IMG/VR virus record: IMGVR_UViG_3300046786_000614
Coordinates: 1 to 56,577 of that record
Strand: one strand, 5' to 3'
Length of the DNA stretch: 56,577 bases
From: a virus
Taxonomy: Duplodnaviria; Caudoviricetes
Part shown: one piece after another, positions 1 to 56,577 of the stretch
Layout: each line of letters starts with the position of its first letter
How positions within the stretch are numbered: the first letter of the stretch is position 1
The notes under the pieces: model-generated
The model's database searches: none
What the model saw: only the letters and a program-made list of their open reading frames with translations
What the model was told of the DNA's origin: nothing
Made by a program: the position numbers and the translations under genes

Positions 1-61
1 ATACGCGGTGGCCATTTGGATCTCCAGGTTCATCGCTCAGGGATTGAGCGCCACGGAACAG

Positions 62-127
62 AGATTAATACAGTCTTTTGGAAAGTGCAAGAAATAATTT
101 GCAGTCACCTTCAAAAAGGTTTACAGT
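62..127. promoter_or_regulatory. Back-to-back sigma70-like promoters (divergent early control region)
   Basis: Rightward TTGCAG(99-104)-17 nt-TACAGT(122-127); leftward TTGCAC-17 nt-TAATCT; the -35 boxes form TGCAA-N8-TTGCA at 86-103; AT-rich; sits between divergent gene arms. Confidence 0.65.
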
Positions 128-152
128 CACTCCTACCAACAAGGAGAAACCT

Positions 153-362
153 ATGGACCGACCACCCAGAACGATCGAACAACGCAGGGAAGCGCTGAAG
201 CTCAAGCAGCAGCGCATGCAGACCATAGTCGACATGCGTGCTGCAGGAAAGACCTGGAAGCAGTGCGCAGACAAGTGCGGCCTGAACCACCTGCAACGAG
301 CTCAACAGCTGCATGCCGAAGCACTGGCAGAGGGGCTGACACCGACGCCGGAGACGGCATGA
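153..362 (+). CDS. Small HTH DNA-binding protein (Cro-like position)
   Basis: AAGGAG RBS; IVDMRAAGKTWKQCADKCGL HTH-like pattern; first gene after the rightward promoter. Confidence 0.6.
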   Translation: MDRPPRTIEQRREALKLKQQRMQTIVDMRAAGKTWKQCADKCGLNHLQRAQQLHAEALAEGLTPTPETA

Positions 363-1531
363 CCGTCCGCATCATGTGCGGCTCACTACAAGACCGCATT
401 CCAGAACTGATTGCCGAGGGCGTGCTGGTCGACGCCATCGTCACTGATCCACCCTACGAACTTGGCTTCATGGGCAAGAAATGGGACGCCAGCGGCGTTG
501 CCAACGATCCGGCGACCTGGGCGCTGGCGCTCGATGTACTCAAGCCCGGCGGCCACCTGATCGCTTTCGGCGGTACCCGCACCCATCACCGCGTCATGTG
601 CGCGATAGAGGATGCAGGCTTCGAGCTGCGCGACGTGTTGATGTGGGTCTACGGGTCCGGCTTCCCGAAGTCCAAGAACTACCCCGAGGAATTTCCAGGC
701 ATGGGCACTGCGCTCAAGCCGGCATGGGAGCCCATCATCCTCGCGCGTAAACCGCTGGCCGGCAATGTGGCTGAGAACATGCGTGCGCACGGTGTTGGCA
801 TGCTGGACATTGATGGATGCCGCATCGAAACTGACGACATTTTGCGGGCCGGTGCTGGTGGCACATGGGATGTGATTCACAAAGGCGAAGGCCGCAAGGG
901 TGAGCCGAGCGCAGATCGCCGATACACCAATGCCGGCGCCACCAACTTTGCGGCCACACCCGGCCCGCGCGGCGGCGATCCGAAAGGCCGCTGGCCGGCG
1001 AACGTGGCGCATGACGGCAGCCCTGAGGTAGTGGCGCTGTTCCCGAACGTGGAGAGCGGTCAGCCAGCAGGCGTGAAGGCTGGCGGCAAACTGAACGTCT
1101 ACGGCACCTTTGCCGGCGGCATTCCGGTCACTGGCTATGGCGATGCAGGCAGCGCGGCGCGTTTCTTCTACTGCGCCAAGGCAGGCCGCACCGACCGCAA
1201 TGAGGGCTGCGAGCACCTACAGGCCAAGCCCCTGAACTGGTCGAGCGGCACGGAATCGCCCGGCACGTTTCAAGCCGAAGGCACGGACCGCACCAGCGCG
1301 AACCATCACCCGACTGTCAAGCCGACCGACCTGATGCGCTGGCTGGTGCGCATGGTGACGCCGAAGGGGGGTTTGGTGCTCGATTGCTTTGGCGGATCCG
1401 GATCGACCGGCAAGGCCGCAGTACTCGAAGGCCGCGATTGCATCCTGATCGAGCGTGAAGCCGAGTACATCCCGATCATCAAAGCTCGTATCGCACAAGC
1501 ACAAGGGCCACTATTCCAGGAAAAAGCATGA
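359..1531 (+). CDS. DNA N6-adenine/N4-cytosine methyltransferase (beta class), allele A
   Basis: Motif IV TDPPY near the N-terminus, HPTVKP, motif I DCFGGSGSTG near the C-terminus; ATGA overlap with the upstream gene. Confidence 0.92.
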   Translation: MTVRIMCGSLQDRIPELIAEGVLVDAIVTDPPYELGFMGKKWDASGVANDPATWALALDVLKPGGHLIAFGGTRTHHRVMCAIEDAGFELRDVLMWVYGSGFPKSKNYPEEFPGMGTALKPAWEPIILARKPLAGNVAENMRAHGVGMLDIDGCRIETDDILRAGAGGTWDVIHKGEGRKGEPSADRRYTNAGATNFAATPGPRGGDPKGRWPANVAHDGSPEVVALFPNVESGQPAGVKAGGKLNVYGTFAGGIPVTGYGDAGSAARFFYCAKAGRTDRNEGCEHLQAKPLNWSSGTESPGTFQAEGTDRTSANHHPTVKPTDLMRWLVRMVTPKGGLVLDCFGGSGSTGKAAVLEGRDCILIEREAEYIPIIKARIAQAQGPLFQEKA

Positions 1532-1809
1532 AAGGCCAGAAAAACCGCAAGACCCCACACGGCACCCTGACCAAGGGGCAAAGGGCAGTGCTGCAGTACA
1601 TAGCCGACTGCATCAAGGATGGTCTGGCGCCCATCCGGGCCGAGATCACCGAGCACTTCGAGTGGACCAGCCCAAACGCAGCGCAGGTGTACGTGAAGCT
1701 GCTGGCCCGTAATGGTTTCCTTGTACTGCCGGAAGGCAAGCGGGTGGCCAGGTGCATGGTGCTCACGCCGCTAGCCTTGGAAACGCTGGGGGTTGACAAT
1801 GCGCGCTAG
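1528..1809 (+). CDS. LexA N-terminal winged-HTH-like protein without peptidase domain, allele A
   Basis: LTKGQRAVLQYI...P.RAEITEHFEWTSPNAAQVYVKLLARNG parallels LexA LT.RQ...PTRAEIA...SPNAA..HLKALARKG. Confidence 0.8.
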   Translation: MKGQKNRKTPHGTLTKGQRAVLQYIADCIKDGLAPIRAEITEHFEWTSPNAAQVYVKLLARNGFLVLPEGKRVARCMVLTPLALETLGVDNAR

Positions 1810-1821
1810 CCCACATACAGT
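1793..1821 (+). promoter_or_regulatory. sigma70-like promoter
   Basis: TTGACA(1793-1798)-17 nt-TACAGT(1816-1821); conserved in the second copy at 56261-56289. Confidence 0.8.
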
Positions 1822-1827
1822 TCGCGG

Positions 1828-1972
1828 CAGTTCCGGTTTGGCAGCCGGCAACACATCCCAACCAGGCCCGATCGATGGGCGGTTGCATAGAAGTAGGTGC
1901 CGAGGTGGTGGATGCCGCCTCGACTGCCTGGGTGCCAACCCCTATGCGACTGCCCTTCCATCGGGCTTTTTC
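1828..1972 (+). ncRNA. C4/CI-like antisense RNA / attenuator cassette, allele A
   Basis: 5' hairpin with loop TTGGCA (1838-1843); long stem 1866-1890/1942-1966 plus U-tract, enclosing two hairpins, one with the complementary loop TGCCAA (1933-1938). Confidence 0.6.
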
Positions 1973-2131
1973 ATTCGGGTTGCACCAGCCCGTCAGACCA
2001 GCGTTATGCGCGCGCAAACCCCGGCGGCCGGTCAGAACAGGGTAGCGGTAAGGGCCTGCAGTCAGGGCGCCCGGTGCAAATCCGAAAGACTCCGCGGGCT
2101 GGCCGAACGTCGAAGCCCAGGGGCTTGTGAG

Positions 2132-2140
2132 TTATCCACA
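2132..2140 (+). promoter_or_regulatory. Consensus DnaA box TTATCCACA
   Basis: Exact 9-mer inside the GCTTGTG...CACAAGC inverted repeat; also present in the second copy (56549-56557). Confidence 0.5.
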
Positions 2141-2235
2141 AGCATCGACGAACCCGCAAGGGGGCGATACCCGGGTCACCTGCCTGTTTGGGTAGGGGGG
2201 CCTTTGGGCGATGAAACCCGAAACGGGAGGGGCTG

Positions 2236-2616
2236 ATGGATCAGGACACGCGGGACATTCTGCTGAAGATGAACGTGGTGATGACCAAGGTGGCTCACGC
2301 GATCGGACAGCTTTTAGAGGAAATAAAAAAACAGCCCTTGAAGTCGGAAGTGGCAGTGCCTTTGCCTTTGAATTTCGATGCCGACGTGATCAAGAAACAG
2401 ACGGTGGCCATGATCAGCCTGGCCAAGTCGCTCGACCGCTACGTCGACAGCGCCAAGCCGCTCGAGCCGGATCCAGCCAGGCCGGCGCCAAAGCCCCTCC
2501 CGGACAAGTACGACAAGGCCAGCTACGACTTCGCCATGCGCTACGGGACCAAGGACGAGCAGGAGTATTTCCGGAACAAGTTCAACTGGGATGCCAAACC
2601 AGCAAAGGGAGACTGA
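2236..2616 (+). CDS. Hypothetical protein
   Basis: GGAGG RBS; phage-like codon usage. Confidence 0.7.
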   Translation: MDQDTRDILLKMNVVMTKVAHAIGQLLEEIKKQPLKSEVAVPLPLNFDADVIKKQTVAMISLAKSLDRYVDSAKPLEPDPARPAPKPLPDKYDKASYDFAMRYGTKDEQEYFRNKFNWDAKPAKGD

Positions 2617-2617
2617 C

Positions 2618-2824
2618 ATGGAAAAATGCGACTGCATCAACTACTGCGGCGACGACCCATGGCTGAAAGACCGCAAGGTCCAGCCATGCCCCATCCGCAT
2701 CAACGAGGACCACGAAGCCGCACTGCGCGACCAGCGCCTGATGGATGCCAAGGCCATGCTGCAGCAGCGCCTGCCGAAGAAGGACATGGCCAAGATCGCG
2801 CGCTTGTTCCCGGAGCTCGCGTGA
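2618..2824 (+). CDS. Hypothetical protein
   Basis: GGGAG RBS; tightly packed with neighbours. Confidence 0.6.
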   Translation: MEKCDCINYCGDDPWLKDRKVQPCPIRINEDHEAALRDQRLMDAKAMLQQRLPKKDMAKIARLFPELA

Positions 2825-3048
2825 TGTTCGACACCAGGGTACCCGAGAGCATGGCCAGCCTACCTGGCCGCAAGGTAACTCACTGGGAGGTAGAGCCGCC
2901 GCGCGCCAATGCGGCGCCAGTAGCCGAGCGCGAGTGCAAGGTATGCCACATTACCTACCCGCTGTTCTGCTTTGAGAAGAACCAGGGCAAGGGCTACGTG
3001 TGGTACAAGCGCACCTGCAAGCTGTGCCAGAGGAGAGGGAAGAAATGA
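2824..3048 (+). CDS. Small zinc-finger protein
   Basis: CKVC...CKLC; stop/start overlaps on both sides. Confidence 0.6.
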   Translation: MFDTRVPESMASLPGRKVTHWEVEPPRANAAPVAERECKVCHITYPLFCFEKNQGKGYVWYKRTCKLCQRRGKK

Positions 3049-3566
3049 GCGCGATGCTCCGCTTCAAATCCGTGGAGGACTTCGAAAACTTCAAGAAGGC
3101 GACCGGCGTGCGCGAGGCGCGGCCGATCTCCGGCAAGAGTGTCGCGGCGCCGGTACGCAGAGCCCCTGCAACTATTCTCCCTGCAGCCAAGTCATCCAGC
3201 GAACCCCCTCCTGCAAGCACGCAGGATGACCGGCTCGCACTGGCGGCCGCGACACCCAGAAACGAAAGCGAGATTGAGCGCCGCTTCGCCCAGCAGATCC
3301 GCGCCGCTGGCCTGCCAGAGCCCGAGCGCGAGTACTACCACATCACCGGGCGCGACTTCCGGCTGGACTTCGCGTGGCCCGACAAGAAGCTGGGGGTCGA
3401 GATCCAGGGAATGGCGCACCGCATCAAATCCAAATTCCATGCCGACATGGAGAAGCGCATCCTGGCGCAGTTGGCAGGGTGGACGGTGCTTGAGTTCAGC
3501 GGCGACATGGTGCGGCACGACACCGCCATGGGCTGGCTGATCCTGATGATGGGCCGAAAGGGATGA
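3045..3566 (+). CDS. PD-(D/E)xK endonuclease (Vsr/DUF559-like)
   Basis: SEIERRF...EREY...FRLDFAWPDKKLGVEIQG...GWTVLEF pattern. Confidence 0.75.
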   Translation: MSAMLRFKSVEDFENFKKATGVREARPISGKSVAAPVRRAPATILPAAKSSSEPPPASTQDDRLALAAATPRNESEIERRFAQQIRAAGLPEPEREYYHITGRDFRLDFAWPDKKLGVEIQGMAHRIKSKFHADMEKRILAQLAGWTVLEFSGDMVRHDTAMGWLILMMGRKG

Positions 3567-3877
3567 TCCATGGCAAACCAAGAACCAAAGAGGAGCAGCG
3601 GTGGATTGACGCCTGCCTACGGCTTGGGTGTACCGTTTGCCGCATGCAAGGGCGAGGGTACGTCCCATGCGAGTACCACCACATGCTATCTGGCAGCCGA
3701 CGAATCGGGCACCTTTTTGGTTTTGGTCTGTGCTCACCAGGACATCACAGAAATTGCCCAAAGGGCTATGGCCAAGTTGGACGCCATCCTGACAAGGCAG
3801 AATTCGAACGCCGCTACGGCACCGAGGAATTCCTCCTCGAGCTGACCCAGCGGGTAGTGGAGAGCGTGAAACCATGA
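3563..3877 (+). CDS. Ref/DUF968-like HNH-related nuclease
   Basis: LGCTVC...EYHH...LC..GHH...FERRYGTEEFLL pattern. Confidence 0.7.
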   Translation: MIHGKPRTKEEQRWIDACLRLGCTVCRMQGRGYVPCEYHHMLSGSRRIGHLFGFGLCSPGHHRNCPKGYGQVGRHPDKAEFERRYGTEEFLLELTQRVVESVKP

Positions 3878-3889
3878 AGGGAAACAGAG

Positions 3890-4345
3890 ATGCCTAGATG
3901 GTCACCGTTTGAGCCTTATTTCTGGTCTTTGGTGGAGAAAGGCGACGGGTGCTGGACATGGAAAAGCGGCACCGATGGCAATGGTTATGCGCGCGTTTGG
4001 TACAAAGGCAAGCGCCAACCTGCCAGCCGAGTGGCCTGCGAGCTTTCAGGAAAGCCGCGACCAGGTGCACTGCACGCATGCCATACCTGCGACAACAAAC
4101 TGTGCGTCAACCCCGCCCACATTTTCTGGGGAACCGCCAAAGACAACATGCAGGACTGGACCAAAAAAGGCAAAAACAGGTTGGCCAACGACCGCACCCT
4201 GTGGGGCATGGGCAAGCACTGGGCCACCAATCCGGCCGCGAAGCGCGCCATGAGCGCTCAAATGAGAATGGAATTGTCGACCGGCCAACGCATTGTCCTG
4301 CGCGGCGAAAAAGGAAGAATTCTAGGAACGAGGAGAGCGCCATGA
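3890..4345 (+). CDS. HNH homing endonuclease
   Basis: FWSLVEKGDGCWTW...GY...ACHTCDNKLCVNPAHIFWGTAKDNMQD. Confidence 0.88.
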   Translation: MPRWSPFEPYFWSLVEKGDGCWTWKSGTDGNGYARVWYKGKRQPASRVACELSGKPRPGALHACHTCDNKLCVNPAHIFWGTAKDNMQDWTKKGKNRLANDRTLWGMGKHWATNPAAKRAMSAQMRMELSTGQRIVLRGEKGRILGTRRAP

Positions 4346-5277
4346 AAGTGTTATTGACCGGAGGAACGGGATATCTTTCTCAAGCCCTCACACGCCACCT
4401 GCTGCAGCTACCCGAGACCACCGGCATTCGTATCTACAGCCGTGGCGAGGCAGCCCAAGCCAGGATGGCCAGCGAGATTCACGATGATCGCATGCGCTAC
4501 CTGGTAGGCGATGTGAGGGACCGAGACCGCCTCGAGCGCGCCATGGAAGGGTGCGATGCGGTAATCCACACTGCCGCCCTGAAGCGGGTAGAGGTAGGCG
4601 AGCGCGACCCCAGCGAGATGATTAAGACCAACGTGCTGGGCACCATGAACGCGATCGAGGCAGCTCGAGCAGCCGGCGTAACCCGCATGGTGGTCCTGAG
4701 CAGCGACAAGGCATGCGCCCCGCTCAACGCCTACGGCGCCAGCAAGCTGATGGCTGAGAAGCTGGCGCTGGCTGCAGGCCAGGAGAGCGCCAAGGGCCCG
4801 ACGATCGCGGTGACCCGGTACGGCAACGTGGCTGGATCCACCGGCAGCGTCATCCCCATCTGGCGCGAAGCCATCGCCCACGGCCGCAAGCTGCGCCTGA
4901 CCAGCCCGAGCGCCTCCCGCTTCTGGATGACCGTAGAAGAGGCCTGCGACCTGGTCATTGCTGCGCTGCATTACCGCTACGCCGGGTGTCTGCTGGTACC
5001 CAGCCTGCCGGCCTACCACCTGCGCGACCTGATCGAAGCCATGTGCCCGCGCGCGCTGGACTACGAGATCACCGGATTGGGCCTGGGTGAGAAGGAGCAT
5101 GAGGAAATGATCAGCGAGCACGAGGCTCGAGGGTTTACCCGAATTGCGGGCATGTGGGTGAAAGGGGCAAAATCCCCAGACGGTTTTACCGAGGAGCGCC
5201 AGGGGGCCATGAGCAGTGCGCACGCCAGGCGGATGACGGTGCAGGAACTGATTGAGGCTCTGAGGAGGGTCAAGTGA
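4342..5277 (+). CDS. pseB: UDP-GlcNAc 4,6-dehydratase, PseB/CapD-like
   Basis: LLTGGTG, IYSRGE, GDVRD, IHTAALK, KTNVLG, LSSDKA, YGASK, RYGNVAGSTGSVIP, RFWMT. Confidence 0.88.
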   Translation: MKVLLTGGTGYLSQALTRHLLQLPETTGIRIYSRGEAAQARMASEIHDDRMRYLVGDVRDRDRLERAMEGCDAVIHTAALKRVEVGERDPSEMIKTNVLGTMNAIEAARAAGVTRMVVLSSDKACAPLNAYGASKLMAEKLALAAGQESAKGPTIAVTRYGNVAGSTGSVIPIWREAIAHGRKLRLTSPSASRFWMTVEEACDLVIAALHYRYAGCLLVPSLPAYHLRDLIEAMCPRALDYEITGLGLGEKEHEEMISEHEARGFTRIAGMWVKGAKSPDGFTEERQGAMSSAHARRMTVQELIEALRRVK

Positions 5278-5885
5278 CAAACGGATTCCAGGTGGTGCGC
5301 GACTTTGAGCAGGCGCTGTGCGACTACACCGGCGCCCGGTTTGCGGTGACCACCAACAGCTGCACCATGGCGATCTTGCTGGCGGTGGCCTACCATGTGC
5401 AAAAAAACCCGACCGAGCTCCACGTAGTGAACTGCCCCAAGCGCACGTACGTGGGCGTGCCCATGGCCATCCACCATGCCGGCGCGGAGATCGCCTTCAC
5501 CGACAAGCCATGGGTGGGCGAATACCGGCTGGACCCGCTGCCCGTCTGGGACAGCGCCAGGCTACTCACCAGCGGCATGTACCGCACCGGCACCATGCAG
5601 TGCCTGTCCTTCCACTGGACCAAAACGCTTGGCATTCAGCAGGGTGGTGCCATCCTCCATGACAGCCCGACCGCGGACAAGTGGCTGCGCAAGGCGCGGT
5701 TTGACGGCAGGACCGAAGGGGTACCGGCCGACCAGGATGACATCGACATGATCGGCTGGCACGCCTACATGAGCCCGGAGGTGGCTGCCGCCGGCCTGGT
5801 GCGCATGATGCACCTGCCCAAGGACAACGAACCCCTGCCGAACAGCGCCTACCCTGACTGCAGCCAACTGAGGGCCTTCAAATGA
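5274..5885 (+). CDS. Shortened DegT/PseC-like PLP sugar aminotransferase
   Basis: FEQALCDYTGARFAVTTNSCTMA, WDSA, CLSFHWTK (PLP lysine), GGAI; only 203 aa; GTG start overlaps the pseB stop. Confidence 0.8.
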   Translation: MTNGFQVVRDFEQALCDYTGARFAVTTNSCTMAILLAVAYHVQKNPTELHVVNCPKRTYVGVPMAIHHAGAEIAFTDKPWVGEYRLDPLPVWDSARLLTSGMYRTGTMQCLSFHWTKTLGIQQGGAILHDSPTADKWLRKARFDGRTEGVPADQDDIDMIGWHAYMSPEVAAAGLVRMMHLPKDNEPLPNSAYPDCSQLRAFK

Positions 5886-6226
5886 GCGGACAACAAGACG
5901 CACTGCTGGCCATCGGCCGGGATCCAGCCAAGCCGCAATGGGTAAAGATGACGATCCGGCGCGATGACGGCCAGGAAATGTGGGTGAGTCTGGACCCCGA
6001 CAATGCGGTCGACGTGGCCGAGGCGATTGCCAAGGAGGCCTACCACGCCAAGTACGGCAAGCCCAGCCCGCTGGTGCACACCCTTAAGGATGAGATCCTG
6101 GCCAAGAAGCGGGAGAAGCTGATCAACCGCTGCAAGCTGGTGGCCCCCCAGCTACTCGAGCGCGGCCGCAGCAACGAGTACATCGTGACCGAGCTTATCG
6201 ACATTGTGCTGGCCGAGGTGACCTGA
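5882..6226 (+). CDS. Hypothetical protein
   Basis: ATGA overlap; phage codon usage. Confidence 0.65.
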   Translation: MSGQQDALLAIGRDPAKPQWVKMTIRRDDGQEMWVSLDPDNAVDVAEAIAKEAYHAKYGKPSPLVHTLKDEILAKKREKLINRCKLVAPQLLERGRSNEYIVTELIDIVLAEVT

Positions 6227-6435
6227 TGGCCTGCGACATCTGCGGGAAAGCGACCACCGACCTGGAGGCGCTGCTTGAGCGGTACCAGGCGCCCGACATC
6301 AAGATGATCTGTCCGGACTGCCTGAAGACCGTCAACAAGCAGCATAGCGACCTGCTGACGGTGGTGCTCAAAATGCGCGACGGGTGGCTGAACGAGTGGA
6401 TTCGCAACATGAAGCTAAGGCTGACCGGAAAATGA
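6226..6435 (+). CDS. Small zinc-binding hypothetical protein
   Basis: CDIC...CPDC; overlapping starts and stops. Confidence 0.6.
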   Translation: MACDICGKATTDLEALLERYQAPDIKMICPDCLKTVNKQHSDLLTVVLKMRDGWLNEWIRNMKLRLTGK

Positions 6436-7016
6436 GCAAGCGCTACTGCATCATTCCCGCGCGCGGCGGCAGCCGGCGGATACCCGGCAAGAACAAGCGG
6501 CTGTTCGAAGGCAAGCCCATCATCTGCCGGGCGATCGACACCGCCAAGGAATCCGGCCTGTTCAAGGAAATCATTGTATCCACCGACGATGACGGGATCC
6601 GCAATCTGGCGGCGCACCGCGGCTGCCGCATCCACCTGCGCGGCGAGTATGAGGCGCAAGACCAGGTAGGCACCCAGGAGGTGGCCCGCAAGGTGCTGCT
6701 GGACTTCAAGGTGCCGGCCCGTAACATGGTGTGCTGCCTGTACCCCACCACCCCACTGCTGTACCCGGATGACCTGAGAGCGGGCGTCAAGCTGCTCGAG
6801 CGCGCCGGCCCGGTGTGGGCCATGAGCGTGGGCGCCGAGCCGCTACGGGATGCCGGCTGCTTCTACTGGGGCAGGGCTGAAGAGTGGTACAAGCAGACCC
6901 CGCTGATCGGCCCCAACACCAGGATGGTGGTCCTGCCGGAGAGCAGGGTATGCGACATCAACACCGAGGAGGACTGGCAGGAAGCCCTCCGCAAATACAA
7001 GGAACTGACCACGTGA
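6432..7016 (+). CDS. pseF: CMP-nonulosonic acid synthetase (cytidylyltransferase), PseF/NeuA-like
   Basis: IIPARGGSRRIPGKN, GKPII, IIVSTDD, CCLYPTTPLL, DAGCFYWG, DINTEEDW. Confidence 0.9.
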   Translation: MSKRYCIIPARGGSRRIPGKNKRLFEGKPIICRAIDTAKESGLFKEIIVSTDDDGIRNLAAHRGCRIHLRGEYEAQDQVGTQEVARKVLLDFKVPARNMVCCLYPTTPLLYPDDLRAGVKLLERAGPVWAMSVGAEPLRDAGCFYWGRAEEWYKQTPLIGPNTRMVVLPESRVCDINTEEDWQEALRKYKELTT

Positions 7017-7621
7017 ACACCATCGAATTCTGGGCCGGCAAAGACGGTGACGAGTACCACCAGCGCCAGACGGTGACCGACAAGGCCAACGTCAACTACT
7101 TCGCCCGGGCCCTGAACAACTACGACCCGGCCAGCGCGATCGAGCTCGGCTGTGGTGACGGCAGGAACATGAAGGCCCTGCTGCAGCTGCACCCCCTGAT
7201 GCGCATCACCGGCGTCGACGTCAATGACAGCGCGCTGCAAAAGGCGGCTGAGTACGGCAGGCCGCTGAAGCTGAGCGCCGACAGCCCCACCATGGGTCTG
7301 CACCTGGGCAACGCCGACCTGACCTACACCAAAGGCCTGCTGATCCACATTCCCCCGGAACAGCTGCCGCAGGTCTACGACAACCTGTACCACCTGAGCA
7401 ACCACCTGATCATGATCGGCGAGTACTACGCGCCCCAGCGCACGGAGATCCTGTACCGCGGCCAGACCGGCAAGCTTTGGAAAGCCGACTTCGCCGGCGA
7501 GATGATGGACAGGTACCCGGACCTGAAGCTGATCGACTACGGCTTCCACTACCACCGGGATTTCTACCCGCAGGACGATATCAGCTGGTTCCTGATGAGC
7601 AAGGCAACGGGCAAGATCTAA
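7013..7621 (+). CDS. Pseudaminic acid biosynthesis-associated SAM methyltransferase
   Basis: EFWAG..GDEY, ELGCGDG (SAM site), KGLLIHI, EYYAP, YRGQTGKLWKADFAGEMMDRYPDLKLIDYGF, DDISWFL. Confidence 0.85.
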   Translation: MNTIEFWAGKDGDEYHQRQTVTDKANVNYFARALNNYDPASAIELGCGDGRNMKALLQLHPLMRITGVDVNDSALQKAAEYGRPLKLSADSPTMGLHLGNADLTYTKGLLIHIPPEQLPQVYDNLYHLSNHLIMIGEYYAPQRTEILYRGQTGKLWKADFAGEMMDRYPDLKLIDYGFHYHRDFYPQDDISWFLMSKATGKI

Positions 7622-7719
7622 ACCCCTGGGATTCCATACAGGTTAGGGTTTTCACTGGTTGCTATGCAAGAAATTATTTGCAATGATTCGGGGCCGTAGT
7701 AACCAACCCGGGAAACACC

Positions 7720-7989
7720 ATGACCCTTGCTCAATTGCTTCAATCGCTTGCTAGCACGAACAACGGCTATCTGTTTGCTCCGACTGCCGCCGAGCTTGCT
7801 TGTGCGCGCGCCAATCCTGCAGCCGTGCGCCTTGTCGGCACAATGATCTATCCGCTTGATTGGCACGCCAAGCACGGCGCCGCTTGGAACGCTATGCGCC
7901 CGGCCCCTGCTCCGCGCTCGCTGCGCGATGACTTTGACTATGAGGGTGCAATTTTGACCCGACAGGAAAACGCGGGTTTTTACGATTAA
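7720..7989 (+). CDS. Hypothetical protein
   Basis: First ORF after an AT-rich intergenic gap. Confidence 0.55.
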   Translation: MTLAQLLQSLASTNNGYLFAPTAAELACARANPAAVRLVGTMIYPLDWHAKHGAAWNAMRPAPAPRSLRDDFDYEGAILTRQENAGFYD

Positions 7990-7998
7990 AGGCGCTGC

Positions 7999-8247
7999 AT
8001 GACCAACCCCACCACCTACTGGCTACGCTGCACCAAGTGCAACCAGGAGCTACTGCACGGCCTGCAGGAGCCCGAGCGCCCAGCCTACAGCTGCACAGCC
8101 AGGGACATGAGGATGGGATGCAAGCGCCGCGGGTGCGATCCGCAACTGGTAACCAAGACTGATGAGTTGCCGCTGGAAGACCAGATCCGGCTGGGCCTGG
8201 TAGACGAGGAGGAAGCATGGAAAAAGCTAAGGCAGAAAGCAGCATGA
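7999..8247 (+). CDS. Hypothetical Cys-rich protein
   Basis: CTKC...C...C...C; packed ORF. Confidence 0.55.
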   Translation: MTNPTTYWLRCTKCNQELLHGLQEPERPAYSCTARDMRMGCKRRGCDPQLVTKTDELPLEDQIRLGLVDEEEAWKKLRQKAA

Positions 8248-8480
8248 CCCACGAATTGGACCCGCAGTGCCCGGAGACTGTGCGACCTGAAAATGTCGGT
8301 TGCGAGGCCAGCTTTATTCCGCTCCTGTTCTCGGCCGGGTTTGGCTCCGACGCCAAAATGGAGCAAGACCTAGCCCGATTCTTCGATGGTCCCCTCCCCG
8401 AAGTCGGCGATGCGGTCGAGCTTGTCTGCTACGAGCGCACCCCTGGCAATGTAATGATGAAGTGGCGGGTGCGGAAATGA
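8244..8480 (+). CDS. Hypothetical protein
   Basis: ATGA overlaps on both sides. Confidence 0.55.
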   Translation: MTHELDPQCPETVRPENVGCEASFIPLLFSAGFGSDAKMEQDLARFFDGPLPEVGDAVELVCYERTPGNVMMKWRVRK

Positions 8481-9100
8481 CCCGAGAACTGATCGCCCAG
8501 GCGGAGGCGCCTGATTGGTTGCACCTAAAGCCATTTGGCTACGCTCCCGGCAACTACATGGGCGGATGTCAGGCGTGCAAGACCATGATGTACAACGTCG
8601 ACAAGCGCGCCATCACTTGCCGCCCGTGCGCGGAGAAAGCGTTTGCCGCAGCCATGCAACCCGCCGAGGCGGTGGCTCATATTGTTTCGTCTGGACGCGC
8701 GGGTATGCCATTACTCCAATGGATGAGCGCAGACCATTCATTCCGCGCGCCAATTGGCACAAAACTCTACGCCCATCCAGACCCGCAAATCGCCGCGCTG
8801 GAAGCCGACCTTGTAACCGCGCAGCAAAACGAAAGCATCGAGCAAGGGATGCGGAAGGAATGCGAGGCCGCCATCGCCCAACTCGCTGCCGACCTCGCCG
8901 CCGCGCAGGCAGAACGCGACGACGCCAACAAAGAATGCGGCTATCGCATCAAGGAGCGCGACGAAGCAAGGGCCGCGCTTGCGGAGGCGGTGGCGGAATT
9001 TGAACAAGCATTGTCTGTTGCCTGCATGTTGGCGGAAATTTCTGATAGCAAATACGAAAGCCTGATGATCTATTTTCGCAAAGCCAGAGGTGCCGCATGA
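8477..9100 (+). CDS. Hypothetical protein (Zn-ribbon plus coiled coil)
   Basis: GYAPGNY..C..C...DKRAITCRPC followed by a heptad-rich tail. Confidence 0.6.
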   Translation: MTRELIAQAEAPDWLHLKPFGYAPGNYMGGCQACKTMMYNVDKRAITCRPCAEKAFAAAMQPAEAVAHIVSSGRAGMPLLQWMSADHSFRAPIGTKLYAHPDPQIAALEADLVTAQQNESIEQGMRKECEAAIAQLAADLAAAQAERDDANKECGYRIKERDEARAALAEAVAEFEQALSVACMLAEISDSKYESLMIYFRKARGAA

Positions 9101-9232
9101 TCTACACCTATCAACGCATGTCAGGCCAAGGGCTGCGGTGGGACATTTTCCAAAGCACGCGGAAGATTGCTATTTGCTGGTCTGAGGACGATGCGAAATT
9201 GATTTGCAAGGCGCTCAATGGAGGTGCCGCCC

Positions 9233-9562
9233 ATGACTGACATCAACCACGCCGAACTGTCTAAGCAACTGGCGCTGGCGTTGGGCTATTTCCCGGAAAG
9301 TGTGCGGGTCGCGCCGTCAACGTATTGCGCTGTATACCGAAATTGCTACGGACAAGAGCGGTGGGAGGAACTCGACTACCGCGACCCGACCGTATGCCTG
9401 CCGCTGATCGAGTGGCTTGGTAGTGAGCATCGAATCTTCTTCTGGTGGTGCGGACCTACGGATCAATTTGGACCGCGCTGGTCCTCCAGCAGGTGCGACA
9501 TTTCAGACACCCTCGCAGAAGCGGTGGCTCGGGCGGTTATTGCGGTGAAGGGAGGTGGGTGA
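9233..9562 (+). CDS. Hypothetical phage protein (NinX-like ending)
   Basis: GGAGG RBS; ...PLIEWL...AEAVARAVIAVK. Confidence 0.55.
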   Translation: MTDINHAELSKQLALALGYFPESVRVAPSTYCAVYRNCYGQERWEELDYRDPTVCLPLIEWLGSEHRIFFWWCGPTDQFGPRWSSSRCDISDTLAEAVARAVIAVKGGG

Positions 9563-9680
9563 TGGGTAGCGGACCGATTGACAATTCAGCGGGCTATAAG
9601 ATCGTATGGGTAAACGGCGCGCCCTACGTTCTGCGTTTCTACTTTCCGAACAACGGACCGTACTACCAAGGGACCGCGTC

Positions 9681-10022
9681 ATGACCGCCACCCACCTATT
9701 CCGAGGCAACGACAAGGGCGAAATCCTCGACGCATCCGGCAAGGTTGTGGGGCGGATTGTGCCGGTTGAATTGCCTACGCAAACCTCTGATGCCATCCGC
9801 GAAGCGTCCGACAGTTACCCATACAAACCGTTTCCAGACGGGGAAAAATTGGGCTACATGCAGGTTTCAATTATTCACCGGACCATGCTATCCGCCGCCC
9901 CCACCGACTGGTCAGGCGTGGCGGTGCAGGTGCCGGAGAGGAGAACGCCTATGCGCTTTGATCGCGGGTGCGACGATCAGGGATGGAACGCAGTACTCGA
10001 CGCGATTGGGGTGAAGGGATGA
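9681..10022 (+). CDS. Hypothetical phage protein
   Basis: VPVE...MLSAAP...GWNAVLDAI motifs typical of small early phage proteins. Confidence 0.55.
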   Translation: MTATHLFRGNDKGEILDASGKVVGRIVPVELPTQTSDAIREASDSYPYKPFPDGEKLGYMQVSIIHRTMLSAAPTDWSGVAVQVPERRTPMRFDRGCDDQGWNAVLDAIGVKG

Positions 10023-11112
10023 TCCGTTGCAAAACTTGTGTAATGCCGGATACCCGGCCCGACACCCCGTTCTACGACGGCGAGTGTGCTGCTTGCATAA
10101 GCTTCAAAGCCCGCCAGCAGATCACCCCAGAGGAGTGGATCCGGCGAGAGCAAGCGCTCAAAGACCTGCTGGACAGGCATGATGGCCGGGTGCTGGTGCC
10201 AAGCTCGGGCGGCAAGGACAGCCACTACCAGGTAAAGCGCATGCTGGACCTGGGCGCCGAGGTAACGGTGGTCACGGCAACCACCTGCCACCTGACCGAG
10301 ATCGGCCGCAAGAACATCGACAACCTGGCGCGCTACGCCCACCAGACGATTGAGGTGACGCCGAACAAGGAAGTGCGCAAGAAGTTGAACCGCGCCGGCC
10401 TCGAGAAGGTGGGCGACATCAGCTGGCCTGAGCACGTCGCGATCTTCACGCTTCCATTCAACGTGGCGGCCCAGACCGGCCACACCCTGATGATGTACGG
10501 CGAGAACCCCCAGCAGGAGTACGGCGGCCCGCCCGGCAAGGACCAGGCCCTGCAGCTGACCCGCCGCTGGGTAACTGAGTTCGGTGGCCAGCTGGGCCTG
10601 CGGCCGGCAGACCTGGTTGGATACGACGGCATTACCTGGCGCAACATGGAGCCTTACTGCATATCTGAGGAGGTGGGGAGCCTTGGTATTGAGGCCCACT
10701 TCCTGGGCGCCTATGAGTGGTGGGACAGCCGGGCAAATTGGACGGTGGCCGGCGAGATGGGGATGGAATTTAACGAGTATAGAGTGCCAACCAGAGCTAA
10801 CTGGTGGTACGCCGAGAACCTGGACAACGTCCAGACCGGGCTGCACGACCACATGATGTACCGCAAGTACGGCTTTGGCCGCGGCTGTCAGCAGATCAGC
10901 GTCGACGTGCGGAACGGGTTCGCGCGCCAGTCCGCGCTGGAGTGGGTAGAATCTTGGGACGGCATCTTTCCATGGAGATACTGCAAGGTGCCCTTCGGTG
11001 AGATGCTGCGCCAGGCCGGCATCAACCCAGACGAAGCATGGAAGTGGATAGACCAGTTCACCAACTGGGACCTGTTCCATGGCGAAGTGGTCGACGGACG
11101 CCCCATTCTCAA

Positions 11113-11116
<4 letters not shown>
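10019..11116 (+). CDS. N-acetyl sugar amidotransferase (WbuX/PseA/WbpG-like, PP-loop)
   Basis: RCKTCVMPDTRPD...C..C, SGGKDSHYQ, YGENPQQEYGG, ENLDN, HDHMMYRKYGFGR. Confidence 0.88.
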
Positions 11117-11822
<706 letters not shown>

Positions 11823-11826
<4 letters not shown>

Positions 11827-12137
11827 GCCTATTTCAATGCGAACGCTGTGGCTGCTGCGAGAACACCGCGCTGGCCTGCCAAGGGTGTGATGGGTACGCC
11901 GTCACTTTCTTTGACTGGACCGGCATCGAGGACCGCAAGGGTAAGAAGCTGTGCAGTGCGTGCGCGCCCACTGAATATGCAGATGGCGGACTGACTCAGT
12001 ACGGCAAGTGGCACGGTCAGTTCCCGCGTGTGTTCCTGCCAATGGGCATGTTCCATACCAACCACGAAGGCAACCTCGCGCACAAGGAAACCGGCGACAC
12101 GGACTTCCGTAAGTACGCAATAGAGGCCCCACAATGA
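11823..12137 (+). CDS. Cys-rich hypothetical phage protein
   Basis: MSLFQCERCGCCENTAL...LCSAC...GKWHGQF. Confidence 0.65.
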
Positions 12138-12598
12138 AACTGTACAACGTCAAGGAATGCCAGGGCGAGGCCATCGAGATCCTGTGGCAGCTGCTGTGCG
12201 AGCGCCCCGACTACGCCAACATCAGCCACGATGGCAAGCCCGACCGCAACAAGCACGTGAGCTTTGTGATGGCGCACCCGTACCGGGAGTGGTGCCTGAT
12301 CATGACCGACGTGGAGGATTCCGGCCCGAACAAGTGGCACCGTTGGGTGGGCGCGATCTACATCACCCACCAGAACGAGCTTGGCATTGCCATCCTGGAG
12401 CGGTGCCAGCGCAAAGGCTACGCCCGCCAGGCGATCGACCTGATGATGCAGCGCCACCCGCGCGATTACTACCTGGCCAACGTCGCGCCGGGCAACCACC
12501 CCAGCCACCGGCTGTGGGAAAGCTTCGAGAACCACGCCATTTGCCAAGTCACCTACCGCATAACCCGAGGAGAAGACCATGGAAGCCCCAACCCCTAA
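12134..12598 (+). CDS. GNAT N-acetyltransferase (candidate PseH equivalent)
   Basis: ELGIAIL..CQRKGYA (acetyl-CoA motif A), ANVAPGNHPSHRLW. Confidence 0.8.
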   Translation: MKLYNVKECQGEAIEILWQLLCERPDYANISHDGKPDRNKHVSFVMAHPYREWCLIMTDVEDSGPNKWHRWVGAIYITHQNELGIAILERCQRKGYARQAIDLMMQRHPRDYYLANVAPGNHPSHRLWESFENHAICQVTYRITRGEDHGSPNP

Positions 12599-13022
12599 GA
12601 CCCCCCACCCGCTGGCGCTGGAAGCCGCATCGACCCACGGCAAGGCTTTGTGCGCCGCGATCTGGGCGCTACGCCACAAGCTCAACGACATGACGGTCGA
12701 GATCCCGGTCGAGGAGATGGAGAAGTTCAGGAAGAGCCTGGACTACCACGAGCAGCAGGCAGTGCTCAGGTTCACACCTACCCACCGCGGCTTGTACATC
12801 AGCATGGTCGACGCCACCAGCAGCGCAGCCATTGTGCAAAGCGAAAGCGACGAGGATGACCAGCGCCAGAAGGACAAGCGCGCCGGCATCAAAGCCATGA
12901 TCGAGAGCATCCCGCAGCTGATTGCCGAGCACCGCGGCATGCTGGCCACAGGAGCGGACAGCGAGACCCTGGTGCGGGAGATCCATGAAGCAGCCCTTGC
13001 GGCTTACCAGGCGGCCCGCTGA
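12579..13022 (+). CDS. Hypothetical protein
   Basis: GAGGAG RBS; phage codon usage. Confidence 0.65.
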   Translation: MEAPTPKTPHPLALEAASTHGKALCAAIWALRHKLNDMTVEIPVEEMEKFRKSLDYHEQQAVLRFTPTHRGLYISMVDATSSAAIVQSESDEDDQRQKDKRAGIKAMIESIPQLIAEHRGMLATGADSETLVREIHEAALAAYQAAR

Positions 13023-13492
13023 TGACCACGATCGCATGGGACGGGCATACCCTGGCGGCCGACCGTGGCAGCTGGTCAGGCAACATGCAGACGGAAGTTT
13101 GCAAACTGTTCGTGTTCAAGGACGGAGAGATCGGCCGCAAAGGATTCCCGCCTGGCGGCTGGGCCAGCACAGGAGACTGGGCATTCAATCATGCTTTTGC
13201 GCAGTGGTTGAGGGACGATAGTGTTTCATTCCCGCTGCTGTGCAAGGACGCCAGCCCAGACCATAGCATTGGCATCTGGGTGACAAACGACGGGCAGGTT
13301 TTTCGAGCGCACGTACGAGGCATCCTGACCCCCGTCATGGGCAAAATCGCAGCAGGCGGCGCCGGGCAAATGTTTGCCCTTGGCGTGCTGGCCATGGGAG
13401 GCACTGCTGAGCGCGCCATCAGCCTTGCCGCGGTGCACACCGATGCTGCCGCATTTGGTGTCGACACATGGAGCCCATCATGCTCCCGATGA
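13022..13492 (+). CDS. Ntn-hydrolase (HslV/proteasome beta-like) phage protein
   Basis: N-terminal MTTIAWDG.TLAAD; A.G.G..FALG...G.TAERAI..A...D. Confidence 0.7.
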   Translation: MTTIAWDGHTLAADRGSWSGNMQTEVCKLFVFKDGEIGRKGFPPGGWASTGDWAFNHAFAQWLRDDSVSFPLLCKDASPDHSIGIWVTNDGQVFRAHVRGILTPVMGKIAAGGAGQMFALGVLAMGGTAERAISLAAVHTDAAAFGVDTWSPSCSR

Positions 13493-14481
13493 TCGTGGCT
13501 GAGCTGTCAGCCAACGCAGCCGTCGGCAACCTCGACATGGCCCTGCGCACGGTGGAGGCGGCCAAGAAAGCGGGAGCGGACGCAATCAAGCTGCAGACCT
13601 GGACACCGGGCACCATGGCGATCGACGGCAACTACCGCATCCAGCATGGGGCCTGGAAGGGCAAGCAGCTGGCCAGCCTGTACCAGGAGGCCCATACCCC
13701 ATGGGAGTGGCACAAGCCACTGTTTGAGCGCGCGCGCGAGCTCGGCATGCTGGCCTTCTCCACGCCCTTCGACAAGCGTGCCGTGGACTTTCTGCAAATA
13801 TTGGATTGTAGTCACTACAAGGTGGCCAGCTTCGAGATCACCGACCTGCCGCTGATCCGCTACATCGCCAGCACTGGCAAGCCGATCATCATCAGCACCG
13901 GCATGGCAACCAGCGAAGAGATCCGCCATGCGGTAGAGGCGGCACGCTTCAGGGCCAACCTGGACGTCACCCTGCTCAAGTGCACCAGCGCCTACCCAGC
14001 GCCGCCGGAAGAGGCCAACCTGCGTTCCATGACCCAGCCCGCCTGGTACCTCAAGACCGCCTTCGGATTGTCCGACCATACAGTGACCGATGGTGCGGCA
14101 TGCGTGGCAGCGCACATGGGCGCCACCATGATCGAGAAGCACTTCACCCTGAGCAGGCTGAACGGCGGGCCGGATGCAAACTTCAGCCTCGAGCCGCCAG
14201 CCTTCGCTCGGTTTGTGGCCAATGTCAGGGCAGCCGCGGTGGCCGGCGGACGCATTGCCTATGGACCCAGCGAGTCGGAGAGCACCGAACTGCGCCGCGG
14301 TGCGTACTGGGCAACCGACCTGCCAGCAGGCCACGTGGTGACCGAGCAGGACCTAGTGACCGCAAGGCCGGAGACAGCCCTGTCAATCAGGGAGTTTGAA
14401 ACCTGCGTGGCTGGCAGGGAACTGACGCATCCTGTGAAGGCCAAGTCGGCCATTCACCTTGGGGTTGTGGCTTCCGTTTGA
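13468..14481 (+). CDS. pseI: Nonulosonic acid synthase, PseI/NeuB-like, with C-terminal SAF domain
   Basis: IVAELSAN, GADAIKLQT, AHTPWEWH, FSTPFD, KVASFE, STGMA, LLKCTSAYP, GLSDHT, IEKHFT, GGPD..FSLEP; start could be 13480 or 13489. Confidence 0.92.
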   Translation: MEPIMLPMIVAELSANAAVGNLDMALRTVEAAKKAGADAIKLQTWTPGTMAIDGNYRIQHGAWKGKQLASLYQEAHTPWEWHKPLFERARELGMLAFSTPFDKRAVDFLQILDCSHYKVASFEITDLPLIRYIASTGKPIIISTGMATSEEIRHAVEAARFRANLDVTLLKCTSAYPAPPEEANLRSMTQPAWYLKTAFGLSDHTVTDGAACVAAHMGATMIEKHFTLSRLNGGPDANFSLEPPAFARFVANVRAAAVAGGRIAYGPSESESTELRRGAYWATDLPAGHVVTEQDLVTARPETALSIREFETCVAGRELTHPVKAKSAIHLGVVASV

Positions 14482-14541
14482 TTGAATGTTTGATTAGAAT
14501 CAAACGCCGTTCCCCGCTTTGATTAAATCAAAGGAATCAAA
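14477..14541. repeat. TTTGATT/AATCAAA repeat cluster
   Basis: Three TTTGATT and three AATCAAA copies in 65 nt, forming two palindromes just before the TerS start. Confidence 0.8.
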
Positions 14542-15050
14542 TGCCGAGAGGTGGCTTTCGACCTGGCGCTGGGCGCAAGCGTATTGTTGGGGAAGCTGGT
14601 GCGGCGCAGATAAAGCCGAAGAAGCCGGCCAGTGAGGCCGGAAAGAAGCGTGCTGAACGGCTGAATGCGGATCGAAGGGCAAGCCCGGGTGCCGGGGCCA
14701 TTGGTGCGGCGACAATAAAGCGCGCCAAGCCACCGCCCGGGACTGTAATAGACCAGATCGTTCACGAGCTCAAGCGGCCAGACGAGACCCCCCTGCAGTA
14801 CATGCTCAGGATCATGCGGGATCCGCTCCAGCCCAACGAGCGCCGCGATATGATGGCCATCAAAGCTGCCAGTTACCTACACCCCAGGCTGACCGGCGTT
14901 GCATTTGAAATGGCGCCCAGGCCGGAGATGCAGATTGGCGATTACAAGAAGCCAGAGCTTGAAGGCGAGCAGAGCAACAACCTCGAGATCGCGCGCCGGA
15001 TAGCCTTTGCCCTTGCAATGGGGGCAGCAAAGGCCAAGGAAGCGGCCTAG
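14541..15050 (+). CDS. Terminase small subunit (putative)
   Basis: MPRGGFRPGAGRK N-terminus, TPLQYML..MRD...A..AA.YLHPRL; position at the start of the packaging module. Confidence 0.7.
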   Translation: MPRGGFRPGAGRKRIVGEAGAAQIKPKKPASEAGKKRAERLNADRRASPGAGAIGAATIKRAKPPPGTVIDQIVHELKRPDETPLQYMLRIMRDPLQPNERRDMMAIKAASYLHPRLTGVAFEMAPRPEMQIGDYKKPELEGEQSNNLEIARRIAFALAMGAAKAKEAA

Positions 15051-15079
15051 TTGCCCAACCCGGTGGGCGGTGCTACTAT
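15051..15079 (+). promoter_or_regulatory. sigma70-like promoter
   Basis: TTGCCC-17 nt-TACTAT in the intergenic gap. Confidence 0.55.
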
Positions 15080-15108
15080 CGCGCGCATTCACCCGCCGGG
15101 AGTAGCAC

Positions 15109-15417
15109 ATGGCACTTGACCAGCCCATGGTCTCGATGAAGCGGTCCAAAGAGGACAAGCGCGCCGACAAGCTGTCGCATGCCCCAATGGAAGCGATGGA
15201 GGCCGACTACCCGTATGGTCTGTGCATCCACATGGACGGTGACGAGATGGACAAGCTCGACATCAAGACTATGCCGAAGGTGGGCGACGAGATGATCCTG
15301 GTGTGCAAGTGCAAGGTAACGCGCACCGCGCAGAGCGCCAGCGAGTACACCAAGGGTGAAGACACCCGATCCATTGATCTCCAGATAACCGAAATCGGTT
15401 GGGAGGAAGAAGCATGA
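15109..15417 (+). CDS. Capsid staple/cement protein (epsilon15 gp10-like)
   Basis: DYPYGLCI...KL...P.VG.E...RSIDLQITEI pattern. Confidence 0.7.
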   Translation: MALDQPMVSMKRSKEDKRADKLSHAPMEAMEADYPYGLCIHMDGDEMDKLDIKTMPKVGDEMILVCKCKVTRTAQSASEYTKGEDTRSIDLQITEIGWEEEA

Positions 15418-15776
15418 GACCCATCGGCGGATTTGTAAGTCCGGACGAATACCCGGCCTGGCCTGACTACATCAACACGGTGCTGCCCACCAGCGCTGGC
15501 AGCGTGGCGACTTTCGACTACCCAGCAGCCAGCACCGTGGCCTCGAGCGCGCCGCAATACTGCGCGGTGGTGAGTCAGAACGCAAATGTGTGGTTCAACC
15601 CGACCTCGACCGGCGCCAACGTGCCCACCACCCCATCGCTTACCGGCCAGGCTGGCCAGACCCTGATTTCCAATGCGGTGCCATTCCGCACCCAGATACC
15701 GGCTGGCAGCACCGGCGGATCGGTGGCATTCCCCACCACCGCGGGCGGTGTCAGCATCCGATTCTGGAGAAAGTAG
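15414..15776 (+). CDS. Ser/Thr-rich putative virion decoration protein
   Basis: ATGA overlap; small beta-rich S/T/A/G/P composition; head module. Confidence 0.55.
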   Translation: MRPIGGFVSPDEYPAWPDYINTVLPTSAGSVATFDYPAASTVASSAPQYCAVVSQNANVWFNPTSTGANVPTTPSLTGQAGQTLISNAVPFRTQIPAGSTGGSVAFPTTAGGVSIRFWRK

Positions 15777-15881
15777 TAAGGCCAGGCCGCCGGCGCCGCG
15801 CCCGGCGGCCTGTTGAGGATGAGGAATGCGCGCATGTGCTACGGGCAACCGCCCGGATCTTGATCCTCGAAAGGAATCATC

Positions 15882-16343
15882 ATGCCAGATACCCTGTTCA
15901 ACGTACCGCTCTACCGCGAGCGGATCCGCACTTCCATCCACGGCAGCAGGCTCGCGCTGGATGATGACAACATGCTGGTCGGCCCTGCGGGCTTGAAGCG
16001 CCGCATCCAGACCATCAGCACCACGGTGCCCACCAGTGCCTACCCGCACGGGGTGACCCGCATTGCGGTGACCGGATCGAGCCAAGGGCCCACGCAGCAC
16101 ACCCTGGCAGCGCCCATCCCCGGCATCGAGGCCACCTTCATGCTGGCCAGCACCAGCACCGGCTCGGTTCAGTTCCTGACCACCGCTGCCGGCGCATCGA
16201 TCATCCCGGCCACGGTCGGCACCACGTTCGGTGTGCTGAACCTGATCGGCCCGGCGGGATCGGTAACCCTGGTAGGCGTGACCACCGCGCAGTGGGCAGT
16301 CAAGTCGGCAGTCGGTGCCTACACCTTCACCACCAGTACCTAA
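15882..16343 (+). CDS. Thr-rich putative virion decoration protein
   Basis: AAGGA RBS; about 25% Ser+Thr by hand count; C-terminal SVTLVGVTTAQWAV. Confidence 0.6.
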   Translation: MPDTLFNVPLYRERIRTSIHGSRLALDDDNMLVGPAGLKRRIQTISTTVPTSAYPHGVTRIAVTGSSQGPTQHTLAAPIPGIEATFMLASTSTGSVQFLTTAAGASIIPATVGTTFGVLNLIGPAGSVTLVGVTTAQWAVKSAVGAYTFTTST

Positions 16344-16376
16344 GCGGCCTCGCGCCGCGCTTCTGAGGAGGAGCGT

Positions 16377-17216
16377 ATGAAGATAGCAATCCTGGGCTCG
16401 GCCCCGAGCAGCATGGGCCTTGCCCCGTTCGGCGACCCGTCATGGCAGATCTGGGGTTGCAGCCCAGGCCTGTACGCCAACGCGCCGCGGGTGGACCAAT
16501 GGTTTGAACTGCACCGGTGGGAGCCGCCGGTGATCGGCAAGCCAGCCCAGCAGGTGCCTTGGTTCTCGCCGGAATATGTGGCCTGGATGGCGCAGCAGAA
16601 GAAGGTCTGGATGTACGCCGCGGTGCCTGAGATCCCGAACAGCGACGTGTTCCCGACCGAGGAACTCTGCCGCAAGTTTGGCAATTTCTTCATGACCAGC
16701 AGCATCGCATGGATGATGGCCATGGCGATCGACCAGATCATCCTCGAGCGCGATACCCGCACCACGCCGGCGGCGCCGGGCGACTTCGACTCCATTGGCC
16801 TGTTTGGCGTCGACATGGCAGCCAGTGAGGAATACGGGTACCAGCGCGCCGGGTGCCAGTACTTCATCCAGATGTGCATCAACCTGGGCATCGAGGTCCG
16901 GATTCCTCCTGAAAGCGACCTGCTGCGCCCCATGCCCATGTACGGCATCTGGGAGTCCAGCCACTTTGCCATCAAGATGACGGCTCGCAAGCGCGAATTG
17001 ACCACCAGGATGCAGCAGCATCAGGCGCAAGCGGCCGAGCACAGCAACCAGGCCTTGTTCCTGCGTGGCGCGCTGGACGATCTGGAATACATGATCCAGA
17101 CCTGGCATGAAGGCAAGGACGCGATACCCACCCATGTGGATATCTGGGCGCGCAGTCCGTACTTGAAAACGATGGATCCGCCGCCGAACATGCCGTTGAT
17201 CAATGAGCGCTCTTGA
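16377..17216 (+). CDS. Putative nonulosonic acid transferase (Maf/sialyltransferase-like Rossmann fold)
   Basis: KIAILGSAPSS N-terminal strand-loop, WGC, WFELH, SSIAWMMAMAI helix, IGLFGVDM; C-terminal coiled coil. Confidence 0.5.
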   Translation: MKIAILGSAPSSMGLAPFGDPSWQIWGCSPGLYANAPRVDQWFELHRWEPPVIGKPAQQVPWFSPEYVAWMAQQKKVWMYAAVPEIPNSDVFPTEELCRKFGNFFMTSSIAWMMAMAIDQIILERDTRTTPAAPGDFDSIGLFGVDMAASEEYGYQRAGCQYFIQMCINLGIEVRIPPESDLLRPMPMYGIWESSHFAIKMTARKRELTTRMQQHQAQAAEHSNQALFLRGALDDLEYMIQTWHEGKDAIPTHVDIWARSPYLKTMDPPPNMPLINERS

Positions 17217-18795
17217 CGAATACCTTGCAGCGCTCGATGCGCTGCCAGAGGAGAAGAAGCGGCAAGTCATCAAGGACGCGCAGGCGGCGACCGCTCACCT
17301 CCGCTGGGTGCCCAACCCCGGGCCCCAGACCAAGGCCTACTTCAGCGAGGCAGACGAGCTCCTGTTCGGTGGCGAGGCCGGCGGCGGCAAGTCAGACCTT
17401 GGCATTGGCCTGAGCCTCACGGCGCACCAGCGTAGCCTGGTGCTGCGCAGGACCAACAAAGAAGCCGAGAAGCTCTTCGACCGGTACGAGACCATCCTGG
17501 GCACCACCGCCGGCAAGAACAGTCAGAAGGGCTGGCGGGTGGATGGCCGCATCATCGACATCGGTGGCTGCCAACTCGAGGCCGACAAGCAAAAGAGGAA
17601 GGGCATCGCGCATGACCTGAAGTTCTTCGACGAACTGGTCGACTTCACCGAAAGCCAGTACACCTTCATCATCACCTGGACGCGCAGCACGCACGAGGGG
17701 CAGCGCACCAGGATCGTGGCCACCACCAACCCACCCACCAGCCCGGCCGGCATGTGGGTGGTCAAGCGCTGGGCAGCATGGTTGGATCCTGCCCATCCGA
17801 ACCCGGCGAAGGATGGCGAGCTACGCTGGTACACAGCCGGTGAGGATGGGCAGGAGATCGAGGTCGACGGCAAGGGCCCGCATGAGATCAACGGCAAGGA
17901 GGTGTATGCCAAGTCCCGCACCTTCATCAGGTCCAAACTGAACGACAATCCGGACCTCACTCGCACTGGTGACTACCAGGCCCAGCTGAATGCCCTGCCT
18001 GCCGAACTGCGCGCCGCCTATGCCGAGGGCAGGTTCGATGCGCAGCTGAAGGACCAGCCCTTCCAGATCATTCCGACCGAGTGGATCAGGAGCGCGCAGG
18101 ATGCTTGGGAAGACCGCCCGCCTGCCGGCATACCGCAGTGCGCGATCGGTGTGGACGTGACCGGCGGCGGCACTGACCCCATGAAGATGGCCATCCGACA
18201 TGATGGGTGGTATGCGCCAATCGTGACCGTCGAGGCTGCCAAGATCGACAAGATGCGGCCGGGCGCCAGCGCAGCAGGGCACATCCTGAGCCACCGGCGG
18301 GACAACAGCACGGTGGTGGTTGACATGGGGGGCGGGTATGGCGGCCCCACCTATGAGAAACTGCACGAGAACCAGATCGCCGCGGTGCCGTTCAAGGGCG
18401 CCGAAGGCAGCGTGCGCCGCACCAAGGATGGCCTGCTCAAGTTCACCAACGTGCGCACCCAGGCTTACTGGCAGTTCAGGGAAGCGCTGGACCCGAGCCA
18501 GCCCGGTGGCAGTCCCATCAGGCTGCCACCGGATCCCGCAGTGCTGGCGCAGCTGGTGGCCGTGACCTTCTCGGTGACACCGAACGGCATTAAGGCCGAA
18601 CCCAAGGAGGACGTGCAGAAGAAGCTGGGCCGATCGCCAGACGATGCCGATGCCGTGGTGATGGCCTGGTATGCAGGGCCCACCTACGTGACTGATGGAC
18701 GAATCTGGCAGGAAGACAACGTTGGCAAGCTGGGCGGCCGCAAGCCACAGGTGATCATGAGCGGGCGCCGAAGTCCGCTGACCGGGCCGAAGTGA
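17203..18795 (+). CDS. terL: Terminase large subunit
   Basis: PNPGPQ, Walker A GGEAGGGKS, Walker B FFDEL, ATTNP, nuclease IGVDV..GG.D, RSPDDADA. Confidence 0.93.
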   Translation: MSALDEYLAALDALPEEKKRQVIKDAQAATAHLRWVPNPGPQTKAYFSEADELLFGGEAGGGKSDLGIGLSLTAHQRSLVLRRTNKEAEKLFDRYETILGTTAGKNSQKGWRVDGRIIDIGGCQLEADKQKRKGIAHDLKFFDELVDFTESQYTFIITWTRSTHEGQRTRIVATTNPPTSPAGMWVVKRWAAWLDPAHPNPAKDGELRWYTAGEDGQEIEVDGKGPHEINGKEVYAKSRTFIRSKLNDNPDLTRTGDYQAQLNALPAELRAAYAEGRFDAQLKDQPFQIIPTEWIRSAQDAWEDRPPAGIPQCAIGVDVTGGGTDPMKMAIRHDGWYAPIVTVEAAKIDKMRPGASAAGHILSHRRDNSTVVVDMGGGYGGPTYEKLHENQIAAVPFKGAEGSVRRTKDGLLKFTNVRTQAYWQFREALDPSQPGGSPIRLPPDPAVLAQLVAVTFSVTPNGIKAEPKEDVQKKLGRSPDDADAVVMAWYAGPTYVTDGRIWQEDNVGKLGGRKPQVIMSGRRSPLTGPK

Positions 18796-19169
18796 CCGAC
18801 CGCGCCACCCTGCTGCGATTGCTGTATGACCACAACGTGGCCAAGTATGGCGTGCCCTTCGAGGACTGGGAGCGTGCCACCACCGGGTGGCACCTCGAGC
18901 CGATCGAGCAAGGCGGCCAGGTGATCGCCGCGGTGATGATCCTGATGAACGAACTGCACATCGCAGCATGCGCCAAGCCCAAGGGCAGTACCAGGGCTGC
19001 GGTGCGCAATATCCTGCTGCCGGTGGTGCAAGAGTGGGGGAGTGCAAAAACGCGGGTAATGGCGGATAATCGCGCCGGGATCCGGTTTTGCCAGCGCCTT
19101 GGATTCGAAATCGAGAGTGAGGAAAACGGCATAGTTTCACTTACCTGCAAGAGGCCCGCCCATGCGTAG
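18792..19169 (+). CDS. GNAT-like virion-module protein
   Basis: ELHIA...TRVMADNRAGIRFCQRLGF. Confidence 0.6.
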   Translation: MTDRATLLRLLYDHNVAKYGVPFEDWERATTGWHLEPIEQGGQVIAAVMILMNELHIAACAKPKGSTRAAVRNILLPVVQEWGSAKTRVMADNRAGIRFCQRLGFEIESEENGIVSLTCKRPAHA

Positions 19170-19500
19170 ACTGCACCTGTTCCTGCTCACCTTCCTCGCT
19201 CTGTACACCGACTGGGCGATGGCCGAACCGGTGACCGCCTTTGCGGCAACCACCTTCGGCAAGACTTTGCTGTCAGGTGTGGCCTCCGGCCTTGTGGGAT
19301 CGATCTTTGGTGGGGGCAACAAGGGGCAGCAACAACAGCAAGCAGCCCCACCGCCCGTCGAGGCGCCGACGGTCATGCCGGTAGCTGACGATGCGGCAGC
19401 GCAGGCCGCCAAGAAGAAAAGCATTGCCGCGCAGATCCAGCGCCGCGGCCGCGCCAGCACCATCCTGACCGGTGGTGAGACCGAGACCATGGGCGCCTGA
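19162..19500 (+). CDS. Small virion protein upstream of portal (T7 gp7.3-like position)
   Basis: Gly/Ala-rich, PPPVEAP, RRGRASTILT ending. Confidence 0.6.
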   Translation: MRRLHLFLLTFLALYTDWAMAEPVTAFAATTFGKTLLSGVASGLVGSIFGGGNKGQQQQQAAPPPVEAPTVMPVADDAAAQAAKKKSIAAQIQRRGRASTILTGGETETMGA

Positions 19501-19502
19501 TC

Positions 19503-21143
19503 ATGAACACCCAGGAGCTCCACGAGTACGCTCTGAGCCTGTTCTCCAAGCGCAGTAGCTTCATGCTGCTGTGCCAGGACATCGCCGCCAATTTCTACGT
19601 GGAGCGCGCCGACTTCACCTACCAGCGCACACTGGGAACTGAGTTTGCCGGCGACCTGATGAGCAGCTACCCGCTTTACTGCCGGCGCGATCTTGGCGAC
19701 CAGGTGGGGCAAATGCTGCGGCCGACGAACAAGGAGTGGTACCACGGCAGCCTGGCGGATCCGCAGCGCGAGACCCACGAGGTCAAACAATACCTGCAAT
19801 GGACCGACAAGGTGATGCGCCGCGCGATGTTCGACCGGGAAGCCATGTTCACCCGGGCCGCCAAGGAAGCGGACCATGACTATGCTGCCTTCGGGCAGTC
19901 GATCATGCGGGTGCGCTTGAACAAACTCAAGAACGGGCTGCAGTTCACCTGCTACCACCTGCGCGACATCGCCTGGGTGGAGGATGCAGACCAGAAGCTT
20001 TGCTTCATCGTGCGCAAGTACAAGTCCAGCGCGCGCGATCTCAAGCGCGCCATGCCAAAGATCAGCGACAAGGTCGAGATGATGCTGTCGCAGAACAAGC
20101 CGCTCGAGGACGTGGAGTGCATGCACATGATGGTGGCGGCCGACATGTGGGATGGCAACGCCAATGGCAAGCCCTGGATCAGCATCCAGTACGACAGCGC
20201 GCACCAGTTCTGCATGGAAGAGATGCCCCAGTGGCACAAGGAGTACGTGATCAGCCGGTGGCAGACGGTGAGCGGCAGCCAGTATGCCTTCAGCCCTGCC
20301 ACCATCTGCGCGCTTCCTGAAGCCAGACTGCTGCAGGCCATGACCTACACCTTGCTCGAGGCCGGGGAGAAGAGCACCAACCCACCCATGGTGGCCACCC
20401 ACGAGGCGGTGAAGTCCGACGTGGCGGTGTACGCCGGCGGGATCACCTGGGTGGATGCCGCCTACGATGAGCGACTTGGTGACGCACTGAGGCCCTTGAC
20501 GATCGACCGGCATGGCCTGCCCTTTGGCGCCGAGATGCAGGAGAACAGCAAGGCCATGCTGATGCAGGCTTTCTACCTGAACAAGCTGCAGCTGCCACAA
20601 CGCACCGCGGAGATGACTGCCTACGAGGTAGGCCAGCGGGTGCAGGAGTACATCCGAGCCGCCCTTCCGCTCTTTGAGCCGATGGAGTACGAGTGCAATG
20701 GACAGCTGCTGGACGAAGTGTGGGATCTGATGTGGCGCAACGGTGGATTCGGCAGCCCGATGGACGCGCCGCGCGAGCTTCAGGACGCTGATGTGAACTG
20801 GCAGTTTGTCAGCCCGCTACACGACGCGCTTGAGCAGGTGAAGGGGCAGAAGTTCCTCGAGGCCAAGAGCATGATCGCAGAAGCTGTGGCGCTGGATCAG
20901 GGTGCTGCTGCGCTGATCGACGTGGGCCAGGCCCTGCGCGATACGCTCAACGGCATTGGAGTGCCTGCCATCTGGGTGCGCTCCGAGGTGCAGGTCGAGG
21001 ACATCAAGGCCCAGCAGGCTGCTGCTGCTCAAGCCCAGCAAACCCTGGCTGCCATGCAGCAAGGGGCTGATGTGGCGGGCACCATGGCAACGGCAGAGAA
21101 GGACCGGGCTGCCGCCGAGGCTGAACAGATGATTGCCGCATGA
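19503..21143 (+). CDS. Portal (head-to-tail connector) protein
   Basis: 546 aa; D..AFG, RW....S.Y..SP, A..P.A..LQ, MTAYEV..R..E motifs of T7-type portals. Confidence 0.88.
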   Translation: MNTQELHEYALSLFSKRSSFMLLCQDIAANFYVERADFTYQRTLGTEFAGDLMSSYPLYCRRDLGDQVGQMLRPTNKEWYHGSLADPQRETHEVKQYLQWTDKVMRRAMFDREAMFTRAAKEADHDYAAFGQSIMRVRLNKLKNGLQFTCYHLRDIAWVEDADQKLCFIVRKYKSSARDLKRAMPKISDKVEMMLSQNKPLEDVECMHMMVAADMWDGNANGKPWISIQYDSAHQFCMEEMPQWHKEYVISRWQTVSGSQYAFSPATICALPEARLLQAMTYTLLEAGEKSTNPPMVATHEAVKSDVAVYAGGITWVDAAYDERLGDALRPLTIDRHGLPFGAEMQENSKAMLMQAFYLNKLQLPQRTAEMTAYEVGQRVQEYIRAALPLFEPMEYECNGQLLDEVWDLMWRNGGFGSPMDAPRELQDADVNWQFVSPLHDALEQVKGQKFLEAKSMIAEAVALDQGAAALIDVGQALRDTLNGIGVPAIWVRSEVQVEDIKAQQAAAAQAQQTLAAMQQGADVAGTMATAEKDRAAAEAEQMIAA

Positions 21144-21514
21144 GCGAAGGCGAACAACCGCGGCACCCGGCGCTACCCAAGCGAGAAACCCAGCGCCGGA
21201 AGCCACAGGTAACGAGCGAGAGCCTGCTGGACAGTGCACCATGGCAGCCGGCCAAGTATGAGCTCGCCGACGTGACCGCCATCCAGGCAGTTGCTCGAGG
21301 TGATGCCGGGCCTGACCAGCAGAAGCGAGCGCTGGACTGGATCATCAAGCAGGCTTGCGACACCTACGGCTTTTCCTACCGGCCGAACAGTGATCGCGAC
21401 ACCAGCCTGGCACTGGGCAGGCAGTTCGCCGGCCAGCAGATCGTGAAGTTGTTGCACCTCAACCCGGCGGGTTTGAGGCGCAACGAGCGCAACGCAGACC
21501 CGCCTGAAGGCTAG
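21140..21514 (+). CDS. Bbp19-like small head-module protein
   Basis: QKRALDWII...SY...RDT..A.GRQF.G.QI; between portal and scaffold. Confidence 0.6.
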   Translation: MSEGEQPRHPALPKRETQRRKPQVTSESLLDSAPWQPAKYELADVTAIQAVARGDAGPDQQKRALDWIIKQACDTYGFSYRPNSDRDTSLALGRQFAGQQIVKLLHLNPAGLRRNERNADPPEG

Positions 21515-21525
21515 AGGAGAGGACC

Positions 21526-22539
21526 ATGAATCTGAGGATAGCGCGCCTGCTGGGCAGGCTTTACCGTGACGAGGACAAGCAAGGAGGTGGTGATGGCGGT
21601 GCAGCCGATGCTGGCGCAGGCGGTGACAAGGGTGCTGCTGGTGGTGCACCAGGTGGCGACAAACCTGCCGATGGTGGCGCCCCGGATGCCAAGGCAGGAG
21701 CAGCACCCGCTGCCGATGGGAAGGACGGCAAAGGTGCGGCCCCAGACGCAAACGCCGATGGGCCATGGGGCGCGGACTGGCGAAAGAAGCTGGCAGGCGA
21801 TGATGAAGCGAAGCTGAAGCGGGCAGGACGGTACGCTGACCCGGCAGCTATTGCAGACAGCCTGTTCCAGCTGCAGGACAAGATCGCCAAGGGTGAGCTC
21901 AGGAGCAACCTGCCCAAGGACGCAACGGCCGAGCAGATCACCAAGTGGCGCGCCGAAAACGGCATCCCTGAAGCGCCAGACAAGTACGACCTGGGTGACC
22001 TGAAGATTGCCGACGAGGACAAGGCTGTCATCAACGAATTCCTCAAGACCGGGCATTCGGCCAACATGACGCCCACCCAGGCCAAGGCCACAATCGACTG
22101 GTACTACAAGGAAGTTGAGCGCCAGACCGAGGCCAGGACCGAAGCGGACAAGGCTGCGGTGCGCGCCTCTGAAGATGCGCTGCGCGAGGACTGGGGCACC
22201 AACAACTACCGCGGCAACATGGCTGCCGTGAACAACCTGCTATCCACAATTCCCGAAGCGGCGCGCGATCGTTTCATGCATGGCCGGTTGGCTGATGGCA
22301 CCCCAATCATGGGGGATCCGGCCATGGTCAAGTTCCTGCATAGCCTGAGCCTGGAGATCAACCCGGCCGCCAGCCTGGACATCCCATCCGGCAGGGGCAC
22401 CATGCAGGGTATTGCTGATCGCAAGGCCGAGATCGAGAAGGTCATGTCGACCGACCGCTCGCGCTACAACAAGGACGAAAAGATGCAGGCCGAGTACCGC
22501 GACCTGATCGACGCCGAGTTGAAAATGAGCAAGAAGTAG
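21526..22539 (+). CDS. Capsid scaffolding protein
   Basis: G/A/D-rich flexible N-terminus, GIPEAPDKY, T..QA, L..DWG; position before the capsid gene. Confidence 0.8.
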   Translation: MNLRIARLLGRLYRDEDKQGGGDGGAADAGAGGDKGAAGGAPGGDKPADGGAPDAKAGAAPAADGKDGKGAAPDANADGPWGADWRKKLAGDDEAKLKRAGRYADPAAIADSLFQLQDKIAKGELRSNLPKDATAEQITKWRAENGIPEAPDKYDLGDLKIADEDKAVINEFLKTGHSANMTPTQAKATIDWYYKEVERQTEARTEADKAAVRASEDALREDWGTNNYRGNMAAVNNLLSTIPEAARDRFMHGRLADGTPIMGDPAMVKFLHSLSLEINPAASLDIPSGRGTMQGIADRKAEIEKVMSTDRSRYNKDEKMQAEYRDLIDAELKMSKK

Positions 22540-22577
22540 AGCAGAATCCGTTTGTCTCCTCCACCCTCCTGTGGATT

Positions 22578-22602
22578 AAGCCCGGTTCGCCGGGCTTTTT
22601 TT
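22578..22602 (+). terminator. Rho-independent terminator
   Basis: AAGCCCGG-TTCG-CCGGGCTT followed by a T-run. Confidence 0.85.
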
Positions 22603-22608
22603 CGCCCA

Positions 22609-22637
22609 TTGCGCGCCGAATCGGTTGGGTGTACGAT
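22609..22637 (+). promoter_or_regulatory. sigma70-like promoter for the capsid gene
   Basis: TTGCGC-17 nt-TACGAT immediately after the terminator. Confidence 0.6.
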
Positions 22638-22788
22638 TGCGCGCAACTGGCGGTCACCCCTCAAAAGAGGCCCCGCTGAGCACCCGAACACCAGGTAGCT
22701 CGGCCCCAGAATCGCAAGCCTACCCTGGCAAGCGTGATGGTCACCCCGAAGCGACGGTCGTAAAAACCCGTTTATTCAAGGAGCCATC

Positions 22789-23643
22789 ATGGCTGATACC
22801 GCATTCCAGATACAGTACCGGCAAGAGTTCATCGCCGGCTTCGAGCAGCACCAATCCCTTCTCCGCGAGACCGTCACGACCGAGGCGGTGATCAAAGGCA
22901 ATCAGGCAGTGTTCCTGGTGGCCGACTCCGGCGGCGCCGCGGCGGTTACCCGTGGCATCAACGGCCTGATCCCGGCGCGAGCGGACAACCAGACCCAGAA
23001 CACCTGCACGTTGGGTGAGTGGCACGACCTGGTGCGCAAGACTGGCTTCAACGTGTTTTCCTCGCAAGGCAACCAGCGCCAGATCATGCAGATGACCACC
23101 ATGGCGGTGCTCAACCGCAAGACCGACAGCCAGATCGTGACTGAGCTCAACACCGGCTCCGTGGCGATCGGTGGCACCGGCATTGTCCCCACCGTCAGCC
23201 TGTTCCAGAACGGCCGGGTCAAGCTGTCGAATGCGGCGGTGCCGTGGGACAGCAACATCGCGTTCCTGTGCCAGCCCTCGTTCCTGGCCTACCTCGAGCA
23301 AACGCCCGAGTTCACCAACGCGCAGTATGTCGAGCTTCGTCCGTACGCCGGCACTTCCGGCACGGCATCGTGGCGCGACAAGCCCCAGTCGTACAGGTGG
23401 CGCAACTGCCTGGTGATCGAGCACCCGAACCTTCCGGGTAAGGGCACCGCGGCTGAGAAGAACTTCCTGTACCACAAGATGGCGATCGGGCACGCCATGG
23501 ACACCAGCGGGATGCATACGCCGGTGGGCTACAACGAGGAGCAGGACTACAGCTGGTCCCGCGCTTCAGCCTTCATGGGTGCCAAGCTGCTGCAGAATGC
23601 CGGCGTGGTCGTTATCACCTCTGACGGTTCCCAATACGCCTAA
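22789..23643 (+). CDS. Major capsid protein
   Basis: AAGGAG RBS; AFQIQY...QHQSLLR.TV...A.LNRKTD..I; C-terminal MGAKLLQ..GVV; size and position. Confidence 0.85.
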   Translation: MADTAFQIQYRQEFIAGFEQHQSLLRETVTTEAVIKGNQAVFLVADSGGAAAVTRGINGLIPARADNQTQNTCTLGEWHDLVRKTGFNVFSSQGNQRQIMQMTTMAVLNRKTDSQIVTELNTGSVAIGGTGIVPTVSLFQNGRVKLSNAAVPWDSNIAFLCQPSFLAYLEQTPEFTNAQYVELRPYAGTSGTASWRDKPQSYRWRNCLVIEHPNLPGKGTAAEKNFLYHKMAIGHAMDTSGMHTPVGYNEEQDYSWSRASAFMGAKLLQNAGVVVITSDGSQYA

Positions 23644-23680
23644 AGCGTAGTCAACCCGTCAATTCTCAAGGAGAAAGACC

Positions 23681-24049
23681 ATGCCTTATTCCGGTTCTAC
23701 CGCAGCCTCTTCGGTTGCCAACCCGCCCATCTGCATCACGGGTGCTGGCCTCAGCCCGACGCTCAATGCATCGGCCAACGTGCTTGGATCCAGCTTGCAG
23801 AGCACCACTCCGTATGTGGGTGGCAACTCGATCTGGCGCTACACCTCGAGCGATGCATCAACCCTGCTTCAGGGCGTCGGGTATTTCACCGACGGCTTGG
23901 CGCTGGGCATGAAGATCGGCGATGTGTTGATCAACGTACGTCAGTCAAGCCTGGGCACCAGCCCGAGCGTGGTCATGGGCGTGCTGGTCACCACCGACAG
24001 CACCGCCGGCTTCAACCTCGCCCTGGGCGGCGTCATCGCTTCGTCCTAA
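23681..24049 (+). CDS. Ser/Thr-rich capsid decoration protein (putative)
   Basis: Strong RBS directly after the capsid gene; Y.SSD...GYFTDG...GMKIGDV. Confidence 0.65.
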   Translation: MPYSGSTAASSVANPPICITGAGLSPTLNASANVLGSSLQSTTPYVGGNSIWRYTSSDASTLLQGVGYFTDGLALGMKIGDVLINVRQSSLGTSPSVVMGVLVTTDSTAGFNLALGGVIASS

Positions 24050-24069
24050 TCTAGGACGCGCAGTAACCA

Positions 24070-24089
24070 CCCGGGCCTTCGGGCCCGGG
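24070..24089 (+). terminator. GC-rich cUUCGg hairpin (terminator or stabiliser)
   Basis: CCCGGGCC-TTCG-GGCCCGGG; weak U-tract. Confidence 0.55.
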
Positions 24090-24111
24090 CTTCACACTCT
24101 GAGGAGAGGAA

Positions 24112-24663
24112 ATGGCAACAGCACCCAAAGCAGCAGAGCAGGCCACCACCGAGCAGGCGGCCCAGACCCCACAGGCAATCGCGCGATCTGCACCTGCACC
24201 TGCACCTGCACCTGCACCGCGCAAGCCCATCCCAAGCCTGAGCCCCGAGCGGTTCAAGACGGCCGAGTACGAGCGCCAGATCCATGTGGCCAATGCCGAT
24301 GAGGCAACCCTGCCGACGGACATTCTGGACCCCAACTACTGGGCGCACAACGCCGCCCAGATGAAGCCATGGGACCGCATTGAGGTGCGCGCGAACGACG
24401 GCACCTGGTTTGCCGAACTGATCGTGCTGGATGTCAGCCGCCAATGGGCCAAGGTGCACTGTCTGAACCTGCACAAGTTCTCGGACTTCGACACCAGTCA
24501 GACCGGTGCCGTCACACTCAACATGCCCTACATCGTGACCCACAAGGGCCCGCAGCTAAAGTGGTGCGTGATCCGCCGGGTCGACAATGCCATCGTCCAC
24601 CAGGAATCCTCGAGCCCCGAGGAAGCGCAGCAGTGGATGAAGGAACGGATGAAAGCCGGCTAA
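24112..24663 (+). CDS. Hypothetical virion-module protein with Ala-Pro linker
   Basis: GAGG RBS; (CTGCAC)x5 at 24188-24217 encodes APAPAPAPAP. Confidence 0.7.
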   Translation: MATAPKAAEQATTEQAAQTPQAIARSAPAPAPAPAPRKPIPSLSPERFKTAEYERQIHVANADEATLPTDILDPNYWAHNAAQMKPWDRIEVRANDGTWFAELIVLDVSRQWAKVHCLNLHKFSDFDTSQTGAVTLNMPYIVTHKGPQLKWCVIRRVDNAIVHQESSSPEEAQQWMKERMKAG

Positions 24664-25320
24664 GTGACCACCTCCCGCCTGTCCATCTACAACGGCGCGC
24701 TTGAGAAGATAGGCAAGCGCCGCATCGCCTCGCTCACGGTGAACGAGGAAGCGCGCCACCTGATGGACACGGTGTGGAACGATGGTGGGGTTCAGTACTG
24801 CCTCGAGCAGGGCCAGTGGAAGTTTGCCATGCGGGCCCAGATGCTGGACTACGACACCGCCATCACGCCGGAATTTGGATACCGCAGGGGGTTCACCAAG
24901 CCGACTGACTGGGTGGCCACCAGTGGCATTTGCGCCGATGAGTACTACAACACGCCGGTGACCCGGTACCGCGACGAGGTGGGCGTGATCTGGTGCGACC
25001 TTGACCGGATCTATGTCCGGTTTGTCAGCAACCACGCCGACTTCGGCAACGACCTGAGCCGCTGGCCTGCCATCTTCACCGAGTTCGTCAAGACCTACTT
25101 CGCCAGCCGGATTGTGCTCAAGGCCACCGGCGACAAAGAGCTTGCCCTTACGTTTGTCAAGAACAAGGGGCTGGTCGATCAGGCTTTGCTGACCGCCCTG
25201 AACCGGGACGCGCAGAACGACCCGCCCAAATTCCCGGCCGCCGGCAACTGGGTATTGAGCCGCCGAGGCACCAACAGCCAGTGGCGTGATGGCGGATCCC
25301 GCAACCGCCTGATCGGGTAG
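24664..25320 (+). CDS. Tail tubular protein A / adaptor (T7 gp11-like)
   Basis: IYNGALEKIG...I.SL...EAR...WKFA...P.DW. Confidence 0.8.
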   Translation: MTTSRLSIYNGALEKIGKRRIASLTVNEEARHLMDTVWNDGGVQYCLEQGQWKFAMRAQMLDYDTAITPEFGYRRGFTKPTDWVATSGICADEYYNTPVTRYRDEVGVIWCDLDRIYVRFVSNHADFGNDLSRWPAIFTEFVKTYFASRIVLKATGDKELALTFVKNKGLVDQALLTALNRDAQNDPPKFPAAGNWVLSRRGTNSQWRDGGSRNRLIG

Positions 25321-25322
25321 CC

Positions 25323-28040
25323 ATGACGCGAGCAACACTCGCGTTCTTTGCATTCAACCGCGGCATCGTCAGCCGCCTGGGTGCTGCTCGCCAAGACATC
25401 AAGCGCCTGGCACTGGGTGCCAAGACGATGACCAACTGGGTCACCCGGGCGCTGGGCAGCATGAACATCCGCCCGGGCCTGGGGTACATCGGATCGACCA
25501 ATGGCGACAACGAAGCCGCCCACATCCCATTCGTGTTCAGCCTGAGCGACAAAGCGCTGGTTGAACTGACCGCCAATGCGATGCGGGTATTGGTGAATGA
25601 TGAGGTGATCACCCGCCCCGAGGTCTCGGCTGCCGTCACCAACGGCACGTTTGACACTGATGTGTCGGGATGGACCGATGATGATGAGGCCGGCGCCACA
25701 AGCTCATGGGCGACCGGTGGGTATATGCAGTTGGTGGGGACCGGCACCACAGCTGCGCGCCGCACCCAGGCCATCGCCATTGGAACTTACACGGGTATTG
25801 AGCACGCCCTGAAGATCGTGGTGCAGCGAGGTCCGGTGGTGCTGCGGGTAGGATCCACCGCCGGCAATGATGACTACATCACCGAGGCCACCCTGCAGAC
25901 CGGGACGCATAGCCTGCGACTGGTTCCGACCGGCACCTTTTACATCCGCTTTCAGAGCACCCTGCTGCGCCAAGTGCAGGTAAGCGAGTGCTCGATCGAG
26001 GCGGCCGGCGCCATGGAGGTGGTCACCCCGTGGGGTGCCAGCGATCTGGACAACGTGCGGTGGGACTCCAGCGGCGACGTGCTGTTTGTGGCGTGCAAGG
26101 ACAAGCAGCAATACCGCATCGAGCGCCGCGCCACTCGCAGCTGGTCGGTGGTCAAGTTTTACAGTGATGATGGTCCGTTCCTGCTTGAGAATACCGGCCC
26201 GATCACCCTCACGCCAAGCGTGACCACCGGCAACGGCACCCTGACGGCAAGCATGGCGCTTTTCAAAAGCACCAACGTGGGCGGCATTTATCAGGTTACC
26301 CATACGGGCCAGCGCGTCAGCGTGATCGCCAGCACGGACAACATCTTCACCACCGACGAGTTCAAGGTGACCGGCACCGGTACCACTCGAGCCATCACGG
26401 TGAACATCAGCGGCACGGTAGGCTGGAGTGCCACCATCCAGGTGCAACGCAGTGTGAGCTCTTCTTCCGGGCCTTGGTCGGACGTGACCACCTATTCTGC
26501 CGACACCACAACCAGCTACAACGATGGACTGGACAATCAGACAACCTGGTACCGCATTGGCATCAAGACTGGCGGGTGGGTTAGCGGCACCATCACCTGC
26601 AGCATGAGCGTGGGCGTAGGGACCACCAAGGGCATCTGCCGGGTGCTTGGCTTTACCAGCGCAACGGTGGTCGACATGGAAGTGCTGCGCCAGTTTGCCG
26701 CCATCACTGCCAGCGACACCTGGGCAGAAGGTCAATGGAGTGACCGCCGCGGATGGCCTTCTGCCGTGGGTTTCCATGAGGGCCGCCTTTGGTGGGCTGG
26801 AAAGGACAAGATCAATGGCAGTGTGTCAGATGCCTTTGACAGCAACGACCCGGACTACGAGGGAGATGCGGGACCGATCAGCCGCAGCATCGGATCCGGC
26901 CCGGTCGACGTCATCAACTGGCTGCTGCCACTTCAGCGCTTGATCGCCGGCGCGCAGGGCGCCGAGTTCAGCTGCCGCAGCACCAGCCTGGACGAACCGT
27001 TGACGCCTACCAATTTCAACCTGAAGCCCTCAAGCACTCAGGGCGGAGCGGCGGTGCGCGCGACCAAGGTGGACAGCACTGGCATATTCGTGCAGCGCGG
27101 CGGCGTGCGAGTGTACGAGCTTGCGATCGACGCCCAGACCTACGACTACGGCAGCACGCACTTGAGCGCGGTATGTCCGGAGATCGGCAGGCCAGGCTTT
27201 GTGCGCGCCTCCTTCCAGCGCCAGCCAGAGCCGCGGTGGCACGGAGTGCGCAGCGATGGCACGGTGGCCATACTCGCCTTCGACAAGAATGAACAGGTAG
27301 TGGCCTGGTGCGAGGTCGAGACCGACGGGCAGATTGAGGATGTAGCGGTGTTGCCGGGCGATCCAGGTACTGAGGAGGACCAGGTTTACTACGTGGTCAA
27401 GCGGACCATCAACGGCACTACCAAGCGCTACCTCGAGCGATGGGCAAACGAACTCGACTGCCGCCCGAACAGCAACGGCACCCTGACCATCAGCCATTTG
27501 GGAGACTCTTACGTGCTGTATGAGGGCACGCCGCAGAACGTCATTGCCGGCCTGGATCACCTTGAGGGCGAGCAGGTGGTGGTGTGGGCCGATGGTGCTG
27601 ACGTCAGCTACGACACTGACGATACGACCCTGCTCCACACCGTGACCGGTGGCCAGATCACCCTGCCTGAACCGGCAAGCAATGTGATGGTGGGGCTGCC
27701 CTACACTGCCCAATGGGAGAGCACCAAGCTGCTGCAAATCCCGGCCCAGATAGGCTCGCCGCTCAACCAGTTCAAGAACATCAACAACATGGGCCTGGTG
27801 CTGGCCGACACCCACGCGCGCGGCCTGCGCTTCGGACACACCTTCAATGCGCTGGACGATATGCCGAGCGAAGAAGGGGGCACCTGGGTAGATCCGGACA
27901 CCATCCATGTTGACTACGACGAGCAGGAGTTTGTGTTCCCCGGGGATTGGCACGTTGATCACCGGCTGTGCCTGGAAGGGCGAGCCCCAAGGCCGGCGAC
28001 CGTGGTGGCCGTGACCTGCGACGTGAGGATGAACGAATGA
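25323..28040 (+). CDS. Tail tubular protein B / nozzle (T7 gp12-like)
   Basis: FNRGIVS N-terminus, GWPSAVGFHEGRLWW, VVAW, VKRTING..KRYLE, VGLPY. Confidence 0.85.
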   Translation: MTRATLAFFAFNRGIVSRLGAARQDIKRLALGAKTMTNWVTRALGSMNIRPGLGYIGSTNGDNEAAHIPFVFSLSDKALVELTANAMRVLVNDEVITRPEVSAAVTNGTFDTDVSGWTDDDEAGATSSWATGGYMQLVGTGTTAARRTQAIAIGTYTGIEHALKIVVQRGPVVLRVGSTAGNDDYITEATLQTGTHSLRLVPTGTFYIRFQSTLLRQVQVSECSIEAAGAMEVVTPWGASDLDNVRWDSSGDVLFVACKDKQQYRIERRATRSWSVVKFYSDDGPFLLENTGPITLTPSVTTGNGTLTASMALFKSTNVGGIYQVTHTGQRVSVIASTDNIFTTDEFKVTGTGTTRAITVNISGTVGWSATIQVQRSVSSSSGPWSDVTTYSADTTTSYNDGLDNQTTWYRIGIKTGGWVSGTITCSMSVGVGTTKGICRVLGFTSATVVDMEVLRQFAAITASDTWAEGQWSDRRGWPSAVGFHEGRLWWAGKDKINGSVSDAFDSNDPDYEGDAGPISRSIGSGPVDVINWLLPLQRLIAGAQGAEFSCRSTSLDEPLTPTNFNLKPSSTQGGAAVRATKVDSTGIFVQRGGVRVYELAIDAQTYDYGSTHLSAVCPEIGRPGFVRASFQRQPEPRWHGVRSDGTVAILAFDKNEQVVAWCEVETDGQIEDVAVLPGDPGTEEDQVYYVVKRTINGTTKRYLERWANELDCRPNSNGTLTISHLGDSYVLYEGTPQNVIAGLDHLEGEQVVVWADGADVSYDTDDTTLLHTVTGGQITLPEPASNVMVGLPYTAQWESTKLLQIPAQIGSPLNQFKNINNMGLVLADTHARGLRFGHTFNALDDMPSEEGGTWVDPDTIHVDYDEQEFVFPGDWHVDHRLCLEGRAPRPATVVAVTCDVRMNE

Positions 28041-28648
28041 GTTTCGAAGCGTTGATGCAGTTCATCCCTGCCATGCTGACAGGTGGCGGCGCCGGCATGG
28101 AGTATGGCGCCAACCGATCGGCTGCCGGCGGATCCAGAGTGGCTGCCCAGCGTCAGGCAGCGGCACTGCAGTTCCAGGCTGCCCAGGCCCGCCAGAATGC
28201 TGGACAGGAGATCGCGGCGGGTCAGCAAGATGCGGCCGAGCAGCAACGACAGATCAGGCTGATGAACAGCCGTGCGCTGGCCTTGGCGGCCGCCAGTGGC
28301 GCCGGCGCGACTGACCCCACCATCGTGAAGATCATCAGCAACAATGCCGGAGAAGGGGCGTACCGCGCCGCGGTGAGCATGTACAAAGGCGAGGAGCGGG
28401 CCCGGGCCATGCGGATGGAAGCTGCCGCCCGAGACTACGACGCCAGGATGGCTGTGGAAGATGGCGAGCGCCGCGCCGGCGCCTACGATCGCGCCGCGGT
28501 GGGCAGCATATTCAAAGGCGCCGCCAGCCTGGCCATGCGCTACGGGTACGACAAGCCCAAGGTCAACGACGGCGGTGGCAAGTGGACCAGCGGCGCAGAT
28601 CTGCCGACCGGTGACACCTGGGCCAGCAACGACTACTACTCATACTGA
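28037..28648 (+). CDS. Internal virion (ejection) protein, gp14-like
   Basis: Ala/Gln-rich, AAASG motif; first gene after the nozzle. Confidence 0.7.
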   Translation: MSFEALMQFIPAMLTGGGAGMEYGANRSAAGGSRVAAQRQAAALQFQAAQARQNAGQEIAAGQQDAAEQQRQIRLMNSRALALAAASGAGATDPTIVKIISNNAGEGAYRAAVSMYKGEERARAMRMEAAARDYDARMAVEDGERRAGAYDRAAVGSIFKGAASLAMRYGYDKPKVNDGGGKWTSGADLPTGDTWASNDYYSY

Positions 28649-28650
28649 CC

Positions 28651-30969
28651 ATGCCGCGCATCCCATCCGTTGAAGGTTCAGCCCGGCCAACCCCGCAACC
28701 GGCGGGCAACATCACGCGCATAGGCGCCGGTGACGCTGACAGCCTGACCGCTGAGGCGCGGGTAACCGCACAGCAGGGCGGCATGCTCATGCAAGCCGGA
28801 GATCAACTGGCGGCCCGGCAAAAGGAGTTCGACAAGGAGGTCGAGCGTGAGCAGCTGCGGGTAGACACCCTGCGTGCTGAAGATGCCATGACCAAGCTGC
28901 GCGAGAAGCAGTTGGCCTTGAGCCTGGGAGACAAGGGGTATACCAAGGTGCAGGGCACCGCCGCCCTGTCCCGCCCATTGCTGAAAGACTACGGCGACCT
29001 GTTCGACGCCGAAGTCAAAGGCATGATGGGCGAGCTCGGCAACGACCAGCAGAAGGATCTCTTTCGCCAGCGCGCGCAGGTGGTCAACCTGCAGTACCGC
29101 GAGGGCATCCTCCGGCACCTGGCCACCGAAAGCCGGCAGGCCCAGAAGCAGCAACTCGAGGGCACGGTGGCGGTGGAGATCAAGCAGGCGACTGCGAACT
29201 GGGACAAGCCTGACGAGGTGGGCTTCAGCATCGAGCGCGTGCGCGCCGGCATCAACCGCATGGCAGAGATCGACGGGTGGGACAGCAAGTACACCCAGGC
29301 CAAGACCAAGGAAGTGCTGGGCAAGATCCACGATGCGGTGATCGACCAGATGATCAGCAGCGGGCAGCTGGTGCGCGCGCAGGACTGGTACAAGGCCAAC
29401 AAGGAGGACGTGGACGTCGGCACTGCCAAGACCATCCAGGCCAAGACGGTCGATGCCCAGCAGCGCGAGATCTTCAACGGGTACCAGGCCGGGTACCTGG
29501 CCAACCAGGAGAGCATCCCGGGCCTGAAGGGCATCCTGGCCCAGGTGAGCGCCGACAAGACCCTGAGCGATGAACGCAAGAATGTACTTGTAGGCAGGTT
29601 CCAGAGCCGTATCGAGGGCATTGAGCGCAAGCAGGAGGCCGCAGCCGACCGGGCCGAGCGCCGCGCCACCACCGAACTGAACGCCATGATCACCCGCATC
29701 GGGCAGGGCTGGGAGCCCAGCATCGAGCAGATGGGCGGGCTGATCCAGGCGGCCAAGGGGCGGCCGCAGCTGGCCGGCCTAGTCAACGATGTAATCCAGA
29801 CGGCCAACGCCACCCGTGTGTTCAGGCAGGCAGACCCGGTGGTGCAGGAGCGCCTGATCAGCGAGGCGACCGTTGCAGTGCGGGAAGGCAAGATCGCGCC
29901 CAAGCTGCTCAACACCTTCCAGTCGATCGCCGAGCACCAGCAGAAGGTGCGCGATGCTGACCCGACCAGCTATGCCGTGCAGCAGGGCATTGTGGGTACC
30001 GACGAACTGGCGGCCAAGCCGATCGACCTGACCAAGCCTGACCCGAACCAGCTGCAAGCCCGCATGGATCTGGGCCGCGCCATGGCTCAGCGGTACCGGA
30101 CCCCCTTCAAGCCGCTGACCGAGGAGGAGCGCAAGCTGGCGACCGCCACGCTGCGCAACGGCAGCCCTGAACAGCGCCGTGACTTCTTCAAGAACTTGAG
30201 CCTGGCCACTGGTGACGATACGAACGGGTACAAGGCCATCATGGCCCAGATCGCCCCTGACGACCCGGTAACCGCGGTGGCTGGTTTGTTTGCTCGCCGG
30301 GGAATGAAAGACGCACAAGGGGCGGCGGTGGCCGACAGGCTGCTCGACGGGCTGGCCATCCTGCGCCCCAACAAGACCACGGACGGCAAGTCGGGCGGCA
30401 CCCTGCTGCCGATGCCCAAAGAATCCGAGATGCGCAAGGAATGGGACAACTATGCGCGTGGCGCATACGCTGGCAGCCCGAGCGCCAACAACGTGACCTT
30501 CCAAGCCGCCCAGGCCATCTATGCCAGCCTGAGCAAGCAGGCCGGCGACCGCGATACCAGTGTGCTGGATGCCAAGCGCTGGACCCAAGCCATGCAGGAG
30601 GCCAGCGGTGGTATCACCCGGCACGCCGGCAAGGAAGTGGTCAAGCCATGGGGGCTGGGCGACGGTGAATTTGCAGACCAGCTGGACACCCGCCTGCGCA
30701 TGATCGCGAACAGCGGCAACCTCGAGCAGGGCATGAGCCTGAGCAAGTTGCGCGACCTGCCCCTGCGCCCCGACAAGGATGGCATCTACGTGCTGTCGAT
30801 CGGCGATCGAGCGCTGACCGACAAGACCGGCAAGGTGATCACGATCGACTTTAACCAAGCCCTGCCCGCCAATGCAGTGCAAAGCAAGACCCCGACCAGC
30901 GCCGCCGAGATCGAGCGTGCCAGGCTTGAGCGCGTGACCCGCGCGCGCGACATCAGGCAGCAGCCATGA
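28651..30969 (+). CDS. Internal virion (ejection) protein, gp15-like
   Basis: MPRIP start; 772 aa helical protein; position. Confidence 0.7.
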   Translation: MPRIPSVEGSARPTPQPAGNITRIGAGDADSLTAEARVTAQQGGMLMQAGDQLAARQKEFDKEVEREQLRVDTLRAEDAMTKLREKQLALSLGDKGYTKVQGTAALSRPLLKDYGDLFDAEVKGMMGELGNDQQKDLFRQRAQVVNLQYREGILRHLATESRQAQKQQLEGTVAVEIKQATANWDKPDEVGFSIERVRAGINRMAEIDGWDSKYTQAKTKEVLGKIHDAVIDQMISSGQLVRAQDWYKANKEDVDVGTAKTIQAKTVDAQQREIFNGYQAGYLANQESIPGLKGILAQVSADKTLSDERKNVLVGRFQSRIEGIERKQEAAADRAERRATTELNAMITRIGQGWEPSIEQMGGLIQAAKGRPQLAGLVNDVIQTANATRVFRQADPVVQERLISEATVAVREGKIAPKLLNTFQSIAEHQQKVRDADPTSYAVQQGIVGTDELAAKPIDLTKPDPNQLQARMDLGRAMAQRYRTPFKPLTEEERKLATATLRNGSPEQRRDFFKNLSLATGDDTNGYKAIMAQIAPDDPVTAVAGLFARRGMKDAQGAAVADRLLDGLAILRPNKTTDGKSGGTLLPMPKESEMRKEWDNYARGAYAGSPSANNVTFQAAQAIYASLSKQAGDRDTSVLDAKRWTQAMQEASGGITRHAGKEVVKPWGLGDGEFADQLDTRLRMIANSGNLEQGMSLSKLRDLPLRPDKDGIYVLSIGDRALTDKTGKVITIDFNQALPANAVQSKTPTSAAEIERARLERVTRARDIRQQP

Positions 30970-33900
30970 GCCTCGACCTGTACAGCGACGAACTGCAACG
31001 CAGCAACCGCGCCGGCGGCGTGGCCGGCAACGTAGAGCCCGGCCTGTTCGAAGGCTTTGTCCGTGGCACCGGCATGTTCGCGATGAAGGAGTTTGCCAAG
31101 ACGGCGCGATCGGTGAGCATGGCCGGCGCATCCATCCCGGTGGCGATCGATGCCATCACCGGCGGCACCACGCTGCAGGACAAGTACTTCAAGAGCCACG
31201 AGGACACCTTCGGCAGCGCGGTCAAATTCTGGGATCCGGACCCGGGCACCGTGGGCGAGGCGGGTCAGATCGCCGGTAGCCTGATCGGCCTGCTGCCACA
31301 GATCATCGCCAACCCGGCTGCTGCGGTGGCCAGCCAGCAACTGAGCAGCGCCGAGGATCTGGTGACCAAGCCCGGCGTGAGCGCCAACAAGGCCATGGCG
31401 GTGGGCGCCGTCCAGGCCGTGGGTTTGGGCCTGGGCATCTGGGCGCCACCGGCGCTGGGGTACAACCTGGGCAGCAGGATAGCGGCCGGCGCCGGCATCA
31501 ACTTGCTGCAGGGTGTCCTGACCCGAGGCGCCAGCAGCGCTATCTTGGACGGCACCGAGGCTGCCAAAGACTTCCCGGCCTTGGGCGGCAAGGAGATGAC
31601 GCTGGACCTGCTGCTGGGCGCCGCCTTCGGTGGTGCGGCTCATGTGGTGCCAAGCTGGCGCGCGGAAACGGAAGCGTGGACCGATCGACTGAACGTCAAG
31701 GCCCAGCGTGAGATTCGCGAGGAGATGGGCGCCGCGACGCCCTTCGACCTTGGCGCCGCTGCTGCAAGGGTGAACAAGCAGTATTCCGACGCAATATCGG
31801 AATGGGCACAGAACGTCACCCCCACCCAGAAAGCCGCCCTGGCCACCTTGCGCGTGGCGCAGCATGCCAACGTGGACAGCCTGCCTGGCAGGCCCACCCA
31901 TGCCGGTGCCGTCGACGCCAACCGTGAGCGCCTGTCGGAAGCGATCGACAGCCTGCTGAAAGACAAACCCCTGCCGCCCGAAGGCAGGACCGCTACGGCG
32001 CCCGATGCGCGCCCGGTACCTGAAACGCCCACCATTCGGGACGTGAGCGACATCGCGCTGCGGCAAGCTGGCGAGACCCCGGAACTGACGCAGAACATGG
32101 TGCCCGCGCGCGACTGGGAGATCCTGACCAGACTGGGCCTTGTACAGGAAGGCAAGACTGCGGAAGGGAACACCTACCAGTACGTCGACACCGCCTCGGC
32201 ACTTGGGCCTGAGCGCGATGCCAGAGCCCAGATCGAAGCGGATGAGCGCGCACAGGGCGTGCCGATCGAAGAGAAGATCGCCGGCCTCGAGAACCGCATC
32301 GCAGCGTATGAGCGCGCGATCGAGGACACCCGCTTCACCGAACCCGACAAGGTAGGCGAGCTCGAGACCAAGCTGGACATGCTCAACGAGCGCCTGGCCA
32401 CCCTGAAGGAAGAGCGCCCCGACTTCGAGGTCGACCCCGAGAAGACAGCCCAGGCAGTAGAGACCACCCGCGCCATGCGGGAAGGCAATGCCGAGATGCG
32501 TGATCCGGATATGCCGGAGCAGGTCGAGGTGCTCGAACCTACCCAGCAGCGCCTTGAGCGCGAGATCGGACAATCCATTGAGGGCATGAAAGGGTTTGCC
32601 CCCGGGGAGCATGCGCTGGCAGCCCGCTTGGGCGCCACTTTTGTGAACGCTCTTGCAAGGGCGGTAGCTAAGCCCGCCGGGTTGGATCCTGATGTGGTTG
32701 CCGCAAGGCTTGGATTTAAACGCGCTGGCGCCCCATCTGGTGAGGCCCTGACCCAACCGCGCCGCACGCCGGCCGACCTGATCGAGCGGTACCGGCCACG
32801 GGTGGAGACCAGCCAGTACGGCGGCCGGGTGTACGCCAATGACTACATGGAGCTCGGCAACAGCGAGGCCATCGGGTCTGGCAAGGGCATCAAGGGTGAC
32901 CGCCGGGTGTTTCGCATCATGGACAAGCAGACCGGCGCCGCGGCCGACGTCGGGTTCGTAATCGTCGAGATCGACAAGAACGGGAAGTTCGCCGCGCTGC
33001 GCAACATCGAGATCCGCAAGGACTACCGTGGCAATGGGGCTGGTGAGCGGGTAGTGGCCACCATGCTGGCGCACAACGGGCCTGGCTACGAGATGGACAT
33101 TGTAGACATCACTCATGCGGGTGGTGACGGGATTGGTAGCGACACCGATGCGCTGCCGTTCTGGAAGAAGAACGGCACCCAGCTGATCAACTACAGCCGG
33201 GATCCCAATGTGCAAATGGATGGTATGCTCTCGCTTGAGGACTACCTGGGAGCCAGACGTGGACGAGGAACTGAAGAAGGCAATCAAGGAGCAGCAGCGG
33301 AAGACCTATCGGCCGACCGAGGCGGAAGAGGAGCAGCAGCAGGCGGCATGCGCGGAGGCGGACCTTCGGCAGCAGACCGCGCAGAGCTTGCCAGAATAAA
33401 CGGCACCCTTTTCCAGGGCGAAAACGGCAAGTGGTACTACTCAGCCCTGGGAAGGGCAATAGACAACAGCCCCACCAAGGCGGCTGACGCCAACGGCTGG
33501 AAGCAATGGCTCAAGGGCCTGGTAAACAAGGGCACGGTGAAGGCCGACGAGATCAAGGCCACCGAGCTCGAGGAATACCTCGACGCCACCCAAGGCAAGA
33601 TCACCAAGGAACAGCTGCAGACCTTCATGCAAGAGGGTGGCGTGCGCGTGGAGGAGGTGCAGCTAGGTGCGCCACCTGATGAGCCGCCGGAGATTGCAGT
33701 CAAGCGCCAGCGCTTTCAAGACCTGGTCGACATTGAGGAGGACCCACAGAGCAATCGATCGCTCACGCCGGCCGAGCGCGCCGAGATGGATCAGTTGCTG
33801 GGGGATCTGCGCGATCACCCCAACCCATGGCTACGCCAGCGTGAGGACACCACCACGCACTTCGCAAGCTTCCAACTCCCAGGCGCCAAAGAAGGAAGCT

Positions 33901-36900
33901 ACAGGGAGATAGCGCTGGTGCTGCCGGAAACACCTGCCACGCGCAAAGCTAGAGCAGCAATGGAAGCGCGCAACGCTACCAGAGAAGTGGGCAGAAAAGA
34001 GGTTTTCGACAGGTATGCTCCGGCGATTGAAGAGGCTTATAAGGCCTACGATTCACTGCCATGGGATGCGCCTCGACAAGTCAAAGACACCATGTACGGG
34101 GAAATGGAAGCGCTGATGATTCAGCGTGACACAGAAGCCGCGGCATTGCATGGGGAAATGGAAGAGCGGGTCACCGCGCGCGATGCTGGTGCGTACAAAG
34201 TCCCCCAGGGCCACAGCATGGGAGACAAGGCAGACACCAACCGCATAGCCCACATACGCTTCAACGAGCGTACAGGCCCCAACGGCGAGCGCGTGCTCTT
34301 CATTGAGGAGATCCAGAGCGACTGGGCGCAGCAGGGGAAGAAATACGGGTTTGCTGGCGGCGAGCCTGAATTGAAGCCCGGATATCGAATCTGGCAAATG
34401 GAGAATGGCCGCTGGCGCATCGACAAGGACGACAACCCGAACCGCGCCTGGACAACCAACGACACGCGCGAAGGGGCGCTGAAGTCAGCCCTGAGCATGG
34501 GCGCTGCCACGCAAAGCGATATACCCAACGCCCCTTTCGTAGGCAAGACCGACGCATGGGTAGCCCTAAGCCTAAAGCGCATGATCAGGTATGCGGCCGA
34601 GAACGGATTCGACCAAGTAGCCTGGACAACCGGAGAGCAGCAGGCAGCGCGGTACAACCTGGCCCAGGTGGTGCACCAGATTGACGTGGTTGGCAGGACC
34701 GATGCTCGCACCGGTGAGCAGACGCGCCAGGTTGTAATTCATGCCAAAGATGGCAGCGCCATCACGCTGGGCGTGAACAACGCTGGCAAAGTCGACAACG
34801 CCAAGCCAGCCGACTACCAGGGCAAGAATCTTGAGGACATCGTAGGCAAGGCCATGGCCGAGAAGATCATGGCAAACCGCACCCAGACGATTGCAGGCGA
34901 TGGCCTGAAGATCGGAGGGGAGGGCATGGCGGGCTTCTACGACAAGATCGTCCCAACGGTAGTCAAGGACGTGCTGAAGAAGCTGGGGGGCGGGAAAGTT
35001 GATGTGGTCAACCTGAAAACCCCTGATGAAATGACGCCCCTAGAAAAACTGCAAGAGGCCAGGGACGCGTCAGGCATGACCATGAACGAATGGATGCGGA
35101 TGACTTCACAGGAACAAAAAGCCGCTACCGAGGAATACTGGCGAAACAAGCCGGTGGAAACCATGGCCCAGCAGGGCCTTACCATCACCCCCGAGATGCG
35201 CGCAAAGGTAATGGAGGGGCAAGCGCTCTTCCAATCCGCAAGCCCCTACGGGCTCGAGGCATTTGGCATAAAATCACTGGATGAAATATCCCCAGCGTAC
35301 CGAACGCCTGAAGCTTGGCGGGAAGTCCCGGCCGCCATGCGGAATGTGGACACCGCCCGCGCGCTACGGCAATCGGTCATCGACTTCGAGCAAGGTCTCA
35401 ACCGGGAATTCGGCTGGACAGAAGGCATCCAGCATGTCTGGATCAACCTCGACGCCAACGGCAACCTGAGTATTGACCGGGCCGCCAACCTCACGCCAGA
35501 GCAGCGCCTGGCTGTGGTGGAGGGGGCTAAGGCCTATGCTGACGCCAACGACCTTGGCCTGACCGTTCGCCGTAGCGCTGCCGGCGACCTTGGTGATGAT
35601 CTATTGAGCAACGCTGGGCTGAAGAACTGGATCAGCATCCAGCAGACGGCAACGGGCGTCAAGGCGCCGCCTAACCAGGTACTGTGGGTCAAGGATCCTC
35701 GAGGTGCAGCACTCTTCCGGCGCCCGGTAAGCAAGAAGTCAGAGGCTCGCGGCTTCCTGGACATTGCCGCCGATCGCAAGCTCACCATCGGCCTGCTGGA
35801 CAACTCCGACCCCAGCACCCTGATCCATGAGCCGGCGCATGCCTTCCTCGAGATCCTGAACGACCTGGCCAAGACCACGCCGGAGCTCGAGGGCTGGATG
35901 AAAATTTTCTTCGATGACAACGGGATCACCCGCCAGCAGTGGGATGGCTGGGGCATCAACGAAAAGCGGGTGTACCACGAGCGGTTTGCCCGCGGCTTCG
36001 AGTCCTACGTCATGAGCGGCAAGGCCCCGACCGAAGAATTGCGCAACCTGTTCCAGCGCTTCAGGGACTGGCTGATCGCGATCTACAAGTCGGCCACCTC
36101 ATTGAACGTGAAGGTGAGCAAGGAAATGGAAGGTCTGTATGCCAAGCTGCTGGGCAGCGAGCAGGCAGACCCGTCGACCACCGCGCCGGCGCCCCGGGCA
36201 ACGGACCTGGAGTCTCCTCCTCCTCCTCCCTCCAGGGGCGAAGAAGGGGCGCCGGCTGCCGGTGGAATGTTCGATGACCTGGTGGCAGAGAAGCCGGCCT
36301 ACGCTGACAAGACCATCGATGATCCAGACATGCGCGAGGTGCTGCGTACCATGGCTGAGAGCGAGGCCGGATGGGCGCAGATAGGCGGTAGGAACTTGAC
36401 TGGTGAGACCGGCGTATTCAACCGCAGCACCTGGATACCCAAGGCTGAATGGTGGCTGGATAGGCCGGACAACATCAAAAAACTGAAGGAAGCGGAGTAC
36501 TATTCGATCGTTGACAAAGCCCTGATGGGCGAGCCGTTAAAGCCGATCGAGCAGCGCGCCATTGACTTCATGTTGGCCAAGGCAAATGAGCGCCTGAGGT
36601 TTGACCACGAGCATGGCCCAGCGGAAGTGGATGCGCTCACCAGTGAACTGCAAGGCGCCGATCTTGATCCAAGTCTGAAGAACCTGCGGGCTGTGGATGC
36701 GGTGGCGATAGCGCACCAGATTGACCCGGCCAAGGTAGAGCGGTTGGCCATGGAATTCCAGGACGATGATGCCGGATTTGTGGCAGGCATTGAAAGGATG
36801 ATCGATGATCACAAGAACAGCCAAGCTGCTGCAAGCAGCGCTGAAAACCAGCCAGCGCCGGCAAAGCCAGCCGCCGATACAAACGGCGCTCGGTCAGCCG

Positions 36901-37100
36901 CAGACCCGCTTGCCCTCGAAGCGGACCGGGTAGCAGCAGAGCTCGGCGACCAGCCCATGGAGATCACCATGCCTGATGGAACCACCCAGACCATGACCGC
37001 TGCCCAGTACCTGACCGAGATCCGCGATGCGGCCGGCATGGCGCGCGAGGACATAGTGCTGATCCAGGAAGCAGCGCAATGCCTGCTGGGAGCTATCTGA
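30966..37100 (+). CDS. Large polyvalent internal virion protein (GNAT-like, LPD-type and zincin metallopeptidase modules)
   Basis: 2044 aa; IEIRKDYRGNGAG (GNAT motif A); VLFIEEIQSDWAQ...APF...GFYD..VP block; STLIHEPAH (HExxH) with a downstream HERFARGFE. Confidence 0.75.
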   Translation: MSLDLYSDELQRSNRAGGVAGNVEPGLFEGFVRGTGMFAMKEFAKTARSVSMAGASIPVAIDAITGGTTLQDKYFKSHEDTFGSAVKFWDPDPGTVGEAGQIAGSLIGLLPQIIANPAAAVASQQLSSAEDLVTKPGVSANKAMAVGAVQAVGLGLGIWAPPALGYNLGSRIAAGAGINLLQGVLTRGASSAILDGTEAAKDFPALGGKEMTLDLLLGAAFGGAAHVVPSWRAETEAWTDRLNVKAQREIREEMGAATPFDLGAAAARVNKQYSDAISEWAQNVTPTQKAALATLRVAQHANVDSLPGRPTHAGAVDANRERLSEAIDSLLKDKPLPPEGRTATAPDARPVPETPTIRDVSDIALRQAGETPELTQNMVPARDWEILTRLGLVQEGKTAEGNTYQYVDTASALGPERDARAQIEADERAQGVPIEEKIAGLENRIAAYERAIEDTRFTEPDKVGELETKLDMLNERLATLKEERPDFEVDPEKTAQAVETTRAMREGNAEMRDPDMPEQVEVLEPTQQRLEREIGQSIEGMKGFAPGEHALAARLGATFVNALARAVAKPAGLDPDVVAARLGFKRAGAPSGEALTQPRRTPADLIERYRPRVETSQYGGRVYANDYMELGNSEAIGSGKGIKGDRRVFRIMDKQTGAAADVGFVIVEIDKNGKFAALRNIEIRKDYRGNGAGERVVATMLAHNGPGYEMDIVDITHAGGDGIGSDTDALPFWKKNGTQLINYSRDPNVQMDGMLSLEDYLGARRGRGTEEGNQGAAAEDLSADRGGRGAAAGGMRGGGPSAADRAELARINGTLFQGENGKWYYSALGRAIDNSPTKAADANGWKQWLKGLVNKGTVKADEIKATELEEYLDATQGKITKEQLQTFMQEGGVRVEEVQLGAPPDEPPEIAVKRQRFQDLVDIEEDPQSNRSLTPAERAEMDQLLGDLRDHPNPWLRQREDTTTHFASFQLPGAKEGSYREIALVLPETPATRKARAAMEARNATREVGRKEVFDRYAPAIEEAYKAYDSLPWDAPRQVKDTMYGEMEALMIQRDTEAAALHGEMEERVTARDAGAYKVPQGHSMGDKADTNRIAHIRFNERTGPNGERVLFIEEIQSDWAQQGKKYGFAGGEPELKPGYRIWQMENGRWRIDKDDNPNRAWTTNDTREGALKSALSMGAATQSDIPNAPFVGKTDAWVALSLKRMIRYAAENGFDQVAWTTGEQQAARYNLAQVVHQIDVVGRTDARTGEQTRQVVIHAKDGSAITLGVNNAGKVDNAKPADYQGKNLEDIVGKAMAEKIMANRTQTIAGDGLKIGGEGMAGFYDKIVPTVVKDVLKKLGGGKVDVVNLKTPDEMTPLEKLQEARDASGMTMNEWMRMTSQEQKAATEEYWRNKPVETMAQQGLTITPEMRAKVMEGQALFQSASPYGLEAFGIKSLDEISPAYRTPEAWREVPAAMRNVDTARALRQSVIDFEQGLNREFGWTEGIQHVWINLDANGNLSIDRAANLTPEQRLAVVEGAKAYADANDLGLTVRRSAAGDLGDDLLSNAGLKNWISIQQTATGVKAPPNQVLWVKDPRGAALFRRPVSKKSEARGFLDIAADRKLTIGLLDNSDPSTLIHEPAHAFLEILNDLAKTTPELEGWMKIFFDDNGITRQQWDGWGINEKRVYHERFARGFESYVMSGKAPTEELRNLFQRFRDWLIAIYKSATSLNVKVSKEMEGLYAKLLGSEQADPSTTAPAPRATDLESPPPPPSRGEEGAPAAGGMFDDLVAEKPAYADKTIDDPDMREVLRTMAESEAGWAQIGGRNLTGETGVFNRSTWIPKAEWWLDRPDNIKKLKEAEYYSIVDKALMGEPLKPIEQRAIDFMLAKANERLRFDHEHGPAEVDALTSELQGADLDPSLKNLRAVDAVAIAHQIDPAKVERLAMEFQDDDAGFVAGIERMIDDHKNSQAAASSAENQPAPAKPAADTNGARSAADPLALEADRVAAELGDQPMEITMPDGTTQTMTAAQYLTEIRDAAGMAREDIVLIQEAAQCLLGAI

Positions 37101-37543
37101 TGGCCATCAGCCTGCTAGCCAACGGAAGGGCGGTGCCGGCGCGCCAGAAGGCCTCTGCGCAAGCGATCGCCCAGCCGGTGGTGCAACCGGCCAAGCCGCT
37201 TGAGATCGCCACGCCTGAGTGGCTGCAGCCTATCCTGGACCGCCTGGTTGAAAAGCCGGAGGGGCCCGAGGATGAGAAGGCTGAGAACGAGCCGCTGCTG
37301 AAGGCGCTGGCGCAGATCCAAGCCAACACCACCACCATCAGCCAGCTGACCGAGCGCCTGACCAAGGAACTCGAGCGCTGCCGCGGCCTGCAAGAAAAGG
37401 TGACCGACCTACAGGCACAGCTGGTGGCGGCCAGGACCCAGCCTAAACCCGCCCCTGTTCAGACCACTCCCCAGTGGGATACCATCCGCGTGATTCGAGG
37501 GGCCGATGGCCTCATGCGCGATTTGAAACTTGTGAAGGAGTAA
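37100..37543 (+). CDS. Hypothetical coiled-coil protein
   Basis: TGATG overlap; heptad region. Confidence 0.6.
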   Translation: MAISLLANGRAVPARQKASAQAIAQPVVQPAKPLEIATPEWLQPILDRLVEKPEGPEDEKAENEPLLKALAQIQANTTTISQLTERLTKELERCRGLQEKVTDLQAQLVAARTQPKPAPVQTTPQWDTIRVIRGADGLMRDLKLVKE

Positions 37544-37546
37544 AAC

Positions 37547-38092
37547 ATGTCTCTGACCCCGGAACAGATCAACGCTTTGCGACCGGTAGTTGCCGCTGAG
37601 CCATCCCTTTCCCAGGCAATCCTGACCGGAAACGATGCGGCTATAAGGGACTGGCTGAATTCGTCTGTAAGCTCGTATTTTGTGTGGCGGCCTGTTACGC
37701 CAGCAGACGTGGTCTACGACGCCATTATTTGGGATCGACTCACTGCTACGGATACGCCTGATGGCACCACCATTCAAACGAACCGCGAACTGCGGTGTCA
37801 GGCCAAGCAAATCAACCTTCAGATCCTTTTGCAAGGCCGGGACTACATTGCGACGGGAAGGCCGAATGTGCGTGGCGGGCTGTCGGACGCACTGGCCAAC
37901 GTGCCTTCTGGTGCAAACGGCGCCACGCAAGACGCGGGCTGGCTTGGCGCAGGCAGGGTTAAAGCCGTCATCACGCGCAATGCTACGCAGGCAGAAAAGG
38001 CATTGACTGCCGGAGCGGGGACGGTTGGCAATCCGGCGACCCTGGTGTTTGAAGGCGAGGTAACGATTGACGAGGCCGGGCTGCTGCGATGA
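37547..38092 (+). CDS. Hypothetical protein
   Basis: AAGGAG RBS; ...TRNATQAEK...P..LVFEGEVT. Confidence 0.65.
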   Translation: MSLTPEQINALRPVVAAEPSLSQAILTGNDAAIRDWLNSSVSSYFVWRPVTPADVVYDAIIWDRLTATDTPDGTTIQTNRELRCQAKQINLQILLQGRDYIATGRPNVRGGLSDALANVPSGANGATQDAGWLGAGRVKAVITRNATQAEKALTAGAGTVGNPATLVFEGEVTIDEAGLLR

Positions 38093-38721
38093 CTACAACG
38101 ACCCTCAATAAGACTGCGGCGCAGGTACTGCTTGCGCACACACAACTTGCAACCGCTACGCAGGCAGTTGGGTCGGCAGTTGATGTCTCGACCAAGGTGG
38201 GGGCGGCGACGGCTTTTGTGAAGATGGGCCGCACGGTGGCGACCGCACTGGGCGCGCAACTGGCGTTCCGGCTGGAAGGATCGGCCAAGACATCAGGAAA
38301 TGATGAATGGGTGCCCATCTACGAATGGACAAGCGCCAACGGCACGACTGCTGCGAGCGCTTCGACCGTCAATGACGCCAGTTTCAATGCGGGCGATACC
38401 AGTTTCACCATCACCAGCGCAACCGGCATCACTGGCGGCGATGCGATGTACCTGCGGGAAACCGGCACGCCAGCAAATAGCGAATGGGCGCGGATCGGTA
38501 GCGTTTCCGGCACAACCATCACGCTGGAAGAACCCTGCACGCGAGCGCATACCAACGGCATCACCACAACCGACCTCGCGGAAATGTGGGCGCTTCCGTT
38601 CGACATCACCGGGCAAGTGCGGGTGCGGCTTGTGGTGAACAGCAACAACGTGACGGCGACGGGGCAGACGGTGGATGTGCTCGCGTATCTGGTCACTGCG
38701 GATAGCGCAGCTACGGCATGA
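38089..38721 (+). CDS. Thr-rich beta-sandwich putative virion protein
   Basis: T/A/S-rich; ATGA overlaps. Confidence 0.6.
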   Translation: MTTTTLNKTAAQVLLAHTQLATATQAVGSAVDVSTKVGAATAFVKMGRTVATALGAQLAFRLEGSAKTSGNDEWVPIYEWTSANGTTAASASTVNDASFNAGDTSFTITSATGITGGDAMYLRETGTPANSEWARIGSVSGTTITLEEPCTRAHTNGITTTDLAEMWALPFDITGQVRVRLVVNSNNVTATGQTVDVLAYLVTADSAATA

Positions 38722-39566
38722 TCCCGGCGCGGCAACCCTACGAACGGCAGCCCCCAGGCGGGGCGCTGCTGAACTTTGCCGATCCGCTATCGGCGGGGAT
38801 TGTCTTTGACTTTGACCCCGTGACTTTTGCGGACCGTGCGCAGCGGAATCGGCAGATTCCATCGACAGGCAATCTGCGCAGTGTGCGATCAACCGGGTAC
38901 GTTGCGGCATTGGCGCGCGGGTCCAGTCAGGCGATCAGTCTCGGCGATCCATCGTTCTTCGATTTTGGGGCCGGTAATTTTTCGTTTGAGTTCATCTTTA
39001 CATTGGCGAGCGGCGCGACCAGTACGACCCGCATGCAAATTCTTGCAAAAGACGTGAGCGGCGGGCGGCAGATTTGGTGCGAACTGAATACGCAAGCCAG
39101 CGGCGCGACCGACAACAGCATTGCCCTTGTATGGATCAACGGCACAACTGCGCAACAGCGTTCACCCGTCAATTCCATTGTGGTCGGGCAGCGGCAGCAC
39201 GTTGTCTGCCAGCGAGTAGGCAACTCAGTCGAGTTCTACATAGACGGCGTGCAGGTAACCACGACGGCAGGGGCCGGGCACACTGGGTTTCCAGCGGTTG
39301 CGGCATCTACGACCACGGCGTATTTGGGCCGACGCGCATTCTCAGGCGCAGAGGACTATTTCGACGGCTCGATAGAACTTGCGCGCGTCCGTAATCGGGC
39401 ATTGACGGCGCGCGAGATTGCGAGCTTGGCGCGCAACCCCTACCAGATATACGGAACCTCCAATTTTCAATACATCGATACAGCGGTGTCGGGTGGTGGT
39501 TTCTTGGCCGCCTGGGCGGTGAACGCCAACAGCTATCACTCACAAGGGGCAAGCCATGCGGCGTAA
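38718..39566 (+). CDS. LamG/concanavalin A-like lectin domain protein
   Basis: FSFEF...HVVCQR...FYIDG...YFDGSIELARVRNRALTAREI. Confidence 0.8.
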   Translation: MIPARQPYERQPPGGALLNFADPLSAGIVFDFDPVTFADRAQRNRQIPSTGNLRSVRSTGYVAALARGSSQAISLGDPSFFDFGAGNFSFEFIFTLASGATSTTRMQILAKDVSGGRQIWCELNTQASGATDNSIALVWINGTTAQQRSPVNSIVVGQRQHVVCQRVGNSVEFYIDGVQVTTTAGAGHTGFPAVAASTTTAYLGRRAFSGAEDYFDGSIELARVRNRALTAREIASLARNPYQIYGTSNFQYIDTAVSGGGFLAAWAVNANSYHSQGASHAA

Positions 39567-40590
39567 TGTTGCAGGCCAGTTCGTTACGGCCAAACTGATC
39601 AACAAAGCAGACGGCACGCCATGCACCAGCGGGACCACGACCGTCTATGTGACCGGCGATGCGGGTACGCAAGCCGCCGGGTCTGTAGGCTCTGGGGCCG
39701 CGACGCATGAGGGCAATGGGGTTTGGAGTTATGCCCCTGCTCAGGCGGAAACGAACTACACGCAAGTCGACTTTGTATTTGTGAACACCAATGCGGTGAA
39801 TGCCGGTCCGAGCATTTACCCGACGGCCTACGACGCGAACGGGCGCTATGATGTGGGCGCGGTAGCTGGGACGGCACAAACGGCGCGCGACCTGGGTGCG
39901 CAACTGGATGCCGCGGTGTCGACCCGCATGGCGACCTACACGCAGCCGACCGGCTTCCTTGCGGCCACCTTCCCGGCAACAGTGGCGAGCACGACCAACA
40001 TCACGGCAGGCACGATCACGACGGTGACGAACCTGACCAACCTGCCGACCATTCCGGCAAACTGGCTGACGGCCGCCGGCATGGATGCAACAGCCAGCGC
40101 CGAGATCGCCGATGCGGTGTGGGATGAGGCCATCAGCGGGCACCTTGGCGCTGGATCGACTGGCGCGGCCCTGAATGCCGCCGGATCTGCTGGCGACCCA
40201 TGGACCACCCCCCTGCCAGGCGCATACGGTGCCGGCACTGCAGGCTTCATCATCGGCACCAACCTAGACACCACGGTGGGTAGCCGGTCATCCCTGGATG
40301 CAGCCGGCGTGCGCACAGCGGTGGGCCTGGCCAGCGCCAACCTGGACACCCAACTGGGTGACCTGCCAACCGCGGTGGAGAATGCCGATGCTTTGCTGGG
40401 CAGGAATGTGAGCGGCGGCTCGAGCTCTGGGCGCACGGTCAAGCAGGCCTTCCACTTCATTCGAAACAGGTGGGTGGTGGCAGCCGGCACGCTGACGGTG
40501 TACGACACTGATGACAGTACACAAAGCTGGACTTCTGCGGTAACTGGCACTGCTGGGGCCGACCCAATAACGGGCACCGACCCAGCCTAA
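39556..40590 (+). CDS. Thr/Ala-rich putative fibre or decoration protein
   Basis: EGNGVW.Y....AETN; EIADAVWDE; TLTVYDTDDST C-terminal motif. Confidence 0.65.
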   Translation: MRRNVAGQFVTAKLINKADGTPCTSGTTTVYVTGDAGTQAAGSVGSGAATHEGNGVWSYAPAQAETNYTQVDFVFVNTNAVNAGPSIYPTAYDANGRYDVGAVAGTAQTARDLGAQLDAAVSTRMATYTQPTGFLAATFPATVASTTNITAGTITTVTNLTNLPTIPANWLTAAGMDATASAEIADAVWDEAISGHLGAGSTGAALNAAGSAGDPWTTPLPGAYGAGTAGFIIGTNLDTTVGSRSSLDAAGVRTAVGLASANLDTQLGDLPTAVENADALLGRNVSGGSSSGRTVKQAFHFIRNRWVVAAGTLTVYDTDDSTQSWTSAVTGTAGADPITGTDPA

Positions 40591-40596
40591 TATGAC

Positions 40597-40911
40597 ATGG
40601 CAGATGGCTACACTGGCCTACTGGCGCCCTGGATTGGCGGCGCCGCAGATCCTGGCGGCGCGCCACCCACACAAGCCGGCGTTCGTTCGCTGCTCGCCCC
40701 TTGGTTTGGTGGCGCGGGCAGCCCAGGCGGCACGCCACCGAGCCCGGCAGGGTACCGTGGCATGCTTGCGTTCTGGGCGGGCGGTGCGGCCAACAGTGGC
40801 GCCGCAGCGCCAACCATTCGGCATGAGGGCCGGCGGCCACTGGACATCGAACGAGATGACGAGGAAGTCCTGCTGGCCGTGGCCACCCTCCTTGCAAGGA
40901 TGAGGACATGA
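40597..40911 (+). CDS. Small protein with three G.xxLLA.W.GGA repeats
   Basis: GYTGLLAPWIGGA / GVRSLLAPWFGGA / GYRGMLAFWAGGA; DDEEVL tail. Confidence 0.6.
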   Translation: MADGYTGLLAPWIGGAADPGGAPPTQAGVRSLLAPWFGGAGSPGGTPPSPAGYRGMLAFWAGGAANSGAAAPTIRHEGRRPLDIERDDEEVLLAVATLLARMRT

Positions 40912-43538
40912 GCGCCAGGGATTGCATATCGCGAGTTCAGCAGGCCGCCGGCCGCAACCTGACCGATGATGAGGTCGAGGCTGTCTTTGCCCGGATCCAC
41001 AAGGCGGCGCTCGACATCAAGGCTGGGCGAGCTCAACCCGGCGACGTGAAGATGGGTGCCAAGCTGGAAAAGGAACTGGCCGGCAAGCCTGGTGCCGATG
41101 ATGCGCGCACCCTGATCCAGAAGGCGGCTGAGAAGGCGGCGGCTGACCTCGAGCAGGAGGCTATCAACGCCGAGCGCACAGCCCACCTGCAGCTGGTCAA
41201 GATGGGCGCCAGGATGAAAGACAAGGCCGACATGCAGGCCGCCGGCATCAAGCCGCTGGAAGCAGTGCAAGGCACCCTGACGCGCGACTTCACCGGCAAG
41301 GTCAAGGTCGAGTCCATGGAACAGCGGGTGATGGGCTGGCGCACCTACCTCGAGGCCAAGCTGCTGCCGGTATGGGACAGCCTGGGCAACGACTTCTTCG
41401 GGTTCTTCCAGGATCGCACCAAGGTGGTGGAGTTGATAAAGGCGTTGCGCCAAGAGCCAGTGCTAGACCCGATGGCAGCCAAGGGTGCTGACGCATACCT
41501 GAAGGTGGCCGACGAAAGCCTGAACGCCTTCAACGAGAACGGCGGCCACATAGGCAAGCTGGATAACTGGGCCATGCCCCAGCACCACGGACAGTACAAG
41601 GTCAGCAACGCCGGCGAGTTTGGCAAGGAGCCCGCCAAGGCCCAGGCCAAGTGGGTCGATGACATCTTCCCGTTGATCGATCGCACCCGGTACGAGGATG
41701 ATCTGGGCGCGCCGCGGGATGATGATTGGATGAGGGAGTTCCTTGCCAAGGCGTGGGAGACCATAGCCACAAATGGCCACAACAAGATCGAGCCTGGCCA
41801 GTTCACCGGCACAGGCAAGCGCGCCAACCGGCATGCCGAGCACCGCCAGATTCACTTCAAGGATGCTGAGTCCGTCATCACCTACTGGGAGATGTACGGC
41901 GAAAAGACGGTGGTCGAGATCCTGCATGGCCACATTGAAACCATGGCGCGCGACATCGCGATGGTCGAGCACTACGGACCCAACCCGACCACCACCTACA
42001 AGACTCTGCGTGACCAGGCCCTGAAGGACGCGAGCCTGGCAGAGCCGATCAACACCCCGAAGTTTGAAGGCAAGGTGGCGCAGCTGGATACCCTGTTCGA
42101 CTACGTGAGCGGAGGCGCCAAGCCTACCTTCAACCGCACCATGAGCGCGGTGGCCGATGGCCTGGCCAACCTGAACGTGGCCGGCAAGCTGGGCGGCGCA
42201 GTCTGGGCCAGCGTGTTTGGCGACAAACCCATGATGGAGGCGGTGAGCCACCTGAACCACCTGCCCATGCTGCAGCGCTGGAAGACCGAGCTTGCGCTTC
42301 TCAACCCGGCTGCTGCTGCCGATCGCCGCCTGCTCCAGCAGCAAGGCTTGATGCTTGATGGCGTGCGCTCCGGCCTGCAGCGCTTCTACGAAGGGCTGGG
42401 CCAGAGCTCATTCACGGGCCGAGTGGCTGGTGCGGTGATGAAGGTCTCTGGCATGCAGGCCATCAACGACATCCGCAAGGGCGCCTTCGGTGCCAGCCTG
42501 ATGGCGCAGATCGGCAACATGGTCGAGCGCCGGGTGACGTACGCCGACCTGCAGCAGGGTGACGTCAGGGCCCTGAAGCAGTATGGCATCACCTCCCATG
42601 ACTGGAATGTCTGGTCACTGGCCAAGCCGCAGGACGTGGGGTATGGCAACCGCGCCATCACGCCCGAGGCCATCAGCAAGATCACCGACCAGCAGCTGAT
42701 CGCCGCCAACGTGGTGGCCCAGGCAGCAACCCCTGAGCAGATCCAGCAGGCCCGGCGCGACGCGATCGTCAAGCTGCTGGGTGTGGTCAACACCGAGTCC
42801 GAATTCGCGGTGATCACGCCAGGCTGGAAGGAGCGCGCCGCTTTCTACGGCGAGCTCCAGCGCGGCACCGTGAAGGGCGAACTGGTGCGCAGCATGCTGC
42901 AGTTCAAATCCTTCCCGTGGGCGGCCTTGCAACGCAGCATTGATGCTGCCCAGAACGCAGACACTAAAGTCGGAAAATTTTGGATGATCAGCTGGCTGCT
43001 GATGAGCACCACGCTCGCCGGCGCCATGATCATCCAGGTGCGCGAGATGCTGGCCGGCAAAGACCCACGGCCGATGTTTCCGGACAAGCCCTACGATCGG
43101 TTCAAGTTCTGGGGCGCGGCCTTCCTGCAAGGTGGGGCGCTGGGAATCTACGGCGACTTCCTCTCCAGCGTGAACCAGAGCCGCTACGGCACTGGCCCGC
43201 TCGAGGTGATGGCAGGGCCCACGGTAGGCCCGCTCCTGAGCCTGGCGCTGGTGCAGCCCATGAACGCCGCGGCCAAGACCATCGAGGGCAAGGAGACCCA
43301 CCTGGCAGCCCAGTCGATCGCGCAGCTCAAGGGCTTCGTCCCCGGGAATAATCTCTGGTACACCAAGGCTGCGACCGAGCACCTGGTGTGGCAGCGCGTG
43401 ATGGAATCTTTGAGCCCGGGCTACCTGAGCAAGATCCAGCAGCGCACCCGCAAGGAGTACGGGCAGGACTGGTGGTGGAGGCCGGGCGAGACCGCGCCCG
43501 AGCGCGGCCCGGATCTCGAGAAGGCCTTTGCGCCATGA
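40908..43538 (+). CDS. Internal virion (ejection) protein, gp16-like membrane-spanning core
   Basis: CI..VQQAAGR.L start, WAMPQHH, RQIHFKD, LQFKSFP, hydrophobic segment, GGALGIYGD, PG.NLWYTK. Confidence 0.75.
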   Translation: MSARDCISRVQQAAGRNLTDDEVEAVFARIHKAALDIKAGRAQPGDVKMGAKLEKELAGKPGADDARTLIQKAAEKAAADLEQEAINAERTAHLQLVKMGARMKDKADMQAAGIKPLEAVQGTLTRDFTGKVKVESMEQRVMGWRTYLEAKLLPVWDSLGNDFFGFFQDRTKVVELIKALRQEPVLDPMAAKGADAYLKVADESLNAFNENGGHIGKLDNWAMPQHHGQYKVSNAGEFGKEPAKAQAKWVDDIFPLIDRTRYEDDLGAPRDDDWMREFLAKAWETIATNGHNKIEPGQFTGTGKRANRHAEHRQIHFKDAESVITYWEMYGEKTVVEILHGHIETMARDIAMVEHYGPNPTTTYKTLRDQALKDASLAEPINTPKFEGKVAQLDTLFDYVSGGAKPTFNRTMSAVADGLANLNVAGKLGGAVWASVFGDKPMMEAVSHLNHLPMLQRWKTELALLNPAAAADRRLLQQQGLMLDGVRSGLQRFYEGLGQSSFTGRVAGAVMKVSGMQAINDIRKGAFGASLMAQIGNMVERRVTYADLQQGDVRALKQYGITSHDWNVWSLAKPQDVGYGNRAITPEAISKITDQQLIAANVVAQAATPEQIQQARRDAIVKLLGVVNTESEFAVITPGWKERAAFYGELQRGTVKGELVRSMLQFKSFPWAALQRSIDAAQNADTKVGKFWMISWLLMSTTLAGAMIIQVREMLAGKDPRPMFPDKPYDRFKFWGAAFLQGGALGIYGDFLSSVNQSRYGTGPLEVMAGPTVGPLLSLALVQPMNAAAKTIEGKETHLAAQSIAQLKGFVPGNNLWYTKAATEHLVWQRVMESLSPGYLSKIQQRTRKEYGQDWWWRPGETAPERGPDLEKAFAP

Positions 43539-43762
43539 AGAAGCTGCTCGCCGGTCTGCTGATGGTCACCATCCTGGTGTTCGTCAACATCGTGGGCGCT
43601 GGCGTGGCTATGGTCATGGGCACTTGGTTCAACCGCCATGACGTCGAGACAGACCCGCTTCTCTGGATTATCATCATGGCCGCCGCTACCTGGTGCGCCA
43701 TCTGTTTCATGCAGGGCGCGATGAAGCAGGCGCACTACCTGACCAAAAGGACCGGAACATGA
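43535..43762 (+). CDS. Small two-TM membrane protein
   Basis: Two hydrophobic stretches; ATGA overlaps. Confidence 0.55.
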   Translation: MKKLLAGLLMVTILVFVNIVGAGVAMVMGTWFNRHDVETDPLLWIIIMAAATWCAICFMQGAMKQAHYLTKRTGT

Positions 43763-45609
43763 CCACCACCAGCACTGACCGTACCGGCCGCATTGGCGAT
43801 GTTGCGTTCAAGGCCCCCCTGAAGGCGGCCAGCACTGCTGCGCTAACTTTGAGCGGAGAGCAGACGATCGACGGTGTATCGTGCGTGACCGGAGATCGCG
43901 TCCTGGTCAAGAACCAGGCCTCCGGTGTTGCCAATGGCATCTACGTGGTCGACACCGGAGAGTGGTCGAGGTCCACCGACTTCGACGGTTCCTACGATGG
44001 GGTCAAGGGCACGCTGGTGTACATCAATGCCGGCGGGTCCACCAACGGCAACACCTTCTGGTCACTGACCGCAAGCGATCCGGTTGTGATTGGCACCACC
44101 ACGCTGACCTACACCCAGGTCCTGGTGCCCAGCGATACGTCGGTGAGCTACACCAGCGCGCGATCGGGCAGCGTGGCCCGAACCCTGCGCTCCCGGCTGG
44201 ACGACATCATCAGCGTCAAGAACTTTGGCGCGGTATGCGACGGCACCACCGATGACACTGCGGCATTCCAGCTTGCTGTCAACAGTGTGACCAGCGGCAC
44301 TGTTGAGATCTTTGTCCCAAGCACCTCCAAGGTGACTGGCACGGTGACCGCATCGACGGGCACCGTCTGCTGGTGGTTTGGCCAGGGGGCGGTGATCACC
44401 GGCGGCGGCACCCTGCCGTTCTGGTCGAGCGCGCCCACCTATAACAGCAGCCCGAACTACGGTAAGCGCTACAGCATATGGCACGGCAGTGCTGCCAACC
44501 CAACGACCGACGGTACGATCCCGGGCATTTACATCCAGCGCGTGGATGCCAGTGTCACGGTCGACAGCCCGAGCTACCTCATCAGCAACATCTACTCGGT
44601 GTTCATTCGGCAGGCCGCCGGCAGAGGTTGGCTGTATGGGATGTACAGCTACCTGGAGGACGCGAGCAATTCTGGTGCTGCCCAATCGGTAGGGGTTGCT
44701 GGTGTTGCGCACGCGACCGGCGCGGCAAGCACTGCAGTCTGGGGTTTGTACGGCGAAGGCCATGCCAAAAGCGCCGGCACGATCGCCACCGGCATGGAGG
44801 CCAATGCCTACAACGAGACCGGCAGTGACTACAGCTACGTCGACGCCAACCCGGTGGCCTACCCATTCACCATGGGTGCCTGGGTGCTTGGTGGTGGCAC
44901 AAAGAAGAACACCATTGGCTATGGCCTGGGGAGCGCTGGCAACAGCGCCTCGCTCACCAACAGCTTTCGCGCCGGGCTTTTCATGCAGACCTACTCGGTC
45001 ACCGAGTACGGCATCGACATCCAGGCCATGCCGAAGGTCGGCATCCGATTCAAAAACGGGGCGAGCACCGATGGTTCACATGCCACCGCGGGTGGTATCG
45101 GTATCGACTTCGGCGCAAGCGCAAGCTACTCAGCGGGAAGCCTGAACACCCAGAACCAGGGCGCCATGCACCTGCGTGGCCATGCCATGTGTTTCGGGTC
45201 TGATGGCCTGGGTCATATGTATTACGACGGCGCCGGCAAGCTGCAATTCAACTACAACGGCAACAACATCGGGTACGTGAACGCCGCCGGTGGAGACATC
45301 CAGCTGAACGGCGAGCCGCCACAAGCCACCGTCACCAGCACTGCGTACTCAATGACAGCCAACGACTTTGCCCTGGTGTTCAAGACTACCGGGCCTGGGC
45401 GGATCACCATGTTGAGTGCGGCCGCTTGGCCTGGCCGGGAGCTCAGCGTGAAAAACGTGGCCGCATTTGCAATCGAGTCCGCATCGGCCAACGTGATCTC
45501 GCGCGCCAGCACGGTGGCCAGCACCGGGTTTTTGGCTGGGACAGTGGGCGCTTGGGCAGGGTTCAAGAGCAATGGCGTGGAATGGGAAACGATGAGGAGC
45601 AGCACATGA
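43759..45609 (+). CDS. Tail fibre / tailspike
   Basis: LSGEQTIDGV...GDRVLVKNQ...NGIYVV N-terminal domain; ISVKNFGAVCDGTTDDTAAFQ beta-helix entry motif. Confidence 0.85.
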   Translation: MTTTSTDRTGRIGDVAFKAPLKAASTAALTLSGEQTIDGVSCVTGDRVLVKNQASGVANGIYVVDTGEWSRSTDFDGSYDGVKGTLVYINAGGSTNGNTFWSLTASDPVVIGTTTLTYTQVLVPSDTSVSYTSARSGSVARTLRSRLDDIISVKNFGAVCDGTTDDTAAFQLAVNSVTSGTVEIFVPSTSKVTGTVTASTGTVCWWFGQGAVITGGGTLPFWSSAPTYNSSPNYGKRYSIWHGSAANPTTDGTIPGIYIQRVDASVTVDSPSYLISNIYSVFIRQAAGRGWLYGMYSYLEDASNSGAAQSVGVAGVAHATGAASTAVWGLYGEGHAKSAGTIATGMEANAYNETGSDYSYVDANPVAYPFTMGAWVLGGGTKKNTIGYGLGSAGNSASLTNSFRAGLFMQTYSVTEYGIDIQAMPKVGIRFKNGASTDGSHATAGGIGIDFGASASYSAGSLNTQNQGAMHLRGHAMCFGSDGLGHMYYDGAGKLQFNYNGNNIGYVNAAGGDIQLNGEPPQATVTSTAYSMTANDFALVFKTTGPGRITMLSAAAWPGRELSVKNVAAFAIESASANVISRASTVASTGFLAGTVGAWAGFKSNGVEWETMRSST

Positions 45610-45779
45610 ACGGTATTGAGGAAAGGCTGCAGCTTTTGCAGCAGCAGATCATGGGGCACAAGGCAATGATGCTGGATCTCCGAATGCAGTTCGAAGAGGC
45701 CGAGAAGCATCTGGTAGCTTTGGTGTCGCAGAGCAACGCGCTGCAGAGCGTCCTGAACAAGCCAGAAGGTGAAGCATGA
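45606..45779 (+). CDS. Small coiled-coil protein (possible fibre chaperone)
   Basis: GAGGAG RBS; heptad pattern. Confidence 0.55.
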   Translation: MNGIEERLQLLQQQIMGHKAMMLDLRMQFEEAEKHLVALVSQSNALQSVLNKPEGEA

Positions 45780-46231
45780 AAGTCGCCTCCAGATTCATGC
45801 TGCCGGTTGAGATGCTTTTGGGCTGGCTGCTGTTTGCCATGGGACTGGTGGGTGGCGTTGGGCAAGGAACGCTGTATCGGGCCCTGCTCGAGCGCGGCGA
45901 GAACCTCAGTTGGGCGCTGCTCTTCTGTACGCTAGGCGGCATTCAGGTCATGATCGCCGTGACAGAATGGCGCTGGATGCGAGCATCGCCAGAGTTGGAT
46001 ATCATGCGGGCTAGTACCGCGCGCAGCGTGAGCGCCGGCATGGCAGTACTGGCATGGGCAGCCGTGTTTGTGTGGATCATCATGGAAGGGTTAGCGCGAA
46101 CCTCCATGATGGTAGTAATGATCGCGCCAATCACGGCCGCCTTCAATGCTTGGGCGTACGCAGAAAACCAAAAGGTAAAATATGCGCTCGACCCAAAGCA
46201 CCCCACTACTCGCCTACAGTTCCATCGGTAG
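45776..46231 (+). CDS. Four-TM membrane protein (lysis region)
   Basis: Four hydrophobic segments. Confidence 0.6.
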   Translation: MKVASRFMLPVEMLLGWLLFAMGLVGGVGQGTLYRALLERGENLSWALLFCTLGGIQVMIAVTEWRWMRASPELDIMRASTARSVSAGMAVLAWAAVFVWIIMEGLARTSMMVVMIAPITAAFNAWAYAENQKVKYALDPKHPTTRLQFHR

Positions 46232-46607
46232 CTTCCTCCTGCTGATGGCCATCCCGCTTGCCGCGGCGGGCGCCACCGACATGGCCAAGGCGCTCGATCT
46301 GGGCAGCGCCCGGTGGTGGGGCCTGTTCCTGTTTGCGCAGCTGATCACCCTGCTGGGCTACGCCGCCTCGAGCCTGAGCCAGTGGGCCGGCTGGGTTGAT
46401 GGGACAGTGCTCGCCAAGCTGACCATCATTCAGGGTGTGGCCTGCTCGCTCATGGCCGGCAACATCGCCTTCCTGCTGGGGCTGCACTACGCCCAGGTGA
46501 CAGAGGTGCAAGCCCTGATCGCCAGCGGTGCAGGCGGCTACGGCGGCGACAAGCTGCTGACCCCATTACTCAACCGCATATTCGGAAAGGCGACAGGCGA
46601 CAAATGA
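46182..46607 (+). CDS. Holin (putative)
   Basis: Multiple TM segments, ASGAGGYGG, basic C-terminus; directly upstream of the endolysin. Confidence 0.65.
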   Translation: MRSTQSTPLLAYSSIGSFLLLMAIPLAAAGATDMAKALDLGSARWWGLFLFAQLITLLGYAASSLSQWAGWVDGTVLAKLTIIQGVACSLMAGNIAFLLGLHYAQVTEVQALIASGAGGYGGDKLLTPLLNRIFGKATGDK

Positions 46608-46987
46608 TCCTGCACGAGGAGAGGCTGGAGAAGCTGCACCCGGATCTGGCTGCAGTGGTGAGGGAGGCGGCGAAGCACACACCGTGGGACATAGCGGTGA
46701 TCGAGACCCTGCGCACCCGGGAGCGGCAACAGCAGCTTGTCAACCAGGGCGCCAGCCAGACCATGCGCAGCAGGCACCTGGCCGGGCCTGACGGGCTGGC
46801 AAGAGCGGTGGACATAGCGCCTGCACCTGATGGGCAGATCAGCTGGGCGTGGCCCCTGTATCACGAGCTTGGTAGCTACATGAAAGACGCGGCAGCCAAA
46901 CTGGAAACGGTAGTTGAATGGGGCGCGGACTGGCCGCGATTTAAAGATGGGCCTCATTGGCAACTACCATGGGCAAATTACCCGTAG
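46604..46987 (+). CDS. Endolysin, peptidase M15 (L-Ala-D-Glu type)
   Basis: LHPDL, LRT.ERQ, SRHL, AVDI, WGADW..FKDGPHWQL. Confidence 0.9.
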   Translation: MILHEERLEKLHPDLAAVVREAAKHTPWDIAVIETLRTRERQQQLVNQGASQTMRSRHLAGPDGLARAVDIAPAPDGQISWAWPLYHELGSYMKDAAAKLETVVEWGADWPRFKDGPHWQLPWANYP

Positions 46988-47501
46988 GCCTGGCGGCCTT
47001 TACTGCAGCCACCGCAATGCCAATCACAAGCATTTCTTCATGAGTGAAACGATCACCACGCATGATGTTGCAGTCGCGACAAGCGGGCACTGTGTTGGCT
47101 TTGGTATGCCCCAACGCATTGTTCAACCGATCGCAACCAAGCTGCTCAGTAGTCCCACAATACACGCACTTTCCAGTGAAAACGTGCTTGAGCATGTAGC
47201 GGTAGTCAATGTCGCAGACTTGTCCTTTTGCCTTGTCTATTTGTCGATAGGCAGACGCAAGAAAGACGGCCCGACCCTTGATGCTTCTGTTGTATTTGAA
47301 CTGTCGAGCAATCGCCTTTTCCTTGCCTTCAGGCGTGAGATTGGACCAGCGCTCCTTCCTGCGATCTCTACCTTTCTTGCGTTCACTCAGGCACACCTTG
47401 CACTCATACGACAAACCCATGGGGCGCGGTGCGTCCTTGTAGAAGAAGTCGGACGTAAGCGGAAGGTCATTCCGGCAACGAAAGCAAGTGCGGGTTTCCA
47501 T
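46941..47501 (-). CDS. HNH-like endonuclease inserted antisense in the lysis cassette
   Basis: CFRC...FYK...CKVC; CVYCG...DRLNN..GHTKANTVPACRDCN. Confidence 0.8.
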   Translation of the reverse strand: METRTCFRCRNDLPLTSDFFYKDAPRPMGLSYECKVCLSERKKGRDRRKERWSNLTPEGKEKAIARQFKYNRSIKGRAVFLASAYRQIDKAKGQVCDIDYRYMLKHVFTGKCVYCGTTEQLGCDRLNNALGHTKANTVPACRDCNIMRGDRFTHEEMLVIGIAVAAVKAARPTGNLPMVVANEAHL

Positions 47502-47548
47502 GCCATAATCTACCACATGAAAAACACGTGCCACACACGGTTTTCGTT

Positions 47549-48064
47549 ATGCTGAACCCGTACCTCCTGCTGGCCATCGGCATCGCCTGGGTGTTCACCG
47601 TAGGCGGTGCATACCTCAAAGGGCAGGAGGATCAGAGCAACGCCATGCTGGCCGCCAGCTACCAGGAGGGCGTGAAGTCGACCCGCAAGTTCAACCAGTA
47701 CACCGCTGAGGATCTGGCAGCCACCAAGGCGGCCGCAGAGAAGGCGGCAAGGGCCCAGCTGCGAGCGCAGACGATCCAACATGAATTTGAGATGGAGGCA
47801 AGCCATGGCAAGCTGCTCACGGTACAACCAGACCCGGCCAAGCCTGCGGAACCTGCCGGCCCTGTGCGCATCAGCGCTGCTGGCATGCGCCTGCTCAACA
47901 ACGCCATCGCCGAGTACAACGCCAGTGCAGTCACCCCCGACGGCAGCCCTGGTGCGGTGCCCCCCAATGCCAAGCCTGGAGTCCGACCTGGTGGAGGACG
48001 TGCTCCGGAGACTGCTGGTCTTGCTCTCAAGCCAAGCAGCAGCCTGCGCCCGGATGCACGCTGA
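47549..48064 (+). CDS. i-spanin (Rz-like)
   Basis: N-terminal TM helix followed by an Ala-rich coiled coil. Confidence 0.7.
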   Translation: MLNPYLLLAIGIAWVFTVGGAYLKGQEDQSNAMLAASYQEGVKSTRKFNQYTAEDLAATKAAAEKAARAQLRAQTIQHEFEMEASHGKLLTVQPDPAKPAEPAGPVRISAAGMRLLNNAIAEYNASAVTPDGSPGAVPPNAKPGVRPGGGRAPETAGLALKPSSSLRPDAR

Positions 48065-48107
48065 GACCGTAGACTGGGTCCAGCGTCAGGTAGACAGGTC
48101 CAAGTAG
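47805..48107 (+). CDS. o-spanin lipoprotein (Rz1-like), overlapping frame
   Basis: GGAGG RBS; lipobox LLACAC-ST; Pro-rich; C...C. Confidence 0.7.
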   Translation: MASCSRYNQTRPSLRNLPALCASALLACACSTTPSPSTTPVQSPPTAALVRCPPMPSLESDLVEDVLRRLLVLLSSQAAACARMHAETVDWVQRQVDRSK

Positions 48108-49585
48108 GCGCCGATCACTTCGGCCGCGACTTGCGCCGCAATGGCGTTGCCGTAACCTCTCAACCTGCCGACACGCGGTGGCCCCACCTCTTTGCGGCGC
48201 AAGTGCGGCCGTATTCCTTCGCACAAAGGGCAGAACACACTTTCGCTTTCGAGCGATGGCTCTTGGCTACGAACTGACTTCCGCACACCTGGCAGTTTGA
48301 CTGGACTGGCGGCTTTTGATGCGTTGCTGCGTGGCACTTCGGGCAAAGAATCTGGATGTTCGCCGGCGCATTGTTGGTTGGATTCTCGTCCGCATGATGG
48401 CGATGCAGGCGCTTGCCTGTCGCTCCGCATTTCTCGCACACCTTCGCTTGATACATGTTCTGCGCCTGATACCGACCATCCATCGGAGTGGTTGGTACTT
48501 TCGTGACTGACGTCCCGAAGCATTTCATTGAGCAAAAGCGCCGCCTTGCCAGATCCCTCATACCCTGGAGGGAAACTCCGCACGATTCGCACACCTTCAT
48601 AGGTCACCGTTTCGATTTTGCAGACGGCGCAAGCATACACCATTCTGGCGGCAACCCCATGAGCCAGCGGGAATGTGCCGGATTCAACTGGCCGCCACTT
48701 ACCATCCCGGCAGAAGATCCAGTCAGCATCTCGCCAGTGGCCGTTCGTCGGGCCGGGCCGCTCAACTGCGCCTGCCGCGGCAACTGATCCAGCCTCGACC
48801 TGTCTGCTGTCTCCGTCGCCATGCCCGGCGAGTCCTTCCAGTCGCGTGCGCTCGGTGTCACCCATGAGGCCAGCGCCGCCGCATGGTTCAGCGTCACATT
48901 CGGCGTGGTGTAATCCGGCGCCGGCGACCGCACAGAATCCTGCCTCGTGGTTGTCGGCCAGCTCGCAAGCAATGCCGTGTTCTTCAGCATCGCCCCGATA
49001 CTCGCCCCCGAGTCCCTCGCTTCTCCCGCTGCCCGCCGCATCGCTACCGACTCGCACCCGCCCCCGCTCGGATCTGTCGCTCCCGGCGTCGGCCACGAAC
49101 CACAGTCGTTGTCTGATATGCGGCGCACCGAAGCCCGCAGCAGGGATACCGACCGGCGCGAAGGCGTAACCGATTCCTTCCATGTCAGCTTGAACAAGGT
49201 CGAGCCAGCCGTGGCGGATCGCGCTTTCAACCTGCTCACCAAAGACGACGTCAGGCTGGCGCTGGCGGATGAGCTTGAACCAGACAGGCCAGAGGTGGCG
49301 TTCGTCTGACATGCCGGATTGCTTGCCTGCAGCACTGAAAGGCTGGCAGGGGCAGCTTCCGGTCCAGACGGGCCGATCGTCAGGCCACCCGGCAAGCCGG
49401 AGGGCGTGGGACCAGACCCCAATGCCTGCGAAGAAATGGCACTGGGTGTATCCCACAAGGTCATCTGCTCGGACATCTGCAATGCTCCTTGAATCGACGT
49501 CGCCAGGCGCGATGTGCCCGGCCTTGATCAGGTTCCGCAGCCATTCTGCCGCATACAGATCGAACTCGTTGTAGTAGGCGCTCAT
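48086..49585 (-). CDS. C5-cytosine DNA methyltransferase, alpha polypeptide
   Basis: FFAGIG (I), GSCPCQPFS (IV), GEQV (VI), PHIRQRLWF (VIII), LRGYGNAI (X); no motif IX. Confidence 0.9.
   Translation of the reverse strand: MSAYYNEFDLYAAEWLRNLIKAGHIAPGDVDSRSIADVRADDLVGYTQCHFFAGIGVWSHALRLAGWPDDRPVWTGSCPCQPFSAAGKQSGMSDERHLWPVWFKLIRQRQPDVVFGEQVESAIRHGWLDLVQADMEGIGYAFAPVGIPAAGFGAPHIRQRLWFVADAGSDRSERGRVRVGSDAAGSGRSEGLGGEYRGDAEEHGIACELADNHEAGFCAVAGAGLHHAECDAEPCGGAGLMGDTERTRLEGLAGHGDGDSRQVEAGSVAAAGAVERPGPTNGHWRDADWIFCRDGKWRPVESGTFPLAHGVAARMVYACAVCKIETVTYEGVRIVRSFPPGYEGSGKAALLLNEMLRDVSHESTNHSDGWSVSGAEHVSSEGVREMRSDRQAPASPSCGRESNQQCAGEHPDSLPEVPRSNASKAASPVKLPGVRKSVRSQEPSLESESVFCPLCEGIRPHLRRKEVGPPRVGRLRGYGNAIAAQVAAEVIGAYLDLST
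48160..48600 (-). CDS. HNH endonuclease with Zn fingers, nested in the methylase gene
   Basis: C..CG...FCSMKC; CEKCG...LHRHHADENPTNNAPANIQILCPKCH...H; C..CG..F...CS..C. Confidence 0.8.
   Translation of the reverse strand: MKVCESCGVSLQGMRDLARRRFCSMKCFGTSVTKVPTTPMDGRYQAQNMYQAKVCEKCGATGKRLHRHHADENPTNNAPANIQILCPKCHAATHQKPPVQSNCQVCGSQFVAKSHRSKAKVCSALCAKEYGRTCAAKRWGHRVSAG
48604..49476 (-). CDS. C5 methyltransferase beta polypeptide in an overlapping frame
   Basis: AAGGAG 8 nt before the ATG; repeated W.TP motifs; QLNPAHSRWLMGLPPEW (motif IX). Confidence 0.75.
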   Translation of the reverse strand: MSEQMTLWDTPSAISSQALGSGPTPSGLPGGLTIGPSGPEAAPASLSVLQASNPACQTNATSGLSGSSSSASASLTSSLVSRLKARSATAGSTLFKLTWKESVTPSRRSVSLLRASVRRISDNDCGSWPTPGATDPSGGGCESVAMRRAAGEARDSGASIGAMLKNTALLASWPTTTRQDSVRSPAPDYTTPNVTLNHAAALASWVTPSARDWKDSPGMATETADRSRLDQLPRQAQLSGPARRTATGEMLTGSSAGMVSGGQLNPAHSRWLMGLPPEWCMLAPSAKSKR

Positions 49586-49806
49586 TGGATCAGCTGCTGC
49601 AGTTCCTCATACGACACACCGATCTCGCGCGCCAGCTTCCGGTCTTCGATCTCCTGCCGGATCACTCGCTTGCGCTTGTCCTCCTCCCCCGGCGCCCAGT
49701 AATCCGTAACCGGCCGTTCAGGACGGAGCTCGGCAGTAACCCCCATGCCAAACGCCACGCGCTGCGCCACCGATACTGCCTTGCCCTTCCTGTGGTCCTT
49801 GCCCAT
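49582..49806 (-). CDS. Hypothetical protein
   Basis: Packed in the leftward arm; RQEIEDRKLARE. Confidence 0.55.
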   Translation of the reverse strand: MGKDHRKGKAVSVAQRVAFGMGVTAELRPERPVTDYWAPGEEDKRKRVIRQEIEDRKLAREIGVSYEELQQLIQ

Positions 49807-49817
49807 ACAAGCCCCCG

Positions 49818-50039
49818 TCAGATGGTCACGCCAAGTTCTGCAAGCTTACGCCGCCAGCTATCGCTTTCCAACAGCCGGGCGCGCACCGCCTGCATGAGTG
49901 CCACCTGTTCGTCAGCGGCCGCCTGGCTGAGTTTCTTGGCAGCAACCCAGCGCGGATAAACGCGAGCCCTGAACGAGAGCTCGCGATCGATACAGGCCAC
50001 CAGCTGCTCGGTGGCCGGCGGCCCCAGCAGGTCAGTCAT
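49818..50039 (-). CDS. Hypothetical phage protein
   Basis: CIDRELSFRARVYPRWV...A..E...MQAV. Confidence 0.6.
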   Translation of the reverse strand: MTDLLGPPATEQLVACIDRELSFRARVYPRWVAAKKLSQAAADEQVALMQAVRARLLESDSWRRKLAELGVTI

Positions 50040-50535
50040 CGCCGAAGTCAAGGCCTTCACCTTCGGGCGCGATCGACACCTTGAGCTCGACGCCAAGCAT
50101 GGCGGCCAGCTTGCCCAGCACCGGACCCTCCGGCACCACCTGCAAACGGAAAGCCACCTCGACCGTGCCACCCTCCTTGGTGATGAAGGACAGCTTGTTG
50201 ACGTCACAGTCGAAAACCAGGTTGGACTTCTTGGTGGCGCCATGCAGGCACACCTGGGCCTTCTTCATCTCGCCCGACCACTTGATCATGCCCATCTCCG
50301 GGTACAGCAGCCGCGGCATGTAGCCCGGGTTGTCGTGGATGATCGAGCCCTGCACCGACGAATCCGGAGGACCGTAGAGCGAGCCCTTCAGGGTGCTGCT
50401 CAGGTAGGACAGGAAGTCATTGCTCATGTCCGAGGTGACTTTGACGTCGACCGCGGTGACCGATTCATCGCCATGCTTTTCCTCACGGAAATTGATGTGG
50501 GCGATCTTGCATTGCTGTGCTGTCAGGGTAAACAT
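50032..50535 (-). CDS. Hypothetical phage protein
   Basis: GAGGAG RBS; N.REEKHGDE..AVDV...EGGTV. Confidence 0.65.
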   Translation of the reverse strand: MFTLTAQQCKIAHINFREEKHGDESVTAVDVKVTSDMSNDFLSYLSSTLKGSLYGPPDSSVQGSIIHDNPGYMPRLLYPEMGMIKWSGEMKKAQVCLHGATKKSNLVFDCDVNKLSFITKEGGTVEVAFRLQVVPEGPVLGKLAAMLGVELKVSIAPEGEGLDFGDD

Positions 50536-50566
50536 TGCTGCTCCTCAAAAGCCCCGAAGGGCGAAA

Positions 50567-51772
50567 TCAATCCTGCCAGGGCAGGTCGTTTGGCATCTCT
50601 GCCAGGCTGTTGTCCGGCGGCGGCTCAGGCCCGATGGTGGCCGACAGCAGGTCAGGCCCATGCCGGCGCTCCGCCTCCTGCGCTACCAGGCCCTGAGCGC
50701 CTTGCGGTGCCGGCTTGGCTTGCTCACGCTCAAGTGCTCGAGCCGCCTCCATGGCCACTGCCGAACGGTTGTACAGCACCTGGAGGTCTGGGAAGGTAGC
50801 CTTGCGCTTTTCGTACCAGGCTTTGACCTGACCCAGCGCGGTGTCGACCACGCCCGCCTCGAGCTCTTCCTTGAAGCGGCGCACCTCGCGGTAGACCGCC
50901 TCAAACACGCGCGCCAGATCGGGACCGGTAACGGCCGCATTGATGCGCTTCTCAGCCATAGCCAGCACCGCGCCCAGCCGCTCCTGTGGTGGGCCCAGAT
51001 CCGGATCCTCAGCCAGCACCGCACCGGTGGTAAGCCAGGCAGCCAACCGGCGGCCCCAGCTTTCATCGAGCCGACCCACCGCGTTTCCAATCTCCCCAAA
51101 CACTCCTGAGCGATCCTTCAGGTTGGTGGCGACATTGCCCTCGACCGACAGCCCGAGGAGGGTGGTGAACTCATACTCAAACCCGGCGCGCATCTCCGGC
51201 GCCATGCCGATGCGGGTGGGAGTCTTGACCATGCGGCCTTGCTTGTTCTGCTTCTCGCTCAGATCCCACTTGGTCTTTTGCCGCATGGTAGCGATCAGGT
51301 GCGCCGGCGAGGCCAGGATGCCGTCGACAAAGCGCTGGTACTCCGGCGTGCCGGTAGCCCAGGCATTGAAGGAATTCCCGCCAGACCCGGCAGCGGCCTT
51401 CTCAGCCACTTCAAGGATGCCGCCCGGGCCCGACCATGCATGCGTGACCTGGTCGACGATCACCACTGCATAGCCCGCCCGCTCAAACTGGCGCAGCGCC
51501 GACAGGTACCGGTCGACGGTGTACGGCGGATCCAACTCGATGCAGTCGAACGGCACGATGTGGCTGTACAGCTGGGCAGACTTGCGCTCGGTGTCGATCA
51601 GCCCGATCTTGCCTTCGATCGTGCCGGGCATACCGGCGGCCAGCATGCCCTCGACAACACCCTTGGCAAGCAACAACGAGCTCCAGGTCTTGCCACCACC
51701 AGATGGCGCAGTCAGGCCCAGCCGTAGGCGAGCCTGTGACCGCTGCGCGCGGACAATTTCAAAACCCGACAT
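50567..51772 (-). CDS. AAA ATPase (Sak4/AAA_24-like recombination protein)
   Basis: LGLTAPSGGGKT, IDTE, IVDQVTHAW.G.GG, TMRQK, EYEFT; acidic DLPW tail. Confidence 0.8.
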   Translation of the reverse strand: MSGFEIVRAQRSQARLRLGLTAPSGGGKTWSSLLLAKGVVEGMLAAGMPGTIEGKIGLIDTERKSAQLYSHIVPFDCIELDPPYTVDRYLSALRQFERAGYAVVIVDQVTHAWSGPGGILEVAEKAAAGSGGNSFNAWATGTPEYQRFVDGILASPAHLIATMRQKTKWDLSEKQNKQGRMVKTPTRIGMAPEMRAGFEYEFTTLLGLSVEGNVATNLKDRSGVFGEIGNAVGRLDESWGRRLAAWLTTGAVLAEDPDLGPPQERLGAVLAMAEKRINAAVTGPDLARVFEAVYREVRRFKEELEAGVVDTALGQVKAWYEKRKATFPDLQVLYNRSAVAMEAARALEREQAKPAPQGAQGLVAQEAERRHGPDLLSATIGPEPPPDNSLAEMPNDLPWQD

Positions 51773-52148
51773 CGTTTCCTCCCGGTTCAATAACCGGGTT
51801 GACATTGCCGCCAACAGTGGCCGGCGTCAATTCGGGATTACCCGCACCTGTTTCACGTGAAACACTTGGCACGTTGCCCGTGAACGAGCCGCCCGGCGGT
51901 TCCGGCAACAATGGCGCGGGCGTCTTAGTCCGGTCAGCCTTCACATCAAAGTGGGCGTACAGTCGCTTGCCCAGCGACCGCATGTCCCGCTCATCCCGCA
52001 ACAACCTGTCGTACTCCTGCTTGGCCTTGCGGCCCGCTTCAGTGCTTGCCCAGCCATTGGCCTCGTGCTCCACCCGCAGGGCCTTAGCCTGGCCATTGAT
52101 CATCCGAGCGGCCCGGTCCAGCAACGTCTTGTCAGTCAGCGTAAACAT
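51759..52148 (-). CDS. Hypothetical protein
   Basis: GAGGTG RBS; packed arm. Confidence 0.55.
   Translation of the reverse strand: MFTLTDKTLLDRAARMINGQAKALRVEHEANGWASTEAGRKAKQEYDRLLRDERDMRSLGKRLYAHFDVKADRTKTPAPLLPEPPGGSFTGNVPSVSRETGAGNPELTPATVGGNVNPVIEPGGNDVGF
51849..51864. promoter_or_regulatory. parS: parS centromere-like site
   Basis: Exact 16-bp palindrome TGTTTCACGTGAAACA, the consensus bacterial chromosomal parS. Confidence 0.75.
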
Positions 52149-52157
52149 CACCTCTCC

Positions 52158-52352
52158 TCAACGCCCGAGAACAGAACGAAGCGCTGCCGCCGGGCAATCC
52201 AGCATCGCCAGTTGGGAAACCACGCGCCGGCGCTCGGTGAGCGACAAACGCAACGACTCTTCCAGGCCAGCCACCGCGGCGCGCTGCCATTCGATGTCGG
52301 CATCGAGATCGGCCAGGCGCCAGCGCAACCACCACATCCGGATCCGCTTCAT
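52158..52352 (-). CDS. Hypothetical protein
   Basis: Packed leftward ORF with RBS. Confidence 0.5.
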   Translation of the reverse strand: MKRIRMWWLRWRLADLDADIEWQRAAVAGLEESLRLSLTERRRVVSQLAMLDCPAAALRSVLGR

Positions 52353-52633
52353 GCTTTCTCTCCCGAAAAGGCGCGGCCGATCGCCGCAACAGACTGCTCC
52401 TTGTTCCACGCCTCGTTGATGGCAGTCTCCAACCAGGCAAGCCGCTTGCGCGCCTGAGAGGGAGAGCACCCGGTAGCCTTGCCCGGCGCCAGATTGAACC
52501 CCAGCACCCGCACCCCGTTCTGGTCGACCAGGTACCCAAGCCATGGGGCCTGGCCTGTCTGGTCAATCACAAAGGGGCCGACACCCGGGGCGGTGGGGCG
52601 CACTGTCGCTTGCGGCTTTGACGGGTAGCGCAT
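52349..52633 (-). CDS. Hypothetical protein
   Basis: Packed leftward ORF. Confidence 0.5.
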   Translation of the reverse strand: MRYPSKPQATVRPTAPGVGPFVIDQTGQAPWLGYLVDQNGVRVLGFNLAPGKATGCSPSQARKRLAWLETAINEAWNKEQSVAAIGRAFSGEKA

Positions 52634-52857
52634 CAGTTCCCCCTGTCCTGCCCATCCAACCCGCACGCCGCAGCGCACTGGTCTTCATAGGCCATGTCAA
52701 AAAGCCGCCCCAGATCAGGGCCGGCAGATTCGGTGCAACTATCGCACCGGGTGGTGCGGGTGTTCCGGTCGTAGGTGATCTCATCACCCTTCTTCACCAC
52801 GGCATTGCACTTGCTGCAGGTGCCGTTGAAGCGCGCGATCATGAGCATGCCCATCAA
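52633..52857 (-). CDS. Small zinc-binding protein
   Basis: ARFNGTCSKC...KGDEI.Y...CDSC. Confidence 0.6.
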   Translation of the reverse strand: MMGMLMIARFNGTCSKCNAVVKKGDEITYDRNTRTTRCDSCTESAGPDLGRLFDMAYEDQCAAACGLDGQDRGN

Positions 52858-53084
52858 AACGCCTCCTCGAGTTGGTCAACCATCATTTCGATGACCACGG
52901 TGCACAGCCGATCCATGAAGGGCTCGGTGTCGTAGTAGGTGAGGGCATGCATGGCAAGCAGCACGATGCCGCTAGTCTCGCCGTACACCTTCCGTGCTTC
53001 AGGAAGCATGCTGGCAAGGCACTGCTGGGTAGCAGTCAAAACGGGATTTACATACGCGGTGGCCATTTGGATCTCCAGGTTCAT
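52854..53084 (-). CDS. Hypothetical protein (first leftward early gene)
   Basis: Downstream of the leftward promoter; start could be 53066. Confidence 0.55.
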   Translation of the reverse strand: MNLEIQMATAYVNPVLTATQQCLASMLPEARKVYGETSGIVLLAMHALTYYDTEPFMDRLCTVVIEMMVDQLEEAF

Positions 53085-53412
53085 CGCTCAGGGATTGAGC
53101 GCCACGGAACAGAGATTAATACAGTCTTTTGGAAAGTGCAAGAAATAATTTGCAGTCACCTTCAAAAAGGTTTACAGTTACTCCACACACAAGGAGAAAC
53201 CAATGGACCGACCACCCAGAACGATCGAACAACGCAGGGAAGCGCTGAAGCTCAAGCAGCAGCGCATGCAGACCATAGTCGACATGCGGGCCGCGGGTAA
53301 GACCTGGAAGCAGTGCGCAGACAAGTGCGGCCTGAACCACCTGCAACGAGCTCAACAGCTGCATGCCGAAGCACTGGCAGAGGGGCTGACACCGACACCG
53401 GAGGCGGCATGA
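53052..53412. repeat. Imperfect direct repeat, copy 2 (matches 1-362)
   Basis: Same divergent promoters and HTH gene as the window start. Confidence 0.95.
53203..53412 (+). CDS. Small HTH protein, second copy
   Basis: Identical to the 153-362 product except ...PEAA vs ...PETA. Confidence 0.6.
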   Translation: MDRPPRTIEQRREALKLKQQRMQTIVDMRAAGKTWKQCADKCGLNHLQRAQQLHAEALAEGLTPTPEAA

Positions 53413-54773
53413 ACTACCAGCAATTTCTTGAAAGCAAGAGCCAGTCAGGGGCCGACAGCGGTTTCAAGCCTGTTTGGATACCTGACTTCCTGTTCGACTT
53501 CCAGAAAGACATGGTTGAATGGGCGGTGCGTAAAGGGCGTGCTGCGATCTTTGCCGATTGTGGCCTTGGAAAGACCCCGATGGGCTTAACGTGGGCATCC
53601 AACGTGGCGCGCAAGACCAATAAGCCAGTGCTTTACCTGACGCCACTTGCGGTGGCGGGGCAGACGGTACGTGAGGCCGATAAATTTGGTATTGAGGCGC
53701 GAATCTCGCGCGAAGGGTCTAGCGCTGGGCATATCGTGGTGGCGAACTACGAACGCCTGCACTACTTTGACCACAACCAGTTCTCCGGTGTGGTGTGCGA
53801 TGAATCCAGCATTCTTAAATCATACGGTGGTCAGCGCCGGGGTGAGATCACAGCCTTTATGCGCAAGGTGCCCTATCGGCTTTTGCAGACTGCGACCGCG
53901 GCGCCGAATGATTACGTCGAGCTTGGCACGTCTAGCGAAGCCTTGGGATATCTCGGGCACATGGACATGCTCAACAGGTTCTTCAAGAACGACCTGAACA
54001 ACAGCGCCCAGGGTCGCATGCGAGGCGAGGTAATCAAGTGGCGTTTGAAAGGCCATGCCGAAACTCCGTTCTGGCGGTGGGTGTGTTCGTGGGCTCGCGC
54101 CATTCGCAGGCCAAGTGATTTGGGGTATGACGACAAGGCTTTTATCCTACCCCCGCTTAATGAGATAGAGCACCTGGTTGAAGCTCAATCACTGGCCGAT
54201 GGCATGTTGTTCGCTCTACCTGCCGTGGGCCTGAAAGAGCAGCGTGAGGAAAGGCGGGGAACTGTGGCCGAACGCTGCGATCAGGTGGCAAGGTTGGTCA
54301 ACAACACCGGGCAGCCGGCGCTGGTGTGGTGCCACCTGAACGACGAGGGCGACATGTTGGAAGAGATGATCCCGGATGCGGTGCAGGTAAGTGGCAGCGA
54401 CTCTGATGATCGCAAGGAAGAACGCCTTGAGGCCTTTGCTACCGGCAAATCGCGTGTGCTGATTACAAAGCCGAAGATTGGCGCATGGGGGTTGAACTTC
54501 CAACACTGCAATCATGTGACGTTTTTCCCTTCACATTCATTTGAGCAGTACTACCAGGCAGTTCGCCGTTGCTGGAGGTTTGGGCAACAACGTGCAGTTC
54601 GGGTAGATATCGTGACCACAGAAGGTGAGCGTGGCGTGATGAAGAATCTGCAGCACAAGTCAGAGAAGGCTGATGAAATGTTTTCGCATTTGGTAGCAGA
54701 GATGAACCAGTCGCAAGCAATTGAACGTACTAACCTTATGACCAAAAACCTGGAGATACCGACATGGCTGTAA
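53409..54773 (+). CDS. SNF2-like superfamily 2 helicase, allele B
   Basis: ADCGLGKT (I), CDESS (II), TATAAPND (III), WGLNFQ, QAVRRCWRFGQ (VI). Confidence 0.88.
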   Translation: MNYQQFLESKSQSGADSGFKPVWIPDFLFDFQKDMVEWAVRKGRAAIFADCGLGKTPMGLTWASNVARKTNKPVLYLTPLAVAGQTVREADKFGIEARISREGSSAGHIVVANYERLHYFDHNQFSGVVCDESSILKSYGGQRRGEITAFMRKVPYRLLQTATAAPNDYVELGTSSEALGYLGHMDMLNRFFKNDLNNSAQGRMRGEVIKWRLKGHAETPFWRWVCSWARAIRRPSDLGYDDKAFILPPLNEIEHLVEAQSLADGMLFALPAVGLKEQREERRGTVAERCDQVARLVNNTGQPALVWCHLNDEGDMLEEMIPDAVQVSGSDSDDRKEERLEAFATGKSRVLITKPKIGAWGLNFQHCNHVTFFPSHSFEQYYQAVRRCWRFGQQRAVRVDIVTTEGERGVMKNLQHKSEKADEMFSHLVAEMNQSQAIERTNLMTKNLEIPTWL

Positions 54774-55756
54774 TCGAGCAATGCATTACTTCGAAGTTTG
54801 CCATCTACAACGCTGATTGCATGGAGGTGATGGCGAGCTTACCTACCGGCAGCATCCACCACTCGATTTACTCCCCTCCATTTGGGGGGTTGTACCACTA
54901 CAGTAGCAGCGAGCGCGACTTGTCGAACTGTGACGACTACGATTCGTTCTTTGATCACTATGCCTTCGTGGTGCGTGAACTGGCCAGGATTACCATGCCG
55001 GGCCGCATTACCGCAGTTCATTGCATGGACGTACCTCGCAGCAACAGTGGTACGGATACGTTGATCGACTTCCCTGGGGACATTGTGCGTTTGCATGAAA
55101 AAGAGGGGTGGCGCTATACCGGCCGTCGGATGATTTGGAAAGAACCGTTGGCCGTGCGATTGAGAACGATGCAAAAGAACCTGGCTCATGCATCACTGGT
55201 GGCTGATTCGATCGATTGTGGTGTGGCGTCGGGCGACTTCCTCCTGACCTTTCGTCGGGCAGGAACCAACCCTGTACCAGTGCGCCACCCACAGGGCATG
55301 ATGGACTATGCCGGTGAGCGCATGCCACCAAGCGATGTGCTTAGCTACCGCGGCTGGACTGGCAAGCAAACCGAGAACCGTTTCTCCCATTGGATCTGGC
55401 GGCAATATGCTGATTGCATGTGGGATGACATCCGCATGCAGCGCACCTTACCATACCGCGAAAGTCGTGACAGCGACGACGAAAAGCACGTTCACCCATT
55501 GCAATTGGATGTTATTGACCGCTGCGTGGAGTTGTTCTCCAACCCAGGTGAAACCGTGTTTACCCCGTTTATGGGGGTTGGTAGTGAAGTCTACAGTCCG
55601 GTGATCCTTGGCCGGCGCGGCATGGGTGTGGAGCTCAAGCCTAGCTACTACCGCCAGGCGCTCAAGAACGTGCAGATGGCTGCCGACGGTCGTAAAGACC
55701 TGGAAACCTCGGAGGCTTTTGACTTTGGCGATACGTCAGAGACGATGGATTCATGA
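54764..55756 (+). CDS. DNA N4-cytosine/N6-adenine methyltransferase, allele B
   Basis: YSPPF (IV), KHVHPLQLDVI, NPGETVFTPFMGVGSE (I), GVELK.SY. Confidence 0.9.
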   Translation: MAVIEQCITSKFAIYNADCMEVMASLPTGSIHHSIYSPPFGGLYHYSSSERDLSNCDDYDSFFDHYAFVVRELARITMPGRITAVHCMDVPRSNSGTDTLIDFPGDIVRLHEKEGWRYTGRRMIWKEPLAVRLRTMQKNLAHASLVADSIDCGVASGDFLLTFRRAGTNPVPVRHPQGMMDYAGERMPPSDVLSYRGWTGKQTENRFSHWIWRQYADCMWDDIRMQRTLPYRESRDSDDEKHVHPLQLDVIDRCVELFSNPGETVFTPFMGVGSEVYSPVILGRRGMGVELKPSYYRQALKNVQMAADGRKDLETSEAFDFGDTSETMDS

Positions 55757-56001
55757 TCCCCACCACAGTACCCAAGAGCATGGCCGATCTTCCTGGGCGC
55801 CGGAAAGTTGACCCGGAGTTTGCCCATGATGAGCGGCCGATCATCACCCACGATGATCGGGTAGTGCAAATGAGAGAGTATGCCAACACAGTGCCGAAAG
55901 AGCTAAAGCGCGCGCGCGACCGCAAAAGCTATCTCAAGAACCGACTGGAAATACTGGCCAGAAAGAAGGCTAGGTATGCAAAGAAAAAGGAGATGAAATG
56001 A
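55753..56001 (+). CDS. Small basic hypothetical protein, allele B
   Basis: Y.KNR.EILARKKARY tail resembling HNH-associated repeats; ATGA overlaps. Confidence 0.5.
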   Translation: MIPTTVPKSMADLPGRRKVDPEFAHDERPIITHDDRVVQMREYANTVPKELKRARDRKSYLKNRLEILARKKARYAKKKEMK

Positions 56002-56264
56002 AGGGCGTGAAGAACCGCAAGACCCCCTACGGCAAGCTGACCAAGGGGCAAAGGGCAGTGCTGCAGTACATAGCCGACTGCATCAAGGATGGTCTGGCGC
56101 CCAGCAGGGCTGAGATCACCGAGCACTTCGAGTGGTCTAGCCCGAACGCAGCCCAGACCTACCTCAAGCACCTCGAGCGCAATGGCTTCCTTGAACTGGC
56201 AGCTGGCAAGGTGGCACGGGGGATCAAGCTGACGCCGCTCGCTCATGTGACATTGGGCACTTGA
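55998..56264 (+). CDS. LexA N-terminal winged-HTH-like protein, allele B
   Basis: PSRAEITEHFEWSSPNAAQTYLKHLERNG...ARGIKL. Confidence 0.82.
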   Translation: MKGVKNRKTPYGKLTKGQRAVLQYIADCIKDGLAPSRAEITEHFEWSSPNAAQTYLKHLERNGFLELAAGKVARGIKLTPLAHVTLGT

Positions 56265-56289
56265 CAATGTGCGCTAGCCCACATACAGT
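56261..56289 (+). promoter_or_regulatory. sigma70-like promoter, second copy
   Basis: TTGACA-17 nt-TACAGT. Confidence 0.8.
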
Positions 56290-56295
56290 TCGCGG

Positions 56296-56400
56296 CAGCT
56301 GCCGAGAACAGCTACTGGTAAAGAGGCCTCGAGTCTCTGCGCTTTCCCGCAAGGGGCCTGTTCTCGGCAGGCGGCGCAGAGACTCGAGGCTTTTTCTTTT
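56296..56400 (+). ncRNA. C4/CI-like antisense RNA / attenuator cassette, allele B
   Basis: 5' hairpin with loop CCGAGAA; perfect 17-bp stem 56326-56342/56374-56390 plus U-tract, enclosing a GCAA tetraloop hairpin and a hairpin with loop TTCTCGG. Confidence 0.65.
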
Positions 56401-56436
56401 GCGCTGCCGTACCTCACGCGACAGCAGCGCGCCTAT

Positions 56437-56577
56437 CCCGGCGGCCGGAGAGAAAAGGGTAGCGGTAAGGGCCCGCAGTCAGGGCGCCCGGTGCAAATCC
56501 GAAAGACTCCGCGGGCTGGCCGAACGTCGAAGCCCAGGGGCTTGTGAGTTATCCACAAGCATCGACGAACCCGCAAG
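56437..56577. repeat. Near-identical copy of 2020-2160
   Basis: cccggcggccgg...aacccgcaag with about four substitutions; runs to the window end. Confidence 0.95.

Follow-up and report, generated by a model that had tools for sequence, protein, structure and literature searches.

What is exchanged when one and the same promoter is followed, in two copies of a phage region, by two cassettes that do not align with each other at all, and what do these cassettes encode? The window analysed here, i.e. the whole stretch of DNA under study, is one entire IMG/VR virus record of 56,577 bases, classed as linear and 100% complete. It comes from a freshwater bacteriophage whose gene content is of podophage type (Pfam, 69 ORFs; PHROGs, 48 ORFs), with a T7-type head-tail connector (portal), a large terminase, a capsid protein, a 2044-aa ORF, a holin and an endolysin. 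Almost all of these genes lie on the + strand between 263 and 48064 (terminase at 17203, lysis genes at 46182-46987), and a short early block occupies the minus strand at 48086-53084. No integrase, CI-type repressor, antirepressor, Icd, KilA or Q-type antiterminator was found by Pfam on 69 ORFs or PHROGs on 48 ORFs; a protein-primed polymerase was likewise not found, and the window holds no tRNA or tmRNA. Megablast and blastn comparisons with cultured phages gave no match, and the searches of sequence collections reported below excluded records near the window.

A first-pass annotation, made from the sequence of the window, had described a promoter of the form TTGACA-17-TACAGT in front of two unrelated cassettes and had interpreted them as an exchangeable antisense RNA module with co-varying kissing loops. 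The promoter part of this description is confirmed. Indeed, the two sites are the only sigma-70 matches of at least 10/12 in a scan of both strands of the whole 56.6-kb window. Upstream, the flanks of the cassettes (1528-1830 and 55998-56298) are 82% identical; downstream (2010-2160 and 56427-56577), they are 95% identical. Similarity between the copies stops at 1830/56298, approximately the expected start of transcription, and restarts at 2010/56427, so that the exchanged stretch begins near the transcription start and ends some 40 nt beyond the terminator.

The two copies could be thought to represent two loci of one genome. However, the ends of the record overlap imperfectly (1-362 and 53052-53412 are 97% identical), and between the overlap blocks the two ends differ, one carrying a methylase and the other a helicase, a methylase and an 82-aa ORF. 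Furthermore, in 3 of the 4 runs examined (X1, X4 and X5), contigs link 1830 to 2010 through 128 other letters, so that the exchange of a module behind a conserved promoter, as first proposed, is found to be exact; all four runs were examined as DNA contigs, and stretches without contig cover in X3 and X4 were not counted. Run X1 contains both forms: one contig of A type, identical in sequence, covers 1604-2087 with a depth of 9 (about 9-12 for the A form), and a contig with 128 other letters in place of 1831-2009 reaches depth 52. A loose contig end in run X3 corresponds to the first 30 letters of allele B, and a 174-nt piece is present in run X5. An A-like variant also occurs in X1, and X3 shows a variant 3' flank. 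Because the ends of the record overlap imperfectly and because X1 contains both forms at different depths, the two "copies" represent a single locus, of which two co-circulating strains carry different alleles, and the assembly, in wrapping around the genome, has placed both alleles in one record. The features of both alleles are collected in Table 1.

Table 1. Coordinates of the two alleles, their predicted RNA parts and the neighbouring genes (positions in the window)
Feature	Positions	Strand	Basis or remarks
Small helix-turn-helix (HTH) protein, first gene of the early rightward operon	153..362	+	Homology; second copy 53203-53412
93-aa protein with LexA-type DNA-binding domain only	1528..1809	+	Aligns to residues 4-69 of solved LexA; allele B copy 55998-56264, 88 aa
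Sigma-70 promoter, allele A (TTGACA 1793-1798, 17-nt spacer, TACAGT 1816-1821)	1793..1821	+	Overlaps last codons of the LexA-domain gene
Near-palindrome in promoter spacer	1799..1816	.	14/18 self-complementary; other copy 56267-56284, 16/18; candidate LexA-domain operator
Predicted A-type small RNA	1826..1972	+	Inferred start to U tract 1967-1971; covariance model R1, 155.8 bits (training sequence); consensus fold
5' hairpin of A-type RNA, loop 1838-1843 (TTGGCA)	1830..1852	+	Consensus fold; bases 1839-1842 (TGGC) pair with 1934-1937
Swapped cassette, allele A, 179 nt	1831..2009	+	Flank alignment; contigs swap precisely this stretch for 128 letters in 3/4 runs
Closing stem of A, 5' strand	1861..1890	+	Partner 1942-1971; helix 3, 28 pairs, 11 changed on both sides
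Junction hairpin 1 of A	1895..1929	+	Helix 4, 14 pairs, 5 changed on both sides
Junction hairpin 2 of A: 4-bp stem, tetraloop GCCA 1934-1937 complementary to 5' hairpin loop	1930..1941	+	Helix 5; loop-loop pairing is helix 2
Closing stem of A, 3' strand, with U tract: predicted intrinsic terminator	1942..1971	+	Fold and sequence
Sigma-70 promoter, allele B copy (TTGACA 56261-56266, TACAGT 56284-56289)	56261..56289	+	Sequence match
Predicted B-type small RNA	56296..56395	+	Fold; 5' hairpin 56297-56313; junction hairpins 56346-56355 and 56356-56372
Swapped cassette, allele B, 128 nt	56299..56426	+	Flank alignment and contigs
13-nt segment of B 5' hairpin	56299..56311	+	Perfectly complementary to 56358-56370 in junction hairpin 2; shuffle tests
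Closing stem of B, 23 bp	56321-56343 / 56373-56395	+	Fold; U tract 56391-56395

Both alleles fold far better than shuffled sequences, in agreement with the structured RNAs first proposed: the energy is -79.9 kcal/mol for the allele A cassette (z -6.8) and -61.4 kcal/mol for that of allele B (z -5.8), and 0/200 shuffles are as good in either case. The 5' hairpins taken alone are weak folds (z -2.1 for A, -0.6 for B). Considered as a single sequence, allele A says little about its own architecture. Its minimum free energy structure is one long hairpin that buries TGCC, and the fold with two enclosed hairpins given by the first-pass annotation is 2.3 kcal/mol worse. The two complementary loops of that annotation are indeed where it placed them (TTGGCA at 1838-1843, TGCCAA at 1933-1938), but for allele A alone such a 6-nt match is at chance level, since 2861/5000 shuffles give a match of at least 6 nt and 597/2000 equal the energy of the loop duplex.

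The comparison with related phages is therefore decisive for allele A. A search with the large terminase led to 13 related viral contigs, among which two near-complete genomes, G001 and G002 (terminase identity 67-71%), each carry an RNA plainly homologous to allele A behind a strong promoter; each of these genomes has 2 sigma-70 matches of at least 10/12, and the A-type RNA sits behind one of them. The homologues fold with z -5.1 (G001) and -7.2 (G002), with 0/200 shuffles as good for each, and adopt the consensus fold even as single sequences. This consensus, obtained with RNAalifold from the three A-type RNAs, has 54 pairs, 19 of them with compensatory changes. These pairs make up a 5' hairpin and a long closing stem, which runs into a U tract and encloses a three-way junction bearing two hairpins. 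Once the loop-loop helix is added, 94.3% of 174 cells are paired and, over the three sequences, 20/58 pairs are changed on both sides. None of 500 shuffles reaches any of the five measures used, and partners slid by 1-3 columns pair in 37-51% of cells only. As for the loop-loop helix itself, its 4 pairs are kept in 12/12 cells across the three A-type RNAs, and one pair switches from C:G to G:C in G002, the sole compensatory event there; the hairpin bearing the partner loop shows a compensatory change from U:A to C:G. The loop complementarity claimed for allele A, at chance by itself, is thus retained as a 4-bp pairing conserved in homologues. It is only because of these two homologues that the architecture of allele A and its loop pairing are credible.

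The junction bases are invariant among the A-type RNAs, and nucleotide identity is 55-60% for the RNA versus 47-48% for the adjacent HTH gene. Because the RNA is more similar than the adjacent gene, many of its pairs are compensated and its junction bases do not vary, the RNA itself appears to be under selection. The family counts three sequences, from which the covariance model R1 was built. With this model, no further member was detected in 10 other terminase-related records, 9 of which are fragments 13-48% complete, or in 12 loci with distant relatives of the HTH gene. A degenerate pattern derived from the 3' half of the A-type RNA retrieved 4 loci, of which two are the known homologues and two were rejected as non-members (R1 scores of 8.9 and 6.9 bits).

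Allele B presents its parts in the same order as allele A, namely a 5' hairpin, a linker, a closing stem with a U tract, and junction hairpins 1 and 2; its junction hairpin 2 adjoins the 3' strand of the stem, and the loop of this hairpin matches that of the 5' hairpin. The common architecture announced for the two alleles, a 5' hairpin and then a terminator stem enclosing two hairpins, is thus recovered in both, through the three-sequence consensus fold in the case of A. The 7-nt loops initially reported for B (CCGAGAA, 56302-56308; TTCTCGG, 56361-56367) lie inside a longer complementarity: the match is beyond chance, but it covers 13 nt (56299-56311 with 56358-56370), a length reached in 0/5000 shuffles, and its duplex energy is equalled in 2/2000, for this one sequence. 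Model R1 gave no match to allele B at E up to 1 with default filters. With filters off, it scored 29.4 bits, mostly from the long stem, and misplaced the 5' hairpin into the untranscribed promoter. Because of this null default search and this misplacement, allele B is not counted as a member of the R1 family and, as far as its sequence tells, is an analogue with the same topology rather than a detectable homologue.

In the four RNAs (A, B, G001 and G002), a GC-rich stem base is followed by 5 U, encoded by the T's at 1967-1971 in A and 56391-56395 in B, which predicts intrinsic termination. In allele A, the two strands of this terminator are about 90 nt apart.

Kinship with the P1 C4, P4 CI and N15 CA RNAs, put forward by the first-pass annotation together with an Rfam search for C4-family models, is not supported. 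At the gathering threshold, the whole window has 1 Rfam match, located elsewhere than the cassettes; at E<=10, the regions 1700-2400 and 56150-56577 give 6 and 7 weak rows, none from the C4 family and all far under cut-offs. No Rfam family, C4 and pRNA included, is therefore recognized at either allele, and the RNA loci of G001 and G002 have 0 matches at E up to 0.1. Judged from its covariation, the A-type RNA is a conserved family absent from Rfam, the collection against which its novelty is claimed, and a candidate to be added to it.

The RNA gene lies in a mosaic neighbourhood. In G001 and G002, the homologue of the HTH gene ends inside the RNA promoter. In the lineage of the window, methylase/helicase modules and the 93-aa LexA-domain gene stand between the HTH gene and this promoter, and contigs of runs X4 and X5 join the end of the HTH gene straight to the LexA-domain gene. 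As the helicase and methylase are found downstream of the RNA in G001, their different placement indicates that the RNA gene is a module of its own within a mosaic early region; on the gene orders compared, it is always the RNA gene that closes the first short operon. The next genes downstream encode unknowns, nucleases, methylases, a helicase and sugar-synthesis enzymes.

The spacer of the promoter has its own peculiarity in the lineage of the window, where it contains a near-palindrome whose half-sites, we assume, have a LexA-box-like spacing. The self-complementarity of 16/18 seen in the copy before allele B is reached by only 10/56559 18-mers of the window. In 2/2 window copies the palindrome accompanies the LexA-domain gene, in 2/2 relatives (G001 and G002) both are missing, and the gene is found in 0/5 related records searched. 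Because palindrome and gene occur together and are missing together, the LexA-domain protein probably binds the palindrome.

The reading that we favour, with moderate confidence, is that this podophage carries here a discrete gene for a small RNA, provided with a strong promoter, whose product forms a self-contained fold that includes the terminator. From this promoter, of host type (sigma-70), transcription would begin within a few bases of the cassette boundary and give a transcript of about 140 nt (allele A) or about 100 nt (allele B), the start, end and abundance of which are all deduced from sequence. In the folded transcript, a short linker would connect a 5' hairpin to a long stem that closes a three-way junction; as the 3' strand of the stem runs directly into the U tract, the RNA would bring about its own intrinsic termination. 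The 5' hairpin would pair through its loop with the loop of junction hairpin 2, over 4 bp in the A family and 7-13 nt in B, a contact that would either lock a compact fold or join two molecules hand in hand. The contact is credible because of the compensatory event in the A family and of the independent 13-nt match in B. Furthermore, since A is conserved in two related phages and B, although non-homologous, follows the same plan, the plan and not the sequence appears to be under selection. We infer that the product is a free RNA, keeping in mind that a cis-acting element would also show a conserved fold.

As the terminator comes right after the first early gene or genes, it would also halt transcription from the weaker early promoter (about 53150-53178), and the RNA element would then behave as a gate separating the early gene(s) from all that follows on this strand. 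In the present lineage, the promoter spacer has gained the palindrome probably bound by the LexA-domain protein encoded just upstream. We would class the element as a new family of putative phage small RNAs, together with an analogous allele, characterized by a conserved loop-loop contact and by a three-way junction that the terminator closes. Among the few small RNAs of phages that are understood, the C4/CI RNAs, pRNA and StxS each showed a new principle. If the loop contact of the present RNAs were intermolecular or controlled termination, they would provide a new case, in a non-temperate phage, of specificity based on RNA.

A more ambitious reading is that the free RNA recognizes itself. 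The small RNA, accumulating from its strong promoter, would kiss the same two hairpins in nascent transcripts initiated at its own promoter or at an upstream early promoter, or those of a co-infecting genome of the same allele. It would thereby tune its own terminator in an allele-specific manner, as an RNA-only switch deciding between arrest of the polymerase at the long-range terminator and its passage into the remaining genome. Allele-specific read-through would then result in exclusion, or "immunity", between co-infecting strains. The action would be that of the P4 CI and P1 C4 RNAs, without any relationship to them. Like these RNAs, and like the P7 C4 and N15 CA RNAs, which are further phage immunity RNAs, the RNA described here is a small structured phage RNA with loops complementary to sites on the same transcript, and in all of them specificity can differ between related elements. 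In P4, pairing of the CI RNA with seqA and seqC of its own leader causes premature termination (excerpt of PMC4825925), and in P1, the C4 RNA blocks expression of ant in the immI operon (excerpt of PMC8198154). Several features of the locus would fit such a switch: the complementary elements are in hairpin loops, are swapped together and are orthogonal between alleles; the complementarity of B covers whole hairpins (13 nt) and exceeds what a tertiary contact needs; both alleles co-circulate on otherwise near-identical flanks; and the distance between the terminator strands of A makes its efficiency plausibly tunable.

The RNA nevertheless differs from the C4, CI and CA RNAs. Besides the lack of any sequence or structure match in Rfam, the phage RNA is predicted to end at its own terminator whereas theirs are processed from a leader, and it has one internal complementary pair with both partners inside the RNA. 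The first-pass annotation had implied a target in the leader, but no second site is present downstream. The leader is moreover common to both alleles: being 95% identical between them at 2010-2160, it cannot carry the allele specificity. The leader at 1973-2240 folds no better than shuffles (z +0.6), has no coding pattern and, aligned with its relatives, yields no consensus fold (positive covariation term). Elsewhere in the phage, the best complementarities to the RNA have E values of at least 0.3 and none is convincing as a trans target; a 9-mer complementary to the conserved junction shows no co-variation. The annotation had also noticed that no icd/ant/kil-type ORF follows the RNA, which Pfam (69 ORFs) and PHROGs (48 ORFs) bear out, and these same assignments place no lysogeny, antirepressor or replication genes under its control. 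In view of this lack of ant/icd/kil, replication, integrase or repressor genes, a role in prophage immunity would have no visible substrate. In addition, the contact of the A family is of 4 bp only, and the perfect 23-bp stem of B should terminate unaided. A self-recognising gate is therefore rather unlikely as an account of the locus, and we rate just as low the chances of the wider switch acting between co-infecting genomes. Immunity or incompatibility is to be held as a possibility rather than as something drawn from the data, and the first interpretation of the locus is, overall, partly supported. The observation behind it stands and has gained in strength. If the switch were true, it would be a convergent counterpart of P4 CI/P1 C4 immunity on a new RNA fold, without visible lysogeny genes. 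In any case, two orthogonal alleles on near-identical backgrounds constitute a natural swap experiment for the function of the RNA.

Another reading, to which we also give a low probability, gives the main role to the promoter. As in the PR'-tR' region of lambda, it would be the main driver of the long rightward operon, constitutively terminated, and the short RNA would mainly be a by-product, like the 6S RNA/StxS of lambda and Stx phages. A phage factor, perhaps the LexA-domain or HTH protein, would make the polymerase terminator-resistant, or the RNA itself would do so in the manner of HK022 put. The put RNA is a cis-acting antiterminator consisting of two simple stem-loops, with no terminator and no promoter of its own; it shares with the present RNA the position of a structured RNA just after an early promoter or first early gene and ahead of terminators. 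The layout is that of the lambda and Stx-phage PR'-6S RNA/StxS-tR' regions, with a strong promoter straight behind a regulator gene, over the end of that gene here, and a short terminated transcript before a long same-strand operon: a predicted intrinsic terminator lies 100-145 nt downstream of the promoter in the alleles, inside the span of about 100-260 nt expected of such a region, and is followed by 46 kb of same-strand genes without another strong sigma-70 promoter. The PR' promoter of Stx phages is active constitutively, with termination at tR', and a functional sRNA has arisen from the short RNA (excerpt of PMC7547250); the region from Q to the late genes is heterogeneous among these phages (excerpt of PMC6266700). 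However, no antiterminator family appears among the Pfam/PHROG matches, and a LexA-domain gene, methylases, a helicase and a small HTH gene take the place of a Q-family gene upstream. The downstream nucleases, methylases, helicase and sugar-synthesis genes represent early or middle functions, the lysis and packaging genes not being adjacent. G001 and G002 have no LexA-domain gene, and the initial transcribed sequence differs between the alleles. Furthermore, the RNA is structurally conserved with covariation instead of being free sequence space, and one would not expect a by-product to retain 20 compensatory pairs together with invariant bases at the junction.

It is very improbable that the cassette is a terminator and nothing else, i.e. 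a replaceable terminator of the early operon behind a promoter that is fortuitous or serves another purpose, with 5' hairpins and loop matches devoid of function. Terminators are often swapped non-homologously, the isolated 5' hairpins are weak and the loop match of A is at chance on its own; but the 5' hairpin and the loop pairing of the A type are kept with compensatory changes in three phages, the stems far exceed the needs of a terminator, and the promoter is, in each genome, the best of the sigma-70 matches. Least probable of all is an RNA that assembles hand in hand into dimers or rings as a scaffold on a phage machine, like the prohead RNA of phi29: in a podophage, a three-way junction with two loops whose 4-bp complementarity co-varies while the sequence diverges does recall pRNA, which needs kissing contacts of 4-5 bp between identical molecules (excerpt of PMC4201828), but one loop partner is on a 5' hairpin outside the junction, Rfam gives no pRNA match, the gene is in the early region, no protein-primed polymerase was found and, above all for our low rating, the packaging machinery is conventional, with an ordinary large terminase and a T7-type portal.

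Returning to the favoured small-RNA gene, some observations concern its surroundings and their distribution. The leader contains a perfect DnaA-box-like 9-mer, located in a hairpin. An origin of replication was considered for this leader and dropped, as no such DnaA-like box was seen on reading the leaders of G001 and G002. Two conserved-leader patterns had no match in either genome or viral contigs, the promoter pattern had 0 matches in viral contigs, and the downstream 126-aa protein was not found in viral contigs. For the LexA-domain protein, a first search of viral contigs found none and an alignment search of genome contigs found none either; tblastn gave only LexA-domain matches at about 43% identity and portal matches at about 25%. 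The alignment search did recover relatives of this protein elsewhere, namely one locus at 38% identity in metagenome contigs and three at 38-45% in viral contigs.

Beyond alleles A and B, the RNA cassette takes further forms in the sequencing runs whose DNA contigs were aligned to the window. In run X1, a contig covering window positions 1915-1974 carries an A-like form with 10 differences over 60 nt, among whose features is a hairpin-1 apex of another kind, while a loose end before position 2010 in run X3 corresponds to a form that has the last 19 nt of allele B in common and differs upstream of them. These further variants are known from 30-letter ends only. L043, a viral contig (41% GC), has a gene distantly related to that of the small HTH protein. 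There, this gene is followed (1885-2010) by an 11/12 sigma-70 promoter and by a long hairpin overlapping a terminator, an arrangement that is possibly analogous to the RNA gene, the sequences being unrelated.

A 103-nt stretch of the non-coding leader (2058-2160, identical to 56475-56577) shows 100% identity between the two alleles, and the adjoining gene only about 85%. Neither a coding pattern nor an unusual fold was seen in this leader. Its 37-nt core (2066-2102), which includes a perfect DnaA-box-like 9-mer within a hairpin, is present with different flanks in contigs of two other runs, X4 and X5.

The early rightward control region (see table) includes an 18-bp palindrome, TGCAA-N8-TTGCA, which probably serves the small HTH protein as its operator. 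The palindrome overlaps a weaker promoter-like site, TTGCAG-17-TACAGT, whose -10 hexamer is that of the RNA promoter, and a similar palindrome is found at the same place in the related phage genome G001.

Other features of the window
Feature	Position	Strand	Match
Early rightward control region	53137-53178, also about 86-127
Second difference between the alleles of the two strains (methylase/helicase)	363-1527 vs 53413-55997
Nonulosonic-acid (pseudaminic/legionaminic-like) synthesis gene set	4339-7016 and 12134-14481	+
Betaproteobacteria toxic small RNA	22553-22603	+	Rfam, 55.4 bits (cut-off 50)
2044-aa ORF, tail/internal-protein region	30966-37100	+

The alleles of the two strains also differ in their methylase genes: one encodes a 422-aa N6/N4 DNA methylase, whereas the other encodes a 330-aa methylase, a SNF2-type helicase and an 82-aa ORF. 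In G001, the methylase and helicase genes are instead located downstream of the RNA gene.

The sole Rfam match at the gathering threshold across the window, which comprises a terminator and a CU-rich hairpin, lies between the end of one gene (22539) and the capsid gene (22789), and its assignment hints at a betaproteobacterial host for the phage. The 2044-aa ORF has no Pfam match. The nonulosonic-acid set includes a Polysacc_synt_2 dehydratase, a DegT-type aminotransferase, a cytidylyltransferase, a methyltransferase, a GNAT protein and NeuB; homologues of these synthesis genes are also carried by G001 and by G002, another related near-complete phage genome.

Follow-up and report, generated by a model that had tools for sequence, protein, structure and literature searches.

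A conserved pseudaminic acid-type biosynthesis module with a candidate CMP-nonulosonate transferase in uncultured podophages

The window analysed here, the whole 56,577-nt stretch of IMG/VR record IMGVR_UViG_3300046786_000614, represents one complete virus (CheckV completeness 100%). Among the products of this 56.6-kb record are TerL, portal, capsid and tail proteins, and an 876-aa virion protein displays 35% identity to the epsilon15-type podophages phiV10, SPN1S and YeP5. The source is an uncultured freshwater epsilon15-like podophage and, since its structural genes are epsilon15-like, its host is probably Gram-negative. The phage also encodes a tailspike of the pectate-lyase type. No integrase was found in the genome. 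Searching 185,579 species genomes returned six hits, all in metagenome-assembled genomes (five on contigs of 2.9–8.2 kb, the sixth on a contig of 49 kb), and no prophage copies were seen among these genomes. The lineage is seemingly virulent, with a lytic lifestyle.

From an HNH gene to TerL, 13 of the 24 gene junctions overlap by 1–25 nt, mostly as ATGA or GTGA, and the last ORF runs 14 nt past the start of TerL (Table 1). This bears out the sequence-only reading that the genes are translationally coupled and run into the terminase module. That reading had also placed eight genes of a pseudaminic acid (Pse)-type pathway in a podophage genome; with HMM families and the complete record at hand, all eight were confirmed on the plus strand at the starts first assigned to them.

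Table 1. Features of the Pse-type module and adjoining genes (positions in the window)
Feature	Position	Strand	Evidence
PseB-like UDP-GlcNAc 4,6-dehydratase (inverting type), 311 aa	4342..5277	+	PF02719 3.2e-74; TIGR03589 269.6 bits (cut-off 407.75)
Mini-DegT, PseC-like PLP enzyme, 203 aa	5274..5885	+	PF01041 DegT 2.9e-18; TIGR03588 PseC 43.8 bits (cut-off 423.5)
Conserved 114-aa protein, core module member	5882..6226	+	28/29 complete modules
PseF-like CMP-pseudaminic acid synthetase (cytidylyltransferase), 194 aa	6432..7016	+	PF02348 4.1e-23; TIGR03584 169.3 bits (cut-off 205.7)
Pse-biosynthesis-associated SAM methyltransferase	7013..7621	+	TIGR03587 198.2 bits (exceeds cut-off 112)
Strain-specific insertion, five ORFans (7720, 7999, 8300, 9218, 9606)	7720..10022	+	GC 0.59, lower
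WbuX/PseA-like N-acetyl sugar amidotransferase (acetamidino group)	10019..11116	+	TIGR03573 174.4 bits (cut-off 203.2)
WbuZ/HisF-like amidotransferase partner	11113..11826	+	PF00977 4.7e-48; TIGR03572 209.5 bits (cut-off 299.7)
GNAT acetyltransferase, PseH-step candidate	12134..12598	+	PF00583 2e-5
PseI pseudaminic acid synthase	13468..14481	+	TIGR03586 366.8 bits (exceeds cut-off 340.25); NeuB PF03102 2.2e-78
Small terminase subunit, weak call	14541..15050	+	phrog_641 TerS E=0.025
Small Ser/Thr-rich protein, second candidate acceptor	15399..15776	+	22% S+T; family HMM 1.5e-17
Ser/Thr-rich 153-aa protein, phage spike/baseplate-adaptor-like beta fold, candidate acceptor	15882..16343	+	Foldseek; AF2 pLDDT 76
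Candidate CMP-nonulosonate (pseudaminyl) transferase, GT42/CstII-like fold, 279 aa	16377..17216	+	AF2 pLDDT 84.8; Foldseek CstII
Large terminase subunit TerL, begins structural module	17203..18795	+	phrog_2 1.6e-29

PseI and the Pse-associated methylase exceed curated equivalog cut-offs; for PseB, PseF, WbuX and WbuZ the best model is a Pse or Wbu model, each scoring under its cut-off. The best PDB relative of the PseB-like protein is the UDP-GlcNAc C6 dehydratase 2gn4 [2.1e-59], and the WbuX-like protein matches the N-acetyl sugar amidotransferase 8wex [1e-16]. Judged from these matches the Pse-type assignment is well supported, and the predicted activity of the operon, production of a CMP-Pse-type sugar, is very probable. 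The pathway is incomplete. PseG was absent from a six-frame search of the phage DNA, the PseH equivalog TIGR03585 gave no hit in the ORFs or in six frames, leaving the PseH role to the GNAT protein as a candidate, and no GATase (HisH/WbuY partner) was found anywhere in the genome.

The PseC-like aminotransferase placed at 5274 stands as a DegT protein with a PLP-lysine motif, but in a truncated form. It matches only positions 25–98 and 170–212 of the 380-position PseC profile, aligns with ArnB residues 42–107 and 155–264, and lacks some 50 aa of the large domain together with the entire C-terminal domain. Among the 35 loci having this mini-DegT, 34 share a length of 202–210 aa and a common C-terminus, and the 35th carries a 115-aa ORF matching the first half only. 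All 20 aligned members retain the PLP-lysine motif along with the aspartate and, in the N-terminal part, the S-C-T motif, the invariant residues being S112, H114, K117, D93 and S29-C30. To our knowledge mini-DegT has no characterised precedent and, since PseG is missing as well, the pathway may need host enzymes.

Searching IMG/VR with a PseI profile gave 370 positive contigs, the best 80 of which were analysed by tblastn. Within these 80 loci we found PseB (47), mini-DegT (36), PseF (37), the methylase (38), WbuX (44), WbuZ (48), GNAT (50), ORF 16377 (43), TerL (42) and portal (34). Gene order is identical across dozens of IMG/VR contigs of ~50 kb at 30–66% protein identity; the neighbourhood that the sequence-only reading had suggested looking for in viral metagenomes is thus a recurrent one. 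All eight enzymes, the PseB-like dehydratase included, occur in 29/29 complete modules, in each of which GNAT lies directly before PseI. The 114-aa protein, where present, always directly follows mini-DegT and gave no lead in Pfam, PHROG, PDB or ESM. The five ORFans of the insertion have homologs in 0 of the same best 80 loci and the insertion is partly skipped in related strains; we regard it as lying outside the conserved module.

That the genes were captured recently as a host island, or that the assembly is chimeric, had been named as the finding that would overturn this picture. In GC content the module does not stand out from the remaining genome, so that composition alone is no argument against such an origin, and small ORFs within the region vary by strain. 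Yet the reading is already contradicted by the synteny at this level of divergence, by PseI (the closest named bacterial proteins are 47–52% identical and none exceeds ~52%), and by bridging contigs from other runs, and we give it scarcely any credence. In run X3, from a second freshwater study, each of the 30 bins of 3000–19500 had contigs with 0 differences, and Pse/phage gene junctions are spanned by X3 record 14 (16411–17585) and X4 record 16 (3264–7597). A quick ML tree sets 12 bacterial rows apart from 45 of the 52 rows of the phage clade. The Pse module is an authentic trait of these phages, carried by them for a long time. We found no published description of such a phage module.

A candidate transferase had also been expected in the interval, and the last ORF, 16377–17216, is a plausible CMP-nonulosonate transferase on the basis of its CstII-like model and of profile hits. 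Foldseek comparison of the model with the PDB placed CstII at the top (prob 0.97–1.0, TM 0.36–0.47, E ~1e-3), and the GT42 CMP-Neu5Ac:lipooligosaccharide sialyltransferases (1ro7, 2drj, 2x61, 9c08) are its best structural and profile match. When a profile of 55 sequences was searched against ~177,000 PDB sequences, 8 of the 10 hits at E<=10 were GT42 sialyltransferases, at non-significant E-values (0.11–0.61), and GT42 was the only enzyme family reached. The profile alignment sets the TSS...GVDM motif against CstII residues ~131–162, and both proteins have the N-terminal G-x-x-P-S loop and the T-S...G-x-D motif. The ORF differs from CstII in that identity is ~10%, TM <0.5 and the E-values non-significant; it adds a long C-terminal coiled helix (residues 196–243), and its acceptor would probably be a protein rather than a glycolipid. 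The GT42 enzymes known to us act on lipooligosaccharide, not protein. Searches of Pfam and PHROG gave no significant family match, BFVD returned DUF115, MptE-like and GT29 proteins, and among ESM clusters with a Pfam assignment the nearest is MptE-like, which at a score of 0.79 serves as no more than a lead. Maf (PF01973) gave no hit in six frames, one of 24 members of the family reaches E=0.16, and hhalign of the family with a genuine phage Maf-like protein found no match. The assignment as a transferase is not strong; that the ORF specifies a CMP-nonulosonate transferase we consider likely.

ORF 16377 belongs to a large unannotated phage family which adjoins TerL, directly upstream, in 71/71 new loci, and Pse-pathway genes are present in 23 of the 24 loci with 10 kb of sequence upstream of the transferase gene. 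At least one relative, G002 (96% complete), keeps ORF 16377 and the ORF preceding it (15882) without any Pse gene, which indicates that the transferase is not strictly dependent on the phage's own pathway. Locus L111 has the transferase but neither a Pse gene nor a 15882-like ORF within 10 kb, and in the only cultured phage with a homolog, a Microcystis phage (32% identity), the gene lies upstream of the terminase genes with no Pse genes 9 kb either side. The cases of G002 and the Microcystis phage would suit an operon that only raises or rewires the host Pse supply, serving as a module of auxiliary metabolism. In that case ORF 16377 would not be a glycosyltransferase; it would be an enzyme whose fold is MptE/thiamin-pyrophosphokinase-like, or would help the small protein next to it to assemble. 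Thiamin pyrophosphokinases do match the model (prob 1.0, TM 0.33–0.41), a significant sequence-level family match is lacking, and in the absence of PseG host enzymes would be needed anyway. Such a role is nevertheless quite improbable: fold and profile searches independently rank GT42 first among the PDB sequences, nearly all of the loci with enough upstream sequence tie the ORF to Pse genes, and an activated yet untransferred sugar would have no evident use.

Upstream of the transferase gene, the TerS-candidate family (14541..15050) occurs in 29 of 43 loci and its C-terminus resembles the Sf6-type TerS of G002; it is a probable, weakly called small terminase subunit. The family of the second Ser/Thr-rich protein (15399..15776) is found in 26 of the 43 (mean S+T 23.5%). 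The 15882 protein contains 25% S+T against a proteome mean of 12%; its family ranges from 19 to 30%, with a Ser/Thr run at the C-terminal end in 20/22 members, and stands directly upstream of the transferase in 43/43 and in 59/64 loci. Top Foldseek matches of its model are the KP1 baseplate, CBA120 TSP4 N-terminal domains and the Pa223 capsid spike. Ser/Thr richness is non-specific evidence, since it is common in phage fibre proteins (21% in the tailspike of this phage).

The sequences themselves establish what the genes are, that they are conserved and syntenic, and which known folds the models resemble. The scheme that follows goes beyond this: in it we infer the activity of each enzyme, which sugar is made, that ORF 16377 acts as a transferase, what it modifies and that the modified protein sits in the virion. 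UDP-GlcNAc would be converted by the PseB-like dehydratase, aminated by the minimal DegT-type aminotransferase and N-acetylated by GNAT; release of UDP, the PseG step, might fall to the host or to some unrecognised protein. PseI would condense the product with PEP and PseF activate the sugar with CTP, while WbuX/WbuZ would turn an acetamido into an acetamidino group and the methylase add a methyl. The resulting CMP-activated pseudaminic acid derivative would serve the GT42/CstII-like enzyme encoded between TerS and TerL, which may O-glycosylate the Ser/Thr-rich small proteins just upstream (15882–16343, perhaps 15399–15776). The virion glycosylation proposed by the sequence-only reading is favoured by two features that were not available to it, the placement of the transferase between TerS and TerL and its nearly constant pairing with a spike-like Ser/Thr-rich protein; the acceptor is putative. 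The whole chain, from a phage-made CMP-Pse derivative to O-glycosylation of the phage's small virion proteins, is our preferred reading and is put forward tentatively, as a possibility that we rate a little below even.

The main rival, though rather unlikely, is remodelling of the host envelope, in which the GT42-like enzyme would add the CMP-Pse derivative to LOS/LPS core, capsule or flagellin, masking receptors so as to exclude superinfection or keep progeny from being trapped on debris, and possibly altering motility. Epsilon15-type phages are classic O-antigen converters, the solved relatives by fold and profile are LOS sialyltransferases, and the pectate-lyase-type tailspike suggests a polysaccharide receptor. 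However, the lack of an integrase and of prophage copies argues against lysogenic conversion, the transferase sits inside the packaging module beside spike-like proteins, neither near an attachment site nor on its own transcription unit, and a GT2 search and Pfam scans of the ORFs detected no flippase, polymerase or further glycosyltransferase. PMC12053666 and PMC6586298 describe epaA/epaB and O-acetyltransferases in Acinetobacter prophages, whose genes modify the Pse of the capsule, and a review table (PMC6359870) lists pseI in Pacific Ocean viromes as 'motility augmentation'; both would be in keeping with envelope remodelling. These are precedents for Pse-related genes borne by phages, but they concern one or two tailoring genes in lysogens or fragments of single genes in viromes, whereas the lineage described here, to all appearance virulent, has a near-complete operon of eight enzymes and a transferase as a fixed feature.

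Modification of phage DNA bases with a nonulosonate, as a guard against restriction, had been listed as a further alternative. The module does adjoin DNA-metabolism genes (DNA methyltransferase, nucleases, HNH) and the terminase. We consider it highly improbable, as no thymidylate-synthase-type hydroxymethylase was found in six frames, no DNA glycosyltransferase family was detected, and the Ser/Thr-rich partner protein would be left unexplained; we know of no precedent for nonulosonate on DNA.

In Campylobacter and Helicobacter PseB, C, H, G, I and F make CMP-pseudaminic acid, and PseA and Maf transferases act on flagellin. The phage module resembles this pathway in its implied chemistry, as judged from the cut-offs passed and the best models, and in the proposed Ser/Thr-rich target. 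It differs in being phage-encoded, in its reduced PseC, in the absence of PseG, in the assignment of the PseH role to GNAT, in a WbuZ without HisH, in the extra 114-aa protein, and in a transferase that is not a recognisable Maf. In mycobacteriophages, according to work by Freeman et al. of 2023, glycosyltransferase genes beside structural genes reportedly modify virion proteins. The gene placement is alike, but theirs use ordinary host nucleotide sugars, whereas this phage also carries genes for making an acidic sugar of nine carbons that is itself rare. Two glycosyltransferases are taken to suggest capsid glycosylation in the abstract of PMC11256854. Giant viruses encode both sugar-nucleotide biosynthesis and transferases for their own particle, according to the accessible sections of a review (PMC9614988), which report no nonulosonate pathway of such kind; those viruses infect eukaryotes with genomes of hundreds of kb, in contrast to a 56-kb tailed phage.

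Because the candidate acceptors resemble virion spikes or adaptors, glycosylation of these proteins would mean that progeny particles bear a nonulosonate of bacterial type, with its negative charge. Uncultured podophages of ~50–56 kb, forming a large clade, hold the operon as a stable part of the genome.

The window is a whole IMG/VR virus record of 56,577 bp. The genome is complete (100% by CheckV, with no terminal repeats called) and has a GC content of about 62% throughout; between 263 and about 48,000 nearly all genes are on the plus strand. Among its products are TerL, portal, major capsid and tail proteins and a pectate-lyase-type tailspike, and its 876-aa virion protein shows 34–36% identity, across 99% of its length, to those of epsilon15-type podophages such as phiV10, SPN1S and YeP5. 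Further relatives of this protein are found in Pelagibacter, Liberibacter and Burkholderia phages. The structural region also holds a 2,044-aa ORF without a family match, which may specify a giant internal or ejection protein. Two DNA methyltransferase genes are present; one product is of the N6/N4 type (PF01555), the other matches phrog_1008.

Host prediction gave no host: no tRNA was found in the window, no prophage copy was seen among 185,579 species genomes, and the six matches in that search all lie in MAGs (five contigs of 2.9–8.2 kb and one of 49 kb) whose host labels contradict one another. Lysogenic conversion of the epsilon15 type, which involves a temperate phage with an integrase and a prophage, has no counterpart here, since no tyrosine integrase (PF00589) was found in the window and no prophage form among the species genomes. 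The runs with most of the window sequence bear freshwater labels, and none of the listed runs containing it is an RNA run. A promoter and terminator scan of 1–19000 returned fewer sites than shuffled sequence did, so operon boundaries are not callable.

All eight pseudaminic acid (Pse) enzymes named in the sequence-only reading were recovered by HMM searches at the starts which it had assigned to them. PseI [TIGR03586; 366.8 bits, cut-off 340.25, profile positions 2–323 of 327] and the Pse-associated methylase [TIGR03587; 198.2 bits, cut-off 112.05, positions 7–203 of 204] exceed the curated NCBIfam equivalog thresholds; the NeuB_NnaB model gave only 236.6 bits with PseI. The PseB-like protein falls below its threshold [TIGR03589; 269.6 bits, cut-off 407.75], with its C-terminal 45 or so residues outside the alignment, yet this is still its top model (FnlA 183, LegB 64.8) and its best PDB match is a UDP-GlcNAc C6 dehydratase [2.1e-59, 2gn4]. 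PseF [TIGR03584; 169.3 bits, cut-off 205.7] is likewise below threshold, its model ranking first by far with KdsB models at 45 bits or less. Wbu models rank first for the WbuX-like [174.4 bits, cut-off 203.2] and WbuZ-like [209.5 bits, cut-off 299.7] proteins, the former having a solved relative in an N-acetyl sugar amidotransferase [1e-16, 8wex]. A HisH/WbuY-type glutaminase (GATase, PF00117) is absent from all six frames, leaving the WbuX/WbuY/WbuZ set of three incomplete.

A six-frame search for PseG (TIGR03590) at E≤1 was empty, and the 29 complete modules described below contain no conserved unknown of PseG size. Neither the PseH equivalog (TIGR03585), also sought in six frames, nor a PseH-like PDB entry was matched; a GNAT protein [PF00583, 2e-5] occupies the place expected for PseH in all 29 of these modules. 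The genes had been described as translationally coupled, and this is fair, since 13 of the 24 junctions from the HNH gene to TerL are overlaps, of 1–25 nt. The family matches as a whole speak well for the operon yielding a CMP-Pse-type sugar, provided that the reduced aminotransferase is active and that something substitutes for PseG.

The assignment of this aminotransferase to PseC held in part: the PLP-lysine motif is kept, but the protein has only 203 aa and is not a full two-domain PseC. It scores 43.8 bits against TIGR03588 (cut-off 423.5), matching only profile positions 25–98 and 170–212 of 380, and no further PseC piece was found in any frame of the window. This mini-DegT protein has about 202–210 aa and a common C-terminus in 34 of the 35 loci found by blastp, the longer ORF calls being artefacts of upstream start codons; the 35th locus has a 115-aa ORF which matches the first half only. 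Its identity of 50–61% over the 35 loci is the highest among the proteins of the Pse module. In all 20 aligned sequences S112, H114, K117, D93 and an N-terminal S-C-T motif are unchanged, K117 lying within S-x-H-x-x-K. The protein aligns with residues 42–107 and 155–264 of the 393 in ArnB, and K117 coincides with the catalytic lysine of ArnB S-F-H-x-x-K; the D93 position is presumably that of the aspartate contacting the pyridine nitrogen of PLP. Because of this motif invariance and partial ArnB alignment the mini-DegT is best described as a DegT-type PLP enzyme which has lost about 50 aa of the large domain and the entire C-terminal domain, yet remains strongly constrained. We infer that it still carries out PseC transamination, perhaps with its conserved 114-aa neighbour, and it is possibly a sugar aminotransferase of minimal size. 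We know of no characterised enzyme with such a reduced DegT form. The 114-aa protein is missing from only one of the 29 complete modules and always follows directly on the mini-DegT; Pfam, PHROG, PDB and ESM all gave no lead to it. That it might be a C-terminal domain split off from the aminotransferase was considered, and found no support.

The nearest matches of PseI are metagenomic, at 82–93% identity and then at 50–66% on contigs of 24–51 kb; named bacterial PseI proteins show 47–52% identity. A megablast search with the interval matched none of 50,697 phage records, and an IMG/VR scan with the single PseI protein gave no confirmed relatives. A PseI profile found relatives on 370 IMG/VR contigs, and the best 80 loci were compared by tblastn of the window proteins (Table). 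All eight enzyme families occur together in all 29 loci with a complete module. Gene order is constant, protein identity is 30–66%, and many of the contigs are 50–56 kb long. About 26 of the 80 loci belong to other viruses, including giant-virus bins, which have a NeuB/PseI-like gene alone or with PseB. The podophage clade with the module is found in freshwater and other environmental metagenomes.

Table. Features of the window and their recurrence. Counts out of 80 refer to the best 80 of 370 PseI-profile contigs; they include a few near-duplicates and double views of single contigs and are thus not counts of independent genomes. Counts out of 43 refer to loci compared for the order from PseI to TerL.
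Feature	Start or span	Loci	Remarks
DNA methyltransferase	263–1531		plus strand
HNH endonuclease	3890–4345		
PseB	4342	47/80	
Mini-DegT	5274–5885	36/80	
114-aa protein	5882–6226		
Small ORF	6226–6435		
PseF	6432	37/80	
Pse-associated methylase	7013	38/80	
ORFan block	7621–10022		about 2.4 kb, five ORFans, lower GC (0.59)
WbuX	10019	44/80	
WbuZ	11113	48/80	
GNAT	12134	50/80	
Small ORF	13022–13492		matches phrog_1040, annotated 'HslV-family peptidase'
PseI	13468		
TerS-like protein	14541–15050	29/43	
102-aa protein	15109–15417	8/80	PF21628 'Gp10-like, major coat protein-like' (9.9e-11)
Ser/Thr-rich protein, about 118 aa	15399–15776	26/43	mean S+T 23.5%
Ser/Thr-rich protein, about 156 aa	15882–16343	43/43; 27/80	mean S+T 27%
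Candidate transferase	16377–17216	43/80	279 aa
TerL	17203	42/80	
Portal		34/80	
2,044-aa ORF	30966–37100		
DNA methyltransferase	48604–49482		minus strand

A quick maximum-likelihood tree of PseI (99 rows, SH-aLRT support, midpoint root) places the window and 45 of 52 phage-clade rows on one side and all 12 bacterial rows on the opposite side, in a group of support 95 together with other-virus rows; the remaining seven phage-clade rows are unresolved near the base. Logan contigs from X3, a sequencing run of another freshwater study, cover 30 of 30 bins of 3000–19500 with 0–4 differences, mostly 0, and individual pieces span the junctions PseB/mini-DegT, WbuX/WbuZ and transferase/TerL. Strains at 90–95% identity in three other runs span the same junctions. 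Recent capture of a host island or an assembly chimera, either of which would have spoken against the sequence-only reading, is contradicted by the synteny, by the PseI tree and by the contigs from other runs which bridge the junctions. On this comparative evidence the Pse module is a stable trait of the phage and not a captured island.

It had also been noted that ordinary phage ORFs are interleaved with the Pse genes. They are, but as strain-variable insertions in a conserved enzyme operon, since they are missing from related strains or have no counterpart in the 80 loci. Both small ORFs of the Table are cleanly missing from 90–95% identical strains, with joints at 6222>6432 and 13019>13485, which marks them as indels within the operon. 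Related strains skip parts of the ORFan block between the Pse methylase and WbuX, and a counterpart of 7720–10022 is absent from all 80 related loci. The HNH endonuclease gene overlaps the start of PseB, and six other loci have HNH homologs elsewhere in the module; these differing positions suggest that the HNH genes are mobile homing endonucleases.

The candidate transferase, ORF 16377, had no match in Pfam, PHROG or PDB sequence searches. Its family is very large, with 1,801 clusters when cut at 90% identity; at 50% identity 4,442 representatives reach E≤1e-3 and 906 of these reach E≤1e-30, all of them unannotated. The closest clusters in the ESM Atlas are viral to about 90%. The AlphaFold2 model, for which 24 sequences were used (mean pLDDT 84.8), had as its top PDB fold match in Foldseek the GT42 alpha-2,3/8-sialyltransferase CstII (probability 0.97–1.0, 207–239 aligned columns, TM 0.36–0.47, E about 1e-3), followed by thiamin pyrophosphokinases; generic Rossmann-fold dehydrogenases gave TM of about 0.15. 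Among viral models a DUF115 protein, MptE-like proteins and a GT29 sialyltransferase appear below uncharacterised phage proteins. The 24-sequence profile gave only chance-level matches in the PDB. A broader profile of 55 sequences, drawn from the 50%-identity representatives, brought up 10 PDB sequences (E≤10). GT42 sialyltransferases make up eight of these, at E-values (0.11–0.61) which are not significant; these eight alignments cover some 30–40 residues and set a T-S-S...G-V-D-M block against CstII residues 131–162 or thereabouts. Residues G7, H46, S108, A117, G144, E152, Q156 and Y189 are invariant in the family. Neither fold nor profile is significant alone; nevertheless both point to one CMP-sugar transferase family, GT42.

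Assignment of ORF 16377 to the Maf/DUF115/MptE-like family (PF01973) is unsupported by sequence. A six-frame search at E≤10 was empty, Pfam found no family of note in 24 members (one reached PF01973 at E=0.16), and hhalign against a genuine phage PF01973 protein gave a probability of 0.5%; the direction is indicated only by the fold-level neighbours and by an ESM lead to an MptE-like cluster.

The solved relatives of the transferase work on lipooligosaccharide, and the phage probably recognises polysaccharide. For these two reasons remodelling of the host envelope with the phage-made sugar stays a serious rival to modification of the phage's own proteins, for which the genomic setting of the transferase has to be considered.

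A profile scan of IMG/VR with the ORF 16377 family found 133 contigs, and of the best 80, which were kept, 71 are new. TerL is present in all 71 and lies directly downstream of the transferase in every one except L092. Where the full 10 kb upstream is available, Pse-pathway genes precede the transferase in 22 of 24 loci; in L124 the WbuX and WbuZ matches lie between TerL and portal rather than upstream, and L111 has the transferase without Pse genes in that 10 kb. The virus record G002 (96% complete; 63%, 50% and 43% identity to the window in capsid, portal and TerL) has the transferase between a Sf6-type TerS and TerL, and no Pse genes anywhere in the record. Upstream of this TerS is a gene for an Ig-like (He_PIG) domain protein. 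Among 50,697 records of phages the sole cultured homolog belongs to Microcystis phage Mvi-Yong1342-1 [PP496355.1; L161:8902–9705], with 32% identity over 68%, and is directly upstream of TerS/TerL; Pse genes are absent from the 9 kb on each side. The annotation of this homolog as a 'type 11 methyltransferase' is probably wrong. Phages with the transferase and without Pse genes may draw on CMP-nonulosonates of the host.

A PseI-like gene occurs in an unrelated complete phage of 88 kb with direct terminal repeats (G009; loci L165 and L079). The same phage has a true member of PF01973 (Maf/MptE-like), 864 aa or more in length [139 bits], and possibly represents another nonulosonate system of phages, independent of the present one.

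The conserved order from PseI to TerL is TerS-like protein, the shorter and the longer Ser/Thr-rich proteins, transferase and TerL. In the window the small Gp10-like gene is situated between the TerS-like gene and the Ser/Thr-rich ones. In the second, independently retrieved set an ORF of the longer Ser/Thr-rich family (ORF 15882) ends no more than 400 nt from the transferase in 59 of the 64 loci with at least 700 nt of upstream sequence, and G002 has a member too (hhalign probability 99.3%); upstream of the homolog in the Microcystis phage lies a gene unrelated to both Ser/Thr-rich families. The ORF 15882 protein contains 25% Ser+Thr compared with 12% for the proteome, a richness which is common in phage fibres, and 20 of 22 aligned members end in a C-terminal run of at least two Ser/Thr. 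It has no PHROG family match. The first matches of its model (pLDDT 76) are phage particle proteins (probability 1.0, E 1e-4 to 4e-3), namely a baseplate protein of Klebsiella phage KP1, N-terminal domains of the CBA120 tailspike TSP4, the capsid spike of Pseudomonas phage Pa223 and an Acinetobacter phage tailspike. By these matches the protein resembles a small appendage of the virion, and among possible acceptors it is the obvious candidate. No longer, fused forms of the family were found, which is weak evidence, and a complex prediction for the two families scored 0.00 and counts neither way.

As to the use of the sugar, its attachment to DNA seems unlikely, and we favour modification of phage proteins because the transferase lies in the packaging module beside Ser/Thr-rich, spike-like partners and because neither an integrase nor a prophage copy was found. 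The sugar would be transferred late in infection onto the phage's own proteins. Support for virion glycosylation comes from gene position, from composition and from the fold of the neighbouring proteins. We might suggest, tentatively and with somewhat less than even confidence, that a globally distributed podophage clade makes its own acetamidino- and methyl-Pse, by a pathway which includes a 203-aa aminotransferase and a 114-aa core protein, and decorates small, spike-like proteins of its virions with this sugar through a GT42-like protein O-pseudaminyltransferase not recognised before.

In bacteria, nonulosonic acids at the surface serve as markers in motility, in immune evasion and in phage recognition, and glycosylation of virions is known in mycobacteriophages. 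A literature search, largely outside the subscription journals and without supplements, turned up no phage described as encoding both a Pse pathway and a transferase. Acinetobacter prophage genes tailor Pse in the capsule (PMC12053666, PMC6586298), pseI appears in a review table among genes of Pacific Ocean viromes, with the reading "motility augmentation" (PMC6359870), and another review treats the glycans of giant viruses (PMC9614988). Pseudaminyltransferases are little known. Since knowledge of cognate NulO transferases is scarce, as one paper puts it (PMC5420450), a new pseudaminyltransferase would be welcome, and the 203-aa DegT-type enzyme would be of interest to enzymology and to the chemoenzymatic synthesis of Pse glycoconjugates.

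The system belongs to virus-encoded glycosylation machinery and brings to it three components that are new, namely the GT42-like family, the mini-DegT and the conserved 114-aa protein. If the proposal is true, these would be the first particles of a bacterial virus known to carry a virus-made nonulosonic acid, virus-encoded glycosylation, so far known from mycobacteriophages and giant viruses, would come to include an acidic sugar of nine carbons in tailed phages of the ordinary kind, and a great many hypothetical phage proteins, all of one family, would gain a function.
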